A stretch of DNA of 64,000 nucleotides from Dirinaria sp. TL-2023a (taxonomy: Eukaryota). The position numbers were made by a program, and so were the translations under genes. Position 1 is the stretch's first letter; every line of letters begins with the position of its first letter. Shown here piece after piece: positions 1 to 64,000 of this stretch. Where the stretch lies: NCBI GenBank assembly GCA_051941275.1, contig JAVEBF010000006.1, forward strand, positions 1 through 64,000. Reading direction: 5' to 3'. The notes under the pieces were generated by a model. That model had not been told where the DNA came from, made no database searches, and saw nothing but the letters and a program-made list of their open reading frames with translations.

Positions 1-20
1 TAACCCTAACCCTAACCCTA
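1..20. repeat. Telomeric repeat tract (TAACCC)3TA
   Basis: Window begins taaccctaaccctaacccta, the C-rich strand of TTAGGG in left-end orientation. Only about 3 units are visible. Confidence 0.8.
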
Positions 21-21
21 C

Positions 22-1299
22 ATAAGGACCGGTACTGCTGAAGAGTGGAGAAAGCGAGATAAAGCTGCCGTGAAGTGGTTCGTCGAAGAGGATCACTTCG
101 CACTGACTCATTCGCTTTTAGAAGAGCTCGAAAATTGGCAAAGGACCCATAATCCTCATTTATCCCAAAGCTGACAACCGCTTGAATATGTTGTAAGGGA
201 AGCCGCACGCTCCGGATGTACCGCTATCCTAGAGTTATTTTTGACAAGGTTTCATTCGTCAATGTCAATCATAAACGATGCATGAATGATTGTCGCTTCA
301 CAAGATCATGTAGCCGCGATACAAATCCTACTGAAAGCTGTCAAATGCGACGAGGATGTCCTCATACCCTTGAGTTTGAGTCAGGTCGTCGAAAAGGACA
401 ACATGTCTATGCTGCAGCTGATTTTGGAAAGAGGTCCTCATTCATAGAGAATCATCAACGCATTACATGTCGCCGCCGATGCAGGAAACCTGATCATGAT
501 CAGTCGACTACTTCAGGAGAAAGTCTTTATGACTGAAATATCGCGTTACTGCGATGTTTTCGACATTCCAGCAACGGAACTTGGCAAAATCATCGTCTAC
601 GCTGCACGAGAGAGGCATCTGGCAGTAGTCGACCGATTGCTGCGGCATGGAGGTGGAAAACCCTTGAAAGATGGAGCTTTGGATGCAGGCCTTGGCGCAG
701 CTGCGCGAAATGAACACTTAGCTATGATTGAGCGACTGTTACATTCTGGTGATTCCATGACTCAACAGTCTCAACTAACCATCGCATTTACAAGAGCCGC
801 TGATGCAGGTCAATTATTCATTATTGAGCGATTGCTCCAGCTTGGTGCGAATGTCAATAGACCTTATTTGGGATTGCCATCGGAATCCTCTGATTTGACA
901 GACATCTCTGGTTTGAGAAGTAGGTCTCAATATGCTCTTTATTATGCTGCTCGTGGAGGTCATAAATCTGTGTTAGACTATCTGGTACGTACGGGTGCTA
1001 CTATCGATGCTCTCAATGTTGTTGATGGTGATCGTGTCACGACATTGTATGGTGTCGCTTCCGACGGACATATCGCAGTTATCAAGATCCTCCTCAAGAA
1101 TGATGCAGACGTCTCATCTGATTGTTTTGTCAAATACGATCAGGTCGATCAGCAGAGGACCGGTTTCGTAAGACATAGCATCACTCTGTACAAGGCAGTA
1201 CATCAACAAGTAAAAGGCGATAAGGACAAAAACCCGGATTTTCTCTTCGTTCTCAAATTATTGAAAGACGCCGCTTCGGCTAGGAAAAGGGACACGTAA
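22..1299 (+). pseudogene. 5'-truncated, decayed ankyrin-repeat gene
   Basis: The frame of ORF 496-1299 (ALYYAARGGHKSVLDYLVRTGA, AADAGQLFIIERLLQLGANVN) continues upstream with ankyrin-like sequence (VREAARSGCTAILELFL, ALHVAADAGNL) to the telomere repeat. It is broken by in-frame stops TGA 172-174, TGA 283-285 and TAG 445-447. Confidence 0.8.
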
Positions 1300-1589
1300 A
1301 CAGAATTTCTGCAAAATCGCTAAGATATGCGGTCTAGAATCATAGACTTATCAAGCCTTCACTGTGACGATCACCAAAAGCTAGCAATAGAACACCACCG
1401 CCAGCTCTTCAAATCTCATTGGTGAAGTTGGGTGTGCTATAGTCACTCAATCAAATTGACGCGGTGTCGCAGAGCTTTCCTCCGGCTAGTACATTCTGTG
1501 CGATTTCACTTCAGCATGTTTCATACAACTGCTAGTGCTATTCTTGAAAGTTGAGATTTTCTTATTTCTAAAATCCAGTCGGATGAGTT

Positions 1590-1950
1590 ATAAGCTCTCA
1601 AATAATCTATTATGATATGCAGATCTTTTCTCAACTCGAAGCGAACCCTGAATTGAAACAAGATAGACAAGCGTGACATCCAAGATAAGCAATAATTTTC
1701 CAAGTTCTCTTCAGTCTTGGATCACATCGGCTATCGCTGTTTGTTCGATCTTGATTTCTCCCCAAGTATGTACATCCATTGACTTTAAGCTTATTTCATT
1801 TGTCAGCTGCACTCAACGAAGTGTGTATCTGTACTCGATTTCTAAAACGAAGGTTAGCAATGCTTCCCAGTACAATGTTTTCATATCCTGACACTGCTTT
1901 TCAAAAATGCTGCAGGTAAGATCTAGTCAAAGATAATGGTGTTTGGAAGC
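1590..1950 (-). pseudogene. Possible degenerate HET-domain remnant
   Basis: Minus strand reads KHHYL*LDLTCSIFEKQCQDMKTLYWEALLTFVL, resembling the HET motif YLWIDxxC...QxxxMxxIYxxA. AT-rich with several stops. Confidence 0.35.
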
Positions 1951-2221
1951 TTACTCGGATCAAAAGATCATAGTAATAATTCCATATGAAATAATTAGTC
2001 ACTATCTATATATATCCTAGGGACTTATCATGCGTCCGGGTTCCTCAATCGACGCCGCATGACGATGAAGTTCAATGATTTGCAGCGTTTTGCTATTGCT
2101 ATTGCTGAAGCTAAGAGTGAGTCTAAAAATCTGCAGTGTGTCTCCAACTCGAGTGCTTAAATTTGTCGACTTCTTCATGCGATATAGAAATCTCGAATTC
2201 AAGTCTCCTTGCATTCAGTAA

Positions 2222-3984
2222 TCAGGATGTTTTCTTATGCGACGACTCCAACCCTATCATCAACGACTCCCTCTGCCATAGAGCATACGTCTTCTGCTCC
2301 TCAAATATCATGCTATACCCATCAGGAACGCTTAGTCGAAAATTCCAGAGCAGCTTTGCTAGCACGAGTCGCATCTCTGCATAAGCCAAAGTTATGGCTA
2401 TACAGCTGCGCGGCCCAACCGAGAAAGGCTGAACAACCTTCCGGTTATCTCTCGCGAGTGTGCTAGTAACTTGACCTGGATCAGACACGCACGAAGATAC
2501 TACATCATACGGACCCGGCAGCCAGCGCTCTGGAATGAAATCATCAGGAAAAGAAAAGTTATCCTTCGAGCGATAGGCCGCAAATTGAGGAACCCCGACA
2601 AACGTCTGCCAGAATTGCGACATTGAATCAGCCTAGGCGAAGCAAGTGAAACATGGGTACCTACATTTCCTGGAAGAAATTCTCCACAGACAGTGTCTCC
2701 ACCTGGGGGTACGATACGAGGAATCTGCGTCGGTATCGCAGGTGCCATACGGAACCCTTCTTGAAAGACCGCTTGTAAGTAGGGAAGCTTTTCCAACGCA
2801 CTCAGAGTGATGTCGCTCTCGTTGTCGAAGGATGCATGTATTTCCTCGCACAACTTCTCCAGTTTAGGTCTGTTTCGAAGCAAGAGATTCGTCGTTGCTG
2901 TCAAACTGCTCGCAGTGCTCTCCGCTCCTGCCACGATCAGAAGTGCTGAAGTTGCTTCAAGCTCTGGTAGAGTGATTTCCGATGTCTGATTGTTGAGTAA
3001 AACGTAGGAAATGATATCTTTGCGGTCGGTCTGTAACTTTAGGCGACGTTGAAATTTTTCCCTACTCATCTCGAAGTGTCGCTGGGCTTGTATCATGGCC
3101 GCCTTGGGAGTGATAAGATAAATCAAAGGTTTTAATAGTGGATAAAAGTTCGCGCAAGCCTTTAGCGAAGCGGATTTCAGATGACTAAATAGGAATGAAA
3201 CCCATATATGATACGCCTCGTGTTTGAGGCAGTCAAACGGTTCACCGAAACCCAGGTCGCCCTAAGAAGAATACTCGGTCAATCAGGGTCGTCATTCCCC
3301 TAGAAAAACTTACTATTATGTCGAAAGTAGTCCAATTATAATAATCGGAGATATCCACGATTCGATCTTTTGAGGAAATCTTTTCCTTCAACTTATCAAC
3401 GAGCAAGTTTACATACTGCTGTAGTATAGGCTCTTGCGCCATAAGTGCTTTGGAGCTAAAGGCTGCTGAGAGTGGTCTACGCATGCGAGCATGATCATTT
3501 CTAGCAGCATGAATAATCGACCGAGCACCGTTCGGTGAGGGTCGTGCCCATATTGGATTCTTTTGAAACTCTTGGTAGCCTTTCTTGCGAAATCCGTAGA
3601 TATCTTGCCAAGCTGCGGCATCGATGAAAGACAATTCGTTTGGAGCCAGGCGCACTATTGGACCGTATCTGTCATGGAATCTCTTGGTATCGTGAACAAG
3701 ATTACCAATTCTGAGCGATACGACGAATGGTAGTCGGCTCGAAGCCCATAACCTAGGGCCCGGATAACGTGAGAGGGGGTGAAAGTGTAGATTATAGACA
3801 ACGACCTTATCTCGTGTCAGCGTCGGAATTGATGCTACCTGGAGGGCCACTTTGACCATAGAAAAACACATACAGTTATCCAGTATACAATCAAAGCCAC
3901 AAAGCAAAGGGAAAAAACTTGCAGCATGTTGAAGTCATCAGTAGATACTTCTGTAGAAGGTGAGCCTCTTGAGATGAGGATCAT
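2222..3984 (-). CDS. Cytochrome P450, CYP65/Tri11-like, 4 exons
   Basis: N-terminal anchor then YNLHFHPLSRYPGP; I-helix AGAEST, ExxR (EGFR), PERW, heme motif PFSVGPRSCIA. Three canonical introns join the ORF pieces. ATG at 3984 (alternative 3927). Confidence 0.93.
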
Positions 3985-4754
3985 AACTTTCGAGCAGTTT
4001 GAATTACCGACATTCTCGGCTAGCTCCAGTGCCCAAGGGGCTCAGTATACGTCAACGTCTGGGTAACTCTCGGACTATCCGTCTTGATCAGCGTGCTGGT
4101 GAGCCTGAAACGCGAAATGAAGCTGCAGAATGCTGTGCACCGGCACTGCTCTCACCACATCTGGTGTTCAGCTCCGGTCTAGGCGTTACAATCGGTTGGG
4201 TTGATTGAGCCTTAGAGTAAAAAGTGGACCCAATTTCCCGGACCTGGCGATCATCCAGGAAATTTCTGAAGTGCGCTCAGCCGTCCTGGCGCATCCATCA
4301 AGCTGATACTCTCAACGGAAGCTTGTAGACAGCGAAAGAATAACCGATAGCGGCACGGACTGGTGATCAATGACGCTCTCCCTAGTCACGTAGAAGAATA
4401 TGGCATGTTCGAACGGGTCTGTTACGTCAATGCCTACTGCATCTGGGGCAGATCATGGCGCTTCGCATTCTACCAAAGGTCATCCGTGTAAGGCTCAGAT
4501 ATGTCATTAATGCTCACAGACACAAACGGCAATTTCCAAGGCTCGTTCATCAATGATAGTGGTAGGAGTATCTCATGCCACATTCTGAGTTCCGCCCTCC
4601 CCGGAGAATTACGCCCCTTTAGCCCAGTTGCAAGGTCTAGCTATTGCTGACTGGAACCACAAAGTGTCAAAGCTGCGAACCTACAAGTCGCAAATACAAT
4701 GCTAGCCTATAAGCAGCTTCAAGCGAGGTCTGCCTAGCTCATACTAAATTTCTA

Positions 4755-6263
4755 TCAAACAGCTGTGTTTTCCGATCTCAGCTGCTCGGTCGATTCTGTG
4801 GTGCTGGAGGGTAGAGGGCCTAGTCTGATGTCTTGAGTATCGAACGAGGCCATGTCTCTCTTTCCATTGCTAGTAGCGAGAGTTCTGGCTGATCTATTCT
4901 TGTAGGCCTCCCGCATGGACAATTGAGTCCGCGTTGTGCCGGTAGTATCAATACTCTTCTTACCATATAGGAGACTGCGCATGGAGCTTCCCAACTTGGA
5001 GGAATAGACTACGCGACAGAATGACGGCATTGTGAGCATGTTTGCGCAGATGATACCCACACACATCTCAATTGACCTATTCATGTATCGGTAAGGGTTC
5101 CATGAGAGGCAGTAGGCTGCTAGGGCGACTTACTGCCATAGCATTTCAGGGCCTAATGCCCATGTGGAATCTTTGGCAGATAGGGTAGTGACAACGATGG
5201 CTTCGCGTACGCAGGCGGCTGTAAGCGTACTAGGAGGTAGCCAGGTTAGCAATAGTCGGACTAGGCACAGTGGTGAACATACAACAAGCCAACCGCAAAG
5301 ACACTTGTCAGACCAATCTTGCGAGTCAAAGATAGCTGCAGCCTCCATATCATGGGAACTGGTAAGATCAGAATAAAAAAATCCGTTCCAATGTTGAAAC
5401 CTCCGTATGCGGCTTCTAAATGAATACCATTCATGCACTTAGCAGTTTTACCCGGTTGCGGATGCCATGAGTCGTGAAAATTATAACACAGGAAGAGAAT
5501 GAAGAAGAAGCTGATGATGAGATAGACTGAGGTAAGCGCCATGAGACCAAACGTCAGGTATCGGAACATCCTCTTAACTTGGAAAATGGTTAGGTAGAAA
5601 AATAGAATAGACAGTTTGGCGCATAGGATAGCGAGTAAATAAACAAGGTCGGCTATCGACTTCAGCTAGATTTTCAACCACAGTCAGTCGTTCCATCCCA
5701 AGACATAGGATTTCTGCTTACATTGTACAGCTCTAAGAAGTTCTCGACTGGAATGTCCCCTTCCCGAGATTAATTGACACTATTATAGTCGTTCCTGGAA
5801 GGACTTACAGATATGGCGGCCGATGCCATACGTCTTGATGTCTAGGTTCAAAGGTAAGCCATGAATTAACGAAGTGGAACGAAGAGTAGTACTAGTCGTC
5901 TCCAGTATTGCACGTGCTAGGCCAAAGAGCTGTTTCAGAGATATGGTATCAATGGGGAACCCTTCTTAGTGTCAACTACTGACGCCTACCAGTGCAAGGA
6001 TTGAGAAATCTGTTTCTGGTCAGCTCAAATCTGGCATATCGCGCAGGCTAGAACCCACAATCATCCCATGAAAGCTTCTTCCTCTGCCCGAGTAGCTTGG
6101 ACGAGATGCGAAAGCCCAAAAGTACGATGGCGATGGATAAGAGTGTCCATATTGTTGGTATAGTGCTCCAAGCGTTGTTTGGTGGGTCTACATAGTTTAT
6201 CGTTTGCCCTGGAGGAGGAGGAATACCTCCTTCTGAGATGGCAATTGCTCGCCCTGACAGCAT
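4755..6263 (-). CDS. PTH11-like (fungal rhodopsin-domain) membrane protein without CFEM, multi-intron
   Basis: PPPPGQTINYVDPP N-terminus, WDD, GIGRHI, AKLSILFFYLTIF, NIGTDFFILILPVPMIWRLQLSLTRKIGL, SIEMCVGIICA. Confidence 0.88.
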
Positions 6264-6933
6264 CTCTCCAGCAAGGTGCGGCAAGATTGTGTATGGTAGG
6301 ATTTGTTGATTCTGTAATATGATGTTTTAGGGGACGATGAATAGGGCAAACGCGCAAGAATGGAATATTTGCTTGAGAGGTTTTCAGTCGCAACGCTGGG
6401 CAACACCAATATGCTTGAGCGGGCGGTCCATGGAAGGTCTTACTGAAATGGCAGCTTCTCCACGGGCCTGCAAGCTATGAGATCATCATAGAAGCTCCAA
6501 TGATTACCTATCAACCCACCTCCATGGGCGACGCAAAGGCTCAGGTGCATAGAGCATGCATAGTGGGGGCCATGTTTCTATGCACTTCGCTGGTTGCCTT
6601 GTTTGCCTTGCTCAATGCTCCCGAGATAAGGTGATTAGGTACCTTAGTGGTGTGAGGCATTTTTCCAGATTTTCTTGCATGCATAAATCCCCATAATGCG
6701 AGCCGCACCCGCCATCATATGCCCTGTTCCACATCCCGCATGCCAGTTGAGTTTGCTGATCTTTTGTTCGAAACAGGTCGTTAGTAAGGGGGGTATGCAC
6801 ACTGTTTCAAACGGTAATGTTACCCTTTGAAAAAGAAAACGCTGTGAATACAATTCCCCGCCTCATTACGTATTTTCGGCCAAGTCACACTCCACACTCA
6901 ACTCCATTCTGACCAACAACGGAATTTTCAACT

Positions 6934-8674
6934 ATGGATTCTCCAGGTTTGCCACGGTTGCTAATCTACTTTGTCTGCATCTCTGCGATAGTTCTCCTCG
7001 TGAAAGCCTACCACAACCACTTGCGCACCAGCCACCTGAAACGCATGGGTATTTCGCCAAATTTATTCGGTATTGGCACACAAGCAGCACGGTCTGATTT
7101 CTTGAGACACGGCCGCGATTATATCAGAGAAGGATGCGACACTGTAAGTGCTGGAGAATTCAATCTCGTAATGTAGAATCGGGCTGAAAAACTTTGGACG
7201 GCAGGGTAAAGCTTTCATCGTTCAGACCGCCGATATCGAGCGGATAATTCTACCACCAAAATATCTTGAAGAACTCAAAAGCTTTCCTGACGCCAAGCTA
7301 AGCCATCGGCTCTCAATAATTGATCGCCATCTTGGGAAGTACACGAGGCTGGATACCGTAGCAAACAGCCAACTCCATCGCGATGTCTGCGCCGGTCAGC
7401 TATCGAGCCGTCTAGGTGACCGCTATGAGCCTCCATTAGCACGATATTTGCTGACAGAACGGAAGGTGATCTTCTGGGTCCCATGAACGACGAATTTAGC
7501 TATGCCTTGGACAAGAATTTGGGGGCAATTGGCACTCGTTGTAAGCTCTTTTGTACTAGTCATCCAAGTGAAGCCTGATCCACGGTATAGCATTCACTGC
7601 ATACCATACATACAAATTGTGTGTGGAGACTCTGACTCGGACAACTTGCCGAGTGCTCGTCGGACATCCATTGTGTCGAGATACTGAGTGGCTCAAGATG
7701 GCAACGGCATATTCGGGAGATGTGACCGGCCTTTCAGCAGCATTGCGACGATACCATCCTTTGCTCAGACCCTTGGCGTACCCTTTGCTCAAAGCCTCGA
7801 AGAGACTGCACCGAGACTTTGCCGTCGCCAGGGAACATCTATCACCTTTAATCGCCGAGCGCCGGTCAGAGCCAGCAAAGACAGAGAACAAGCCACTAGA
7901 CATACTTCAGTGGCTCCTTGATGGTGCGAAGGCTCCAGATACCGATCCCGAGCAGATAATGCTCAAATGCCTATTCCTCCTATTAGCTTCTGTCCATACC
8001 ACAACCATAACCACCGTTCAAGCACTGTTCGACATTTGTGCAATTCCCGGGCAAGTGGGTTCTCTAAGGGAGGAGCTCCAAGAGTCTCTAGCTATCGAGA
8101 AAGGCTGGACCATGCGAACTGTGAATCGTCTGCGAAAGATGGATAGTCTGCTCCGTGAGTCGCAGAGGATGAACCCAATGGGGCTTGGTACACAGCATTC
8201 TCACTATCGTCGAATATTGTGTATGCTAAATCTCGTTTAGTGGGATTTCACCGGCGGATCAGAGAAGACATAACACTTTCAGACGGCACCTTTTTACCGT
8301 CAGGTTTCCAATTGAGCGTCGCCGCTGATGTTCTAATCAGAGATTCGATGCGATACCCACACCCGGAAGTTTTTGACCCTATGAGATTCTTCGATCCAGA
8401 AAGGACAAAACCTGAAGAAGGAAACCAAGTGGCATTTACCTCTCTCCAAGACAGCCTAGCGTTTGGCTACGGTCGACAAGCTTGTCCTGGGCGATGGTTT
8501 GCTTCTACACAAGTCAAACTATGTCTTGCGCATCTTATCAAAAATTTTGACATTCGGTTTCCGGATGGGCAATCTACTCGTCCACCAAATGTATCTCGAG
8601 ACGAGCGAATGATGCCTGATCCAGAGCAGCAGATTTGCCTTCGTAAGAGGGCACCGAGCGTCTCCAATGAGTAA
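6934..8674 (+). CDS. Cytochrome P450, ent-kaurene oxidase-related clan (CYP68/CYP503/CYP512-like), 5 exons
   Basis: IILPPKYLEELK, LASVHTT I-helix, LRESQRMNP, heme motif FGYGRQACPGRWFA. Canonical introns. Confidence 0.93.
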
Positions 8675-9374
8675 CAAGTGAATTGCGTAATATGCGTGAG
8701 CTTTATTACGATATACGAATCAAGATTTCCATACATCGCATACAACCTTGCCATATTCATATTCATGTGAAATGCGAATTAGAGAGCTGTATATCAGACG
8801 GTCGGGAGAAAACTTCAACATCAGAAACCCGCTACTCGTGCCGCACCTCATTAGTTCCGCTAGACCCCATTAGCTTAGCTGATAAGTGATTGCTTGATAG
8901 CCAATCAATACTCGTCTTAAACCCTCAATGCAAGCTAGTGTTGAAGTCTACGACGTGACTGAACCCTAACGACGTTCCGCTCAAGGACCATTGACTATAT
9001 CCAGAAATTTCCTCACTGCTTGAGGATGGATCATGTAGTGGGAATACTTTGTAAATCGGACGTATATCCATGAGTGTAAAACTTTTAGGTTGATTGTGTA
9101 CCTAGGTGACTTAGAGACCCTAACCCTAAGCCAAATTACTGAGCGCTATCAACCAAGATGGTGAACATATGGTAGACTGATAAGTCCTGTGCCCGGAAAG
9201 TAAATCAATTCTCACTTCAGACAATTAATTCTAAGACAATTGTGATGAACAGCCTAATTGTAGAGACTACTATGATTGGAGACAATTGGATATTGAACTG
9301 CTGGTTGCTTGCTAATACATTGGTGCCAATAACAGCACTCTCACAATTGCTAACAAGATAATCTATCGGGCAAC

Positions 9375-11147
9375 TCACTGCCTTCTTCGAAACAACAGCT
9401 TTGCTTCGGGATTGGGAAAGACGTACTCATGGAGACAAACATTGTCTGGTCGCGTCTCACCGTCTGCAAGCTTGAGATCAAAATCGAGCAGAAGCTGTGC
9501 AATTACCATCTTGACAGTATTAGCCGCGAAAAATCTGCCAGGACAAGCGTATTTCCCATGTCCGAAGTGCATGTTGTTCTTGCTCGTCGTAGCGAATTGG
9601 TGCCTGTTGCCTTCACCAGGTTGGAGACGATTCTCATGGTGACGGAACCCTTGGAATTGGAATGGATCGGGGGTGACTTGCGCGTCAACGACGATGGGGT
9701 AAATTGGCATCATCAGGTGGACATCCTTCGGTAGACACACACCATCACCAAGGGTGAGCGGTTGTTTCACATGGCGTTTGAAGCCCACTACAAACAACTT
9801 TAGACTCTGAATTGAATAGTAAGGGTAGAACATGACTCACATAGGCTAGGTGGATTCAGACGCTGAGACTCTCTCATAAAACTGTCCAATTTTCGCATCT
9901 TGGTGAGACTCGTCTTAGTGAATTGGGCATTCTCTGATGTCATCTCTATGACTTCCTCTCTGAGCGGCTGAATATACTCAGGTCTGGAAGAAACATCGAA
10001 AAGTGTTTGTGTAGCAGCCATGGAGGTCGTGTGGACAGCTGCCAGGGTCAATATCAAAAGTCTGTGGGCAAGCCGATGAGGCGCTCCGTCGTACTCATTC
10101 GCCTCGTCCATCATCCATTGGAGGAAGTCATTAGGTCTCTCCATACCAACGTATCCCGTTGCCGCAGCCTTTCTTCGTGCGTGGATCTCTGGAATTATGA
10201 TGTCTTGTGCTCTTTTAAGGGCTCTGGATACACGCCAGCTATAGGGTATGAACCATGCCGCGACCGGCTTTGCGATATTAGGGAACAAACGCAGAAGAAT
10301 GATAGTGCGAAACGCATTCTCCGTGTAAATTAGTGCAGTTGAAAGCCAATCCTCATCACGACATAAACGAGGGCCTACGAAATGGCGCGCCGCAATATGA
10401 GATACCAGACGCAGGATCAGATGGAAAGCGCCGAACGGCGCAAAGTCCTCTGCTGGCCCATTCATGTTAGCTATGCGATGCTATCTCAAGACAACACGAC
10501 TCACTTTGGGTTCCAGATAGTTCTGAATTCAGCGCTCTCTTGAGTTCTGCCTGGGTTCCGGTAACAAGGTGCGCCAACTTTGGGGTCAGTTTGGTCTGTA
10601 TAACATGTGTATGTAAATGACCTTCCAAGAGGATATTGGTTGTGGAGTACAATCCCTGGAAATTCTGTTCAACGGCGTCAATAGAGGATTAGAACCTCGT
10701 ACATAACTTGTTGCTTACATCGATATTAGCTTGAATAGAGCTAAGCCGGTCCTCCGGTAAGTTTCGTAACTCGTCTACATACTTGTTAGGTAGGATCAGA
10801 ATATCGTGCCCCGATAGTTTGAACAATTTGTCGCCGAACTGATCGGTGTTCAGCTACTTCATTTGAATGCAGTTTTCTTGCGGACTTACTTTGCGGTAAC
10901 CTTCCTGGACATAGGTACTTGCATCCTTGAAAAATTTGTATCGAGCAAACAGGCTCCAATTAGGGCCAACAATTGGGGCATCCACAAGCGTGTTGCCTTT
11001 GGACGGGAACATCTCCGTAAGGCTGAACCACACGAAGGGGAGAATGACGGCGATTGCGATGCTGGCAGGAGTAATATACATAGCTGAGCCCTTCAGAAGC
11101 GTAAAGACCGAATGCATATAGTTGTTACTTGGACTGAGTTGATCCAT
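9375..11147 (-). CDS. Cytochrome P450, CYP503 (ent-kaurene oxidase P450-4)-like, multi-exon
   Basis: YSTTNILLEGHLHTHVIQTKLTPKL, LAAVHTTS, FMRESQRLNPPS, heme motif FGHGKYACPGRFFA. Confidence 0.93.
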
Positions 11148-11250
11148 GGTTATCTGTCTGGCGAGCGGTTCTGGCGACTTTTTCGAACTCTAGTAGTCTA
11201 TGTTTGTATATTTCACAAAGAACATACCTCAGGATCATGAAGAAAAAGGC

Positions 11251-11265
11251 CGGATTTTCGAAAGT
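11251..11265. promoter_or_regulatory. CGGATTTTCGAAAGT motif upstream of the CYP503-like gene
   Basis: About 105 bp upstream of ATG 11147. Differs by one indel from the core of the palindrome at 18013-18040. Confidence 0.35.
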
Positions 11266-12362
11266 AAAGTCGGACAGCTACTGTGACTGCTGTGTCGCAG
11301 AAAGATGTACTGTAACGCCAATCTGCGGTGACAAACTGCATATTTCGCATCGTATCCATAATGATGGTGATCTCAAACCCAATGCCTCGGGGATTCAGGC
11401 TTGAGACCCGCATCTTTCGGACAAAGTAAGCGGCGTAAAATAGACACGCCTCATCAGACACAGGTAGATCGTTCCTCGGCAGTGCAATGCTATGCTCATC
11501 AACAAGTGTCATAGGCTATGATGCTCAGCATTCATGCATCCTGCTCAAGCGATGTCATCGGCCGGAAGATGTGTGGATTGTATCCATCACGGAGAGGAGC
11601 TCGCTAAGGCTGATCTTGCTACGCCTCCATCGAGGGTCTCTGGATCCAGGAGTCTATCAGCTTGATGGCAGGCATCGAGAATCTTAGTGCGAAGTGTGGA
11701 TCGCTCAGAGTCTCATGTGGGTCAAAGTTTGCAAGAGTCCGAGGTTCCGATGGTGGAGTGTCATTTCGGGAATGACCCGCGTGTCCGTACATCTTAGCGT
11801 GGCGCTAGGAAGTTTTCTAGGTACTGCCCGTGTTTGACGTACTGCCTAGCGGGCCATCGTTATTTCGAGCTTGTCATTGGTCTTGGACTCCCTTGAAATT
11901 TCTACAAGGTGGTGTGCTGGCAAGGTCATGACTCCTCGGCAGGTGGCGATCCTTATTGATCGTCCGAGCACGTCGTCGCCGCAAGCAACAATAATGACCA
12001 GCCGCACGCCAAGACAAGGTGTGGCAGCCTTGAGCAATATCTTAACCCACCCACGAAGTCGAGCCTACGAATAAGAAGCAGATCTCGACTTCACGAGCTT
12101 CTAGGCGTTGGAAAGTGACATCAGCTATCATGCACAGCTTCAGCCAACGGAGAAACTTTCAAGGAAGATGCAATCGGGTATGCAGAGAGTCTGAGAGGAC
12201 AAATGCCGGGAGGGCAAAGCACCAGCATCAGTTCCAGGCACACTGTTCGCACTCGCAAATAAGCTTACTACACATAAGATACAGAGCCAACAACGAGTAG
12301 CTGCAATCGCACTTGTTAGTAGTAAGCGACCAGCATCTAATACTTACTAGATCATTGACAAG

Positions 12363-14178
12363 ATGATCACTAAGAGAGCCGAATTTGAGAACATGGACGA
12401 AAGGGTGGAGGATACCGTTTCTATCAGTTGGCAAGGGCCCGATGACAAAAGAAACCCCAAGAATTGGCCAGCCTGGAGGAAAATGGCGACCGTGAGCGTT
12501 GTAAGCGCCATTGGTTTCTTGACGTGAGGCCCTGACACCTACAATAATCGTTGATTAGGACTGATGACCTGCCTTAGACCTTTCTCCTCCTCCGTATCCG
12601 CACCAGCCGTCAATCAGATTCTCGAAGAATTTCATGAACACAACGAGGTCCTCGCTGGCTTCGTGGTCTCTATTTACGTCTTGGGAAACGCAGTAGGGCC
12701 GATGTAAGAAACCGAAATCACGATTCAGTTGGTGATTTTGCAATTGGCTTTCCCAAAGAAGCAGCACTAAAGCTAATCATCTCTAAATCATAGTTTGTTC
12801 GCTCCTGCTTCCGAGATCTGGGGACGGCTTATTGTATTCCATGTCTGCAATGTCACTTTCGTGGCGTTCAGTATTGGTTGCGCTTTATCAAATTCACTTG
12901 GAATGCTCATGGTATTTCGTTTTCTAGCTGGCTGTGCGGGGTCAGGTCCATTGGCGGTTGGTGGTGGTACCATTGGTGACATGGTTTCTGTGGACAGGCG
13001 TGGCAGATACACTGCTGTTTTCACCGTCGGTGCCCTTCTTGGTCCAATGATCGGACCTGCTATAGGAGGTTATATAACCTCTGGAACCTCCTGGAGATGG
13101 ACTTTCTGGATGGTAGTCGTTGCTGTAAGTTTATGTGCTTATACCCTCCCACAAAGAGAGCCATCGTACCCAAACGGAGGCTTGGGGACCTCTGCACCGG
13201 AGCCGAATCCATTTTAACTTTCATTACCCTAGAAGAACATCTGGCTGATTCATGGATCTAGGGAGGAGCAATAACCATTGTATCATTCGTAACTCTGAGA
13301 GAAACTCACGAACCTACAATCCTTAAGAAGGCAAGGCAGTCTTCTCAACAAGGCGTCAGGGCTTCATTGCAACCAGCCAGACTCGGGCAGGACTCTATTG
13401 CAATCGTGTTTGCGAGAGCGATCTTGAGACCAATGAAACTACTCTTCGGAAGTCCCATTACGCTATCTTTGGCAATGTAGTTTAACATCCCCTAACGAAT
13501 TTGGATGAGGGCTAATCATTTTCAAGCTTTCAGGCCCTAGTCTGGGGGTACATATACCTTATGCTCTCAACGTATTCCATGGTGTTCGAAGGCATATACC
13601 AATTCGATACAGGTAATGCAGGTCTAATTGCAATTGCTCAAGGGATCGGCGCCGGTCTAGCATGGGCTACTTTCGCCAAATATAGTGATAAGATCATGCT
13701 TGCCAGAGCTGCGAAACAGAACGCACCGCCCAAACCTGAATCACGATTAGTATTGATGCTCTATGGCGCTCCACTAGGGCCAATCGGTCTCTTCTGGTAT
13801 GGCTGGTCTGCCCAGGCGCACGTCCATTGGATAGTCCCAGCGATTGGGATAGTGCTGCTTGGAGCTGGGTTCCTATTATCCTCTGTAATTTCCCTTCCCA
13901 ATGGTGAAGCTCTTCTAACAATTTCACAGCTTCCGGGTAATATGTACATGATTGATGCTTTCACCAAATACGCGGCATCAGCATTGGCAGCTACCACCTT
14001 CTTGCGCTCGATTGTTGGCGGGCTGATACCTCTGGCAGGACCCGCAATGTTTTCTGCACTTGGTGTAGGTTGGGGGTCGTCACTACTGGCTTTCATTGCT
14101 GCGGTCTTGTGCGTAACGCCGTACTTGCTGATTCGTTTTGGGGAACGACTTAGAGAAAGATATCCGGTTCAACTGTGA
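12363..14178 (+). CDS. MFS drug:H+ antiporter (DHA1 family), multi-exon
   Basis: WQGPDDKRNPKNWPAWRK, APASEIWGR, FRFLAGCAGSGPLAVGGGTIGD, GPMIGPAIGGYI, WRWTFW, PKPESRL, YAASALAA. The start codon is inferred. Confidence 0.92.
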
Positions 14179-14541
14179 AGCTGTCTCTGCGTTGGCATCG
14201 CAGCTGAAAAGTCTGCAAAAATTCAGCGTATAACGAAATGGGTGGGCGCTGGCATTGCAGATTGATGATCGATTAACGCATGCCTTTGGAGGGTGGTACT
14301 AATGGAAATCGTGTCAGCGCAAAAGGTCTGAGATGGCTATCAACTTAGCATACGCTCTCCGTGAACATGAAGAGAACAGTGTAGGAGCTTTTGATAGCGG
14401 GAATTGCTATGCATAGTATCATTGATCATAGAAAGTGCTCTTTCAATTAGTCTATATGCGCGTGCAAGCTTTCCATCACACCCTTTGTTTGCGCAAAAGC
14501 CTTCTGCGACTGCTCACTAGATCAAGAGACTTGCGAGAAGT

Positions 14542-17500
14542 TCAATATCGAGGAGCCCGTTCTTGACTAATGGTTTTCCGGCTCGCTAGGTCTTTCACGG
14601 CGTAGATCTGCCCAAACAAATCTGTTACGTCCACGAATACCTTAACGGTGTTAATCAGTCTGCACTCAATCTCAGGACATCTCTCTAGCGCTGTCATGGC
14701 ATTGTTGATTCCCTCGCGCTCCCAATCAGCTAGATCCATGAGCCTAGCTTTCATTCTAGCTTCGACAGTCATGTTCTCAGGACTCGATCCAGTGTATTTT
14801 GCAGTCTCCCTGCCAGCAGACCCTGCGGTTGCCATAGATTCCCATGCATCGTCGTCGTCATGAAAATCCGGAAAATTGACACAGTTTAGGTTGCCTTCGG
14901 CAAGATCCCGTTGCAGACTACCATAGTCATTATAGAGTCTACACATTCTTGCCAGATGCCCGCAAAGATCTTCCAAGATGTAGCGTTGCTGTAGACTTTG
15001 TAGGAATGGGGCATGATGCAAAGAACTTGCCAGAGCGAGATAGAGCGTGAAAGAATACGGGCAGGAGGTATGAATCGCTGCACTCTTGTGAAGCCAATCG
15101 CGAAAGGAAGGCACAGCTTTTGTGTCTGCAAAGACAATCGGCTGCCTGTTAGCTGTGCTGCTGTTAGTTGCTTGTTTATACAGGAAAAATCTCCTATTCA
15201 ATTGGGCTTGAGTGAGATGCGCATGCAGAAAGACTCTGAGCTCCTTGCGAATCAATGCATGTACGACATCAGAGACACAAACGTCACCAATAACATCGTC
15301 CACGGATTCTACAAAGCGTTGTAGCTGCTGCGCCATAAGGGACGTCGAAGGCACTATAGTAGGATCAAAGCTTCCGACCTGGTGAAAGGTTTTATAGGAG
15401 GCTGTGTTGGGCTTGTCGCTACTCATGTCGGAAATAGCATCGTCCGAAAGATCCAAGTGCTTATCAGCGCTGATCAGGCTGGAATGTTTCGTGGTCCTAT
15501 TGGATGTGTGCGCACCATCCCTTGCATCCTGATTTTCATTTGGAGAGCCAGGCTCCTCGAGAGAACCGTCGATAATCTTTCGCACAACCGCAACATCAGT
15601 ATGGCCACTTTCATCGAGAACAGATTCCATGAATTCATCCACTTGGAAGTTAAGGACAGACAGACGCATCATAGCGAACATCAATCGTTCTGATAGATTG
15701 CAACCATGCATGTTGTTGACCAAGGCCCAGATGAATGGGATCCACAACACATATTTATCCTTAGACACTGCAGCACGGTCGAATATGGGTCGCCGAGTCT
15801 TATTTAATTTCGATAGCATAAGTTGCCCTTCCAGCCAAGAAGAAACAAGCAGCCACCTAGGCTGCGATTTCAACAGAGGAACTTGCTGAACGAGATCGAC
15901 CATCTTGGCCATACTGCTGTATTCAATGCGGAGAACCTTCGAAATGCGATTTTCCTTCAGGGGGGCGGACTTTGGCGCGTGCTGGGCAGCGATGATGTAT
16001 GCTTTAGAGACATACTTGATACCGTATACAACCTTTTCAACCCAGAGAAATTCAGGCTCGCTCAAGCCATCAGTGGCTTTCAAGTATTCGCGACCGCGAA
16101 GTATGGCGGAATGGACTTGTTGATTGAGCATCGACGCCATTGGAAGACTGACTAGATCCACTAGAGCCAATATCGCGTAAGCTGTCTCCTCGCGAGGTCC
16201 TCTGCAACCCCATGAGCCAGCTTTATTCTGCGAGTGCAGTACGCGACATAGGCATCGGAAGGCTACAATAACGATTTGCTCCGCTACCTCCCAGCTAAGG
16301 AGATCCATGTGTCCTCCTTCCCAGTTCCGGAGAAGCGCGACAAATGCCTGGGCGAGGAGCATAATGGAGTAGTATTCTGAGAGGTTCTATGCATTTGTTA
16401 GCCTAGCTACCAATACATCTTGAATGTCCATGAGCCTACCCATTTGTCCTTGACTGATCCACCTGCATTGAACCACTTGGTCACTACAAAAAGAGAAACT
16501 TTCTCTATCGCGGGGAAAGCGTCAGGGTCATTCTTGATGTCAAGTAACAACGCTAGTAGTAGGCTGCAATTGGCACTGAGGCTTTCACTCCCTTCGTTCT
16601 TGTAGGTCTCAAAGTGCGTCTTGGTCTCGAAGTGCCTCCTCAAATCAGAGGAAGAGCCCGTGTAGCCAAGTAAACTCATGGTTATAGAAGCTATTGCACT
16701 GTCATCGACATCTGGCTGAATGCCGTGGCATAATAGACTAGTCAGCTTGAGGTAAACTAATCTCGAATGTAGAGCATACTGAAGCCCACTAGTCCGCCTT
16801 CAGGGATACATTCTCTCAGCACACAGATTTCGCAGCTATCATCTTGTGCGACATGTTCTATTGTCAAGCAGCTAGCTTTGAGCAGGACCGAGGCTACCTG
16901 TTCAGTCAAGAAAAGTCAGCGCTAGAGCTGGAGAAAAGAGACTCCGTTACTCGTACCCATAACAACTCGAAATTCGTAGACGGGTATGCGCTTGGAACTG
17001 CACCTGACCCCATACCAGCGGCGTTACATATCGTCAGGCGCAGGTAGGCTTCCGCGTCATCGTCCCATGTCTTGCACCGCATTAGGTAAGCTGCAGTCGC
17101 CGAAGGTGATGCCATTACGCTGCCATTGATTAACTGATCACGTAAAACGTCGAACGAAAATTCATCATCGCCGTAGAATGCTTCAATAGAGTGCAGAGCC
17201 GTCGAAGGAATCCTATCAAGCTGGCTTATAGGTAGTTTGGCCACCCTCTTGGCCCTTTTCTCGAACAGCCCCTGTTTCCCATGAAATGAAAAATTAATTC
17301 CCTCCTTATTGAGAAGTTCTAGTAAAGCTGGTACTAAAACCTCGAAGCCAACACTGTAATCACTGCTAGACCGATAGTTTTCAAAGTATCTTGAAAGAAA
17401 CGCTTGTCCTTGGGCTAAACACTCATTGGCTCTGCTCTCCAGCCATCTTAGCTGAAGAGGGTCTTTGACATGCTGTGCGATAGCGAACAAGGCAGCCAAG

Positions 17501-17757
17501 GATGAAATTATTGTACCAGACTTGCATTCCGGAGTGTGCTGAGGTGGCCAGTGCCATCCGCCGTCATTCTGTTGAGAATCAACAATGTATTGAAAGCTTG
17601 AGGGGAAGAGCCATTGTCTAGGTGTTGCCGCTGACTTCTTGGACACGCAGGATATCCAGGCCGTATCATAAATGCTACAGGACATAGACCCAACACCATA
17701 GCCACGCTTGTATTCGGAAAGAAGTGTGCTGAGTAGTCTTGTAGCATCTTCAGCCAT
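14542..17757 (-). CDS. Bifunctional class II/class I diterpene synthase (fungal CPS/KS-type), about 1017 aa, 4 exons
   Basis: SIYDTAW, QW motifs QQNDGGW and QNKAGSW, SPSATAAY, class II DVDD (16701-16712), class I DEFME and NDYGSLQRD. Exons 17757-16957, 16897-16780, 16729-16440, 16386-14542. Intron 2 ends in AT, not AG. Confidence 0.93.
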
Positions 17758-18012
17758 CTTCAAAAAGGATCACACGAGAGTCCCTCCCGTGATCGCATTC
17801 AATTATTTTAAAAAAACGGAGTGGCCGTTGTGATTCGAACCTCAAATAGCAGATATTTAGGACCAGAACCATGGACTGCTAAAAATCACTTGCATTGCAT
17901 TTGGTGAACAGGTATTCATGTGGCGTAGATACTCAGTCTTGCCATACCACCGTCACTTTGGACCAAGACTGACGAAGATGGCGAACCTCACTAGCCTAAT
18001 ATCGATACTGAG

Positions 18013-18040
18013 CTGACGGACTTTTCGAAAGTTCCGTCAG
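18013..18040. promoter_or_regulatory. Imperfect palindrome CTGACGGACTTTTCGAAAGTTCCGTCAG (CGG-N14-CCG), candidate Zn2Cys6 factor site
   Basis: 12 of 14 positions pair. About 255 bp upstream of the diterpene synthase ATG. Confidence 0.45.
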
Positions 18041-19953
18041 ACGCAGTCCCAAAGAGCCAGCCCTGTTATCGAGACAAGATGCAGTATTGGATTGGGGGTT
18101 TCGAACATCGTGCCGCAGCTGAGGTATGGGTTATGCACACAGTGTGCTGCTGCTCCGAATGTAGACTACGAGAGGCAGAGGGCCCATCACACTCCTCGGC
18201 AGATCTTGCAGTTTCATGAGCGTGCGCTGCATTGCCAGCGTTCGCGGAATCAGAGATCCCGATGAGAGCTTGAGTTCTTCCAAGGCCCAAGGACTGTCCA
18301 CTGACTGAGTCGAGGTGATACGTACGCTAGGGCCACGATCGTCATTTTTGAACCCATGAATTATGACATGAGAGGCCGATCGGCTTCTACATTACAGTAT
18401 AGGCATCATTGATCGATCATCCGAGCCAACCCTAGACTTGGACGTATAGTGTGGGTGGACAATCCTGACTCTGGCGATCTTCGGTATTTGAAACCGCTTC
18501 AAGCCAGCTGGAACGGAGGAAGTCTCCCCATGAAGGTACTGGCTGAAGGACAGCGGCAGTGGACTCGGAGCTCCTACAACGGTCATCTAAGCCACACGAA
18601 GAAGGCATCCAGCTAGCACGTTTTCATGGTGTGACGTACAATACCGAAAAATACGTTACTTGGTAAGAGAGCTCGTAAGCCTAAAATAACGATTCTTATT
18701 GGGGATGCTATCGGAATGCTGCAAAGCAGCAAGCCGACTAGGTGCGGTTAGTATGATATTGGAGTGATGCCTGTTGCCGCCTGAAACGAAGACGCTCACC
18801 GCATGTACCATAGGTCATCAGCTAAGAAAACTTTGGCTCGTTTCTCGCTGCACAGTCAAAGCAGGGTTGTAAAACTGTCCCGGCCTGCGTTAGTGTGGAA
18901 CCTCATGTTGGAAATCAATTTCAGACCTCAGACCTCGTCGGTGAAATCACTGCATCGATTGACTACTTAGGAGCATTTTCATGTACATAGAAAGTTCCAG
19001 TTTACATAAGGTAGAGAACCGGAACTTGCGGAGCTTTGCCTAATTAGGTCTAGCGTACTGTCGGACAGAAAGAACCAACAAATACAGCAATAATCATTCA
19101 CCAAAGGAGGGGTCCTCTTTTGGTGCAGTGTGCAAGATATTTGCTGTCTTACACGTACATACAAAACTAGCTCATCAATGAAGATTATGAGGTGCACCAC
19201 ATCGCACATTTCTCAACGATCAACTTGATTTGATAATACTAAGATTAGAATTGCTAGAAGGAATTGGCCCCTTAGATACACATAACCATGCCAAGGCGCT
19301 AGATATAAGCGAAATTTCCAACACCTCATATCCTTGTGAAAGCGACGAAAGAAAGAGACACTGGCAGTTCGCTCACACGACTTTCCGCGTCTCTGACCTT
19401 AGGGCTTGGTGGAACCCTAAAAGCTCGCGAAAGAACAAAATTATGTCGATTTCACAGATTTTACAGTAAGACCTGCATAGGATATGAATCACGTGACATG
19501 GATTTGATGAGGAATATAGGTCTCCAGTGTATCTAGTCCCTAAAGTACACTGAAGGTGAAGTCGCACACATCTATACAGTGTTCTCTAGTCATACTAAGC
19601 TTTGCACTCAATTTATCAAGAATCTAGCGCTTTCAACTTAGGTCCTGATGGGCAGCTTAAGTCATCGAATGGGGAGACATAGTCTACTTCGAAGGGCATT
19701 GCAATGCAGCTATTCGTTCCTTCGGCCGTTCCAGAGAGGATCTCCAGAAAATGGGAAATGACTAACAGTTCGTTGATATGGAGCAACGACGCTTTTAGTA
19801 ATAAAAGAGCCTCGTTCTGCATTGAAGATCATAATATAGAGGCTTACTTCACTATGTTTCCTCCATCGACGTGTCTATCCATTACGAATCCGGTCAGCCT
19901 CGTCTGTTATCTCGTACATACGTTTACGAAGAAATCGATAAGTAATTTGCTTA

Positions 19954-20127
19954 CTCGTATTCACCTACTTTCTTGCCTCACTACTTTCTGGCCAGGGTTA
20001 GGGCTACAGGCTATTTTTTACCCCATTAGAACACCTTCCATCAACCCTAAGTGAAAACTGCGTGTAACCCTAACCCTGGCAAGAAAGTAGGTAAGGTAGG
20101 TGAGGCAAGAAAGTAGGTGAATACGAG
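19954..20127. mobile_element. 174-bp MITE (Tc1/mariner-like) with long TIRs and TA flanks
   Basis: TA|CTCGTATTCACCTACTTTCTTGCCTCAC...GTGAGGCAAGAAAGTAGGTGAATACGAG|TA. The perfect 28-bp terminal inverted repeat extends to about 55/65 bp with one 10-nt indel and 2 mismatches. No ORF. Confidence 0.8.
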
Positions 20128-20447
20128 TATCACCGATAGAACAGAGAAAAGGAAGGACTCGGCTCTACTTGACTCGAAAGTCATCCGTTTAGCAGACTTG
20201 GCTTTTCCTTCTGATTGGCTAGCCCAGGCAGTGATCTCTCCCCTCGTTCCCCTTTATTAGCGTCTTGACATCACATAGGTTTTTCCTTCTTCCTTCCTCA
20301 GATAATTTAACCGGTAATGAATGCAGTATATGCCTCCTCATATACTTCAACAACTTTGCACAAGAAGTACCCTGGCTTACTATTGTACTTTGGTAGAGTA
20401 TGTAACAAGATGTGTAGATCTTATGGCGAGGTGTGCTCATACCTCGT

Positions 20448-23400
20448 TCATAAAACGCCAAACACATGCTCTGAATCATGAATCAACGCCGCATCAACCA
20501 CGCACCGACAACAAAGGCTAAAGCCTTCGCAGGTATTGCAAGTATACTGATCCCCATATATATCCTACTCAGTGTCAGCAGTGCATATATTAACACTTTG
20601 TTCCTCACGAGCTGGCTTACCAATTCACACGCATCGTACTTGATCCCGTCCGCATATAAACCTTGCTCTAAATCGAGGGTTTCAACGCCGGCTTCGGTCC
20701 ATAGGATCTTCTGTAACTTATCCTGACCGAAAAACACTGCTACTCCTAAGGGTGTTCTTCCTTGAGAATCTGAAGAATTTAGGTTAGCTCCGGCACTGAT
20801 GAGAAGCTCGGCTTTCTTCACATCTCCTTTACGGGCAGCCCAGTGCAGGGGAGTCCACCCGAAGTTATCCTTGACGTTGTTTGGTGCGCTAGCTTTGAGA
20901 AGAGCTGCAGTATTAGATATAGAGCCACCCAAAACGGCGTGATGGAGAGCAGTATATCCTTGCAGGTCGCGAGCTTCGGTCGAGGCTCCGAGTTTAAGAA
21001 GCGCAGTTATGTGATGAGACTTCTCGCTCCGTATAAGGCGGTGCAGAATGGTTCTCTGCATTGTGTCTACAGTCTCGGTGCTCACGCCACCATCAACAAG
21101 ACATGTAGCGATATCGACACGATCTTGTATCAGAGCAGCGAGAAGAGGACTTCGAAATTGTCCGCCAGGAACATCCAGTAAGGAAGCGAATGGTACTAGG
21201 ATCTTCACTATCGGTAACTGACCGGCGAAGGACGCGACGTGAAGCACATTGCCGAGATTGCCTAATAGATGTGTAACATCAGTGCCGACCTTCATAAGCG
21301 CCTTGAAAGCTACTGTATGCCCACGGTAGGCAGCACGGAACATTGCCTTTGTTATTCCGTGAGGATCATCCCGAATAGCCGCAATGTTCTGTTCTATCAA
21401 CTCCATGTCCCCTTGGATACAAGCACGATTTAATAGAAACTCGAGGATCTCCTGTCTGCAACCAAAATTTTTGCTCGCTAGAGCAAGTAGCGTCTTAGTT
21501 ACCTTAACGTTCGATGCGTAATCGTCAAAGATGTATTTGATCAACTCATATCCGCTCTTTTCATTCTGTGCTGAGAGTTCAAGAATGGCCTGACTCATTG
21601 ACACCTGATTTTTTGAGCAGTTCATGAGTGTCTGAACTATCTGAACACCACATATTTCATTTTTCACGCTTTCCTTAATGACTTCCTCGGTGATGATTGC
21701 AGTTGGATGTTCTATAAGCCGCTTGATTCTGTCTGGGATTGATAGCACTAGGTCGTCCCAAAAATCTTCGGACCCATATTCAATTCTGCAAATAGTCTTG
21801 AGAGCCTCTTCGGTAATTTCAACAGACCAGCCGCTCTGTATAAGAATTAGCAGAGCTTCCAAGCCGTCGGACCCGCCATTTGCAGCAAGCTTTACTGTCT
21901 CCGCAGTATCGATGACTCCGTCCTGTGGATGACAGAGCAAGTAATCTAAGAGCTTTGGATTTGTTGCGGATGCTTGAAGAAGCTCTTGGTTCACAGTAAC
22001 CTGTATCGAATTCTTCATCATAAGCTCGACTATTTGTCGACCACGCCGGAGGTTTGTCGCTGCAACAAGAGCTATCTCCTGACCCCACGTCGAAGGTTGG
22101 CAGTGTTGAAGTAGGAAGCAAAAGATTCTGGCATCAGAATCCCATCTTCTGGAATAAGTGGAGTCCCAATTTCGAGCTGCGGCCAGAAAGGTCTCTTTTG
22201 ATACGGCCACCTTTCCAATGGACAAGATATATTTAACGAGATCATATCCATGATCATTATTGCCTGCGGCCGCGTCAAGTAGATCCTGGTAATTGGTCGG
22301 CTCCGTGCGGGTGAGCAATCCTTTCATTGGCATTCTAGACTCCCACGCTGCTACCTCTTTCCACAATTCCTGCGTGAGGTTTTCTTCGTTCAGATATCGA
22401 ACCAGCACTTCACTTACTAAACGTGCTAGTTCTGACCATCTCGCCTGATCCGGTGGCTGAAGGAGAGACTTGAAGAAGCTTGCTTTGTCCTTGTTACATC
22501 TTTCCAGTAGATAAGTTAGAGCTTCAAGTCCGGTTCCATATGCTGCAGCCAATAGGTGAGCTGAGACTAGGATGATATTTTGTTTCTCGAAGAGTAATCT
22601 TACTACCCTCGTATCAGTTCTCTTATTTTTCAAGATGGCCAGAATGCTATCGTTGCCCATTTGAGTTACACCAGGTAAGATGATTAACATCTTTAGGACT
22701 TCAAATCCATCAAAAGGGTTTAGAGCAGCGGCGAGAAGAATTTTCTCGGTTACTGGGCAACCAGGTGCATTTTGTAGTAGTATCTTTATAGTCTTCCATT
22801 GCTGGCAGTATGCTGCTCTTTCCAGCATAAGCTCGTTAACCACTACTGCCTGAGGCCAAGAAAGAATAGCTTCAAGTAATGACGGATCGAGGTTGGGGTC
22901 AGATACTGCTGTCATAATCGAAGAGTCGGTCACTTCGGCGGTCGGAAATCTTCGACGGATGAAAGCTATCTGAACCGGCTCAACGAAGGAACAGCTGGTA
23001 ATGGCCCGGTAAATAGCTTCTTCTGGGCGCTTGATTTGATTGGGAAAGCTTAAAAGAACTTCAAGAATCTCTGTACCTAGATGAAAGTTCCCCACGGCCG
23101 TCCGTAAAAGTTGCTCTGTAACCGTTGGCAATGGAAAGCGATCGGTTAACATCTTGAGCATACCGACCCCGCAGTACACATTTCCTACCGTCGCCTGAAA
23201 GACATCCTCTCCAATTTCGTCACTCTCGTAACGAGGCAGGAAGACGCTCATTAGGTAGTCGGCGTAAAATAAAGAGCTCGCAGCAGCTTTCAGCAGTCTT
23301 GAGGTCACAGAGTAGCTCCGACCGTTAGAACAAAGAATATCCAAAATTTCGTCAGAGCCCTGGATCTCCTCACTCGCTCGAACCATAAAATCTTCCGTCA

Positions 23401-26400
23401 GTTTAAACTGATCGCAGTGCCCAAGAAACAACCTAAGAATATCTGCCGAACAGTCAATGTTGTGGCAAGCAGCCACCATGGTTTCATCGTCCAATTCGCG
23501 AGTTTGCATACGAGATAGTAGGATTTGTAAACTGTCGGCCTTTTTACACTCACGGCCTACTTTCCGCAGGATGCTGTTTGTTGTTACAAATTGTGGAGCT
23601 TTGGCAAGAATGGTCTCCAACATCCGAACACTGCAGTGCGGATTGAGGGCAGCCGCGCAGACGAGATCATCGTCAATTTTGGCACTGCTGGTTTGGCTCA
23701 TGAGATACTCTATTACCTCTACGTTTGGACTACCTGCGGCTGCACACTGGCAGGCACTGTCGATCCATGTTATAGGATTTGGAAAAGAGCTTCTTAGGCC
23801 AATAAGAACCTGCACTGTTGTCAAATGGCCATAATAAGCAGCAACCTCTATGGGAGTAAAGCCCATGTGATTTTCCATATCAAGAGAATTCGAGTATGTC
23901 CGTTCGATCTGCGGTAAAAGCTCTGGGAACCCATGCGTGCAGATAAAGAATATAGGATGAGGTGGACTGGAAAGACAAGAATCATTCTTTTCGCGAACCC
24001 AGCCGTCCCACGTACGTGATCTAAATAACTCTTCAATCCAGTGAGTGTAGTAAGACTTTTCGCCACCAACACCTAGGAATCGATATAGTAGATATTGAAG
24101 CCGACCACTCAGTCTGCGTTGGTTCGCCTTCGCGCAATGCGTAGGCCAATGCAATAGAGCATACTTGTAAAATTCTGGTAGGAAGATTTTCTTCGAGGCA
24201 TCGTTATCCTCATTAACTGCTACAACAATTCCATTTCGATCCACATAATTGTTGCCATACAGAAGGCATCTGAGACACAATTCAGCAGCGATAGCATTTG
24301 AAGCATCTGCTGAGAATCTTTCATCGTGTTCTAAAAATTCTCTCACGGATAAGTGAGCAAATCTGAATATGCCGGATTCCTCGTCAAAGACTATGAGACT
24401 CTGCGACATTCGAATTATCTGCGACTTCCTCAATCGATCGATTGGGTTATCTTGACAGATGGATGAGGCCTCCTGCATAATCTTGAGAGTCATGGAATCC
24501 TCTGCACAGATTAGCAGCTTCAATGTAGTTTCCATCACGACACGGGTAGTGGATCCAGAGCGTCCAAGCCTTTCAATTATTCTCGAGTAAGTAGCCTCAA
24601 GAGTCGGTGGTAGTTTCTCTAGAGCTTCCTCAACATCCTCGGCACAATATATATAACGAGCGTCACAGATGGCTGCTACTTGAAGCTCAATCCAGCGAAA
24701 CCTAGAATAGTTAGACATGATCTTCGTGGAATACTGATTCACTAGGTGTGTGCTCACATCCCATTTGCTTTTTGGACAAGGACATCTTCGACCTTTGCTT
24801 TGAGTGCATCCCTAGCTTGCCCCATGAGTAAGTGATTGTTAATCTCCTGCACTACGTATCGTCGAATATCATCGGCGTTGTCCTTAGCCTCGATGTAGAG
24901 GTTCTCTACACCACCGAAGTAACCCAATATGTCGGGTTCATTTCTACTAGAAACTAGGAGCTTGACTACGGTCCGTTGAGGCTGAACAAGTCTCTTGAGA
25001 AAGCGAAACATTCTCGCTCGCCTCCGTATGTCTATCTCGTCAAGTGCATCCAGAACTATAGTTACGTGATCGTAGTGATCTCGGATTAGCTCGAGGGCGA
25101 GATTTTCAATTTGATCCAATGTCAAACCAACGGCTCGACTTCCCATTTCCTTGTCCTGCCTATACTTCTTTATTATAGGTGGTTTGATTGGAAGGCCTCG
25201 GATGGGTGACGCAAGCTGCTGAAGGAGACATCTGGTGATACACTCAGGATCTTCACGCTCATGGTGGCCGGAAGTGCGGGAACAGTGAAAGTAAGCGATG
25301 ACTTCGCCCTCATCGAGCAGCGACTCGGGTGCAAGGCGACTGATTACCTTCGCCCTTAACTCAAGTCAGTAATTCCAAAGCAGCTTGATAAGTTGACACA
25401 CATTAAAGAGCTTTTGCCTGTCCCAGCTGTCATCACTAATTAGTTCTACCCAAGTGAACTCTAAGTAAGATGATGCTCAGCTTACCATCTCCGCGAAGCC
25501 ATAAAAGTGACGACTCAGGAGCCATCTTCCATTGTATAAATTCCTTCTTCTCAAAGAACTAGTCCCTAGTTTCAAGCATCACTCGCTTAAAGATATCGAG
25601 ATATGGACTTCGATAATCACTAGCAGAGACCCAGTCCAAGATAGCTTCTCGCTCTTCGCTTCTAAGTCGGTCGTTATACTGTGAAATCAGTTCGCGTGTT
25701 AGGAGGAATTGCTTGTTAGCTGCTTGCTTGAGTGCCGAAGACTCGTATCTCTGGATTTCGGTCTCATGGTTAAAGATGTCTTGAAGAAGTTCTTTCATTC
25801 TGTCAACAGAGAAGGCCCTGTTGGCGAAGCGGCTTGCTGCATCTCGCGAGTAAAATAATTGTACATTAAGTAAGAAGTTTAACAAACTTCGATAGAGCTT
25901 TTCTAGAGATGATTCTAGCCCGAGGCGAAGAGCATCGTCCACAGGGGGCGTGCCGCGGAGATAAACTTCCTCAAAAGCAGCATACCTAAAGATTAAGCGC
26001 GATGAAGATGCTAGACCCTCTAGAATCAAGACATCATGCTCATGACTATTTGTGATTAACTATAACACTGTCATTTCACGTATATCATGAACGTTGGGCT
26101 CTTTGACTTACGAGAAGAGCGAGACGTATCGCTGCCCAGGGTACGCCAAAGTGTAGCGGATCAATTTGGGAAGCGATGTCTCCGACACTGACAAACTTTT
26201 GGACAGACTTGGCTATGGAGCCATAGATATGACCAAGTTTGACAAGTCCACGACTAGTCGATTTCCCTTTTTCATCTTTGCACTTCGCTTGCTTGTGCTC
26301 TGCGGCTCGCAGGACCTCCTGGCATATCTTCAATTCCGAAGATATAACAGACGGCTCGCCGAGGAAAGAGGATCTATCTCTTTCGATGTCGTCCCGTACA

Positions 26401-26748
26401 CGACGTGCTGCAGCCTTCAGTTCGTCAAACTCGGCAGCGACCAGTTCCCGGTCGCAAATATCATCCCATAGACTGTGAGGACTAAAATTAGTAATGAATC
26501 ACTGTAAACACGGCCAAGAAACCACTTCTAAGGCTCCATTATCTTTACCTTCGTCGTACGCAGCCATCCGGCACGGCCAGGCTCGCAGTGGAAGTTTCAG
26601 TCTCCAGGAGTGGTTGGGACGAGGCCTGGGCGTTGAGTGTGACCTTCTCTGGGCTTCTAGACCGCGAGAACCCGAGCTTGTCGAAGATCCTTTTTCGGCG
26701 TAGACCAGACATTGCACTAGTGTCTTGGAATCGATGATGGTACGGCAT
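20448..26748 (-). pseudogene. NLR-like gene: N-terminal helical domain, NACHT, ~31-aa helical repeats, ankyrins, ZZ zinc finger; one premature stop
   Basis: KFVSVGDIASQIDPLHFGVPWAAIR; Walker A WLRGD-AGTGKS split by an intron; Walker B IVLDALDE; VKLLVSSR; FRWIELQ; FAHLSVREFL; ankyrins (GWTPLHWAARKG); last exon YTCNTCEGFSLCCRC...H...HVF. In-frame TAG at 25559-25561. Confidence 0.85.
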
Positions 26749-26872
26749 AATGTTCGTTAAAGAATGGTGTGGCTTGATCAAGCGCAATTGTCTAGATACA
26801 CGTGATCTGACACCCGTGATAAGCAGCCAATTATCTAATCGCGCAGCCGCCACTCGCCGTGAAACCCACTAG

Positions 26873-27761
26873 AGGCGGAGCCCAAAGCGGCCACAACAAC
26901 AGCGGCGCCAGTACTCGAATCGGACTATTATTCGACTACCACTACAAACAGAAACGGATACCTACACAACTAAAGAAGTAGCTTTCCCATCGAGTGTTCC
27001 ACCAGTATATGAAGCTCACCCTACAGCTATTGTTGGAGATGTGAACGGTTCTCCAGAATCTTATGATGACAATTATTTTGGGCTGCAGCTTCCTTTCCCT
27101 ATGCAGATTTTTGACCAGTCGTCCAACTATATCTATGTGACGACTAACGGCGTAAGTCCTCTAGACTTCCTCTTGCGATTATTTACCAAAAAATGTGTTC
27201 ATAGATCCTTTCGTTTCAAGGGACGGACGACTGCTATTCCGAACCCCTCTGTACAGAGAATATTCCTGCCTATTCGGTCTGTGGCTTTTGGGATGACACT
27301 TATATCGAACGGGGGCAGCCCCAGGGTATTTACTACGAGATTGACAACAGTATCGTAGCGTTCGAATATTACCTCGAGCACTGCTGCGGAAGGGGAGACT
27401 ACTATCATTATCTCATAATCTACGATTCGAGTCATCCCGGTATCTTCACATTCAGGTACCTACAGATTAGTGATGGGGGAGAGTATGCGACAGTCGGGGC
27501 CCAGGGAGGTATGATGTCTACTTTCGTTCCAAATTTAAGACACTCTTGATCACACGAGAATACTGATGCGAGTCACTTCCAGCGCCTAATGACTATCTTC
27601 AATATTCGTACCAATGTCCTGGAGCCATCACCAACGGCACGGTTGTCACATTCGATACAGTCGGCCGGACTATGTCGCCTGCTAATCCGCCATTCTGCGG
27701 ATCCTCCAGCACCCAAAACGGTGATCCTGCCCCTCTGAAGGGCTTCGGAGCAGGCTACTAG
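26873..27761 (+). pseudogene. 5'-damaged gene for an extracellular-type beta-rich protein with a Thr-rich linker
   Basis: Spliced reading SYDDNYFGLQLPFPMQIFDQSSNYIYVTTNG|ILSF...VCGFWDDTYI...GIYYEI...DGGEYATVGAQG|...TFDT with two canonical introns. There is no in-frame ATG or signal peptide upstream of the domain (TAG at 26870) and an apparent frameshift near 26945. Confidence 0.6.
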
Positions 27762-28350
27762 TCGTCTTTGGGAAGCATGCGGGCTTCGAGAAGAAAGGCT
27801 TCGCTTTGAGATGTTTATATTTGTGGAGAAGACGTTTGCTTCGTTCTTGACTATATATCCTGAAGGCTCGAATGATAGTGTGTACTGCCCCATTTCCAGT
27901 ATCCCCTCTTGTCGCCTTGCAAGTCGAAAGACCTATCTCGATCTCGTTTTATTGCTCGTGAAAAGGTCAAATATTGCGATATTGGAAGCTTCTAGCCGTC
28001 ATGGATGCTTACTCCGAGGTTATTCGAGGTTTCCGCCACAGCTAGCTACAACCCTACTTCTGACGCTCGGTGAACGCCCCCGGCAAACTCTAGATGAAAC
28101 CCCAGTTTTGAGATCGCCCGTTGAGTAGCTCAAATTTAATCTTCAAGGAGTGTCAACAAAGATGAAATTAGTTCTTGCCGGTGGCTGCGATATGGGGGCA
28201 GGCGTGGGGCGTATCGCAATCTAATTGCTTGTTCTTTGCAGGCGGCTGCTCCTTCTTTGCATAGAAACAAAGCAAGCACCATGGAACGCAAAATCCATAA
28301 TTCTTCTCTTCCTCAGGCCAACTCTGATCTGTTCCTTCTCTTCCTCAGGC

Positions 28351-29097
28351 CTAACTCTCATCTGTTCCATTTCTCCCTATTGTCAGGGTTCCATTCACGC
28401 CCCCAAGTCCATTGTCATCAGTCTCCCAGTTGATTCTCATAATGCTACTCTCTGGCACCACTAAGACTGCAATTTGTTCTGAAACTTGGATCCACCCGCC
28501 AGTGGAATGATCTCTCACACAACCAGAGACCACGCCGAGACCCTTAGCGATGATTTCTCGCCAAGTGGAAGGGCAGAAGGGTTGGTTGCGCCTGGGGTCA
28601 TAAGTTTGGGACCCACCAATGGGCAGAACAGTGCTGGAAAAGTCCACAAGCATGCGGACGATGACGGTACAGTCGCCTATACAATCATAGTATCAGTCAG
28701 CTCCAGGCGTGTGATGACTATCTGGTTTCCTGGTGCTCTCTTTGCAGAAAGAAAAAATATTGGACCCACCTGCAGATTCATGGTCTGGTAGTTTCCGCGA
28801 GTAAGGTAGTGGAATTGGTGGCGGTCCCGGTCCCCAGGTGGCACTAACGAACACCAGCGGAGTCATGATAGGCACTCTTTCTACCAAGTGTCGGAACGCG
28901 ATTCGGCAATCCTCGTTGTCGATATTGCCTCTCCACTGGGGCCATTGGGTGCCTGAGACGCAGATTGGTTGAGCGTTTGTTGAAAGGGACAGCGAAGGCT
29001 TCAAAGAAGCGAGAGGTGCAGATGGATTGACGACGAGTCCGCTAACGAGAGATGAAATGGAGAGGAATAGAGCAGTGCCGATCGTGGAGTGGTGCAT
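28351..29097 (-). CDS. Small secreted Cys-containing protein (Ecp2/KP4-like spacing), 2 exons
   Basis: Signal peptide MHHSTIGTALFLSISSLVSG; PICV...EDCRIAF...G|DCTVIV...TWREII...GCV...TGGW; canonical intron. Confidence 0.75.
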
Positions 29098-29781
29098 CTC
29101 GAGACAACATGGACAGGTGAAGCAACTGTCGCACAATCCTTCTTGAACAGCTCATGGGATAGGCACAAGCAGGCTATGATGTATTATATATGCTCGCAAT
29201 AGAGAGGCTGTGTAGAATGCCCAATATACAAGATGATTGCGGATAGAAGATACAAACCATAGTCGGATAGCGCTTGATGCTCCCGTCGCGACTGTCGCCT
29301 CCAAGGACGGGAGACCACTCCTATTTGAGCTATTCGTGGGGTGCCCACCTGTAGCGCTGCAATAACACCATTTTGAGGGACAATAATGATTCGCGGCGGG
29401 GATAATTACTGTTTCCTTGTGAACTAAGCCTCCGAACACTATAGTCTTGAGATAAGTCTTAACAGATCTGCTCTGATTAGCTCTTTGATAAATCCTAGAC
29501 TGCTACTATGTAGATCTATAGTGATCTATCTCGCGCTTCAATAGCATGCAAATTGCCGTAACGTCTTTGACAATCACGGTGCGGGATCTCGTGGTCATAT
29601 GTGCGAAGATCTTGAGCTAAACTCGATTAGATGAAGCGTCACTCAAGAATACAAGCCGAATCCTTCACACAATATCTAAAAATCGTTATCTGCGAAGTCT
29701 TAGATTCGATCCCGGAATTGAAGACGTCCCCTCGGTCCAGGTATATTAGATGTCCTTGTTAAGTGCTTCTCCCTAAGCAGC

Positions 29782-32199
29782 ATGGACAATCTACCTACGG
29801 TGACCGATGCAAGAACATCGCTTATGCCTGTTCCTTGTGTTTGTGATCCGTACTCAATCGATGATGATTTATTCGACACCTTCCCGGAACGGCGCGGCTA
29901 TCGACTTGTGTCACAAGATGGCTTCCCCAAGTTCATCCTGAATGCAGACGGCTCACGACTTACTTCCGAGCAGCTTGCAAACATTGCGCAAGCATGGCTA
30001 TTCTTCGACTTCCTGGCAGCGTTCTTCAGAGCTAGCGGGATCTCAATTGACCCTAATGACTTTGTTCAACGTGAAGGAGCTTACAAATTCATTACCATGC
30101 GCTCGCTATCCAGTTATCTAGATCGCTGGAGCAGAGCAAACGCTCAGCGCTCGAAGCAAATAATAAAAGAGCATTACCGAGAGCAGCAGAGAATCATCAC
30201 GCTCAGTACGGTTTTTCGATATCACCAAATTTCCGACAATTGGTTTCATGACTCGGACTCATGGTCAACGGTTGTTGAGCCGCTCGAAGAGCGCTATAAG
30301 ATGACTATACCGTTGTCGATCGAGCTTTCAATCGCCATACTACAAGAGACACTTGATCGTGCAAGTCGGCAATTCCGCGGTATCAGGCATGATTTGGGTG
30401 ATGGAGAATTCCTTTGCAAAGGGCTGATGGAGAGCCTGCGTGAAGATGGCTGGTGCCCAAGTGAGAGGTCGCTGATACTACAGATGTTTGCGGACACATC
30501 GGCATTTTTTGCAAGTCGACTTGAGAGATTGAGAACAAGGGCCAATCACACAGACTGCACCACCAATAAATGCTTCGCTTTCAACATCAATGTAGACGAA
30601 TATAAAACTCAGCATACGAAAGAATGTAAGGGGTGCACTGATGTGGGCATCTCTCATGATGCATTGGCTGAGATGCTTCGTCTGGGAAAGACACCGCGCG
30701 TGAGAGTCGATATGAAAGGTGGTGATGCCGGCATAGAACTCATGCTGGCAGATTCCGGCCCTTATGTCGCAATTTCCCATGTTTGGTCAGACGGTCTGGG
30801 AAATGCTACCGCTAATGCGCTACCGTCTTGCCAACTACTCCGTCTTGGCAAGATGGTCATGGATTTGGGGATCGAATTCGATCAAGGTCTCCCACAATTA
30901 TGGATTGACTCGCTCCTGGTCCCAGCGAAGAAGGGTGTCGAGAAAAGGTGGGCCCTAAATAGACTCTCGCAATATTATACAGAAGCTACCAAGGTCTTAG
31001 TCCTTGATGCGGATCTGCTTCAGGCTTCAAAATACTCCTCTCAAGAAGAGCAAATGACTCGGCTCTTCTTCTGTACCTGGATGAGGAGACTTTGGACTCT
31101 GGAAGAAGGCATTTTAAGTCGTGATAGGCTTGCGTTCCAATTCCGCGATGGCGCAATCAATATGGATCAGCTTTCGTTCAAAAGCACAGTTTCCGATCGC
31201 CTTGATAATATCGGAAATAATCTGTACAGTGCTCTAGGGATCTTTCTTCCAGATTTAGCTAGCCAACACCAACAAGGTCCTAAAGAAACCCAAAAAGAGT
31301 CAAATACTTTAATTGACCTTCTCCCCGTCCTTCAATATCGTTCCACGACCAAAGCCGCGGATGAAACTATCTGCATCTCACACATACTCCGTCTAGACGT
31401 GTCGACATTGACTTGCATTGAGGAAGCTGATCTCCGCATGAAAGAGCTTTTCAGGCTCCTGGGGGAACAGAAGACCTTGTTTCCACGTCGTCTTCTATTC
31501 ACCAACGAGCCAAAGTTACAGTTTGATGGGACTCAATGGGCTCCTGCGTCATTCATGTCTTTCGACCGCGAAGATGTTCGGTATCTTGTACAGAGTTCCT
31601 CTGAGGATCGTAGCTTTTACTGCATCGATAAAGGTCTTTTAGTCGACGCATTGGATGGTGTCATGCTTGATTTTGGTCAAGAGGTCTTCAAAAAAATTAC
31701 ATTTGTTGAGATTGGAAAGATCATATACGCCCTAACCCCAACACCGATTGGAGAAAACTGTCGAGAACGAAAAAGATGGTGGAGTATGGAACAGCAAGAG
31801 CGAACATTGAGTCCTGACTCGGCGCGTAATTGGAGCCTTGGATGTCAGGAACTGTTGGGACAAAGCCCGCGCCGAACCGCTCTCGTATACGAATCTACAG
31901 AGTCGGCGTTATTAGTCTATATCCATTCCACCGAGCGACTGTCCGACGAAATAAACGACGTTTTACTCTATGCAAGACCCATCAGTCGTTTCTATATGCA
32001 GGAGCTCAAAGTACGTGGTCAGAATTATCCAATAGCCGGAGCGGACGCCGATATAATCAATTTTATAACTCCAAATTGGGATTTTGAGCGGATCGAAGTG
32101 CAGATGCAGGAGGAATTGAGAAACTTTCATGATCCTGCAACCTCGACGTTCTTGCATGGTAAGAGCGTTGATCGATCACAGCGATGGTGCATTGGTTAA
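29782..32199 (+). CDS. HET-domain protein, 805 aa, intronless
   Basis: AQAWLFF, GWCPS, HTDCTTNKC, YVAISHVWSDGLGN, LWIDSLLVP, WMRRLWTLEEG, RSTTKAADETIC. Confidence 0.9.
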   Translation: MDNLPTVTDARTSLMPVPCVCDPYSIDDDLFDTFPERRGYRLVSQDGFPKFILNADGSRLTSEQLANIAQAWLFFDFLAAFFRASGISIDPNDFVQREGAYKFITMRSLSSYLDRWSRANAQRSKQIIKEHYREQQRIITLSTVFRYHQISDNWFHDSDSWSTVVEPLEERYKMTIPLSIELSIAILQETLDRASRQFRGIRHDLGDGEFLCKGLMESLREDGWCPSERSLILQMFADTSAFFASRLERLRTRANHTDCTTNKCFAFNINVDEYKTQHTKECKGCTDVGISHDALAEMLRLGKTPRVRVDMKGGDAGIELMLADSGPYVAISHVWSDGLGNATANALPSCQLLRLGKMVMDLGIEFDQGLPQLWIDSLLVPAKKGVEKRWALNRLSQYYTEATKVLVLDADLLQASKYSSQEEQMTRLFFCTWMRRLWTLEEGILSRDRLAFQFRDGAINMDQLSFKSTVSDRLDNIGNNLYSALGIFLPDLASQHQQGPKETQKESNTLIDLLPVLQYRSTTKAADETICISHILRLDVSTLTCIEEADLRMKELFRLLGEQKTLFPRRLLFTNEPKLQFDGTQWAPASFMSFDREDVRYLVQSSSEDRSFYCIDKGLLVDALDGVMLDFGQEVFKKITFVEIGKIIYALTPTPIGENCRERKRWWSMEQQERTLSPDSARNWSLGCQELLGQSPRRTALVYESTESALLVYIHSTERLSDEINDVLLYARPISRFYMQELKVRGQNYPIAGADADIINFITPNWDFERIEVQMQEELRNFHDPATSTFLHGKSVDRSQRWCIG

Positions 32200-32725
32200 A
32201 GCCATTTCATATTTCAAAGGTTAACATTATCGAATGACTGCTTACCTTCACATGACAGCGTATTCAAGACTTTCTTTTCCCGTGTTATTGTGTGCTGAGT
32301 GGCTTGTGGAACATAAATTTTGTTCGTTTGCGACCAAAGTCTCTGTCGGCTTGACAAATAGACAGTTGCACCTCGTATACGCTCTTTGGTGTTGGCAATC
32401 ATGCTACTATAGTAAGACCTATTACTCGTCCAAGCGGTCTTGAGCAACGTGATCCAAGAATTGGCGGTTCATAAAGTCTGATCGACAAGTCATGCTCTGC
32501 CCCGGATTACCCGCCTAGTGAAGTATCGCCAGGATACTCGAATTCAATCCGCCTGAAGTCGCTGTCTTGTGTGTCTTAATTTGTTCTGCTCAGCTGACCC
32601 AGGAATCTGTTGTCGCAGGTATGTCCACGTATCGTATATACATCATATCCCCGAGTAGCTAGAAATTTCCATGATCGGGACGTTCGTTGCCTAATCTCAT
32701 GAGCCCGGGTTGATTGCCACCACGG

Positions 32726-33379
32726 TTACTCCGTCGCTCGCTGAGGAGGCCACTCAAATACATTCATTCGACAAATAATACTTTTCCTTCCGTAACTCCA
32801 AATCTCCCATTCCCCCTGCATCGCTCCAAACAACCCCAGCAAACTACAATACTCACACAAAGCGAAATAAGTCGTCTCCCTATCCAAGCCACTGTCTACA
32901 GGAGCAATATCCATAAATACACTGTACTCTTCGGCGTGGTCATGGCCCAATGACATATGCTCCAAGTGCCGCTGATTGACCGTGCTAGTTGGAGGGAAAT
33001 TGCGTACCCAGGTGATCATTCGGTTGCAGACTTCGACGGAAAGCCTTTTCGCTGTATCGCCAAGCTCTTTATTTTCGTGCTGTGTTACCATGATGTGAGG
33101 ATCTCCTTTGCGGCGGCCGGGCAGCTCAAAGCGGCATGGAACAGGTGGCCACAATATGTTGCTAGCAGGGTTAGGGGCATGCATAGACGAGATGCTATGT
33201 TGTAAAAGCTTTCTATTTTGAACGTACCTGCCGTTTATCGAGCTAGGTCCTGTAGCCCCGACCAGCGAATGGGATGTGGTTATCTCAGTGTTGTTTGAGC
33301 CTTGAGGTAGGGCAAGCACCGAGGTCCAATCGATACATTGAATTACTAGAAGGCTAGAGACCAAAGTGGTCAGCTGCAT
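32726..33379 (-). CDS. Small secreted protein of unknown function
   Basis: Signal peptide MQLTTLVSSLLVIQCIDWTSVLA; probable in-frame 66-nt intron (GTACGT...CTAAC...TAG); WPPVP motif. Confidence 0.7.
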   Translation of the reverse strand: MQLTTLVSSLLVIQCIDWTSVLALPQGSNNTEITTSHSLVGATGPSSINGRYVQNRKLLQHSISSMHAPNPASNILWPPVPCRFELPGRRKGDPHIMVTQHENKELGDTAKRLSVEVCNRMITWVRNFPPTSTVNQRHLEHMSLGHDHAEEYSVFMDIAPVDSGLDRETTYFALCEYCSLLGLFGAMQGEWEIWSYGRKSIICRMNVFEWPPQRATE

Positions 33380-35725
33380 TGTAGAAAGCCTTTCGGTGGA
33401 TTTAGAGAAGATCGAAAATCTGATTAGTAGCAAGATTGGCAGTGTTGTGTAGAGCTACTGACTTCGGGTCCCAGACTTCTGGTCCCAGGTAGAATTACCA
33501 CTTTTGCGCACGACACGAGAGGGAAAGCTTGATTTAGGAGAGCGCATGTCGCCTCTATGCAATAACCCAGATACCCCACTAGAAGCCAACATTTAAGCGA
33601 GATATTCCCCCGAGATGGTTAATCAATTGAATACTGAAGTATCGCTCGGATCGGCTGCATGCTTCTTATGCCCCTGTTATAAGTCCACAGTCATCCTATT
33701 TGGATCTCCTTCTTCATATTTACAAAACATGGTGCCTCCGTCTGGGTCCTCCACTAGACTTGAGTGAACACGCCTGACCGTGTATTCGGAAACTCAAAGT
33801 CGATCTTTAAGATCCCTTCGAGCAAGATCCAAAGGGTAGCTGAGCACACGTGACTTCCACACAATGCTTATTATCCAGTTGAATACGCGTTCTTAAATGA
33901 GTCGTCAGACCGATGCCGCTGCAGAATTAAAAAAAGAAGCAACTGGGAAAGACAGATGCTGGACTTCATCGAAGCATCAGTATTGTTTTCCTAGAAGCAG
34001 TGGAAGAGGAATCGAATCTAACGGCGAGGACCGAGATCTACAGTCTTCTGCGAGGACACCAGTGCTTTGCAACAAGCCTGAGGTAAATGGCAAGTCTAAA
34101 ATAGTCAAAGGGCCGGGACATCAGCATAAGTCTATAAGAATAATAGCTCGTTCGGGGAACTTTAAGTCTTGTCTTGAGATTGGCAGCCTCGCATGTAGGA
34201 TGTCTCGTTTAATGACTCAGATGTCTTTCAAAGGAATGTGAACGAGGTGTTCGAAGAGACAGGCGATCTACGCTCTCCCGCGATCGCCACAGGCACTTAA
34301 GCGCTGCCTATTTTATGATTTTGTCCTACCTGATCAAGATCTAGCTTCTAACCACGCAAGCGCAGGACCGTTCATGGAATTCCTCGATTCTCATCTTCAT
34401 TTTTGAAGAAATCCCAGGATGCGTTTATATCCTCGAGAGATTGCGGGCTTGACTGCTTAGATTTCAATCTCGGAGCTTCTTCCAGCAAGAATGTCTAGCG
34501 AGCTTTAAGAAGGTCTTTCTATAAAGTCTCCAGGCTACGGCTCATGTGGCTCTGGACGCAGTCCTTCAGATCTGTTCAGTTTTGAAAATTTATTCAGGGC
34601 ATGCGCTGTTGCATCTGAGTAGGAATAGCTCCGTCTGGAGCATCTGGGTAGGGTTGCGACCCGGTATATGTTCAGCGTATTCGCTATGATGATCTCGATG
34701 AACAGAATCCGTGCTTTAAGCGGTGACAAGCGACTTTTGATCTTCCGACATTCAGAGGACTGGTAAGTCATCACATCACTCGAATAAGTTGATTACTTGG
34801 ACGTGCGGAGCAAGATTTTATTGTTTCCAGGGTTTCGTTAAGGACGAACCGTTTTCCATTTTGGAGTACGCCTATGTAAAATCACGAGTCCTGGGCTTCT
34901 TTAGCCTTACATTCGCTGTGCGTAGCTTCCGACTTGTATGTACGCCGCTTGCGCCTCCATTCCTCCGAATCTGACGATCTACGTGCCTAAGGTACGATTT
35001 CTAAAAATTCTTTAGAGTTTGTTTTCCGTTGCGCGCCCCACAAAGAGCGCGGGATGAAACTTCCGGGAAATATGTTTTGACTCGGTTCTCTCAACCATTC
35101 CCTGAGTTCTTAAGACGCTATGGCTGTTCATCGAGCATTCGACAAGTCACGAAGCATTCCTTGACGATAGATCTAAGACAATTTTACGTATCTCCTCTCT
35201 TCGTCCCGTCCAAAATAGCATTCGTCTGAAGTGCGAGCGGTGCGATCCCGTTCTTAGCGATTGGCGGCAATACAAAGTTCTTACGCGCGCCAATCCTCAA
35301 GACGACCCGCATCATTGCCAAGACGACTTGACTCATCGTAAAACATTCCGTTCTTGAGCGATCTCAGACCTCCGGTTAAGCTATTTTGAAGCTGTCTTGA
35401 GACTGATCTCTGATTACTGAATCGTCGCTCAAATATGTAGTCATGAATCATCCGGGCACACTTTTTGACCGTTCCGTCTGGTAAGTATGTTTCAAAATGA
35501 TCCACTTACCTCGATCTGTTCTGCTCCGAGGCAGACTTTCTTGATACTTTGATTAGAGATACAGGACTCAAAAATGCCTATATATACCGTGCATTCTTTT
35601 ATCTGCGAGTCATTCTGTTCATCAAAAACACCGTCATCCATTTCATACTCCTCTGCATCTCGAGCAAGTTGAAAGCATAACCATCATTATCAATTGCCAT
35701 TGATCTTACTCCTTGGATCCCAAAT

Positions 35726-36289
35726 ATGCACCACTTCGTAACAGCCCTCCTCTTCACCAACTTCATCCCCCTCATCATCTCATCCGCCCTCCCCGCTCCA
35801 TTCCAATACAAACAACTTGACCCTCGTGGAGGCTCTGCGAACTCGCACACATGCGATAAAAACGCCGGCAGTGGATTCGCATGCAATGAACAGACCAGTA
35901 TCAGCAACTGCAACGGCGCCGTGGATCAAGTCTGCAAAAGCGTCATGAACGCCAGCGTGGCGACGGTACACAACTTCTGCTACTCCGCCGACTACAACGA
36001 CTGCCACGCGGCCATCTGCCTGCCCATTGGGTGGCAGAAGTACCAGTACTCCCTATGCACCGCAGGATTCCAGGATATCATGGCCGACTGTATTGATCCC
36101 AGCGGGGCAGGGTTCAAGCAGAATCGGCAAGGCGGCAGCAGGAACGTTCACCTCGATGATACGCTGATAGGGTCACAAATCGACTCCAAGCAGCCCAGCT
36201 GGGCCATCGGCGCGAAAAAATGCTTCGAGTCAGGAGCGCATTCCCTCGTTTTCTCTCCCACTGGGGGCGCTGCGGTCGCCGAGCCGTAG
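35726..36289 (+). CDS. Small secreted cysteine-rich protein (10 Cys; Ecp2/KP4-like pattern)
   Basis: Signal peptide MHHFVTALLFTNFIPLIISSALP, propeptide ending LDPR, 10 Cys, IMADCID...QGG motif. TATA-like TATATATA near 35579. Confidence 0.82.
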   Translation: MHHFVTALLFTNFIPLIISSALPAPFQYKQLDPRGGSANSHTCDKNAGSGFACNEQTSISNCNGAVDQVCKSVMNASVATVHNFCYSADYNDCHAAICLPIGWQKYQYSLCTAGFQDIMADCIDPSGAGFKQNRQGGSRNVHLDDTLIGSQIDSKQPSWAIGAKKCFESGAHSLVFSPTGGAAVAEP

Positions 36290-39142
36290 GACTCTTCTGC
36301 GCAGTGTAGCTTATTAGCAGGGGTCGGCAGCATCTTGTCAGCTGAGTCTATAACGCTTGCGTTACGGCGTTGAGTCTTCAAGGGAAAGTTCCCTACGCAG
36401 AATTCCCCAGCTTTGTTCCGTTTGTTTTGATTGTATATTCATTCTCCACCATCCATCAATCGGGTAATCATTCCTGACTCCATGTACATATACTGTCATT
36501 CAACACTGTAAATATGCAATGAGACGTCAACCCATTGTCAAAGCGTTTTTTATGGGCTACTGATCCTGCAGCATAAGAGCAGTGGCGATGGATGGCGTTT
36601 AGCATCCTTGCTCTTCTTCCCTTGTTACGAGCTTCTGTTTTGATGTGGACGTAAATAATGCTGTCCAGAAAAGAGCCAGGGCCCCATTTTGATTTCCCAG
36701 GTACAGTGAGTAATCTCCATGAATCTCGAATGATAACGGTATCGTCGATCCGTTGGAAGCGTACGTACATTTGTACATGCACAACGACACAGCTGAATGA
36801 TTTGACGAATCATACCTGAAACAATAAAGGCAAAGGCTTGCGCTGCTACATATATGCGCAGAAAGCATTTACCTGACTTCACCAACCGACAAGAAGCTCA
36901 GTCCATAACTGGCACTGGGCTCGTCTCTCCTTTTTGCCCTGTCAAGCGCTAAATTCTTCACAAACTCTTTTTCATAACTCGTGCTCGACATGTTCAGCCA
37001 GTCCTCCGTCATTCAGCGCTGTTCCACGTTCCCACTCTCCAACAACGCAACAACAGTCCCATCCCTCCTCTTCATCAACGGTGAGCTAGATGCACAGCCC
37101 AAAAATGCCAAATGGCAGCCTGTGGCCTCGGGTTACTTCCCAGGCGTTCAACTGACGCGATGCCTGGTGCTTGTGAAAAGGTCGGTGGATTATTCGGACA
37201 TGATGTATTTGAGACTCCGGTTTGTCGTTGAACATCTTTCCAGTTTTCATCCTTGCTTTCGGCGTCAATTGGCAGATCCTTTTTCTAAGGAGAAAATTAG
37301 GCAGCGAATTCGCGCTGCCGATGTTGACGTAAGGGACGAGACTAGTGCGACAGCCTCTGGAGGGTTAGAGATATTGGAAAATGCCTGGATTCGATGACCT
37401 GCAATGTTCCTAAAAAAGGAACATTGTCTATGGGCATATAACCCAGATACGTATAGGCATCTGGTGTTCGCTCACATATATGCTATAAAAAGCACCCTGA
37501 ACGAAAATAAAGAAGTCTACGAAATGAAATTATACCTGGAAGGTAACTAAAAGCACAAAAGCAACAAGATGTAATTACCTGGGACGCGGAGCTGGTCGTT
37601 GAAGAGTTCATTGAGTGGTGGAGAAGAAATTTTGACATCTAGACCTGAGCTATTGTGGGTTTGGTGATGTTGGAGCGCGAGATGTTGAAGACGGTGGTTC
37701 TTGAATAAAACGGTTCTCAGAAGATGGTGGAACCACTTCAAGCCTCCTGCAGAAAAATTCGGATTCCAGAGGTCTTAAGGTCATCCTTGCTGATGCCGTT
37801 GAACTCCCAGCGATCAAGGGCTGCTTCCGAAAGCAATAAAGGAGCAGGGTTTAAGCCAAGGCTTTTAGACAACTTATTCTTTTTCATCCTTGATGTCTCC
37901 GAATCTGTTCGTATCGGAGCTGCAGATGTCCATACATATTTCTGCCGTTTGATGCACATTTTCGCGCTTTAGTATTTGTCCTACATCCGGAGGGTTCGAA
38001 ACGGGGCCTGTCTTGACTGCGAAGATTATCGTGGAGTACGGCGATTCCCGTGCTCAGTTATATCTATACGATGTGATCGAGAGACTCAGCTCGTATTGTT
38101 GGCCAACGCTGCACTGCTTCTTAAAGTCTGCTCAAGCTCCATATCGATTCAGGAAAGCTTTGGATTCAATAATGCAGCCATCAGCGATCCCTTACTATAG
38201 GCGACCTTTGAGATCAGTTGATAATCGAGGACAGGCGCCTCTTTACCATTCTCGTTTTCAATCGTTTTCCTTCCAGAGTTTCTGGCCTCTTATTTTACTT
38301 TTCTCGTTAAGCTTATGAGCGAATACTGTAACAGCGAAACTTATGGTTCATGAGAGAGACGCAGCGTCTGCCACAACTATTGCCACCAGGTAGGCACCGT
38401 TTACCTACAATGGTCAATCAATTCCATGTCCTGTCTCCAGAATAAAGGAAGAGGCAAACAGGTATTAATCATAGCGCGGACCTCTAGACCGAGCTGTACC
38501 AGACAAGCAAGATGCACACATAGTATAATGGGATTAGAGGGGCAGTAAGCTTTCAGCAGACTTCGGATAGATAGGAATAGTGAATATCCGCAAAAGATAG
38601 GACAAGATAGAAACGTCCAAAGCAGGGCAAATAGTTGGTCCACTTCATGCATGGACAGCACAGAAATGGAAAACGTTTCGTCAGCAGCGAAAGCCAAGAT
38701 CCATGCTTGAACGCGCAGACACGTCATAGAATTGCAGGGAAATTGACATGTAGTGACAAGTCTGTTGACTGCCGTGCTGTCTTTGCCCATGAACTGTGGC
38801 AAAGATAATGTCTTCGATCATGAGGTTGTTTAAAGCATGCTGCTCTTAGATGAACATGAACAGCTTGTCGATTACTCGTGATGCATTTTAAATCTAGAAA
38901 TGCAATTACTGTGATAGCGCGGAAAAAAAGAACAGCTGAATATGATAACCACTTAGAAGATTAAGCCCCTTCGGAAATTCTCCCAAATATGTCATTCAAA
39001 CTTTGGCATCCGATGAGGCAGAACATATATGAATAAGTAGAATAGATAAATTGATGCGCGGTTGGAAAGGCCTGAAGAAGTGTCCAAAGGATGATAATGC
39101 CATTTTGTCATATCGCCATTGATGATGGCTCCATCCCCCCCA

Positions 39143-41770
39143 TTATTGCTCCTGCAAATACTGTATCACAGACTGGTGACCGTTTTCTTGCGCCAACTGC
39201 AACGGAGTTTTTCCTGCTCTATCCTCTGTTTCTTTTCCGTTAGAGGCTCCCCTTTCGCAAAGGAGCTTGACAACCACTCTTCTCCCATACCTTGCGCCGA
39301 TGTGCAAAGGCGTCCAGGCTTCGGCTTGACTAATCGCACTGAGCTCAGCTCCCGCATCAAGCAGCTGCCGACATATGCTTAGATTGCCAGCCTTAGCGGC
39401 GAACATAAGAGGAGTCCAGGCATCTTGGAATCTTTTGTTCGCGTCTGCGCCACAGAAGAGAAGTAAATGTACCACCTCCTCATGCTGCTGCTCGATGGCG
39501 TAATACAAGGGAGTAATTGGATCTCCAGGACCAATAGCGACATCCACATCAGCATTATAGAAGAGAAGCTTTTCAGCCGAATCTCTAGCACCAGCACGCG
39601 CTGCCATGTGAAGTGGACTTAGTCCAGTAGAGTGCTGTAAATTGGCATCGGCACCGGCCTCCAGGAGTGAGCTCAGAATGTCAAACCGTTCAACAGCGGC
39701 TCCGAGCGGTGTCGCAAGATTGAATTTATCTGATGCGTTGGGATCAACGCCCTTTGACAGCAGCAACTTTACCACATCGGTGTGCTTGCGTATGATCGCC
39801 TCGAACAATGCTGACCATTGGTCTGGATCAGAGTACTTCGCATCGGCGCCCGATTCTAAAAGCACTTTTGCTGCTTGGAATTGACCTTCATCCGCAGCTA
39901 AGATAAGTGGAGTTCGTTTGCGATTTTCGAGTGCGTCCACGAAGCTACCTGCTTCTATGAGGAGTTTGACCGCCTTCTCGTGACCGTAATAGGCAGCGAC
40001 ATGGAGAGCAGTCCATCCATTATTGTTGCGGAGGGAAGTGGTTGACCGATCTTTTGTAAGCTGAGACAACCCAACCGTATCCCCCACCTGCGCAGCAACG
40101 TGTACGGCCGTGTCACCTCTATGCCGAGCCTCATCGCTAAGCATGTAGCGGATTTCTGCCATGCCTTCACCGGCCGCGCTGTGAGTAGAGATCGTGCGAA
40201 TTGGATTATCGTGCAATAACAGCCAGAACTCAGGACCTGGACGCTCATGCGCCTCACTATCCCCTACAGCCAATGTCATGTACACAAAAGCTTCTTGAAC
40301 GCCGTGAGATCGAGCGAGCTTTCTTACTAAAAGAACAGGAGTCGCCCATTGCGGCTTTGGATAGATGATTCGACGTGTCAAAATATAAGCGGTACCATCT
40401 GCGCATGCGCTGTTAAAGCCTCTTATGGACTCCTCATGTTCATCCCTGCTGAGCGTCCCACCACAAAGGAAACTACGACCGGACGTCAAGCCGATACGAA
40501 AGACATATGCTCCAGATACAGCGGGAATACTTTCTTGGATCTTGTATGTTATCCATTCAGCATAGATTCCTCGTTTTTGGAAGTTCAGGTTGTCCATGAG
40601 ATCACCCTCTACGTCGTTCAGATAGGATGGAGCCCACCCATAACCTTCTTTCAACCGCGGTGAACCGTGTAGACATATCAAGCGGGTTGCGTCTTGATAC
40701 TGTGACTCGTAGATCACTTGCGTGGCTTCTTCTCTCGAGAATCTCGACTGCCAATGCAGCTTCAATAGGGGGAAAAACGCGCGGGCGTAATCTATGTCAT
40801 TTCCTGTTCTCCTGCCATAGCAAGCTTTAGATATGGCCGATAGGGTTATCTCAGAATCAGATCTAATTAAGCCGAGCATTGAGTTTTTGAGGACGAGTAA
40901 TTTTTCACTATCCCGGCCGCCAATGGTAACCGACAATTCATGTCGACGGCAGAGTTCCTTCAAGACGTCCTGGAAATCCGCGATCCCACTCGCGGTAAGA
41001 AGCAAAACTTTTGTAGCTAATTTAGCTTCTTGATACGTCCAGATCCTTGTTCTCCACTTGCCACAGCTTAAAGCAACGGCAATATCGACGGGATCCGTCG
41101 AGTGTAGTCTCAACACTATGGCGTCAAACACAATTACAGCTTCTGCTCTCTCGTATACCGAGGCCAAGGTATTGATGATATCTATCTTCAAGGCTTCTTC
41201 GCCCGAAGACAAAGTTCGGTTCCCACCCGCAATGGCCAAGCCATCTAGCCACAACCAGGTAGCGCCTACGGGCTCGATGATCTTGAAAATCTGGTCCAAA
41301 ATGTATCTTGGAAGCCCAAGATTCTGAGGGTCAGCCTGTATGCCTTCCTCCCACACATGAGATAGTGCCATGTAGCCATCCTTTCTGAGACTCCATTCTC
41401 CCTCCCGATTGACGCATAGAGCCGCCTTTTGCATGACGGAAGCTTGCATCAGCTCCAGCGGAGCCTTAACATAACATCCTTGACGCGCTTGTGAGATCAT
41501 ACTCGACAAGGTAGGCTCTAGCGCCACTTTCCGTAAAGACGCGAGTAAGGAATCGAAAGACAGAGCGTCATCGATGATTTTCAGATTTTCTTTCATCCCA
41601 GCAACCTTGCTGAGGACATTCGACAGCTCATCGGGGGTCCATTGACGCACTTCATTCATTGCAATCCTCCGCGCAATGGGAGGTGAAACTCCCCATCGTA
41701 AGGCGGTCTCTTGGAGTGCTCTTGAATGCGGATCTTTAAGCAGTGTCGTGGAGCCCGGCCCGTCACCCAT
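39143..41770 (-). CDS. HET-domain plus C-terminal ankyrin-repeat protein, 875 aa
   Basis: YMALSHVWEEG, LWLDGLAI, WRTRIWTYQEAKLA, then about 10 ankyrin repeats (GWTALHVAAYYGH, WTPLMFAAKAGN). No NACHT motifs. Confidence 0.92.
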   Translation of the reverse strand: MGDGPGSTTLLKDPHSRALQETALRWGVSPPIARRIAMNEVRQWTPDELSNVLSKVAGMKENLKIIDDALSFDSLLASLRKVALEPTLSSMISQARQGCYVKAPLELMQASVMQKAALCVNREGEWSLRKDGYMALSHVWEEGIQADPQNLGLPRYILDQIFKIIEPVGATWLWLDGLAIAGGNRTLSSGEEALKIDIINTLASVYERAEAVIVFDAIVLRLHSTDPVDIAVALSCGKWRTRIWTYQEAKLATKVLLLTASGIADFQDVLKELCRRHELSVTIGGRDSEKLLVLKNSMLGLIRSDSEITLSAISKACYGRRTGNDIDYARAFFPLLKLHWQSRFSREEATQVIYESQYQDATRLICLHGSPRLKEGYGWAPSYLNDVEGDLMDNLNFQKRGIYAEWITYKIQESIPAVSGAYVFRIGLTSGRSFLCGGTLSRDEHEESIRGFNSACADGTAYILTRRIIYPKPQWATPVLLVRKLARSHGVQEAFVYMTLAVGDSEAHERPGPEFWLLLHDNPIRTISTHSAAGEGMAEIRYMLSDEARHRGDTAVHVAAQVGDTVGLSQLTKDRSTTSLRNNNGWTALHVAAYYGHEKAVKLLIEAGSFVDALENRKRTPLILAADEGQFQAAKVLLESGADAKYSDPDQWSALFEAIIRKHTDVVKLLLSKGVDPNASDKFNLATPLGAAVERFDILSSLLEAGADANLQHSTGLSPLHMAARAGARDSAEKLLFYNADVDVAIGPGDPITPLYYAIEQQHEEVVHLLLFCGADANKRFQDAWTPLMFAAKAGNLSICRQLLDAGAELSAISQAEAWTPLHIGARYGRRVVVKLLCERGASNGKETEDRAGKTPLQLAQENGHQSVIQYLQEQ

Positions 41771-42362
41771 TCTCGTACCAATGTTCGTTCTCGACTTTGC
41801 CTGATGGCTGCTAAAAACAATGCAGTCGCAAAGATAATCACTGCCTTTTCTTGTTCATATATAGTCAAGCAAGAAAGACTAAGAGTGGCGCTGTTCCGTA
41901 GGCTGTCAGCCTCGTCGATCAATTTGAATGGGCCTGCAGATCAGTGCATCGGGCCAACTTCTCAAGCCCATCGATTGACTGAAAACGGAGAGCAGATTCC
42001 TCGGGAATATGTGACCATTGGCCTCGCCATTTTTCCCATTGACCTCGATTGCTCGTGTATCAGCCATAGCAGCCTCTCACACATTCAATCAAAATGCAGT
42101 ATTATTCTCTGTTGCTCAGTGGTGATTGGGATAGTGATCTTTGCATCTCCCATGTTAAACCCGTGGCGCAGCGTGAATCCGCTTTCTCTCCCACGGCCCG
42201 ATTGAGCCCTTGTGAGCGGAAAATCAGTCGGCCCGAAATTTCTGCCACGTAGAGCGTCAGCTGAGCGCGAAATACGGTGGTACCTGCTTCTCCGCCGTCA
42301 TCTCCAGCATCATCACCAATTATCTCTTAGTCCTGGTAACACAACAGGAATTCCTCCCAGGG

Positions 42363-43652
42363 ATGTTCCTCCCTTTCCAGTCAAGGCTCCTAATAAACCG
42401 GTCCGATACCCCGACCGGCTCTGAAATCCACTCACAATGGCACAGCCCTTCAGACATCCTCTCACTGCTGATGATCATAGGGGGCGACATTGTACAAAAG
42501 ACCCTCGCTCAGCAGTCAGGACGATGGTTCACGCCCGTATGCTTCAGCTTTGGATGGGTCGCTTATTCATTCACCACGCTGCTTGCTCTCGTCGGCGACG
42601 GCAGGTTAATGCCTGAGCCGGATTACGGCTGTAAGGTGTTCAATGTCAAGACAGGCTATGCGCGCGAAAATCGCAGTTGGACTTTGGGTCGAGTGCTACG
42701 AGACAATGAAGGACCTCTTAGGGACGATGAGGCGCTATGCGTGACGATTTACGATGCGGAAACCCCAAGCGACGGAACGGATAAGCCAGCGAAGATGTCC
42801 ATGGGCAAGTCTGCAGTTTTTGGCACTGCGATCATGGCCGTGCAATTTGGTATTGCAGCGATTCCGCTTGGCCTCTACTTAGACTGGGGGGTGTTCGTGG
42901 TTACTGGTGTTGGGACTCTGCTGGCTTTATTGACGGGCGGGTTGCCTCAGTGGAAAGTAGAGAAATTTGCCTGCCGTAAGGCTTCCAGGAAGATAATTGC
43001 TCTCACTCAGGGAAATGGTTCAAGACACGTCATGATCATAAAGGGTAATGGGGTAGGTCTTGATCTCGAAGATCTTGCCGGTGGCGAAGGTCCTCGTGTC
43101 AGCCGATCATGGAATGAGTTCGGTCTTTTCGTGCGTACAGTGTTCAGAGACGGGCGTCCGGTCATGGTTGACAGCAGGGGGAAAGTAGTAGAGAATGGCG
43201 GCAGTCCCAAGCGTGAAGCGAAGCTTTTCTGGAATCTCCCTCTGGATTTCTGGCTGACGCGGCTGGGCTGTGTTCTCCTTTCATGTTGTTGGATGGCATT
43301 ATTGATTACAGTATCTGGGTTGGAGCAGAATTCTTGGTATCTCATCGCCGTTGGAGCAATAGGCATGTTACAAAACGTCTATGTTGCCGGCGTACCGCGC
43401 AAACCTGAAGCTCGCGGGCTCTATCTGAGACGTCATAGTGAACGAATTACAGGGACTAAGGTAATGGATGTGTTGATGGATTTGGAAATGATCGTAGAGA
43501 AAGCCGGTGCATGTCTGCTGGATGAGTTCCTCCCAGGTTTTAGGACCGAGAATGAGAAAGCGTGGTGGAGTGGTGACCGAGAGGCATACGACGCCCAAAG
43601 AATCACTGAGGCTGATTCTAAAATTCGAGGTACGCCCTATCACCGTAAATAG
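42363..43652 (+). CDS. Multi-pass membrane protein of unknown function, 429 aa
   Basis: Intronless ORF with several hydrophobic segments and family-like blocks QWHSPSDILSLLMIIGGDIVQKTLAQ, PVCFSFGWVAY, GYARENRSWTLGRVLRD, LPQWKVEK, LTQGNGSRH, GLDLEDLA, GAIGMLQN. Confidence 0.85.
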   Translation: MFLPFQSRLLINRSDTPTGSEIHSQWHSPSDILSLLMIIGGDIVQKTLAQQSGRWFTPVCFSFGWVAYSFTTLLALVGDGRLMPEPDYGCKVFNVKTGYARENRSWTLGRVLRDNEGPLRDDEALCVTIYDAETPSDGTDKPAKMSMGKSAVFGTAIMAVQFGIAAIPLGLYLDWGVFVVTGVGTLLALLTGGLPQWKVEKFACRKASRKIIALTQGNGSRHVMIIKGNGVGLDLEDLAGGEGPRVSRSWNEFGLFVRTVFRDGRPVMVDSRGKVVENGGSPKREAKLFWNLPLDFWLTRLGCVLLSCCWMALLITVSGLEQNSWYLIAVGAIGMLQNVYVAGVPRKPEARGLYLRRHSERITGTKVMDVLMDLEMIVEKAGACLLDEFLPGFRTENEKAWWSGDREAYDAQRITEADSKIRGTPYHRK

Positions 43653-45077
43653 GAGGGTGCTCTTTGCAGTAGCACAGAGTATTATCAGCACAATTATACT
43701 CAGATCAACTACTTTCCTTCATAAGAGAGACACAACAGTTCATTCAGCCTCCTCACTTTTATAAGCTAAGCCTGTTCAAAGGGAGAAATGTAGATTTCAA
43801 GGATCTCATCTGCATGGCAATGAGTAGCTATTCTAACCACTTCGCTCCAATCGCCTTTTTCTTCACGGGATAATTTCTCGATGTGCGCGCTAGCCAGCTT
43901 CGAAAGAAAGTTTTACTCGTTCTACCATTGTCATAATTTATTTCTGGCTTGGCCAGTACAATCAATGCAGGTAGTTATCGAAAGTCGTTGATGCAATGCT
44001 TTATTTGATCTCTGACATATCAGCTCCCAACCTGCTTGGCTCCAACGCGGCTCGCGAGAGAGTATTTGGCCAATTTGAGGCGAGCATCCTGTTTCCTTGC
44101 TCTATATTACAGTTAAATGCACTATGGCCAACGAATTGAAAAATCCTGCCCAACTACACAGCTACACAACTGCACAGTTTACTTGCCATGGTAAGTGAAG
44201 CAGTTACCTCAGATCAAGAACTCGGCACGAGCTTTCCGATACGTGAGACGCATCGATCGAGCATCACTCATGGAATGCAATCGCAGGAACTCGGTCAAAT
44301 GTTGGAACATTCTTTCTCGCAAGCTTTGCTAGCCAGCACGCAGCGAGGAATGCTCTCCTCAGAGTTATTCATCCAATCTTAACTCTCATCAGCTTTGGAA
44401 AGCGCTATGTCATTGAAAAGCTGGAAAGACATGACACCCATATGAGAACTTTGCGAATTACCTGCTTGCGTCTAGGACAGAGAACACTAGATCTTCTAAT
44501 TATCGAGGATCAGAGCTTTAATTCCCAAGCATATTGCGATGATTAGTACCGCAAGACACGTGAGGATCTAGCCCACGAGTTAGATAATATTTAAGACAAT
44601 GAGCTTCTTATGGAGCCTGCCCGGCCCAAGGAAGCTGATGAGCTGGGTTGCTTCAAAGGCGAGTGTCGTTTGGAAGTTTTTGCTCATAAAACACCTATTG
44701 CCGTATCTCAGCTCTTGCTATTCGTTGTGCATGATTCGAGCACATTCTTCTAGACTGCCAAAAATGTAGCGCTCAATAGGTGGTCTGGCGATTTCCAACT
44801 TCTCGATCACATTACATTCTTCGATCCAACAACATTTCCCAAGCAAAAGGGCCACGTGGTTGACTCTTCATGTTACTTTCATCCCATAGCTCTCGTCAAG
44901 CCAATCGTTTCAGATGCTCATGCAACGCTCACACCACCAGCCGATGAAGATACGAAAACGGTGCTTTGTTGAAGGTACCAAATCAAAGAGAAGGTCAGGA
45001 TTCTGGGCCTCAATACCTGGATGCCTTTTTGGTATCTTTCACCTGTTGCTGACATGCTACCCTGCAAAGATCGATGT

Positions 45078-45095
45078 CAACAACAACAACAACAA
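45078..45095. repeat. (CAA)6 microsatellite
   Basis: caacaacaacaacaacaa in intergenic DNA. Confidence 0.7.
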
Positions 45096-45673
45096 CCTTC
45101 GTCTATCAGTCGATCATTCCCGCCTTGCATAGCTGTGCACTTCTGCTTTCCTGAACAGAATATCTCTCCCGGCGCTTGTTTAATATTATTTCGTTGCATA
45201 CTTTACACCTGAAAGGAGGAATCGACTTCTAGGGTGCGAGCGCCGAATGGTATCAGTATCCGTATCTCGTTCCTGAAGGAAGCACCTGTAGAATACGGAA
45301 CACGGCAGTCAAGACCTGGAGCTGCCGGCGCGGGGGCTACATTGCTCTAGACGCTCTCGAGACGCTCGTCTATATGCGTTCCAATAGATTCGCGGTATCG
45401 TGCGCTGGACTCGCTAGTTCACCGTTAGTCCCGCATGAGCCAAATTAATTTCTGCATCGCACGAGCTTGAAGCCGAATACGACCAACGTTCTCGAATTCT
45501 CGAGTCGATTTTTCGACTTAATTGGTTAAATGATTGATGGAGCTTTCCCAAGCTTTTCCATAGGTATCCAACAAGCACGACGATTCGTGGCACCAATAGC
45601 TACAGAGAGTAATATTATTGATCGTACCAGCCGTACCACAAGTATGTACAAAGAAGGAAATTCTAGAACGAAA

Positions 45674-47022
45674 TTACAAACTCGCCGTCGCCTGCTTTGC
45701 AGCCATGGTTTTCGCATGTGCTGTGCCCAGGTTTGCGGACTCGCTCCCAGCCGTCGCATTATAATAGATTGCATAATTGTCGTAGGGATTCGTCCCATCT
45801 GCAAAACTTGTTGCGAACTGCCAGTACGCGTCGGAGGCAATACTGGTCTTCGACACGATTGTCGACTGCCACTGAGGGAAATATTGCTCTTGCAGCGCCG
45901 CGGTGGGGGCGGCATACTCCTCCAACACCACTGGCTTACCTGCAGCTTTACCAATGGCATTATGCTGGGTGATCCAGGTATTACCCCAAGAATAGTTATA
46001 ACCCCACTGGTCCGGATACATATGGAAAGTGCCATAGTCGATCGTGGAGATGGCGAGGTTCTTCACAAAGTCGACACCTTCGTACCCGCTATAAGCGTAG
46101 GTACCGTCTCCACCGCTGAAGCTAGGCTGAAGCCAGCCCTCATCACCGAGAGAAACCATGTGGTTGCAGTCAAGAGACTTGATATAGGCCGAGATCGAAG
46201 TCGCCCAGTTGGTGATGACTGAAGATGCGCAACCAGAACAGCGTGGCTCATTACACAACTCCCAGCTGAAGATGGCAGTCGAGGTTTTGTATCGATTAAC
46301 AATGAACTTGATGTAGTTCTTGTATGCAGCTTGGCTTTTGGCGTCCGTGTAGAAGGATGTGTGGTTACCGCCGTATGCATTGGTGTAGGTGTTAATGCCA
46401 CCCAACGCATCAAAGTTGTTCAAAAGCGGAAGCACAAGCTGGACACCATATTTTTTCGCTGACGATAGTGCATAGTCCAGTCGCCCAATCCCTTGACCAG
46501 AATGTCAGTTGAATTATTTTGCATTAGTGAGAAAAAATTGTTCCTCACCAGTGTTTGAATCCATATTGAAATATTGGCCAGTTGAATTGAGGACCTGGTA
46601 GTAAACGTTGGTTTCCGTGGCCGCATTGTTGGTGGTACCAAATCCCCAGACACGTGCAGTTTTGAAGCCACTCTAATCACAGTTAATTCATGCTCAACGA
46701 ACAGTTTCAGAAACTTGATACTGACCGCAGCGATTTGGGACATGGCTTGGTCGACATCAGCGTTGCTGGTTAGATGACCAAGATACCAAGCATTTGTCCC
46801 TACATAAGTGTCAACAACGGTTTGCTTTCCAAGAGCGCGTTTAAACGAACCAGAAAAGTACTCCACTTTCCCTGCAATGTTGAAGAGCCTGCCACTAGTG
46901 GAAGGGTACGTGGTACCCCGGGCTTCAATGGAGACGGCAGCTTTGTCATGAGTAGGGGCAGGTGCACTCCTGACGAGGCTGAGGCCGGCGCACAACAGCG
47001 AAAGGACTACTTGGAGATACAT
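45674..47022 (-). CDS. Secreted GH5 endo-1,4-beta-mannanase (GH5_7-like), no CBM, multi-exon
   Basis: Signal peptide; GTNAWY; RVWGF; WELCNEPRC (acid/base Glu); LGDEG; TFHMYPDQWG; KPVVLEEY (nucleophile Glu). Confidence 0.93.
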
Positions 47023-49134
47023 ATTGGTGAGAGCTCAGAACGTAGTGAAAAGGTCCTGTTGCAAGTTGAGAGCGAGACATGGCTTCTTATACCTGTCCAG
47101 TGTGAATAATGCTCTCTCTAAGGCTTGCGAGATGGACAATTTGCATGTTCCTGGTCCGAAATGGCCATCACCTAGATCCTTGCTATCGCAGTGATCATAC
47201 CTTAGGCTCAAGACCTACAGCGGTGCCTTAGCTTTCGATAGTGTTAAAGAAGTAGCCACGGAAACTAATTTAGTGTCTTGTGCAAGGGGCTCAACATTGT
47301 GGAATTGCGGGGGACCTGATTCTCGCCACTTTGCTCATTGGTGAAAATGGCCTGTTCCAGTGACATGGATACGTTATGTATGCATGAGGTACTGTGGTCC
47401 AGATACGGTAGGTGGCACCTTAGTTCCCGCCTAAAAGCAATTGGTTGGAGTTAGATATACTAAAGCGTCCCTAGCATCTCTCGTGTTCAGTGACTCCGGC
47501 TCATCAAATGCTTGTTGCTAAGACACCCGGCTTTGCTGGAGAACCAAATACCACTAGCAAGCGTTCGAGAACATTCTTAGCAGCACGCAGATCTCACGTC
47601 CATACATCTACCAAGCGTGTGTCTAGATAGATTACCGAACGTAGTCCGCCTTCCTCATATACAGGGTTTCCAGCGTGCTGTTCCTCACATAATAGCGTAG
47701 CACTTGCGGTACATTTTGACATATGACAGCAGGCACTAATGAAGCAAGCTTTTGCACCATTGATGCTTGAGGTTGGGAACTGTATTGAGGGATAGGAAAA
47801 TGGGAGTCGGGGTCAGGCTTTTCAATTGGGTCTGGACTCCACAAGGCCTAAGTTGCAGCTTTTGGGTCGTACACTTTCAAAAGAATCGACTAATTTTTGC
47901 CGCATGATATGTAGCAATTTGACTGCAGTATATGTGCTTCTCGACCAAGCCTCTTGTCCAAGGACACGGGATCGTTGCATTGTCGTCACCTATAGGGCTT
48001 TGTTTTTCAGAACAGCCAGAATAAGCGGTGAGGGCAGTGTTGCAACATACTATCTTGGCACAAAGAAATACTATTGACGATACGAAAGTAGCGGTTACTC
48101 ATTACTCAGGTATCGTATGATCAGGCCACACCTCCAGCTGAATCAATAAATTGAACCAGATATTGAATTTCAAATTTTTCTCATCTGCTCGCTTCTGAAT
48201 GAACTTTTTTTTGACAGAGTCAAAGCGTTGACATATGCACATTTTAGGCTTTCCTCACGTAATGGGCTTGTATTAGCTCTTTCGCATGCGAGTCTGGTCA
48301 TCAGCGAAGGCATATCTGCGGCTGAAGTCGATCGATTGCTGTTTGATCCAATGGTTGCTTGCTGGGCCTGTCTACCGAGCTGCTTTCGGGACACCTTCGT
48401 CTACCGTGGCTTGAGCTTCAACCAAGTCAGCAAAATCCGCATTTCCTTTCCACTTTCGTTCTAGGAAGAAAGATGGTCCACCATCCCAATGCTGTTTTCA
48501 GTCTTGTACGCTGCAGCGTAAAAGATAGCGACAAGAAGGCAGTCCACAGTTCACACGAGCTGATTGATATTGCCGCTGATGTAATCCGGAGCTTTTGGAA
48601 GCCTGGACTTCGAGAGCTGCCTCCCCTGAGCTAAAAATGACTTTCAAACTGATCTTGCTACTCTCCTTCAGACAGTTCAGATGGGAAAAACGTGGAATAG
48701 AAGGAGGAACGACGTCTGTCACTTCGGTATGTCAACAGAAGACTTCTGAATTTTTCTAGCCTCAAGAAACATGATGAAGACGTTGCAGAATGACTAGAGT
48801 AAGCGTAAAGAATAATAACGAGAAGGATCAAAGATATACCTATGTAGGGTCAAATGGAAGAATGAGGCGGAAATGCAGCCAAGTCGAGTCAGCCGGTGAA
48901 AAGAGCAACCGACAACCGAAGTTTTGCCGGAGATTTCGCTGGTGGCTTCTTTTTAACCAAGTAGACAGTCACGATGATATACTATCAGCGAGAGGTTTTT
49001 CCCCTTTACCAAACTAGTAATCCTCTACCAGAGATCTGAAATTACGTCCAGACTGCGGACGTCTGCGACACTGAGTATGATGAAATGTGATCAACGCTAC
49101 TACTCCACTACAACTGTTACGCCCACTGTCTAGC

Positions 49135-50866
49135 ATGGCGTCTGGCTATCATCGGCTTTCAATCAATGATGAGTCTTTCCCTGAAAGTCCCTTCATACCG
49201 AATAGCTCGATCAAAAGCCTCAGCCCCAAGAGTACAAGGAGTGGCAAGTCCAGCCATGGCGACTCTTCCCATGCGGCCTCGGTCCGTCGAAAACACAGAC
49301 TCATCTCTATCGCTGCCGGCACCGTCATGTGTCTTTTCGGGTACGAGCAAGGCGTCTTCGGCGGGATCATCGTAGGCCACGAATTCCAACAGTACTTTCA
49401 TGACCCATCTCCGTCCATGATCGGCCTGGTGACCAGCGTGTATGATCTCGGTTGCTTTGCAGGAGCGATACTTGCCTTGTTTGTTGGAGAATGGCTCGGT
49501 CGAAAACGCATGCTGATCGTCTTTACAATCATCATGACATCGGGCATCCTGGTGCAGACGGCTGCACACTCCGTGACTCATCTCATCTGGGGTCGGATCA
49601 TTGCTGGGATTGGGAATGGAGGGAATACCAGTACCGCTCCTGTGTGGCACGTCGAGACGAGCGTGCAAAATGCAAAGGGCAAGGCGGTGGTCAAGGAGAT
49701 GGTCGTCAATGTGGTGGGGTTTATTCTTGCTAATATCTTTACGCTGCTATTCAGCGGATTGAATACCGAGGCGCAATGGAGGTTCCCGTTAGGTATCCAG
49801 CTTATTTTCATCGTAATTATCCTAACAATGGTCCCTTTGCTTCCAGAGAGCCCAAGATGGCTACTCTCGAGAGGAAGAGATGCCGAAGCAAAAGACATCC
49901 TTGCGTCTTTGAACGAGCAAGACAGCGAAGAGGAATTTCTCGCTATACGGCAGTCCGTCAGGATTGAGCAGGCTACAGAGGCTTCATGGGCTCAGATTTT
50001 CAAGGGTGGTCAAGCCAGCCGAAGATTGCTGCTGGGAATGTTACTTCAAGTATGGTGCGTTTGGACTCCACCGTTTTCGAGACAATTGTCTATTGAACTG
50101 GATCCACTCACCATATCTTAGCCAACAACTGACCGGTATTAATGTTCTTTGTTACTTTCTTCCACTCGTCCTTCATAAGTCAGTCGGTCTGTCCGAATTC
50201 GCCTCTCGTGTTCTGGCCACGGCGACTGCCCTCTTTTACCTGTCAGCAGCCGCCGTCTCCCTTCGGGTTATTGAAGCTTTTCGCCGCCGCACCCTGCTTA
50301 TGTCCATGGCCGCGATGCAGGCTCTTGCTTTTCTCGGTGTCGCCATCAGCACGGAGGTGGGTCACGACCTTACTTCGGGCATCATCGCTACCGTGTGTAT
50401 TTCGGGGTATTTTATTGCCTTCGGCTTCGCCTGGATCGCCATTCCGTGGCTATACCCAGCAGAGATCAACTCGCTGAGTATGCGAACGAAGGGCGCTGCA
50501 TTGGCAACAGCATGCGACTGGCTTTTCAATTATGCGGTCGTGCAGACAACGCCGATAGGGATGCATCACTTGCATTGGGGGATTTACCTGATCTATGCAA
50601 CACTGAATGCAGCATTTGTGCCAGTCGTGTATTATCTGGTGGTGGAAACCTCGGGACGCAGTCTGGAGCAGATTGATAGATGGTTTGAGCTTAATCCAGG
50701 GTGGTTGGTGCATAAGGCGGACCATTCCCCTGTATTTGAGAAAATGACTGTACGCGGTCAGAGCTCAGAATCAGAATCTGCCGTCGAAGAGAGTGAAGGA
50801 ATGGTGCAGGAGTTTGAGAGGGAGAACGAGAGGAGCGGTGCCACGAGGCATCGAATGAGCTTCTAA
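49135..50866 (+). CDS. MFS sugar porter (Stl1-like), 2 exons
   Basis: LFGYEQG, GEWLGRKR, GRIIAGIGNG, WRFPLGIQ, PESPRWL, QQLTGIN, PWLYPAEINSL, ETSGRSLEQID. Confidence 0.93.
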
Positions 50867-50989
50867 TCGACATGGAATCCAGAATCGCACACCTACGTAA
50901 AGCTGAGGAATCTGTCCTCAAAGCTTTCTTGGAAATCAGCTGAAAGTGGCTACACCAATCAGAACCTGGCACAGACATCATGCTTTAAA

Positions 50990-51440
50990 ATTCTCTTACA
51001 CTCGATGTCAGACATGTCAGTTGACGCGAGGAAAATTGCACTCAATTGTACTGAAGGTAGACGATAAACCATCAGGAAATGGATTTGGTACGCTGGACCC
51101 TCAAGATTCGCACACTCCAGTTTATGAATCCATGTCCTGTACTTGGGAATATCTCCGTATCTCACGCCATGCACCATTTTCGTTCATAGGAGAGTGATTT
51201 TCATATTCAACTTTCCAGAGCCTTCCATAAAGTTCAGTGTGCGAACACAATCGGATAAGACGTAATCGACCGTCTTCATCGAACTCGTCAAGCCGATCTA
51301 CCTTACCTGAAGGTAAAGCAAATAGGACACCGGTGGAAGAGGGTCCAGTGATGTCTCACATTACGTTCGGCGACTGACTTGGATCAAGGGTTCGCTCGCC
51401 TGTGGGTGCTACGCTGAACGATACTGGCCAGATCATGTAA
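50990..51440 (+). pseudogene. Degenerate HET-domain remnant
   Basis: PVYESMSCTWE (consensus PxYEALSYTWG) followed about 250 nt later by GFARLWVLR*TILAR (consensus WFxRxWxxQExxLA), with stops and frameshifts between. Confidence 0.55.
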
Positions 51441-51578
51441 ATCAATGGAAAATTCGCAGCGATAACAGCCAAGGAAACTTGAACTCACGGTGTCGTAGAG
51501 GCAAAGCATTTGTCCGCTCCTAATCGATAGTCATACTGGCTGCGTTTGAATGCCTCGAGCTTTGCACTTCTATAGCTT

Positions 51579-52183
51579 CTACGAATTCGCGATAGAAGCG
51601 AGAACTTGTTCACTGGCGGTAACAGCACCCAAACCAACCACGATCGAGTCAAAGTACACATCAAAACGATACCCCTGCAGTCCTTGGATCCTTGCAAACT
51701 CGACCATAGCGCCGAGTGCGAAGGCGAAATCTTCCCACGTCATGCCTCGTTTCGGCCACAAATACACAGTCGCTTCTCGCTTCCATTGTTGAGAACTCGA
51801 TATTTCTTTGTCGCCTTGCGAAAGAGCTTCGGTTGCTACCCACCTGAAGGTGCTGATTAGACCGGGCAGCGGTATGGGCGCTCTATATCTTGAGAAGCGA
51901 ACAGATATTGGGGTCTGGTGCACATGAATGATAAACGGATCTTGAGGATGCTTGTATATGCTTGTGCTGGCGCTAATTTCGATGTCAATTTCTTGGCCTC
52001 AAATCGTTCGATCAGCTCTCAAAATTACCTAAAAGAGTCGTTCCGAACTCTTGAAAAATTGTTTTCTGGTTGCCATATTGCGCCGCTGGATGCTGTGGAT
52101 CCCGGGATCGAAGCTGTCGAAGCTACGCAAAGTAATCCAAAAACTACGAATATCGTGAATCTATGTAGCGTGGCAAATATCAT
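51579..52183 (-). CDS. Small secreted protein, 2 exons
   Basis: MIFATLHRFTIFVVFGLLCVASTAS signal, canonical intron, then PQDPFIIHV...RFSRY...MTWEDF...RFDV...VGLG. Confidence 0.75.
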
Positions 52184-54734
52184 CTTGAAAAATTCTTTAT
52201 GTTAGATTATTTGAGAGGGTGGCAAATCTGAATATGCAATTTGTAAATGTCCCAAGCCGTCGGGTCCTCTACATGAGGCATTGGCCTGAGCGCTGCATTT
52301 CGTCATGCCGCTTAATCGGTTGTCGCGAATTCTAAGCATCGCTCACGGCCACTGAAAGAGCTGCTTGACAAATTGTTACTGGAAAGCCTGTAATAAGGTC
52401 AAAGCAAACATCGAAGCTAGCTTGTGAGAGGCGTCGGTTATGAGGCAGAGTTTGCCTAAAAATAGAAAAGTGGCGCCTCTTCTACCATCTTGAAAGTTGC
52501 GATAGACGGGTCTCCGCTGGCGAGAGAGTGACTTGTGGGTGTTCACTTGTCGTCCCAGCGCATCCGTGTCAGGAACTCGAAAGGAAAAGTAAACCTTTCG
52601 AAGCAGGATATGAAAGTTTTGAGTACTATTAGTCCAGCGCGAGGAATTTACTGGACATTCCAGAGCTTCAGTAGTACTCAATGCCATTTTGCATCATTCC
52701 TTTTTATTTTCTCCAGACTCATCGAAGCCAATGAGAGACCTCTCAACGAACTGCCGGAAATCGAAAAACACACTACAAAGAAAGGGCTCTTGGCATCTAG
52801 TTACTGGCGATGATATAATAAGAGAAGTTCACAAGATAGGAGAAGGCAGATGCCAGAGGCAATGGTGTCCTTATACCAGCGTATGCGTCGCTTCCTCAAA
52901 ACGAAACGAACCCGGGTTTAGATCTTCGTTCACAGGTTTACTAGCCTCGATAATCGATGTCTTTTGAGAATAGCCACTCCTCGTGGAGCCAGTCAACTGA
53001 GAGTGTGCTTTCTTCAATTTATTCTAGTCTGGGTTGTTGCGCAAGATGGACTGGCTTACTAAAATGCTTACTAGCTCTGCAGTTCGTGGATCGGCGCGTG
53101 CATCTGATGTTGAAGGACTGACTTGGCAACGAGTGTAGGCATTAGCGTGGGAGGAAGATCAAATTGATGGGGTTTTCAAGGTCTTATGTATCAGAGTCAG
53201 CGTGACATTTCGGAAGTAAGGCGGTGGTAACTTACACGGCTAGCTTTCCTAATGTTGAAGATACTACAGTAGGTAATGCGTCAACGCTATAGTAATCACA
53301 AATGCCGCTTTCGCTTCGCAAGGTGTGAGACCTATAGGTGAGAAATATGCAAGCGTTGAACCACATGAACAATATTCATGCGCTAACAGTGGCTTAGTGT
53401 TGATTCTGACTGAGCTAAACATGCAAAGAAATACAGCACACTGCAAAGACATGGCATAGTCGTTGGTGATAACATAGCATGATATGTGAGAAAAATGGTG
53501 ACCGGATAAATGATCAAGAAATGACGGTTCTGTCAAAGAAAAGCTCGAAATTTCTAACGTCTTCTGAGGTACTTCTGCAAGCCGCTTCTATGAAGCTTCT
53601 AGCTGCTCTTGAGGTACCCCAGATTATTGAAATGCTATTGGGCAATCCCATGATGCTGTCGCTTTTGATGCAGCCGCTTCAGTCGTCACTTGGCAGAGCA
53701 TTTCGCATCCTTTCTCGAACACATCAAGACTAGGAGAATTTACAATGAACAGATCTCTTACTTTCCTATTTGCATCAAACCATAAGTCATGTGTCGCCTT
53801 TTCTCGATTAGCGGGGAGAAAGACATCCTGGATGTGCACGTCTCCGACGCGCCGGTTCCGGACACATGGTCAGGGGATACTAGCAGGAGTCGATGCGCGC
53901 ATACCAGCAAAAAGGGAATCTCATTAGCTAGGGAAGTTTGCGATGTAAGTCTTCGATTAAGCGGAGCCGGATCAGTTGTATCTTGTGGCGTTGAGTTCCA
54001 TGTCGCTCCATGGCCATGAAAGCCGTCGGGTGAACGTAGACTTTCCCGGTTTCCGGTGTCGCTTATCGCGTTTGCATCGGTATGACCGTCTTGCGAAGGT
54101 GGAATGATCGGTATTTTATGTTATCTGCATTAGTACATCCACCTCTCCAGTTATAGTAAGTTTACTTCGGTGCCTCCATGTACTGGTACTTGATCGTGCT
54201 TTTGCCCATCTCATACTTCCTAGTGCTGGCACCACATTTTCGCGTCTGCCACATAAGTTCTTCAATTTTCTCCAACTCCGTCGTCTCAAATGTCTAGTCA
54301 AAGCTGGCATGGCATGGCTCTGTAGAATCGAGTCCAGATGTTCAAGGGTGCGAGCCGAAGCCGTGAACCACGCGACTTTTGCATGTATTTGTGGGGCGAT
54401 CTATGATGCTCTTGACAAATTTGACATCTTATGTGAAGCGCACAATACAGCTTGCAAGCACCTCACGGCATCCAACCGATCCTCGTTCCATCCCCACATC
54501 GCTACTCTCCTGCCGAGGCTTCGCGCGGGTTGATATATTCAGAATGCGATAAGCGGCTCACACAGGTGATGCTTCTCGACCAACGTCCTCAACGATCAGT
54601 AGCTCTCACCCATCAAGTAAATCATTGCCGAGATCGCGTCTTGATAAGCCCCTCAGCTATGTAAGAAAGCAGTCTTGTACCTCATCTTGGCCGATTCTTT
54701 TCCTCTCGCGGTCGCCGTAGTTCCTTTGCCAGTG

Positions 54735-55659
54735 ATGGATGTATTGTGCCCTTCTCTTGCTTCTCATTTGGTCTGGCTGACCCTGATCACTCTTCTATGT
54801 CTCGGTGTAAATGTTCGCATCACTACACCAGTGGTCTCGGCTTCTCCTCTTGAAACCGTGGCGACCAATATCTCTGCAGTCCAGACACCAGTGTGCGATA
54901 AAACGCTTGGAGGACTGCCAGCTACGCGACCCGATCCGGACGACTGCGAAACAGCCATAGCACGCATTACTCGCGATCCACGTGGACGACCAGTCAATCG
55001 TAATTTCTTTATTAGAGACAGCGATAGGTCGTCAACGATGCCCAACGTTCATATGCCATTCTCTAAGACTTTTGGTGAGTTGCTAGAACAGGAGACCAGA
55101 GTGGATTGCAAACTGGCACCGAAGGCCTGACGATGCAGGTCAGGCACATGCACGGTACAAGCCGTCATCGCAGCCGAATTTTGGGATATACCGCACGAAA
55201 CCGCTTCTTGGATCGATATGTGGGGTCCGGCACGCGACATTCTCCATCGCTGTGTGCAATCTTCGGAGACTGGGGGCCTAGTAACACGAATGGGTAGCAT
55301 TTACGGCTATTAAGTTTGTCAGAGAAGGCTGATCATGAATACTAGGTCAGAACCAGAAGATTGATGTGATTGTTTATGATGAGCGGTCCATATACGGTCT
55401 GAATAGGGTGATCAAAGAATCCAAGGACCCTGTGGCCCAGAGTATTGCCATCTCTGAGCTTCTGGATTTGCTGCAGCTGCAGAATCACCCCATCCCAGAT
55501 ATATCAGTGCTGATTCATCCTGGCGCCGATAGCACAAATGGGACGAGAGTTGATACTCAAGCAATTACAGCGCGGCAAGTGGCGGATCGAAGACAGAAGA
55601 GGCCGTCAACGAGGAACGTCCTTGCTGATTTGGGAAAAACGAAGACTCAATACCTGTAG
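54735..55659 (+). CDS. Secreted Cys-containing protein (Ecp2/KP4-like spacing), 3 exons
   Basis: Hydrophobic N-terminus; PVCD...DDCETAI...MPFSKTFG|TCTVQ...ASWIDM...RCV...TGGL|...IDVIVY; two canonical introns. Same pattern as 28351-29097. Confidence 0.78.
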
Positions 55660-56761
55660 AACGCGACAAACAGGGTGCAGGATGTCACACCCACACTAGA
55701 TTACCAATGCGGAATTTTTTGACTTCGAGACTCAAACCATATCTAAGTCGTGTTGAATTACCTCTGGATGGAAAAGAAGATTTGATCATAGCACCTTTGA
55801 CCTTACCTGACCTATGGCCAAAATATTCAGCTGTCACGAGGCCCCGTCATCATCCGGCTATTCTCTTGTTAGCCTTGCGATGCCTCCTCTTTTCTTCAAG
55901 CTATTCTTGTAGCTTGCGCTGCTATTACCGTCTACAGAATTGCCATGGTTCTCGGCAGTCGCGGGGTCACCACTTAGTGCACTTTCTTTGCTATGATTTG
56001 GTGTTTTTGCTTGTAGGATGATGTTTAGGCTTGCTTTGTGCCAGAAGTTTGGCAGACTTCTAATCAAGCACTTTTCACACATCAGCTTCTTTTTCCTGTT
56101 CATGAACTTGTGGTTCAAGTGAGGACGACGCTTGAAGCATCCTTCCAAATTTTATCCTTCCTTGCCGCTGCTTTAAGATTGTATGGACCAATCCCACGAT
56201 CTCATTCTTCCTCCAGCTTGGACTTCTCGAGATCCGACGAAGAAGGCCTTAGTAGAGCTCTGCTCTTAGCTGCGCAAGGTCCGTCCCCTCGCAGTCCTTT
56301 TCCGTATGATGTTCCTGATTTGATTGAACGCTGTCCAGAAAAGGTCGTGTGGGGAATAAATTTCATGGGAAAATCCAAATCTCCATCCATTGGATTCGAA
56401 GGAAGCGAGAAGACCTTGAAGATACTTTGCCTGCGACCGAAACAAAATCAATCAGGGTGGTGGAGATAAGCCGGAGATTAGATGCAGGAACCGATCTGGC
56501 ACTCACGACGGCGTTCCTCGGCCCGGAATTTTAATTACAACCAGATTCCGATGTCTTGGCGCTGAGCGATAGATTTCGCCATTCATCTTCCATTCATCGT
56601 TTTTCTCGTCTCTCGTGTAAGGTAAAAGCGATATCTCATGTCGAATGATGACCTTACTTTAACATTGCTATTTCTCTCTTACTCGTGCCGCACACATGCG
56701 CGCCGCGTCTTGATGAAATGATCTAAGCAATCTTCAAAGTCCACAGCCTTTGTTCTCAAAG

Positions 56762-58432
56762 ATGGCTCTTCCAAACGGGAGTCGGACCTCGAACAACATC
56801 AATAATAGCGGTGCTGACGGCGAAACTAGCCCTCTGCTGCGTGGCGAGACCCAATCTGCGTCCGTGCACGACAGTGAAGCAACCTACATACCATCTCCTG
56901 ATCATGGCAAGGCCGCCTGGCTGTTCTTAGCAGGTTGTTTCGTGATCGAGGGACTCGTATGGGGTAAGCGCTCCATATGCAGTCTTCCATTCTACCTTAA
57001 ACTTGAGCCTCACTGCATGTTTCGAATACCTTGGCCAACTCAGCTTTGCTGTAGGGCTTCCATTCTCCTATGGCGTCTTCGAAAAATATTATCCCGAACA
57101 CCAGCCATGCTCCAAACACCCAGAGGGAGTAGCAGCCGTCGGAACAACCACCACGGTAGGTTTAAAATCTCAATAGAAGGAAGAATGCTAATCGATTTCT
57201 AGGGAGTTCTGTACTTTCTATCTCCAGCTGCTGTTCTGGCTTTACAACGCTGGCCTTCCCATCGCGTTCTGATGACGGCATTAGGCCTAGGAATGGTTGT
57301 CTTGTCTCTCGTCGCGGCATCCTTTGCCACCAGTGTCACCGACCTACTATTCACGCAAGGCGCCATGTACGGCATCGGAGGTGCCTTTCTCTACAACCCT
57401 TTCGTCTTCTACCTCGATGAGTGGTTCATAGAGCGGAAAGGATTGGCATTCGGTATACTATGGGCTGGTACGGGAATCAGCGGCACCTTGGTGCCCCTCA
57501 TCATGGAATGGGGCTTGGAGAATTATGGGTTCAGGATAATGCTGCGCTTCTGGGCAGTTGTCATGGTTCGCTAGCAACCTACTGCGCAGACACGGCAAAG
57601 CGACGCCTTGGCTGACTCGGTACCAGTTCGCAGGTATAGCACCCTTGATGTACGTGACAAGGCCCCGGTTGCCTACGCCAAAAGAAGGAACAACTCGACC
57701 CTTGTACCTTGGCTTCTTCCGAAACCCTACCTTTTGGATATTCCAGGCCGGCAACGTCTTGGAAGGCTTCGGGTACTTCATGCCTTCTATCTACCTGCCG
57801 TGTAAGCAGTTTTCCCAGGCGTATTCAGACCGGCGCTGGACTAATTGAACTGATCAGCTTACGGTTCATCCCTGGGCTTCCCGCCGCTCCCCTGCACACT
57901 GGCAGTATCGATCCTCAACTGCGCTTCCGTGATCGGGACGATCCTCATCGGCTCCTTGACAGACTTCCTACACATTACGACCGTAATACTCATCTCAGCG
58001 CTTGGCTCTGCACTGTCGGCTTTCGTGCTTTGGGGTTTGGCCACTTCGAAACCCGTACTGTACCTGTTCGCTCTTGTCTACGGCGTTTTTGCCGGTGGAT
58101 ACGCTGCGACCTGGGCTGGATGTCTGGGCGAGGTGCAGAGAGATTCGCGAGACGCAGAGGCAGGCGTGGTGCTTGGAATGATGGCGGCGACGAGAGGGAT
58201 CGGGGCCGTGGTCAGCGGCCCCTTGAGCGAAGTGCTGTTCAAGTTTAGGCTGGGAGATGCATCATTGGCAGGTGCGTACGGCACCGAGTATGGAGTGGTC
58301 ATTCTCTTCACAGGGATCACGGCGGTCCTTGGAGGTCTGGGCGCGATCGAACGGGTGCGGATCTGGGGCATGGACGATGGAGAAGTGGAGAGCATTCGAC
58401 AAATTCGATGGACGCACGAGGACATGCGATAG
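56762..58432 (+). CDS. MFS monocarboxylate-porter (Mch-like) transporter, multi-exon
   Basis: PDHGKAAWLFLAGCFVIEGLVWG, YLDEWFIERKGLAFG, GNVLEGFGYFMPSIYLP, YGVFAGGY, RGIGAVVSGPLS. Confidence 0.92.
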
Positions 58433-58592
58433 ACCAGTTATCCTATTCCATAATTTCTATCATAGGCAGCGACGTTGAATCCAGTCGCGCATGCAAATGT
58501 AAATGGCAATTCACTTTTGGTAACAGAAATCCAACTCATGAACCATTCCCCGGCAAGCTGCAAGGGGAAAGGGCCTCAACATTGATGTGTGT

Positions 58593-60034
58593 TCAATTCG
58601 GTAGGTCCTTGGTGGTCGAGAGCAGATGTATTCCTGGAACGGAGTCAGTCAAAACAGTGACGGCATCGATGCGTTGGGCCCGGCTTACCATAGGTTCCGT
58701 CCTCATTACTCCAACAGTCTGTTTCACTCAGACCCGCATCCGCCCAGAGCTGCTCTTGCTGTTTAGTGTTGTACTTGAAGCTATGGACGATCGGTATAGC
58801 CTTCCAACTTTTGAGCAGCCGATTCCCAAAAACAACATCGTCCATCGGAACGAGATACTGATCATGAACCCCCAACGCTGGGTTCCACTCTCCACGGACT
58901 ACCCAGTGTTCAGGGTCGAAGGCCTCGTAGCCCAGGAGATGATTGGCATGGCCCAGCGCATTGAGGACGAAGCGTGAGTTGCGTCCCGCAGGGTCACAGT
59001 ACGCCCGGCGAACCCGTTCGGGGGACATGCAGGCGTCGACGCCGACGAGGATGGACGATACTCCTCCATGCTGGGGGTCGGTGGACGAAGCTTTACAAGT
59101 CAAGGAATTCGCGAAGCCTGCTAGGAATTGGGCGGCTTCGGGGCGAGTGAAGCTGCCGATGGTCGAGCCCATGGATAGGATGCATTTGGGCCGGTGGACG
59201 TTCTCGGGGCGTTGCAGCCATTGGCGACCGTCGTCGTAGGTGCCTAGCAAACCGCGACAGCGCACATGCTTGAATGCGCCGGAGGGGATCTGCTTCAGGC
59301 TGCGCTCCAGCTCGGACTCGGATAAGTCCAGCGCATAGTAGTCGACCTCTGTACCGAGGCTGTCCAGCGCTTTGAGGAGGATTGTGATTTTTCGGAGGTT
59401 TCTGTCATTAGGAATAGTAGTGCTCAGTGTCAGTTAGGTAAGGTAGGTGTGTGCCAGTGTGGGGGGGATCTTGCACTAGCCTAGCCTCGCCTGGAACCTG
59501 CCCCGAACAACCGCCCCCCGGTCACCCGTTGCTAGCTCAGCCGGGGCGGCTACTTGGACTAGGATAGGTATGGAATGTAGGTACGAGTACATGGTATGTA
59601 GGTGATATTATGATACTACATCAAGGAAACAGCTTCCATCCTGGAAATTCTTACCCGCTTCCCAACTCCACCATCATCGTATTCGGCGCAATCTTCTTCG
59701 CCATCTCCTTGCCATACTTTTCCAGCACATGGATCTCCGACTGGGTCAGGTAGTACTCGTCGCTGTAGGTGATCGCTTCAAACAGCTTCAAGCCGTTGGC
59801 GTCCCACAGCAGGAGGGAAGGGAAGGTTGGTGGAGAGTCGCCGGAGGGACCTCCTGCCAGACTTGTGCGGAGGGTTTCCAGCAACGAAAGCTGTTGCTTG
59901 TCGGCCCGGATGTCGATGATAGCGCGAGAAAAGTCGTGATCATAGTCATTCTTATCATCATCAGGGCCGCGGCCATCTTGCTTCGCGTTTCCTTTGAACA
60001 TCGTGGGGATCTCCGGATCTAGTAGAGGAGACAT
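58593..60034 (-). CDS. Stand-alone EgtD/EasF-family (Methyltransf_33) SAM-dependent amino-acid N-methyltransferase, 3 exons
   Basis: FPSLLLWDANGLKLFEAITYSDEYYLT, VELGSG|NLRK, YYALDLS, GTYDDG, MGSTIGSF, LVGVD, AYCDPAG, HSFKY. No fused sulfoxide-synthase domain. Intron 1 is 59402-59654. Confidence 0.92.
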
Positions 60035-60549
60035 CCTTATGATGTGATGGCTTGAATTGAGTTCGGTATTTTCAAGTACTTGTACTCAATTGCTGCAGGA
60101 TTTTTATGTTGTATTTTTTTTTTCAGTGTTTATATACCTTACATTAGTGATGAAGCGCCTCAACGTGTGCGATGGTGATGTCATGCTTAACATCACACCA
60201 CGTCCAACTACTTTACCTTACCTACCTTACTTATTGTTCTACACACATTAGTTTCTTCATTGTTGAACCCTAATTCAACTCCTGCAGCTGCCATTGTAGT
60301 ACTGCGACTTATCATAAAGCGACCATACCCTGATCGCTCGTCTGTTTCTTGTCGCGAAATCAGTCAGTTGGTCGTTCATTTTTCTTTTCCTCTTTCTTCG
60401 CAATCTGATTTGCTTTTCATCTCATTCTCGATGTCAGAGAAAGGTTCGATATGCATATAATCGCCTAGGAGCTGGAAGGAAAAGATATTAAGCCGGCCAA
60501 CTCACGCAAACAATAGCACGTACCATTGGAACCCCGTTCAGGTCTTACC

Positions 60550-62579
60550 ATGGCGCCCGCCCGAAACCCAGCAGTCTCACACGTGGACCTGATCATCATT
60601 GGAGCTGGTCCCGCGGGTTTGATGGCTGCCGCTTGGGCCAGTTCCTATGGCATCTCGACCCGCATCCTTGACAAGAATGCCTCGAGGGTCAAGACTGGAC
60701 ATGCTGATGGCTTACAATCTCGGACACTGGAGATCTTTGATAGCTTCGGCTTCGCAGATCGCCCGCTGAAAGAAGGCTTCCACGTCCTAGAGATCTGCTC
60801 TTGGGTTAGGCGTCTGCATGCCTCCCAGTGACTGTTGAGTGGGACTAGCTGACCCACCTGTAGAACCCAGATAAGAATGGAAGGCTCCAGAGAACACAGC
60901 GAGCCGTGGCCCAACGACCAGGTGTGAGCAGGTTCCAGCAAGTCGCGTTCAACCAGGGCGGTATTGAAGAGATCATCACCGAATTCCTCGGACGCAACGG
61001 TGATCTTAAAGTTGAGAGGAATGTAGAACCCACTAGCTTACACTTGGACCGTGCTGTCATTGATAACCCAGACGCATGGCCTATTACTTTGACCATTCAT
61101 CATGGCATCCCCGATCAAGCCGGAGCAGTTTCTACGCATCGGCTCGTTGATGGCCGCCCTGCACAAAGACATCTCAAAACCCACAGTCAGACCTCACCAG
61201 GTCTTTCTCCTACAGAAGGTGAAAATGAAATCATCAAAGCAAAATATCTCATTGGCTGCGATGGTGCCCACAGCTGGACGCGGAATGAGATAGGGCTCTC
61301 ACTGGTCGGCGAATCCACAGACCAGGTATGGGGTGTCATAGACATCATCCCGCTTACAGACTTTCGTGGGTCTTGTACCGCTGCTGACTGGATCCAATGC
61401 TGACATCTGCCAGCGGATGTTCGACTGTCTTGTGCAATCCACTCTGCTTCATGCGGTACCATTATGACCGTGCCCCGTGAACGCCGACTAGTTCGTTTCT
61501 ACATCCAGCTCATGGAAGTCAGTGAAGGGCGCACGTTTGATCGTTCAAGTGTCAGCTTGAAATCGATATTCGAGACTGCTCAGAAAATCATAGCACCATA
61601 TAAGCTAGAGTACAGTTACTGCGACTGGTGGTCCATTTACCAGATTGGTCAACGCGTTGCTCCCAAGTTCGATGTTGGCCGCAGAATCTTTCTCGCCGGG
61701 GACGCTGTCCATAATCACTCTCCAAAAGCCGGTCAGGGCATGAATGTCTCGATGCAGGATACCTACAACCTCTGCTGGAAGGTTTCCTCCGTCCTCAAAG
61801 GCTATGCCAAAGCCGACATACTCGAAACGTATCACTCCGAGCGTCACCAAGTAGCGGAACAGCTGATCGAGATTGATCATGAAATATCTCGCTTTTACTC
61901 TGTGAATTCTGCCGGCCGAAGCGACTATCAGGCGTTTCGAAACAGATTTGCCAACTTCTTGAGCGGAGTCGCTGTAGCTTATGGAGAGAGCATACTCGTA
62001 AAACCATCAGATCACGAGGTAGTAGATACTAAGAGCTCATCTCCGGTAGCAGTCAAAGTTCAGCTTGGAGCCCGGCTGCCTTCCTACCAAGTGCTAAATC
62101 AGTCCAATGCGAAGCCGACGCAGATTGCGGATATGCTTCGTAGCGATGGTAGATGGCGCATCCTCGTTCTTGCAGGCGACTTGCACGACCAAGTGCACCG
62201 TTCTCGAGTCAACGAGCTGGGAGATGCCTTCCGTCAACTTTTGATACGCTATACCGGTCTTGAGACGCGAATAGACGCAGTCATTGAACTTTTGACCATT
62301 CACTCGGCTCCTCGAGTGGATGTCGAATTATTGGACTTGCACGAGATATATCATCCGTGGGACGAATCTGCAGGTTGGGACTACGAAAAGGTGTACACGG
62401 ATGATCTGTCTCACCATGAAGGGTTCGAGAACGCTTACGAGAAATATGGGATCCACCGGACACACGGCGGCGTAATCGTGTGCAGGCCCGATCAGCACGT
62501 CGGCTGCATAACCTGTTTGGATGAGGCTCCCGGGGTCCTGGAGGATTATTTTGATAGGATCTTGATAAAGCAGAGATAA
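60550..62579 (+). CDS. FAD-dependent monooxygenase, phenol 2-monooxygenase family, 3 exons
   Basis: IIGAGPAGL, GHADGLQSRTLE, GCDGAHSWTR, FLAGDAVHNHSPKAGQGMNVSMQD, C-terminal dimerisation domain with RPDQHVG. Confidence 0.94.
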
Positions 62580-63577
62580 AGCCCCTGGGACTTCGACCGA
62601 GGCGTGGATATCTGTTGCCCATTCGTCAGGCACACTGATTCGCCTTTTGCTTTCCATGCATGTGAGGCAGGGGCTTCCGCTGCGATAGGAAGCTTGACAC
62701 TGCTCCAGAGCGCGGGCCTTTGTGCATTGGATATGCAACTGTGCTTCTTCATCGCGCTAGCTCTATACTATATGTGACGTTTTGGCAAGAAGGCGCCAAT
62801 GATTTGCTCGAAGATTGAATTATCTCACAGACAAAATCTGGACTTTTGCAGGGTAACCTCTAGGCATGCAATTGCTTATACAACTGGTGCTTATGCGCGC
62901 TTGACAGCGCGAGCCGATGTCTGCAATTCCCGTCCAATTTCGCCTTTCTCACTTGCATACCTCACTATAACGAATACCAACAACACCGTTACATCAAGCC
63001 CACAGAGGAGCGCTCAAGCAGTTGCCCAGCCGGGAGTGCGGAGCAAGCTTTCTGACTGCGCCGTGGGCCGGCTGTTCATTGCTTATCTGTTTTAGCAAAC
63101 AGCCGACGCTTATGTTTCGGAGGTTATTGATAATGAGACGGTTATGATTCGCCAACGCTCTACATCCTCTAGGGCGGAAGAGGAAGGTACCCGAGCGGAG
63201 GGTGGTATTCCCAACTTTCCCCCTCCCCAGATCTTCACGAAAATGCACTATCGCCACAGGAGTGACAGGACCTGCTTCGAAGAGGGCATCCCTTGCATGC
63301 ACCATCAATTAGCAATGTCGCTCACCATGGTACTTTCACCTGATTTGCACAGACTTGGCGACTGCTCCGATTGCCGAGGCCAGCTTATTCGGCATGAAGC
63401 TCTGTTTGCACGCAAGCCACCGAAGGAGGGAACGGCAGCAGGTCCTCATGACCTTCATGATACAAATATCGAGCATGTCCTGCATTCACTAGTCCTTGTT
63501 CGACTGTACCTCGCCCTACTGGCAGAATTGCGTTCGGTGTACGAGTACTGCCCTCACAGACTGGACTTTTCCACATC

Positions 63578-64000
63578 ATGGCCAAGCCTGCCGTACTCGC
63601 CATCGGCGGAGGTGACCCTCGCTTGAGTGTCGACGAGGGCAAAAATGGCATCTCATCGATGGCCTACACATTACCACAAATGCGCAAGCTTCACGATGCG
63701 AGCGTGACGTTCGAGGAGTACAATTACTACGCCAGGAAGACGCGGGCAGAGGAAGACTCGGACGCTGCGGAGGAGAGATCAGCTGGTGGCACGACGGGCA
63801 TTCTCGGCGTCATCTTCCCGTCCAAGTCTGACAAGGGCGTCGAGCGTGTGGGCGAGAAGCGGGGCTCCGTGATTGCTGCAACGGTCAATCTGTCGAACCC
63901 CGACAAACGAGCCCAGATCAGCGACGAAGAATGGACCAACGCCAATAGGGCTCTGCGGACAGCGACTTGGGGCGCCATCTTCTATCTGATTACAACAGAC
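63578..64000 (+). CDS. Mtr-type neutral amino-acid permease (Aa_trans), 5' part only; runs off the window
   Basis: Open frame from ATG 63578 to the end: LHDASVTFEEYNYYARKTRAEE...ISDEEWTNANRALRTATWGAIFYLITTD. Absent from the ORF track because there is no stop in the window. Confidence 0.85.
   Translation, partial: MAKPAVLAIGGGDPRLSVDEGKNGISSMAYTLPQMRKLHDASVTFEEYNYYARKTRAEEDSDAAEERSAGGTTGILGVIFPSKSDKGVERVGEKRGSVIAATVNLSNPDKRAQISDEEWTNANRALRTATWGAIFYLITTD

Follow-up and report, generated by a model that had tools for sequence, protein, structure and literature searches.

A probable labdane-related diterpenoid cluster near a chromosome end in Dirinaria sp., with a synthase intron that lacks its acceptor AG

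The 64,000 nucleotides analyzed here (the window), from a MAG labelled as the lichen-forming fungus Dirinaria sp., contain six contiguous genes that, in our judgment, constitute a subtelomeric, labdane-related diterpenoid cluster without a GGPP synthase of its own, belonging to a recurring type that combines a diterpene synthase with P450s, an MFS transporter and a PTH11-like gene. In this assembly, intron 2 of the synthase gene does not end in AG, so the first step of the pathway is probably blocked. We assign this overall reading a probability of roughly 0.7.

Gene content of the cluster

A Pfam scan of 52 ORFs, together with spliced gene models, bore out the initial annotation as to the six genes, their order and their span (2222–17757; Table 1). 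The five genes other than the synthase gave clean spliced models, with no internal stops. Pfam placed cypA and the transporter, at first named CYP65-like and DHA1, at the level of P450 and MFS_1.

Table 1. Features of the window discussed in the text (aa, amino acids)
Feature	Position	Strand	Basis and remarks
Telomere repeat, (TAACCC)x3.3	1..20	+	Sequence; starts at the first base of contig C6
Ankyrin-repeat gene remnant	22..1299 (approx.)	+	Pfam Ank and translation; one frame, three in-frame stops; outside the cluster
cypA, P450, 492 aa, 4 introns	2222..3927	-	Pfam P450 in two exons; spliced model
PTH11-like membrane protein, 377 aa, 7 introns	4755..6263	-	PF20684 (Fung_rhodopsin), E 3e-32; model
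cypB, P450, 508 aa	6934..8674	+	Pfam P450 in two exons; model
cypC, P450, 520 aa	9375..11147	-	Pfam P450 in two exons; model
MFS transporter, 479 aa, 5 introns	12363..14178	+	PF07690 (MFS_1) at 12777-13214; model
CPS/KS-type bifunctional diterpene synthase, 4 exons	14542..17757	-	1017 aa if read through at the conserved intron position (X at junction)
Synthase intron 2	16730..16779	-	Sound donor and branch site; the conserved acceptor position (13 nt from the branch A) reads AT
NACHT-ankyrin gene	20483..26498	-	Pfam NACHT_N, NPHP3_N, Ank; far-side neighbor, not in the cluster

The first P450, cypA, has the heme motif FSVGPRSCIA, stays in frame whether or not its fourth intron is spliced, and is 38% identical to a P450 found at another synthase locus of the genome (C648). 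cypB is akin to proteins named ent-kaurene oxidase and is divergent, with one relative at 70–71% identity and the next at 49% or less. The spliced model of cypC is identical to NCBI model P0121; its relatives named ent-kaurene oxidase are 39–47% identical, and its core exon reaches 60–70% identity with P450s of many ascomycetes, several of them from synthase-bearing contigs. Relatives of cypC and synthase matches occurred on contigs of identical length in bp in six cases, as against 0.22 expected and a maximum of 3 in 1000 offsets. Among the 20 closest synthases no contig matched that of a cypC relative in this way, and just 10 of the 20 contigs reach 12 kb. Orthologues of cypB and cypC co-occur on one ENA contig of 16,591 bp.

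The Fung_rhodopsin domain of the PTH11-like gene lies at 5264–5665; no CFEM was found in the protein, whose first 100 residues are Cys-free. PTH11-like genes are frequent in the genome (94 matches), so the presence of one at the cluster could be due to chance.

The initial annotation saw no GGPP synthase, desaturase or transcription factor, and neither did we. There was no tblastn match to a GGPP synthase anywhere in the 64-kb window, no Zn2Cys6 pattern in its six frames, no desaturase in the window, and no glutathione S-transferase (GST) gene among the ORFs scanned. In another 59 ORFs, intergenic or flanking, neither a regulator nor a tailoring enzyme came up; these ORFs gave one DUF7908 match and one Big-like match under the cut-off. 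A 9-mer shared by promoters (6797, 12238, 18139) was discarded: it had been picked post hoc, was equalled in 16% of 500 shuffles, and was present on one of four related contigs.

The synthase and its second intron

The motifs DVDD, DEFME and NDYGSLQRDLAE are all encoded in the synthase gene, which agrees with its first description as an enzyme with both a class II motif and class I metal motifs (DEFME at residue 653 and the NSE motif RLYNDYGSLQRDLAE at 886); the Pfam Terpene_synth_C match (E 0.003) was under the cut-off. Also encoded is the whole class II set, that is GFE, FExxW, FxT[YF], DKW, WxxKxxY and a Phe 6–7 residues before DxDD, although this Phe and DxDD adjoin only if intron 2 is cut at a non-AG site. 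Among solved structures, the class II half was matched best by PvCPS/PfCPS (PDB 9q3i, 8v0f; E 2e-93, residues 7–537). When the predicted structure of NCBI's 1009-aa form of the synthase was used as a Foldseek query, the beta–gamma fold matched PvCPS 9q3i with E 6e-24 and a TM of 0.88 by target. The PvCPS/PfCPS alignment stops at residue 537, and a C-terminal prenyltransferase domain is absent. The enzyme is predicted to convert GGPP.

At all five homologous loci examined (C931, C648, C1346, C199 and the JGI locus L053), the intron corresponding to intron 2 terminates in AG. We tested 14 splice options (GC donors and two very short introns aside), and none keeps both F306 and DVDD: nine stop early, and the other five stay in frame at the cost of F306, of the initial Asp of DVDD, or of both. 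In the assembled sequence, no canonical splicing of the synthase yields an intact class II site. F306, a Phe in 36 of 38 aligned rows, corresponds to the active-site aromatic F304 of PvCPS and F328 of GfCPS-KS; NCBI's synthase model omits this conserved residue. The AT end of the intron had been overlooked in the initial annotation.

We saw no long-standing decay of the synthase, changes at conserved columns being no more numerous than in relatives: 12 of 154 clade-conserved columns are changed (2 radically) vs 18 of 160 (5 radically) in an equally distant relative, and 15 of 147 near-invariant class II columns vs 17 of 149 in a Coniocarpon relative. Since the remainder of the enzyme shows no decay, the missing AG would reflect an assembly error in one base, a minor allele, or a loss that this individual has undergone recently. 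RIP was rejected as the source of the damage (TpA/ApT is 0.73 across the cluster, and the flanks are alike).

We put the odds that the lesion is real and inactivating at about even; error or allelic variation is a serious but lesser prospect, and partial rescue through cryptic or GT-AT splicing seems rather unlikely. GT-AT splicing is possible but rare (18 sites, or 0.02%, in a curated Ganoderma annotation; PMC11590231), and we rejected it as normal splice usage. Loss of F306 may nonetheless leave activity, because many aromatic substitutions are reported to alter the product outcome little (PMC12410513).

Were the AT an assembly error, or the minor allele of a mixed thallus, the cluster would be fully active and an oxidized, exported diterpenoid would be made. 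We regard this as possible, if doubtful. The lesion is a lone one-base change in a 3-kb coding sequence otherwise free of stops and frameshifts, the five remaining genes are intact, and the assembly is a fragmented MAG of 3105 contigs, which are short. However, 26 out of 26 other introns modeled in the same 15 kb are GT-AG, meaning that base quality locally looks good, and real gene decay is seen elsewhere in this genome, in the C199 paralogue and in the ankyrin gene beside the cluster. Moreover, the protein cluster of the synthase has one member, from one contig, so neither base is backed by a second assembly.

Synthase relatives, GGPP supply and the chromosome end

The genome holds five synthase loci, two of them in one uncharacterized clade, which makes it a fair mining target for tying lichen terpenoid chemistry to genes. 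In a tree with FastTree support, whose taxa include no characterized enzyme, the synthase of the cluster falls in a clade of lichen-labelled and unnamed sequences, with no characterized member among the matches listed (120 of 161, PbACS and PbP450-1/2 not being among those). The check for a high-identity match to a known synthase turned up none: among the matches listed, the best named one outside the genome was 44% identical over its full length. A scan of JGI metagenomes based on the clade alignment gave 182 candidate stretches, of which 2 were confirmed, at 33% and 28% identity, neither of them close; locus L053 combines a synthase with an FAD oxidase and a PTH11-like gene. GGPP synthases are encoded elsewhere in the genome, one intact-looking and housekeeping-type (C1710) and one near a class I terpene synthase (C305). 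Together with the 44% figure, this supports the earlier proposal of an uncharacterized labdane-related cluster that uses GGPP from outside.

Ramalina lichens yield sandaracopimaric acid and a hydroxykaurane (PMC6272487), and our literature search, in the portions of the sources available to it, found no characterized lichen diterpene synthase. A protein expressed from NCBI's synthase model would be missing a conserved stretch of the active site; a better first target would be the C931 paralogue, which looks intact.

The cluster had been described as bounded by the chromosome end. The contig does start in telomere repeat, as exact matches to the telomeric 18-mer (63 genome-wide, vs none for the reversed control) all fall at the ends of seven contigs; the cluster, however, does not abut the repeat, because an ankyrin remnant lies between. 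It is improbable that the cluster was cut by a terminal deletion, with a GGPP synthase, a regulator or other genes once located on the telomere side and lost when the end healed. Such an event would fit the very short repeat tract, the shortest of the seven (20 bp vs about 52–104 bp in the others), and the frame of the ankyrin remnant, which is already open where it meets the repeat and contains no ATG over 53 codons, nor any ahead of the first stop. Yet this non-cluster remnant and about 0.9 kb lie between cypA and the end region, and the cluster therefore appears closed on the telomere side. Of the other six telomeric contigs, five likewise have ORFs of at least 140 aa no farther than about 2 kb from the repeat. 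No GGPP synthase match is present on the C931, C648, C1346 and C199 synthase contigs (7–24 kb), and the gene is missing from most such clusters in fungi, having been found in 19 of 56 diterpene-synthase regions (PMC4617483). Because GGPP synthases exist elsewhere in the genome and five other telomeric contigs also have long ORFs near the repeat, terminal loss is not needed, and the truncation suggested in the initial annotation has at best little in its favor.

As to the origin of the ankyrin remnant, we found no paralogue above 40% identity, generic ankyrin clusters only in the protein atlas, and no match of its first 49 residues to the other ankyrin ORF of the window. No shared subtelomeric repeat emerged either, the contig end being without a blastn match to the six other telomeric contigs.

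Proposed route and comparison with known clusters

In the route we propose, GGPP would be supplied by a synthase encoded elsewhere in the genome and, as motif and fold suggest, cyclized at DVDD to a copalyl diphosphate; class I cyclization at DEFME/NSE would then give a skeleton of three or four rings, for which a pimarane type is most likely, rather than that of the gibberellin route. The pimarane assignment is a guess, because the synthase tree includes no characterized enzyme. To judge from the names of its relatives, cypC may oxidize the C4 methyl towards an acid, in the manner of ent-kaurene oxidase, while cypB and cypA would introduce further oxygens and the MFS protein would export the product. 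The PTH11-like gene, which recurs in such clusters, is given no step.

It is very improbable that an in-frame cryptic splice produces an enzyme that has lost class II but kept class I activity and uses the copalyl diphosphate of the C648 paralogue, the two forming an unlinked pair like AsCPS/AsPS of Arthrinium, a known two-enzyme fungal route (PMC10999977). Five of the 14 splice options do stay in frame and leave the alpha domain complete, and C648 looks class II-only (DLDD is present, a DExxE/NSE motif is not recognizable). But the class II domain, from the column counts given above, is not under relaxed selection, C648 comes with P450s and an MFS of its own, and the cryptic acceptors lie 27–31 nt from the branch A, vs 9–25 nt in 21 introns. 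Equally slight are the chances of a new skeleton tailored by the divergent cypB. In its boldest versions, this proposal would have the synthase keep class I activity alone and draw its substrate in trans from C648, itself limited to class II (a labdane pathway arising from two unlinked loci), or else have a cryptic form without F306 give a hydroxylated intermediate, as do the equivalent W369A/F293A variants (PMC12410513). Least probable is a gibberellin or kaurenoic-acid pathway acting as a signal to the algal partner: although two of the P450s are akin to proteins named ent-kaurene oxidase and a 16-hydroxykaurane is reported in Ramalina lichens (PMC6272487), the synthase carries VGFE, PSAYPSTNFELLW, FETY and WVEKVVY, the GA-type NHIGVE, xGT(F/Y)PxTxFE, FxTF and WTSKTxY are absent, and the window has neither a GGPP synthase nor a desaturase.

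The locus shares with the gibberellin cluster of Fusarium fujikuroi (CPS/KS, GGS2, P450-1 to -4) the bifunctional synthase type and ent-kaurene-oxidase-like P450s, but has neither its GA-clade motifs nor its clustered GGPP synthase. The gibberellin cluster also includes a desaturase, and the aphidicolin cluster a transporter. The latter (Phoma betae PbGGS, PbACS, PbP450-1, -2; PMC9134587) has P450s and non-GA-type synthase motifs (VGFE, YQVDEFME-like) in common with ours; it contains a clustered GGPP synthase, whereas our cluster has none and has three P450s. The likeliest skeleton class is that of the A. nidulans ent-pimara-8(14),15-diene cluster (AN1592-1599; PMC3323652) and of Magnaporthe DiTPS2 (PMC10512213), which share a bifunctional synthase and a P450. 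Unlike the Dirinaria cluster, both hold a GGPP synthase and a regulator, and AN1592-1599 additionally HMG-CoA reductase, SDR and EF1-gamma. PvCPS/PfCPS and the Talaromyces labd cluster (PMC10744899) share the class II half and three P450s; their enzymes end in a C-terminal prenyltransferase and pair with a phosphatase, whereas the C-terminal part of our synthase is a class I cyclase domain. The accessible parts of an A. wentii norditerpenoid paper, a lichen terpene survey, a Hypoxylaceae survey and a Cladonia metagenome paper held no matching characterized cluster.

Predicted clusters of Rhytidhysteron rufulum and Glarea lozoyensis, and of A. niger and Trichoderma reesei (PMC4617483 Suppl. 4, 7), share PTH11, two P450s, a synthase and the lack of a GGPP synthase. 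The order in R. rufulum is PTH11-P450-P450-synthase; its synthase and that of G. lozoyensis are without the class I site, unlike ours, and the A. niger and T. reesei clusters carry an extra hydrolase, methyltransferase and GST. The predicted clusters of C. globosum and of the A. nidulans AN3252 region (PMC4617483, PMC3323652) share the synthase, MFS, two or three P450s and PTH11, again with no GGPP synthase; they include a GST, which the Dirinaria cluster lacks, and the A. nidulans_a synthase is without the DExxE present in Dirinaria. Since cypC is just 36% identical to AN3253, the sole gene of that cluster compared (cypB is 30% identical), the match to published clusters is one of layout. The gene set, initially termed unfamiliar, proves otherwise, because clusters without a GGPP synthase are the majority and a layout of PTH11, MFS, two or three P450s and synthase recurs in the literature (PMC4617483); the layout alone would not surprise specialists. 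The order in C. globosum (XP_001227319-27: P450-PTH11-P450-MFS-GST-synthase, with no GGPP synthase; PMC4617483 Table 2, Suppl. 6) nearly equals the cypA-PTH11-cypB-cypC-MFS-synthase of Dirinaria, and our locus is probably a further, possibly inactive, member of this already described cluster type.

Gene content and the acceptor of synthase intron 2

Contig C6, whose bases 1-64,000 make up the window, is 66,592 bp long and belongs to an assembly of 27.7 Mb in 3105 contigs. The window proteins Q9191_000140-142 carry the NCBI label 'MAG: Dirinaria sp. TL-2023a'; Dirinaria is a lichen-forming genus placed in the Caliciaceae. A Pfam scan of 52 ORFs, together with hand-built models, recovered all six genes that the initial annotation had described: P450 domains were found in exons of cypA, cypB and cypC, alongside a fungal rhodopsin (PTH11-like) domain and MFS_1. 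All three P450s contain heme, ExxR and I-helix motifs. The annotation had also noted no GGPP synthase (GGPPS) or transcription factor, and neither a GGPPS nor a Zn2Cys6 pattern was found in the 64-kb window. A scan of 59 additional flanking and intergenic ORFs returned DUF7908, one sub-cut-off match and nothing else.

Features of the window, with the basis of each model
Feature	Position	Strand	Basis or remark
cypA (P450)	3927-2222	minus	492 aa, hand-built model, no internal stop
PTH11-like	6263-4755	minus	377 aa, hand-built model, no internal stop
cypB (P450)	6934-8674	plus	508 aa, hand-built model, no internal stop; NCBI model (7593-8674) has 307 aa and lacks exons 1-3
cypC (P450)	11147-9375	minus	520 aa, hand-built model identical to NCBI model, no internal stop
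MFS	12363-14178	plus	479 aa, hand-built model, no internal stop
Synthase	17757-14542	minus	motif set plus sequence and fold matches
DUF7908 fragment	19683-20054		between synthase and NACHT-ankyrin gene
NACHT-ankyrin, HET-domain, ankyrin genes	20483-26498, 29722-32199, 39143-41854		NLR-rich subtelomeric surroundings
MFS, histidine-specific methyltransferase (PF10017), phenol-hydroxylase-type FAD monooxygenase	57854-62579		side by side; possible small second cluster

The synthase, a bifunctional CPS/KS-type enzyme, contains the motifs VGFE, LHS, DVDD, FETY, DKW, WVEKVVY, DEFME and NDYGSLQRDLAE. Over its N-terminal half, it resembles Penicillium copalyl diphosphate synthase both in sequence (E 2e-93) and in its predicted class II fold (pLDDT 82, Foldseek E 6e-24). 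A 9-mer with three copies in the 64 kb (6797, 12238 and 18139), all of them upstream of cluster genes, was rejected as not significant when post hoc choice was allowed for.

Intron 2 of the synthase (16779-16730) starts with a good donor (position 16779), and its branch site lies at 16742; the acceptor is faulty, reading AT at 13 nt from the branch A (range in 21 other introns, 9-25 nt). The other 26 modelled introns all have GT-AG boundaries, and the homologous intron ends in AG in five of five loci, namely C931, C648, C1346 and C199 of the same genome and the JGI metagenome locus L053 (the last four read by eye). In C931, the frame runs on from this acceptor into the residues preceding DxDD. 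GT-AT introns make up 0.02% of one curated fungal annotation (PMC11590231) and, in the available text of PMC6176087, are pooled as 'others' in another.

Among 14 splice options for intron 2 (13 GT-AG pairs and retention), nine stop by residue 321, and the five in-frame ones lose F306 (the conserved active-site Phe before DVDD), the first Asp of DVDD, or both. The NCBI synthase model is one of the in-frame options, dropping eight residues, among them a Gly-Phe pair whose conservation across 40 sequences is at least 90%. F306 is equivalent to active-site F304 of PvCPS (PMC12393454) and to F328 of a Fusarium enzyme, a residue that 13 of 15 verified fungal enzymes share (PMC12410513); the effect of its loss is uncertain, because many aromatic substitutions alter the product little (PMC12410513).

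The core synthase gene is possibly dead in this individual. Since the remainder of the enzyme appears maintained, the lesion is recent, allelic or an assembly error. That the cluster is fully active, the AT being an assembly error or an allele, agrees with this maintenance; we regard it as rather unlikely.

The chromosome end and its neighbourhood

Contig C6 opens with 20 bp of (TAACCC)n, the shortest of seven telomere tracts. Because all 63 exact 18-mer telomere matches in the whole genome lie at the ends of 7 contigs, with none for the reversed control, the start of C6 is likely a real telomere. The cluster had been described as bounded by the chromosome end; the repeat is separated from cypA by the remnant of an ankyrin gene that three in-frame stops interrupt. 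The remnant's frame is open from the repeat junction onward, which would fit telomere healing inside a dead gene. Of the other six telomeric contigs, five likewise have ORFs of at least 140 aa at most about 2 kb from the repeat, the sixth contig being just 1 kb long. Given such gene-bearing ends and the intervening remnant, the suggested terminal loss of pathway genes is not required, and a truncated cluster seems improbable.

In these six contigs (C11, C99, C198, C251, C943 and C3012), the repeat meets unique sequence almost directly, and the only shared pieces measure 217 bp (C198/C251) and 78 bp (C11/C3012). On its far side, the cluster is flanked by NACHT-ankyrin and HET-domain genes (Pfam).

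Relatives of the synthase and P450s, and GGPP supply

The last exon of the synthase gave 161 matches, 120 of them listed. In a FastTree tree of 61 rows (33 of the top 34, one short row being dropped, together with named and co-located rows), it falls, among the matches listed, in a 20-row clade with SH-like support 100, whose other members are the paralogue on C931, a protein from a Coniocarpon MAG and 17 metagenomic proteins (37-50% identity). None of the 61 rows is a characterised enzyme, so the product cannot be assigned from the tree.

The genome has five synthase loci. Besides C6, these are C931, which looks intact and has an FAD oxidase and an acyltransferase alongside (NCBI models only the last 599 aa); C648, apparently class II-only, whose enzyme has DLDD and lacks recognisable class I motifs, and which also carries an MFS and two P450s; C1346, which looks intact as well; and C199, a pseudogene interrupted by stops and shortened by an internal deletion. 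No GGPPS match was found on any of these four contigs. Hypoxylon rickii is reported to have as many as four labdane clusters (PMC8403587), so a count of five is high, yet not startling.

Five contigs carry PF00348 matches. Judged from the translations, C65 encodes an FPP synthase, C1710 a housekeeping-type GGPPS and C822 a Coq1-type enzyme; C305 has another GGPPS, close to a class I terpene synthase, and the copy on C116 is degenerate. The reliance on a GGPPS elsewhere that had been proposed is supported to the extent that the C1710 and C305 enzymes could supply the precursor. On C305, the GGPPS lies ~8 kb from the class I fragment (PF19086), a separate diterpene locus.

The core exon of cypC has 60-70% identical relatives across ascomycetes. 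Matches to cypC and to the synthase fell on contigs of identical size in six cases (0.22 expected by chance), tying this P450 group to diterpene clusters; all six lie outside the synthase's own clade (0/20). cypB is divergent, with one relative at 70-71% and the next at no more than 49% among the best 150 matches. An ENA contig of 16,591 bp is the source of this relative and also of a cypC relative at 75%, so at least one further organism has probably kept this P450 pair.

Another contig, C617 (14 kb), carries at 2126-7628 a PTH11-like gene and two ent-kaurene-oxidase-like P450s (one ~50% identical to cypC), along with genes that resemble an aldo-keto reductase and an esterase; the contig has no synthase, and the group is possibly a sister or orphan tailoring block. 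A pathway split over two loci, the C6 synthase taking copalyl diphosphate from the C648 paralogue, strikes us as very improbable.

Predicted pathway and comparison with published clusters

CPS/KS-type enzymes convert GGPP via copalyl diphosphate to labdane-related skeletons (PMC10999977, PMC10512213). The absence of GA-clade motifs, together with pimaradienes being products in PMC3323652, PMC10999977 and PMC10512213, suggests a pimarane-type or related skeleton for the synthase. cypC would be a C4-methyl oxidase, and cypB and cypA would act later as oxidases; the MFS protein is a putative exporter. P450-4 takes ent-kaurene to its acid (PMC9134587). A gibberellin-like pathway is scarcely credible here, as the synthase lacks the GA-clade motifs.

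Among lichens, a synthase cluster was previously catalogued in Xanthoria parietina (PMC4617483) and diterpenes are known from Ramalina (PMC6272487); in the available text of a lichen terpene survey from 2024, diterpenes come up a single time (PMC11457338). The literature searched, largely without subscription journals, yielded no characterised lichen diterpene synthase.

The features compared for the gibberellin, aphidicolin, AN1592-1599 and labd (PMC10744899) clusters, as far as the sources at hand describe them, were not found here. Nor is the gene set unfamiliar, as had been claimed: PTH11/P450/MFS/synthase layouts without a GGPPS are already published, and GGPPS is present in 19 of 56 fungal synthase regions and three P450s in 12 (PMC4617483). 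The C. globosum cluster, which gives matches to adjacent A. nidulans genes, reads P450, two unknowns, P450, PTH11, P450, MFS, GST, synthase; that of R. rufulum reads PTH11, P450, P450, synthase, and PTH11 also occurs in A. niger and T. reesei clusters (PMC4617483). At L053, the sole locus recovered from JGI, a synthase gene is accompanied by genes for an FAD oxidase and a PTH11-like protein. Caution against over-reading the layout comes from the absence of a GST among the ORFs scanned, from the identity of cypC to A. nidulans AN3253 (36%, no higher) and from the 94 genome-wide matches of the PTH11-like exon, which make a large family in a genome of 27.7 Mb. The Dirinaria cluster works like the predicted C. 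globosum/A. nidulans AN3252 type, the likeness being one of layout.

What the first reader, a model, noticed from the sequence alone, without database searches (positions are those of the whole stretch)
56762..64000. Candidate aromatic amino-acid betaine cluster (tyrosine to DOPA-betaine / sticticin-like) with no classical backbone enzyme
Seen: a stand-alone EgtD/EasF-family methyltransferase and a phenol-2-monooxygenase-type flavoenzyme share a ~515-bp divergent promoter, flanked by a monocarboxylate MFS and an Mtr-type amino-acid permease. No DMATS or sulfoxide synthase is in view. Established: this family N-methylates His (EgtD) and dimethylallyl-Trp (EasF) and, as I recall, Tyr in an Aspergillus nidulans tyrosine betaine synthase; sticticin is a DOPA-betaine ester of Lobariaceae lichens. 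Inference: import of an aromatic amino acid, N-trimethylation, ortho-hydroxylation to a catechol betaine, and export. Standard cluster finders would probably miss it, and it may extend past the window.
Basis: partly seen in the sequence, partly recalled or inferred. Interest (0 to 1): 0.8.

Follow-up and report, generated by a model that had tools for sequence, protein, structure and literature searches.

The report
Conserved methyltransferase–phenol hydroxylase gene pair
A lichen fungus carries a back-to-back pair of genes, an amino-acid N-methyltransferase and a phenol-hydroxylating flavoenzyme, that stays together across lichens and black yeasts and probably makes an as yet uncharacterised N-methylated catechol amino acid such as DOPA betaine.

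Summary
Window 56762-64000 holds four genes:
- an SLC16/monocarboxylate-type MFS (+);
- a 377-aa stand-alone EasF/EgtD-family methyltransferase (-);
- a 640-aa phenol-2-monooxygenase-type flavoenzyme (+), whose start codon lies exactly 515 bp from the methyltransferase's;
- the first exon of an AAAP amino-acid permease (+).

Spliced RNA contigs from a close relative confirm five of the six introns in my models of the MFS, methyltransferase and flavoenzyme.

The divergent methyltransferase-flavoenzyme pair is conserved far beyond chance. Among metagenome loci with room to see it, 14 of 15 in this methyltransferase clade have it, against 0 of 7 Egt1-type loci. Four named genomes (Capronia, Cladophialophora, Aureobasidium, Meristemomyces) carry consecutive locus tags. 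Flanking genes differ between lineages.

The methyltransferase keeps EgtD's carboxylate-binding residues but replaces the histidine-specific ones (N166S, T213N, M252Q, E282V). Its sister clade, Egt1, keeps N, T and E. The flavoenzyme keeps the three residues I recall as catalytic in phenol hydroxylase and sits apart from generic fungal phenol hydroxylases.

Best reading: a two-gene module that N-methylates a phenolic amino acid, probably tyrosine, and hydroxylates its ring. Tyrosine, trimethylation and a link to sticticin are inferred, not shown. The transporters are lineage-specific additions.

The parts
56762..58432 (+). SLC16/monocarboxylate-transporter-like MFS gene with several introns. 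It is convergent with the methyltransferase gene. It accompanies the pair only in the lichen relatives.
   Evidence: Pfam MFS_1 on two exons. The solved relatives of exon 57203-57574 are MCT10 (E 3e-9), MCT8 (8.5e-8) and MCT1/2. RNA contigs splice 57154>57202, 57564>57626 and 57799>57858. Orthologues 73-80% identical lie next to the MT in L003-L005, and 62-65% identical in L030/L035.
58593..60034 (-). Stand-alone EasF/EgtD-family SAM-dependent N-methyltransferase, 377 aa, three exons (60034-59655, 59401-58689, 58633-58593).
   Evidence: The gene model equals P0001. PF10017. TIGR03439 EasF family scores 376.7 bits against a cutoff of 205.55, while the EgtD equivalog scores 157.4, below its cutoff of 290.9. 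The AlphaFold model has pLDDT 84.5, and its best fold match is EgtD 6fnr_A (E 4e-24, TM 0.85 on the target, 24% identity). Intron 2 is confirmed by RNA contigs.
60035..60549 (.). 515-bp bidirectional intergenic region between the two start codons. It contains an inverted repeat, GTGATGT-N8-ACATCAC, at 60175-60196.
   Evidence: Sequence read. A relative's RNA contig starts by 60428, so the FMO 5' UTR is at least about 120 nt. There is no alignable conservation with L004/L005. The arrangement is divergent in all 16 linked loci.
60550..62579 (+). Phenol-2-monooxygenase-type FAD monooxygenase, 640 aa, three exons (60550-60804, 60864-61365, 61414-62579).
   Evidence: Pfam FAD_binding_3 plus Phe_hydrox_dim. 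It is 92-95% identical to P0121. 1pn0/1foh match at E about 1e-138, with the D54, R281 and Y289 equivalents kept. Both introns are confirmed by RNA contigs. It sits in a clade apart from 97 generic fungal phenol monooxygenases.
63578..64000 (+). First exon (N-terminal tail and first membrane segment) of an AAAP-type amino-acid permease, cut by the window end.
   Evidence: It is 71% identical to the first exon of the L003-L005 gene, whose later exons hit Pfam Aa_trans PF01490 (E 5e-17 and 3.6e-4). It is covered by RNA contigs. The window piece itself has no Pfam hit.

Best explanation
The core of the locus is a self-contained two-gene module under one bidirectional promoter.

The EasF/EgtD-family methyltransferase binds a free aromatic alpha-amino acid through its carboxylate and methylates the alpha-amino group with SAM. 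The substrate is most likely tyrosine or another phenolic amino acid. The product could carry one to three methyl groups; three would make a betaine.

The partner enzyme is a phenol-hydroxylase-type flavoprotein. It uses NAD(P)H and O2 to add a hydroxyl group ortho to the ring's phenol. The end product would be an N-methylated catechol amino acid of the DOPA-betaine type.

In this lichen lineage an SLC16-like MFS and an AAAP permease have joined the pair. They may move the substrate or the product.

Shown here: the gene models, the family memberships, the active-site residue patterns, and conservation and co-inheritance of the pair. Inferred: the substrate, the number of methyl groups, the order of the two steps, and the transporter roles.
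For: 1. Pair conservation. In 64 metagenome loci fetched with the MT profile, 22 have at least 3.5 kb upstream of the MT. Of these, 14 carry a divergent FMO 283-1400 bp away, and 2 further loci with less room do too. Many loci are near-duplicates, leaving about 10 distinct linked lineages.

2. The MT tree (78 rows) splits at SH-aLRT 100. Clade A has 57 rows: all 13 linked rows plus L030. Clade B has 21 rows, none linked. Clade B is Egt1, because DinB_2 and FGE-sulfatase domains follow on the same strand.

3. Consecutive locus tags for MT and FMO occur in four named genomes: Capronia coronata A1O1_03720/03721, Cladophialophora yegresii A1O7_06310/06309, Aureobasidium pullulans QM012_005362/005361 and Meristemomyces frigidus LTR85_005043/005042. 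Rhizodiscina and Baudoinia have both genes on contigs of the same length.

4. The flanks of the distant linked loci are unrelated housekeeping genes: Med1, RPN7, cap methyltransferase, SUMO E1, tRNase Z, HAUS6.

5. The groupings in the MT and FMO trees agree: L042 with L010; L012/13 with L014; L001/2 with L017/18; L033 with L039; the window with L003-5.

6. MT active site, mapped through the EgtD alignment, with residue roles taken from passages of PMC8593015. The carboxylate binders are kept: Y206 in 91/91 rows, S284 in 91/91, Y56 in 62/63. The specificity sites are changed: N166 to S in 78/91, T213 to N in 88/91, M252 to Q in 85/91, E282 to V in 75/91. The 20 Egt1 rows keep N in 20/20, T in 15/17 and E in 20/20. 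Three of the 91 rows turned out to be Egt1-type rows filed in the wrong group.

7. The PDB holds an EgtD M252V/E282A variant bound to tryptophan (4pip). This shows that these two positions set side-chain specificity.

8. The FMO keeps the 1foh D54, R281 and Y289 equivalents. On the linked side of the tree, R is present in 36/36 rows, Y in 36/36 and D in 5/5.

9. The linked FMOs lie outside a 97-row generic clade that is set off by a 0.56 branch with support 100.

10. Spliced RNA contigs cover the MFS, MT and FMO genes in a close relative, and RNA contigs also cover the permease exon.

11. The MFS's nearest solved relatives are MCT10 and MCT8. From memory, these carry aromatic amino acids and thyroid hormones.
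Against: - No metabolite or enzyme data exist for any member that I could find.
- Asn166, which binds the alpha-amine in EgtD, is Ser here. Processive trimethylation is therefore not assured, and from memory EasF itself is a mono-methylase.
- The FMO scores 479 bits on NCBIfam phenol 2-monooxygenase NF006144, below that model's cutoff of 560. Its real substrate is unknown.
- Whether the clade-specific FMO residues (S258, Y414, R428 in P0121 numbering) line the pocket could not be checked, because no coordinates were available to me.
- One clade-A locus with 10 kb of upstream sequence (L030) lacks the FMO and shows no remnant of it.
- The transporters accompany the pair only in L003-L005.
- The FMO tree is unrooted, so a single origin of the linked FMOs is compatible with the data but not proven. 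With the midpoint root the 'linked' label needs 5 changes.
- All RNA evidence comes from one sample (X1 = X2 = X3).
Confidence: 0.5

Rival explanations
1. Same two-step logic but different chemistry. The MT adds only one or two methyl groups (EasF-like), or acts on another hydroxyaryl or indolic amino acid such as m-tyrosine, 5-hydroxytryptophan or a kynurenine-type acid. Alternatively the FMO acts first, for example on the free amino acid, and the MT methylates the catechol amino acid afterwards.
For: Asn166 is Ser in 78/91 clade-A rows. The protein passes the EasF-family model, not the EgtD equivalog. The invariant polar pocket residues N268, H306 and Q308 fit several H-bonding side chains. 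Nothing in the data fixes the order of the steps.
Against: The FMO's conserved Tyr289/Asp54/Arg281 set is that of an enzyme which activates an existing phenol (residue roles recalled). A DOPA betaine ester, sticticin, is a real lichen product (PMC6332210, passages).
Confidence: 0.27
2. The two genes are neighbours without a shared pathway. The flavoenzyme would be a catabolic phenol, resorcinol or hydroxybenzoate hydroxylase, and the MT would make an unrelated betaine. Only the bidirectional promoter keeps them together.
For: The FMO belongs to the phenol hydroxylase family. No third pathway gene is conserved beside the pair. L030 keeps the MT without the FMO.
Against: The pair persists across at least three fungal classes while every flank changes. 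14 of 15 clade-A loci with room have it, against 0 of 7 Egt1 loci. The two gene trees group the loci alike. The linked FMOs sit apart from the 97-row generic clade and carry their own invariant residues, for example R428 in 37/37 rows. No ring-cleavage dioxygenase was seen in the scanned flanks.
Confidence: 0.13
3. The methyltransferase is a histidine (hercynine/ergothioneine) enzyme or a dimethylallyl-tryptophan (ergot-type EasF) enzyme whose partner genes lie elsewhere.
For: Source and UniRef names on relatives read 'Histidine-specific methyltransferase', 'Ergothioneine biosynthesis protein 1' or '4-dimethylallyltryptophan N-methyltransferase'. The protein passes the EasF-family HMM.
Against: The histidine-recognition residues are replaced (N166S, T213N, E282V), while true Egt1 keeps them. 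The EgtD equivalog score is below its cutoff. Separate Egt1 loci occur in contig series with the same name prefixes as linked loci (L040, L043, L044 beside L005, L003, L004). No Trp_DMAT or FGE-sulfatase domain appears in the window or in the linked loci's flanks. The names are automatic, not experimental.
Confidence: 0.04

Closest known systems
EgtD (bacterial L-histidine N-alpha-trimethyltransferase) and the methyltransferase domain of fungal Egt1
   Same: Same Pfam family, PF10017, and same fold (Foldseek E 4e-24, TM 0.85 on the target). The same carboxylate-binding Tyr/Tyr/Ser triad is kept. Egt1 is the sister clade in my tree. The logic is also parallel: N-methylate an aromatic amino acid, then functionalise its ring.
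   Different: Only 24% identical to EgtD. The EgtD equivalog HMM score is below its cutoff. Specificity residues N166, T213, M252 and E282 are replaced by S, N, Q and V. The protein is stand-alone, not fused to a DinB/FGE sulfoxide synthase. Its partner is a flavin phenol hydroxylase rather than a sulfur-inserting iron enzyme.
EasF / FgaMT (dimethylallyl-tryptophan N-methyltransferase of ergot alkaloid clusters)
   Same: The protein passes NCBIfam TIGR03439 'EasF family methyltransferase' (376.7 bits, cutoff 205.55). Like EasF it is a stand-alone fungal enzyme.
   Different: No DMATS or other ergot gene lies in the window or in the relatives' flanks of up to 10 kb. Egt1-type domains pass the same HMM, so the model is family-wide and says nothing about the substrate. 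I could not fetch an authentic EasF sequence to place in the tree.
Fungal tyrosine and tryptophan betaine synthases (EgtD homologues reported by Vit et al. 2015, ChemBioChem 16:119)
   Same: From memory of that paper's abstract, these are stand-alone fungal EgtD homologues that trimethylate Tyr or Trp. That is the activity proposed here.
   Different: The paper is not held and no sequence was available, so membership is untested. A review I read in passages says only that EgtD homologues are frequent in ascomycete and basidiomycete genomes (PMC9103826). I recall no flavoenzyme partner being described there.
Phenol hydroxylase of Trichosporon cutaneum (PDB 1foh, 1pn0)
   Same: Same two Pfam domains (FAD_binding_3 and the C-terminal dimerisation domain), alignable over the full length (E 1.6e-138). 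The Asp54, Arg281 and Tyr289 equivalents are conserved.
   Different: The linked FMOs sit outside the 97-row generic fungal clade. They score below the NCBIfam NF006144 cutoff. They have their own invariant residues: Y414, R428 and S326 in 36-37 of 37 rows, and S258 where generic enzymes have Arg. They are paired with an amino-acid methyltransferase rather than with ring-cleavage genes.
Sticticin (DOPA betaine methyl ester of Sticta and Lobaria lichens)
   Same: It is a natural lichen product with exactly the trimethylammonium plus 3,4-dihydroxyphenyl skeleton that this pair could make (PMC6332210, passages).
   Different: It needs a carboxyl methyl ester, and no candidate enzyme is in view. 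It is reported from Peltigerales, not from this lineage. None of my searches found its biosynthetic genes. The gene pair is far more widespread than the reported compound.

Membership tests
EgtD / L-histidine N-alpha-methyltransferase | Scores above the equivalog HMM cutoff (TIGR03438) | tested here: not met
   157.4 bits against a cutoff of 290.9.
EgtD / L-histidine N-alpha-methyltransferase | Histidine-recognising residues Asn166, Thr213 (via water) and Glu282 | tested here: not met
   P0001 has S210, N268 and V332. Clade A has S in 78/91 rows, N in 88/91 and V in 75/91. Egt1 rows keep N 20/20, T 15/17 and E 20/20. Residue roles come from PMC8593015 passages.
EgtD / L-histidine N-alpha-methyltransferase | EgtD fold and amino-acid carboxylate binders (Tyr56, Tyr206, Ser284) | tested here: met
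   Foldseek's best match is 6fnr_A, E 4e-24. Y94, Y261 and S334 are conserved: Y206 equivalent 91/91, S284 equivalent 91/91, Y56 equivalent 62/63.
EasF-family methyltransferase (TIGR03439) | Scores above the family HMM cutoff | tested here: met
   376.7 bits against a cutoff of 205.55.
EasF sensu stricto (ergot pathway) | Clustered with a DMATS prenyltransferase and other eas genes | tested here: not met
   No Trp_DMAT hit among the window ORF pieces scanned or in the flanks of 8 linked loci.
Egt1 (fungal ergothioneine synthase) | Methyltransferase domain fused to a DinB_2 + FGE-sulfatase sulfoxide synthase domain | tested here: not met
   The protein ends at 377 aa, and the next gene is a convergent MFS. 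Egt1-type loci L027, L037 and L040 show DinB_2 and/or FGE-sulfatase downstream, and L053, L057 and L060 show DinB_2.
Fungal tyrosine betaine synthase (Ybs) | Orthology to the characterised enzyme; trimethylation of tyrosine | not testable with these tools
   The paper is not held, no sequence is available, and the activity needs an assay.
Phenol 2-monooxygenase (phenol-hydroxylase-type flavoprotein monooxygenase) | FAD_binding_3 domain plus C-terminal Phe_hydrox_dim domain | tested here: met
   PF01494 on all three exons and PF07976 at E 2.1e-58.
Phenol 2-monooxygenase (phenol-hydroxylase-type flavoprotein monooxygenase) | Catalytic Asp54, Arg281 and Tyr289 of 1foh (roles recalled from mutant studies, not from a call) | tested here: met
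   The alignment of P0121 to 1foh shows all three. The window translation has the same motifs. On the linked side R is in 36/36 rows, Y in 36/36 and D in 5/5.
Phenol 2-monooxygenase (phenol-hydroxylase-type flavoprotein monooxygenase) | Groups with generic fungal phenol hydroxylases and passes the NCBIfam NF006144 cutoff | tested here: not met
   It lies on the other side of a 0.56 branch (support 100) from 97 generic rows. It scores 479.2 bits against a cutoff of 560 (P0121, 95% identical, used as stand-in).
SLC16 / monocarboxylate transporter family (MFS) | Closest characterised relatives are MCTs | tested here: met
   The top 12 of 14 solved matches are MCT10, MCT8, MCT1 and MCT2, the best at E 3e-9. 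The other exon matched nothing, and Pfam gives MFS_1 only.
AAAP amino-acid permease (Aa_trans, Mtr-like) | Pfam PF01490 | tested here: inconclusive
   The window holds only exon 1, which has no Pfam hit. The orthologous gene in L005, 71% identical in exon 1, hits PF01490 at E 5e-17. That N. crassa Mtr belongs to this family is recalled.

The most novel reading that the evidence does not exclude
Lichen-forming fungi and melanised black fungi of at least three ascomycete classes share an unrecognised two-gene pathway to a catechol betaine (DOPA betaine). This would be a small redox-active or metal-binding zwitterion built by the same logic as ergothioneine: trimethylate an aromatic amino acid, then functionalise its ring. 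The enzyme doing the first step is the sister clade of Egt1's methyltransferase domain. On this reading the pair is the missing biosynthetic core of sticticin-type lichen alkaloids, and it predicts an undescribed metabolite in Exophiala, Cladophialophora, Capronia and Aureobasidium.
Probability: 0.3. Interest if true: 0.8.

Novelty: new variant of a known kind. Interest (0 to 1): 0.62.

Why it matters
From memory, stand-alone fungal EgtD homologues that make aromatic amino-acid betaines have been known since 2015. I found no paper that links them to a partner enzyme or gives genes for DOPA-betaine-type compounds.

The locus points to a minimal pathway with no backbone enzyme, which standard cluster finders would miss. 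It is conserved from lichens to black yeasts. It can be tested directly in culturable carriers with sequenced genomes, for example Aureobasidium pullulans QM012_005361/2 or Capronia coronata A1O1_03720/1.

If the product is a catechol betaine, it would add a second member to the ergothioneine-style class of protective small molecules in stress-tolerant fungi. It would also give a genetic handle on a lichen alkaloid class.

Tried and rejected
- Whole genome of the window: not held. I could not look for Egt1, DMATS or a carboxyl methyltransferase elsewhere in this organism.
- Earlier findings of the scan: nothing by place, sequence or words.
- Vit et al. 2015, the source for tyrosine betaine synthase: not held. 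Citing papers gave no residue or substrate details for the fungal homologues.
- Literature searches for the gene pair, tyrosine or DOPA betaine biosynthesis, and EgtD-like or EasF-like enzymes found nothing relevant. A Trichoderma paper holding both 'EasF' and 'phenol 2-monooxygenase' treats them separately.
- Promoter conservation: the window's intergenic DNA does not align meaningfully with that of L004/L005.
- A remnant FMO in the unlinked clade-A locus L030: none at E up to 10.
- ESM Atlas on an MFS exon gave only 'MFS'.
- The second MFS exon matched no solved structure.
- Clade-specific FMO residues were listed but could not be placed in three dimensions, because model coordinates are not returned. 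They are leads only.
- DNA run X5 and the small word shares of all runs say nothing about habitat.
- MT intron 1 was not bridged by any listed RNA contig.
- I did not run complex prediction, the search of protein representatives or a second structure prediction. No claim here depends on them.

Full report
**What is in the window**

The window is fungal. The methyltransferase it encodes is letter-identical to a database protein that its source labels as a hypothetical protein of a lichen-fungus metagenome-assembled genome (P0001, Dirinaria sp.).

- The methyltransferase (MT) lies on the minus strand in three exons: 60034-59655, 59401-58689 and 58633-58593. My spliced model gives the same 377 residues as P0001.
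- The flavin monooxygenase (FMO) lies on the plus strand in three exons: 60550-60804, 60864-61365 and 61414-62579. It is 640 aa and 92-95% identical to the full-length protein P0121.
- To the left, convergent with the MT, is an MFS gene (56762-58432).
- To the right is the first exon of a permease (ATG at 63578), cut by the window end.

RNA-library contigs from one lichen sample (runs X1-X3, 90-99% alike) carry GT..AG joints at the positions of MT intron 2, both FMO introns and three MFS introns. A DNA run (X4) shows none of these joints. These three genes are therefore transcribed and spliced as modelled in a close relative. RNA contigs also cover the permease exon. MT intron 1 was not bridged.

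**Family assignments**

- MT: it matches Pfam PF10017 and NCBIfam TIGR03439 'EasF family' (376.7 bits, cutoff 205.55). It falls below the EgtD equivalog cutoff (157.4 against 290.9). An AlphaFold model built on 27 relatives (pLDDT 84.5) finds EgtD as its only close fold match (E 4e-24, 24% identity).
- FMO: it has FAD_binding_3 plus the phenol-hydroxylase dimerisation domain. Its best solved relatives are Trichosporon phenol hydroxylase 1pn0/1foh (E about 1e-138).
- MFS: the nearest solved relatives of its one matching exon are monocarboxylate transporters, MCT10 first (E 3e-9).
- Permease: the window piece has no Pfam hit. The later exons of its orthologue in L005 match Aa_trans.
- No DMATS or sulfoxide synthase domain appeared among the 74 ORF pieces scanned.

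**Is the pairing more than chance?**

A profile of 27 MT relatives (A1) pulled 64 loci out of the metagenome contigs. I searched them with translations of the window's exons.

- 22 loci have at least 3.5 kb upstream of the MT.
- 14 of these carry an FMO on the opposite strand, 283-1400 bp away.
- 2 shorter loci (L009, L017) show it too.
- 8 loci with room lack it.

Many loci are near-copies of each other. The 16 linked loci amount to about 10 distinct lineages.

A tree of the MTs (78 rows) splits at full support into two clades. Clade A has 57 rows and holds all 13 linked rows plus the unlinked L030. Clade B has 21 rows, none linked.

Clade B is Egt1, the ergothioneine enzyme. In L027, L037 and L040 the MT domain is followed on the same strand by DinB_2 and/or FGE-sulfatase domains, and in L053, L057 and L060 by DinB_2. 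L055 was too short for the tree, but it matches L056/L057 and counts with them.

Within clade A, then, 14 of 15 loci with room are linked. Among Egt1-type loci the count is 0 of 7.

Named genomes give independent support. Searching with the FMO of L014 returned proteins whose locus tags are consecutive with MT hits from the first search:

| Genome | MT | FMO |
|---|---|---|
| Capronia coronata | A1O1_03720 | A1O1_03721 |
| Cladophialophora yegresii | A1O7_06310 | A1O7_06309 |
| Aureobasidium pullulans | QM012_005362 | QM012_005361 |
| Meristemomyces frigidus | LTR85_005043 | LTR85_005042 |

Rhizodiscina lignyota and Baudoinia panamericana have both genes on contigs of the same length.

The genes flanking the pair differ from lineage to lineage and are ordinary housekeeping genes: Med1, RPN7, mRNA cap methyltransferase, SUMO E1, queuosine salvage, tRNase Z, HAUS6. 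The MT and FMO trees also group the loci in the same way.

The pair therefore behaves as a co-inherited two-gene unit across Lecanoromycetes, Eurotiomycetes and Dothideomycetes.

The two transporters are a different matter. The four-gene order permease-FMO-MT-MFS recurs only in L003-L005, where the MT is 66% identical to the window's. A paralogous MT-MFS pair without an FMO exists in L030/L035.

**What the methyltransferase is likely to do**

I mapped EgtD's substrate-binding residues onto the family through the profile alignment to M. tuberculosis EgtD. The residue roles come from passages of PMC8593015.

| EgtD residue | Role in EgtD | Window MT (P0001) | Clade A (91 rows) | Egt1 (20 rows) |
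|---|---|---|---|---|
| Tyr56 | carboxylate binder | Y94 | Y 62/63 | not covered |
| Tyr206 | carboxylate binder | Y261 | Y 91/91 | Y 16/17 |
| Ser284 | carboxylate binder | S334 | S 91/91 | S 19/20 |
| Asn166 | binds the alpha-amine | S210 | S 78/91 | N 20/20 |
| Thr213 | binds imidazole via water | N268 | N 88/91 | T 15/17 |
| Met252 | side-chain pocket | Q308 | Q 85/91 | A 20/20 |
| Glu282 | imidazole side | V332 | V 75/91 | E 20/20 |

Three of the 91 clade-A rows proved to be Egt1-type rows filed in the wrong group.

The PDB itself contains an EgtD M252V/E282A variant bound to tryptophan (4pip). This shows that these two positions control which aromatic side chain is accepted.

The enzyme should therefore bind a free alpha-amino acid that is not histidine. 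The invariant polar trio N268/H306/Q308 could hold a phenol hydroxyl or an indole NH.

The Asn166-to-Ser change touches the alpha-amine site, so I cannot say whether one, two or three methyl groups are added.

**What the flavoenzyme is likely to do**

It keeps the equivalents of Asp54, Arg281 and Tyr289 of phenol hydroxylase. I recall these as the catalytic set from mutant studies. Across the linked side of the tree they are invariant wherever the sequence is present: R in 36/36 rows, Y in 36/36, D in 5/5.

In a 134-row tree, all 14 linked FMOs lie outside a 97-row clade of generic fungal phenol monooxygenases. That clade is set off by a branch of 0.56 with support 100.

The tree is unrooted. 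With the midpoint root the 'linked' label needs five changes, so a single origin of the linked FMOs is compatible with the data but not proven.

The 37 rows on the linked side share residues that the generic clade lacks (P0121 numbering):

| Position | Linked side | Generic clade |
|---|---|---|
| 414 | Y, 37/37 | F |
| 428 | R, 37/37 | F |
| 326 | S, 36/36 | T |
| 258 | S, about 80% | R, 100% |

Whether these positions line the pocket could not be checked.

The chemistry expected is ortho-hydroxylation of an existing phenol to a catechol.

**Putting it together**

The best-supported reading is a two-step pathway. The MT N-methylates a phenolic amino acid, most simply tyrosine. The FMO hydroxylates the ring, giving an N-methylated DOPA-type product. 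If methylation goes to completion, that product is DOPA betaine.

A compound of this type is known from lichens. Sticticin is a trimethylammonium 3,4-dihydroxyphenyl methyl ester reported from Sticta and Lobaria (PMC6332210, passages).

However:

- tyrosine, trimethylation, the order of the steps and the import/export roles are all inferences;
- sticticin would need an esterifying enzyme that is not in view;
- the pair is not lichen-specific.

**Rivals**

- A variant of the same scheme: a different hydroxyaryl or indolic amino acid, fewer methyl groups, or the FMO acting first. This is the main uncertainty (0.27).
- Mere neighbourhood of a catabolic phenol hydroxylase and an unrelated betaine synthase. 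This is made unlikely by the depth of conservation, the changing flanks, the matching trees and the distinct FMO clade (0.13).
- A histidine or dimethylallyl-tryptophan enzyme. The residue pattern, the HMM cutoffs, the separate Egt1 loci and the absence of DMATS all speak against it (0.04).

**Novelty**

From memory of the abstract of Vit et al. 2015, stand-alone fungal EgtD homologues with tyrosine and tryptophan trimethylation activity have been reported. I could not read the paper. A review says only that such homologues are frequent in fungi (PMC9103826, passages).

Nine full-text searches found nothing on a partnership with a flavin monooxygenase, or on genes for tyrosine or DOPA betaine or sticticin. 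The library lacks most subscription journals, so this is not proof of absence.

I rate the finding a new variant of a known kind: a known enzyme family in a new, conserved two-gene arrangement that predicts a new product class. It matters because it can be tested directly in culturable carriers.

Noticed in passing
L030:10001-13002 and L035:1128-4225: A second clade-A methyltransferase with the same S-Y-N-H-Q signature sits next to an MFS that is 62-65% identical to the window's MCT-like MFS. It has no flavoenzyme and no remnant of one within 10 kb. L030's contig name shares its prefix with that of L004, so lichen relatives may carry two paralogous MT-MFS modules, only one of them with the hydroxylase.
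   Followed up: partly
window 60175-60196: Inverted repeat GTGATGT-N8-ACATCAC in the middle of the 515-bp bidirectional promoter. The L004/L005 intergenic regions do not share it; they have a direct GGTGACCT repeat instead.
   Followed up: partly
window 60044-60427: A DNA contig of a related lichen metagenome (run X4) skips 111 and 229 bases of the intergenic region. The promoter is therefore length-variable between relatives, while both coding regions stay aligned.
   Followed up: no
window 63423-64000: RNA-library contigs over the permease exon have about five times the word depth (about 44) of those over the MFS, methyltransferase and flavoenzyme (about 5-9). The tool warns that contig depth cannot rank genes.
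   Followed up: no
window 2225-14175: Three cytochrome P450 genes (2225-3934 -, 7572-8671 +, 9378-10480 -) lie with a fungal-rhodopsin-domain (PF20684) gene at 5264-5665 and an MFS at 12777-13214. This may be a separate small metabolic cluster, about 45 kb from the finding.
   Followed up: no
window 20486-26059, 29722-32196, 39146-41854: Self/non-self-recognition-type genes: a large NLR-like gene (NACHT_N, NPHP3_N and ankyrin repeats), a HET-domain ORF of 825 aa, and a 903-aa ankyrin-repeat protein.
   Followed up: no
window 49084-50863 and L005:15954-17665: A sugar transporter (Sugar_tr) lies on the MFS side of the locus both in the window and in L005. Synteny with that relative therefore extends beyond the four genes and is not by itself evidence of clustering.
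   Followed up: partly
L012:5720-6700 and L014:5320-6258: In two related linked loci, which group with Knufia in the FMO tree and with Exophiala and Capronia in the MT tree, a Bys1-domain (Blastomyces yeast-phase-specific) gene sits directly downstream of the flavoenzyme. L014 also has an Aa_trans permease about 5 kb away.
   Followed up: no
names of P0034, P0036, P0038 and others: Public and UniRef names for clade-A proteins read 'Ergothioneine biosynthesis protein 1', 'Histidine-specific methyltransferase' or '4-dimethylallyltryptophan N-methyltransferase'. The residue pattern found here suggests that all three labels are wrong for this clade.
   Followed up: partly
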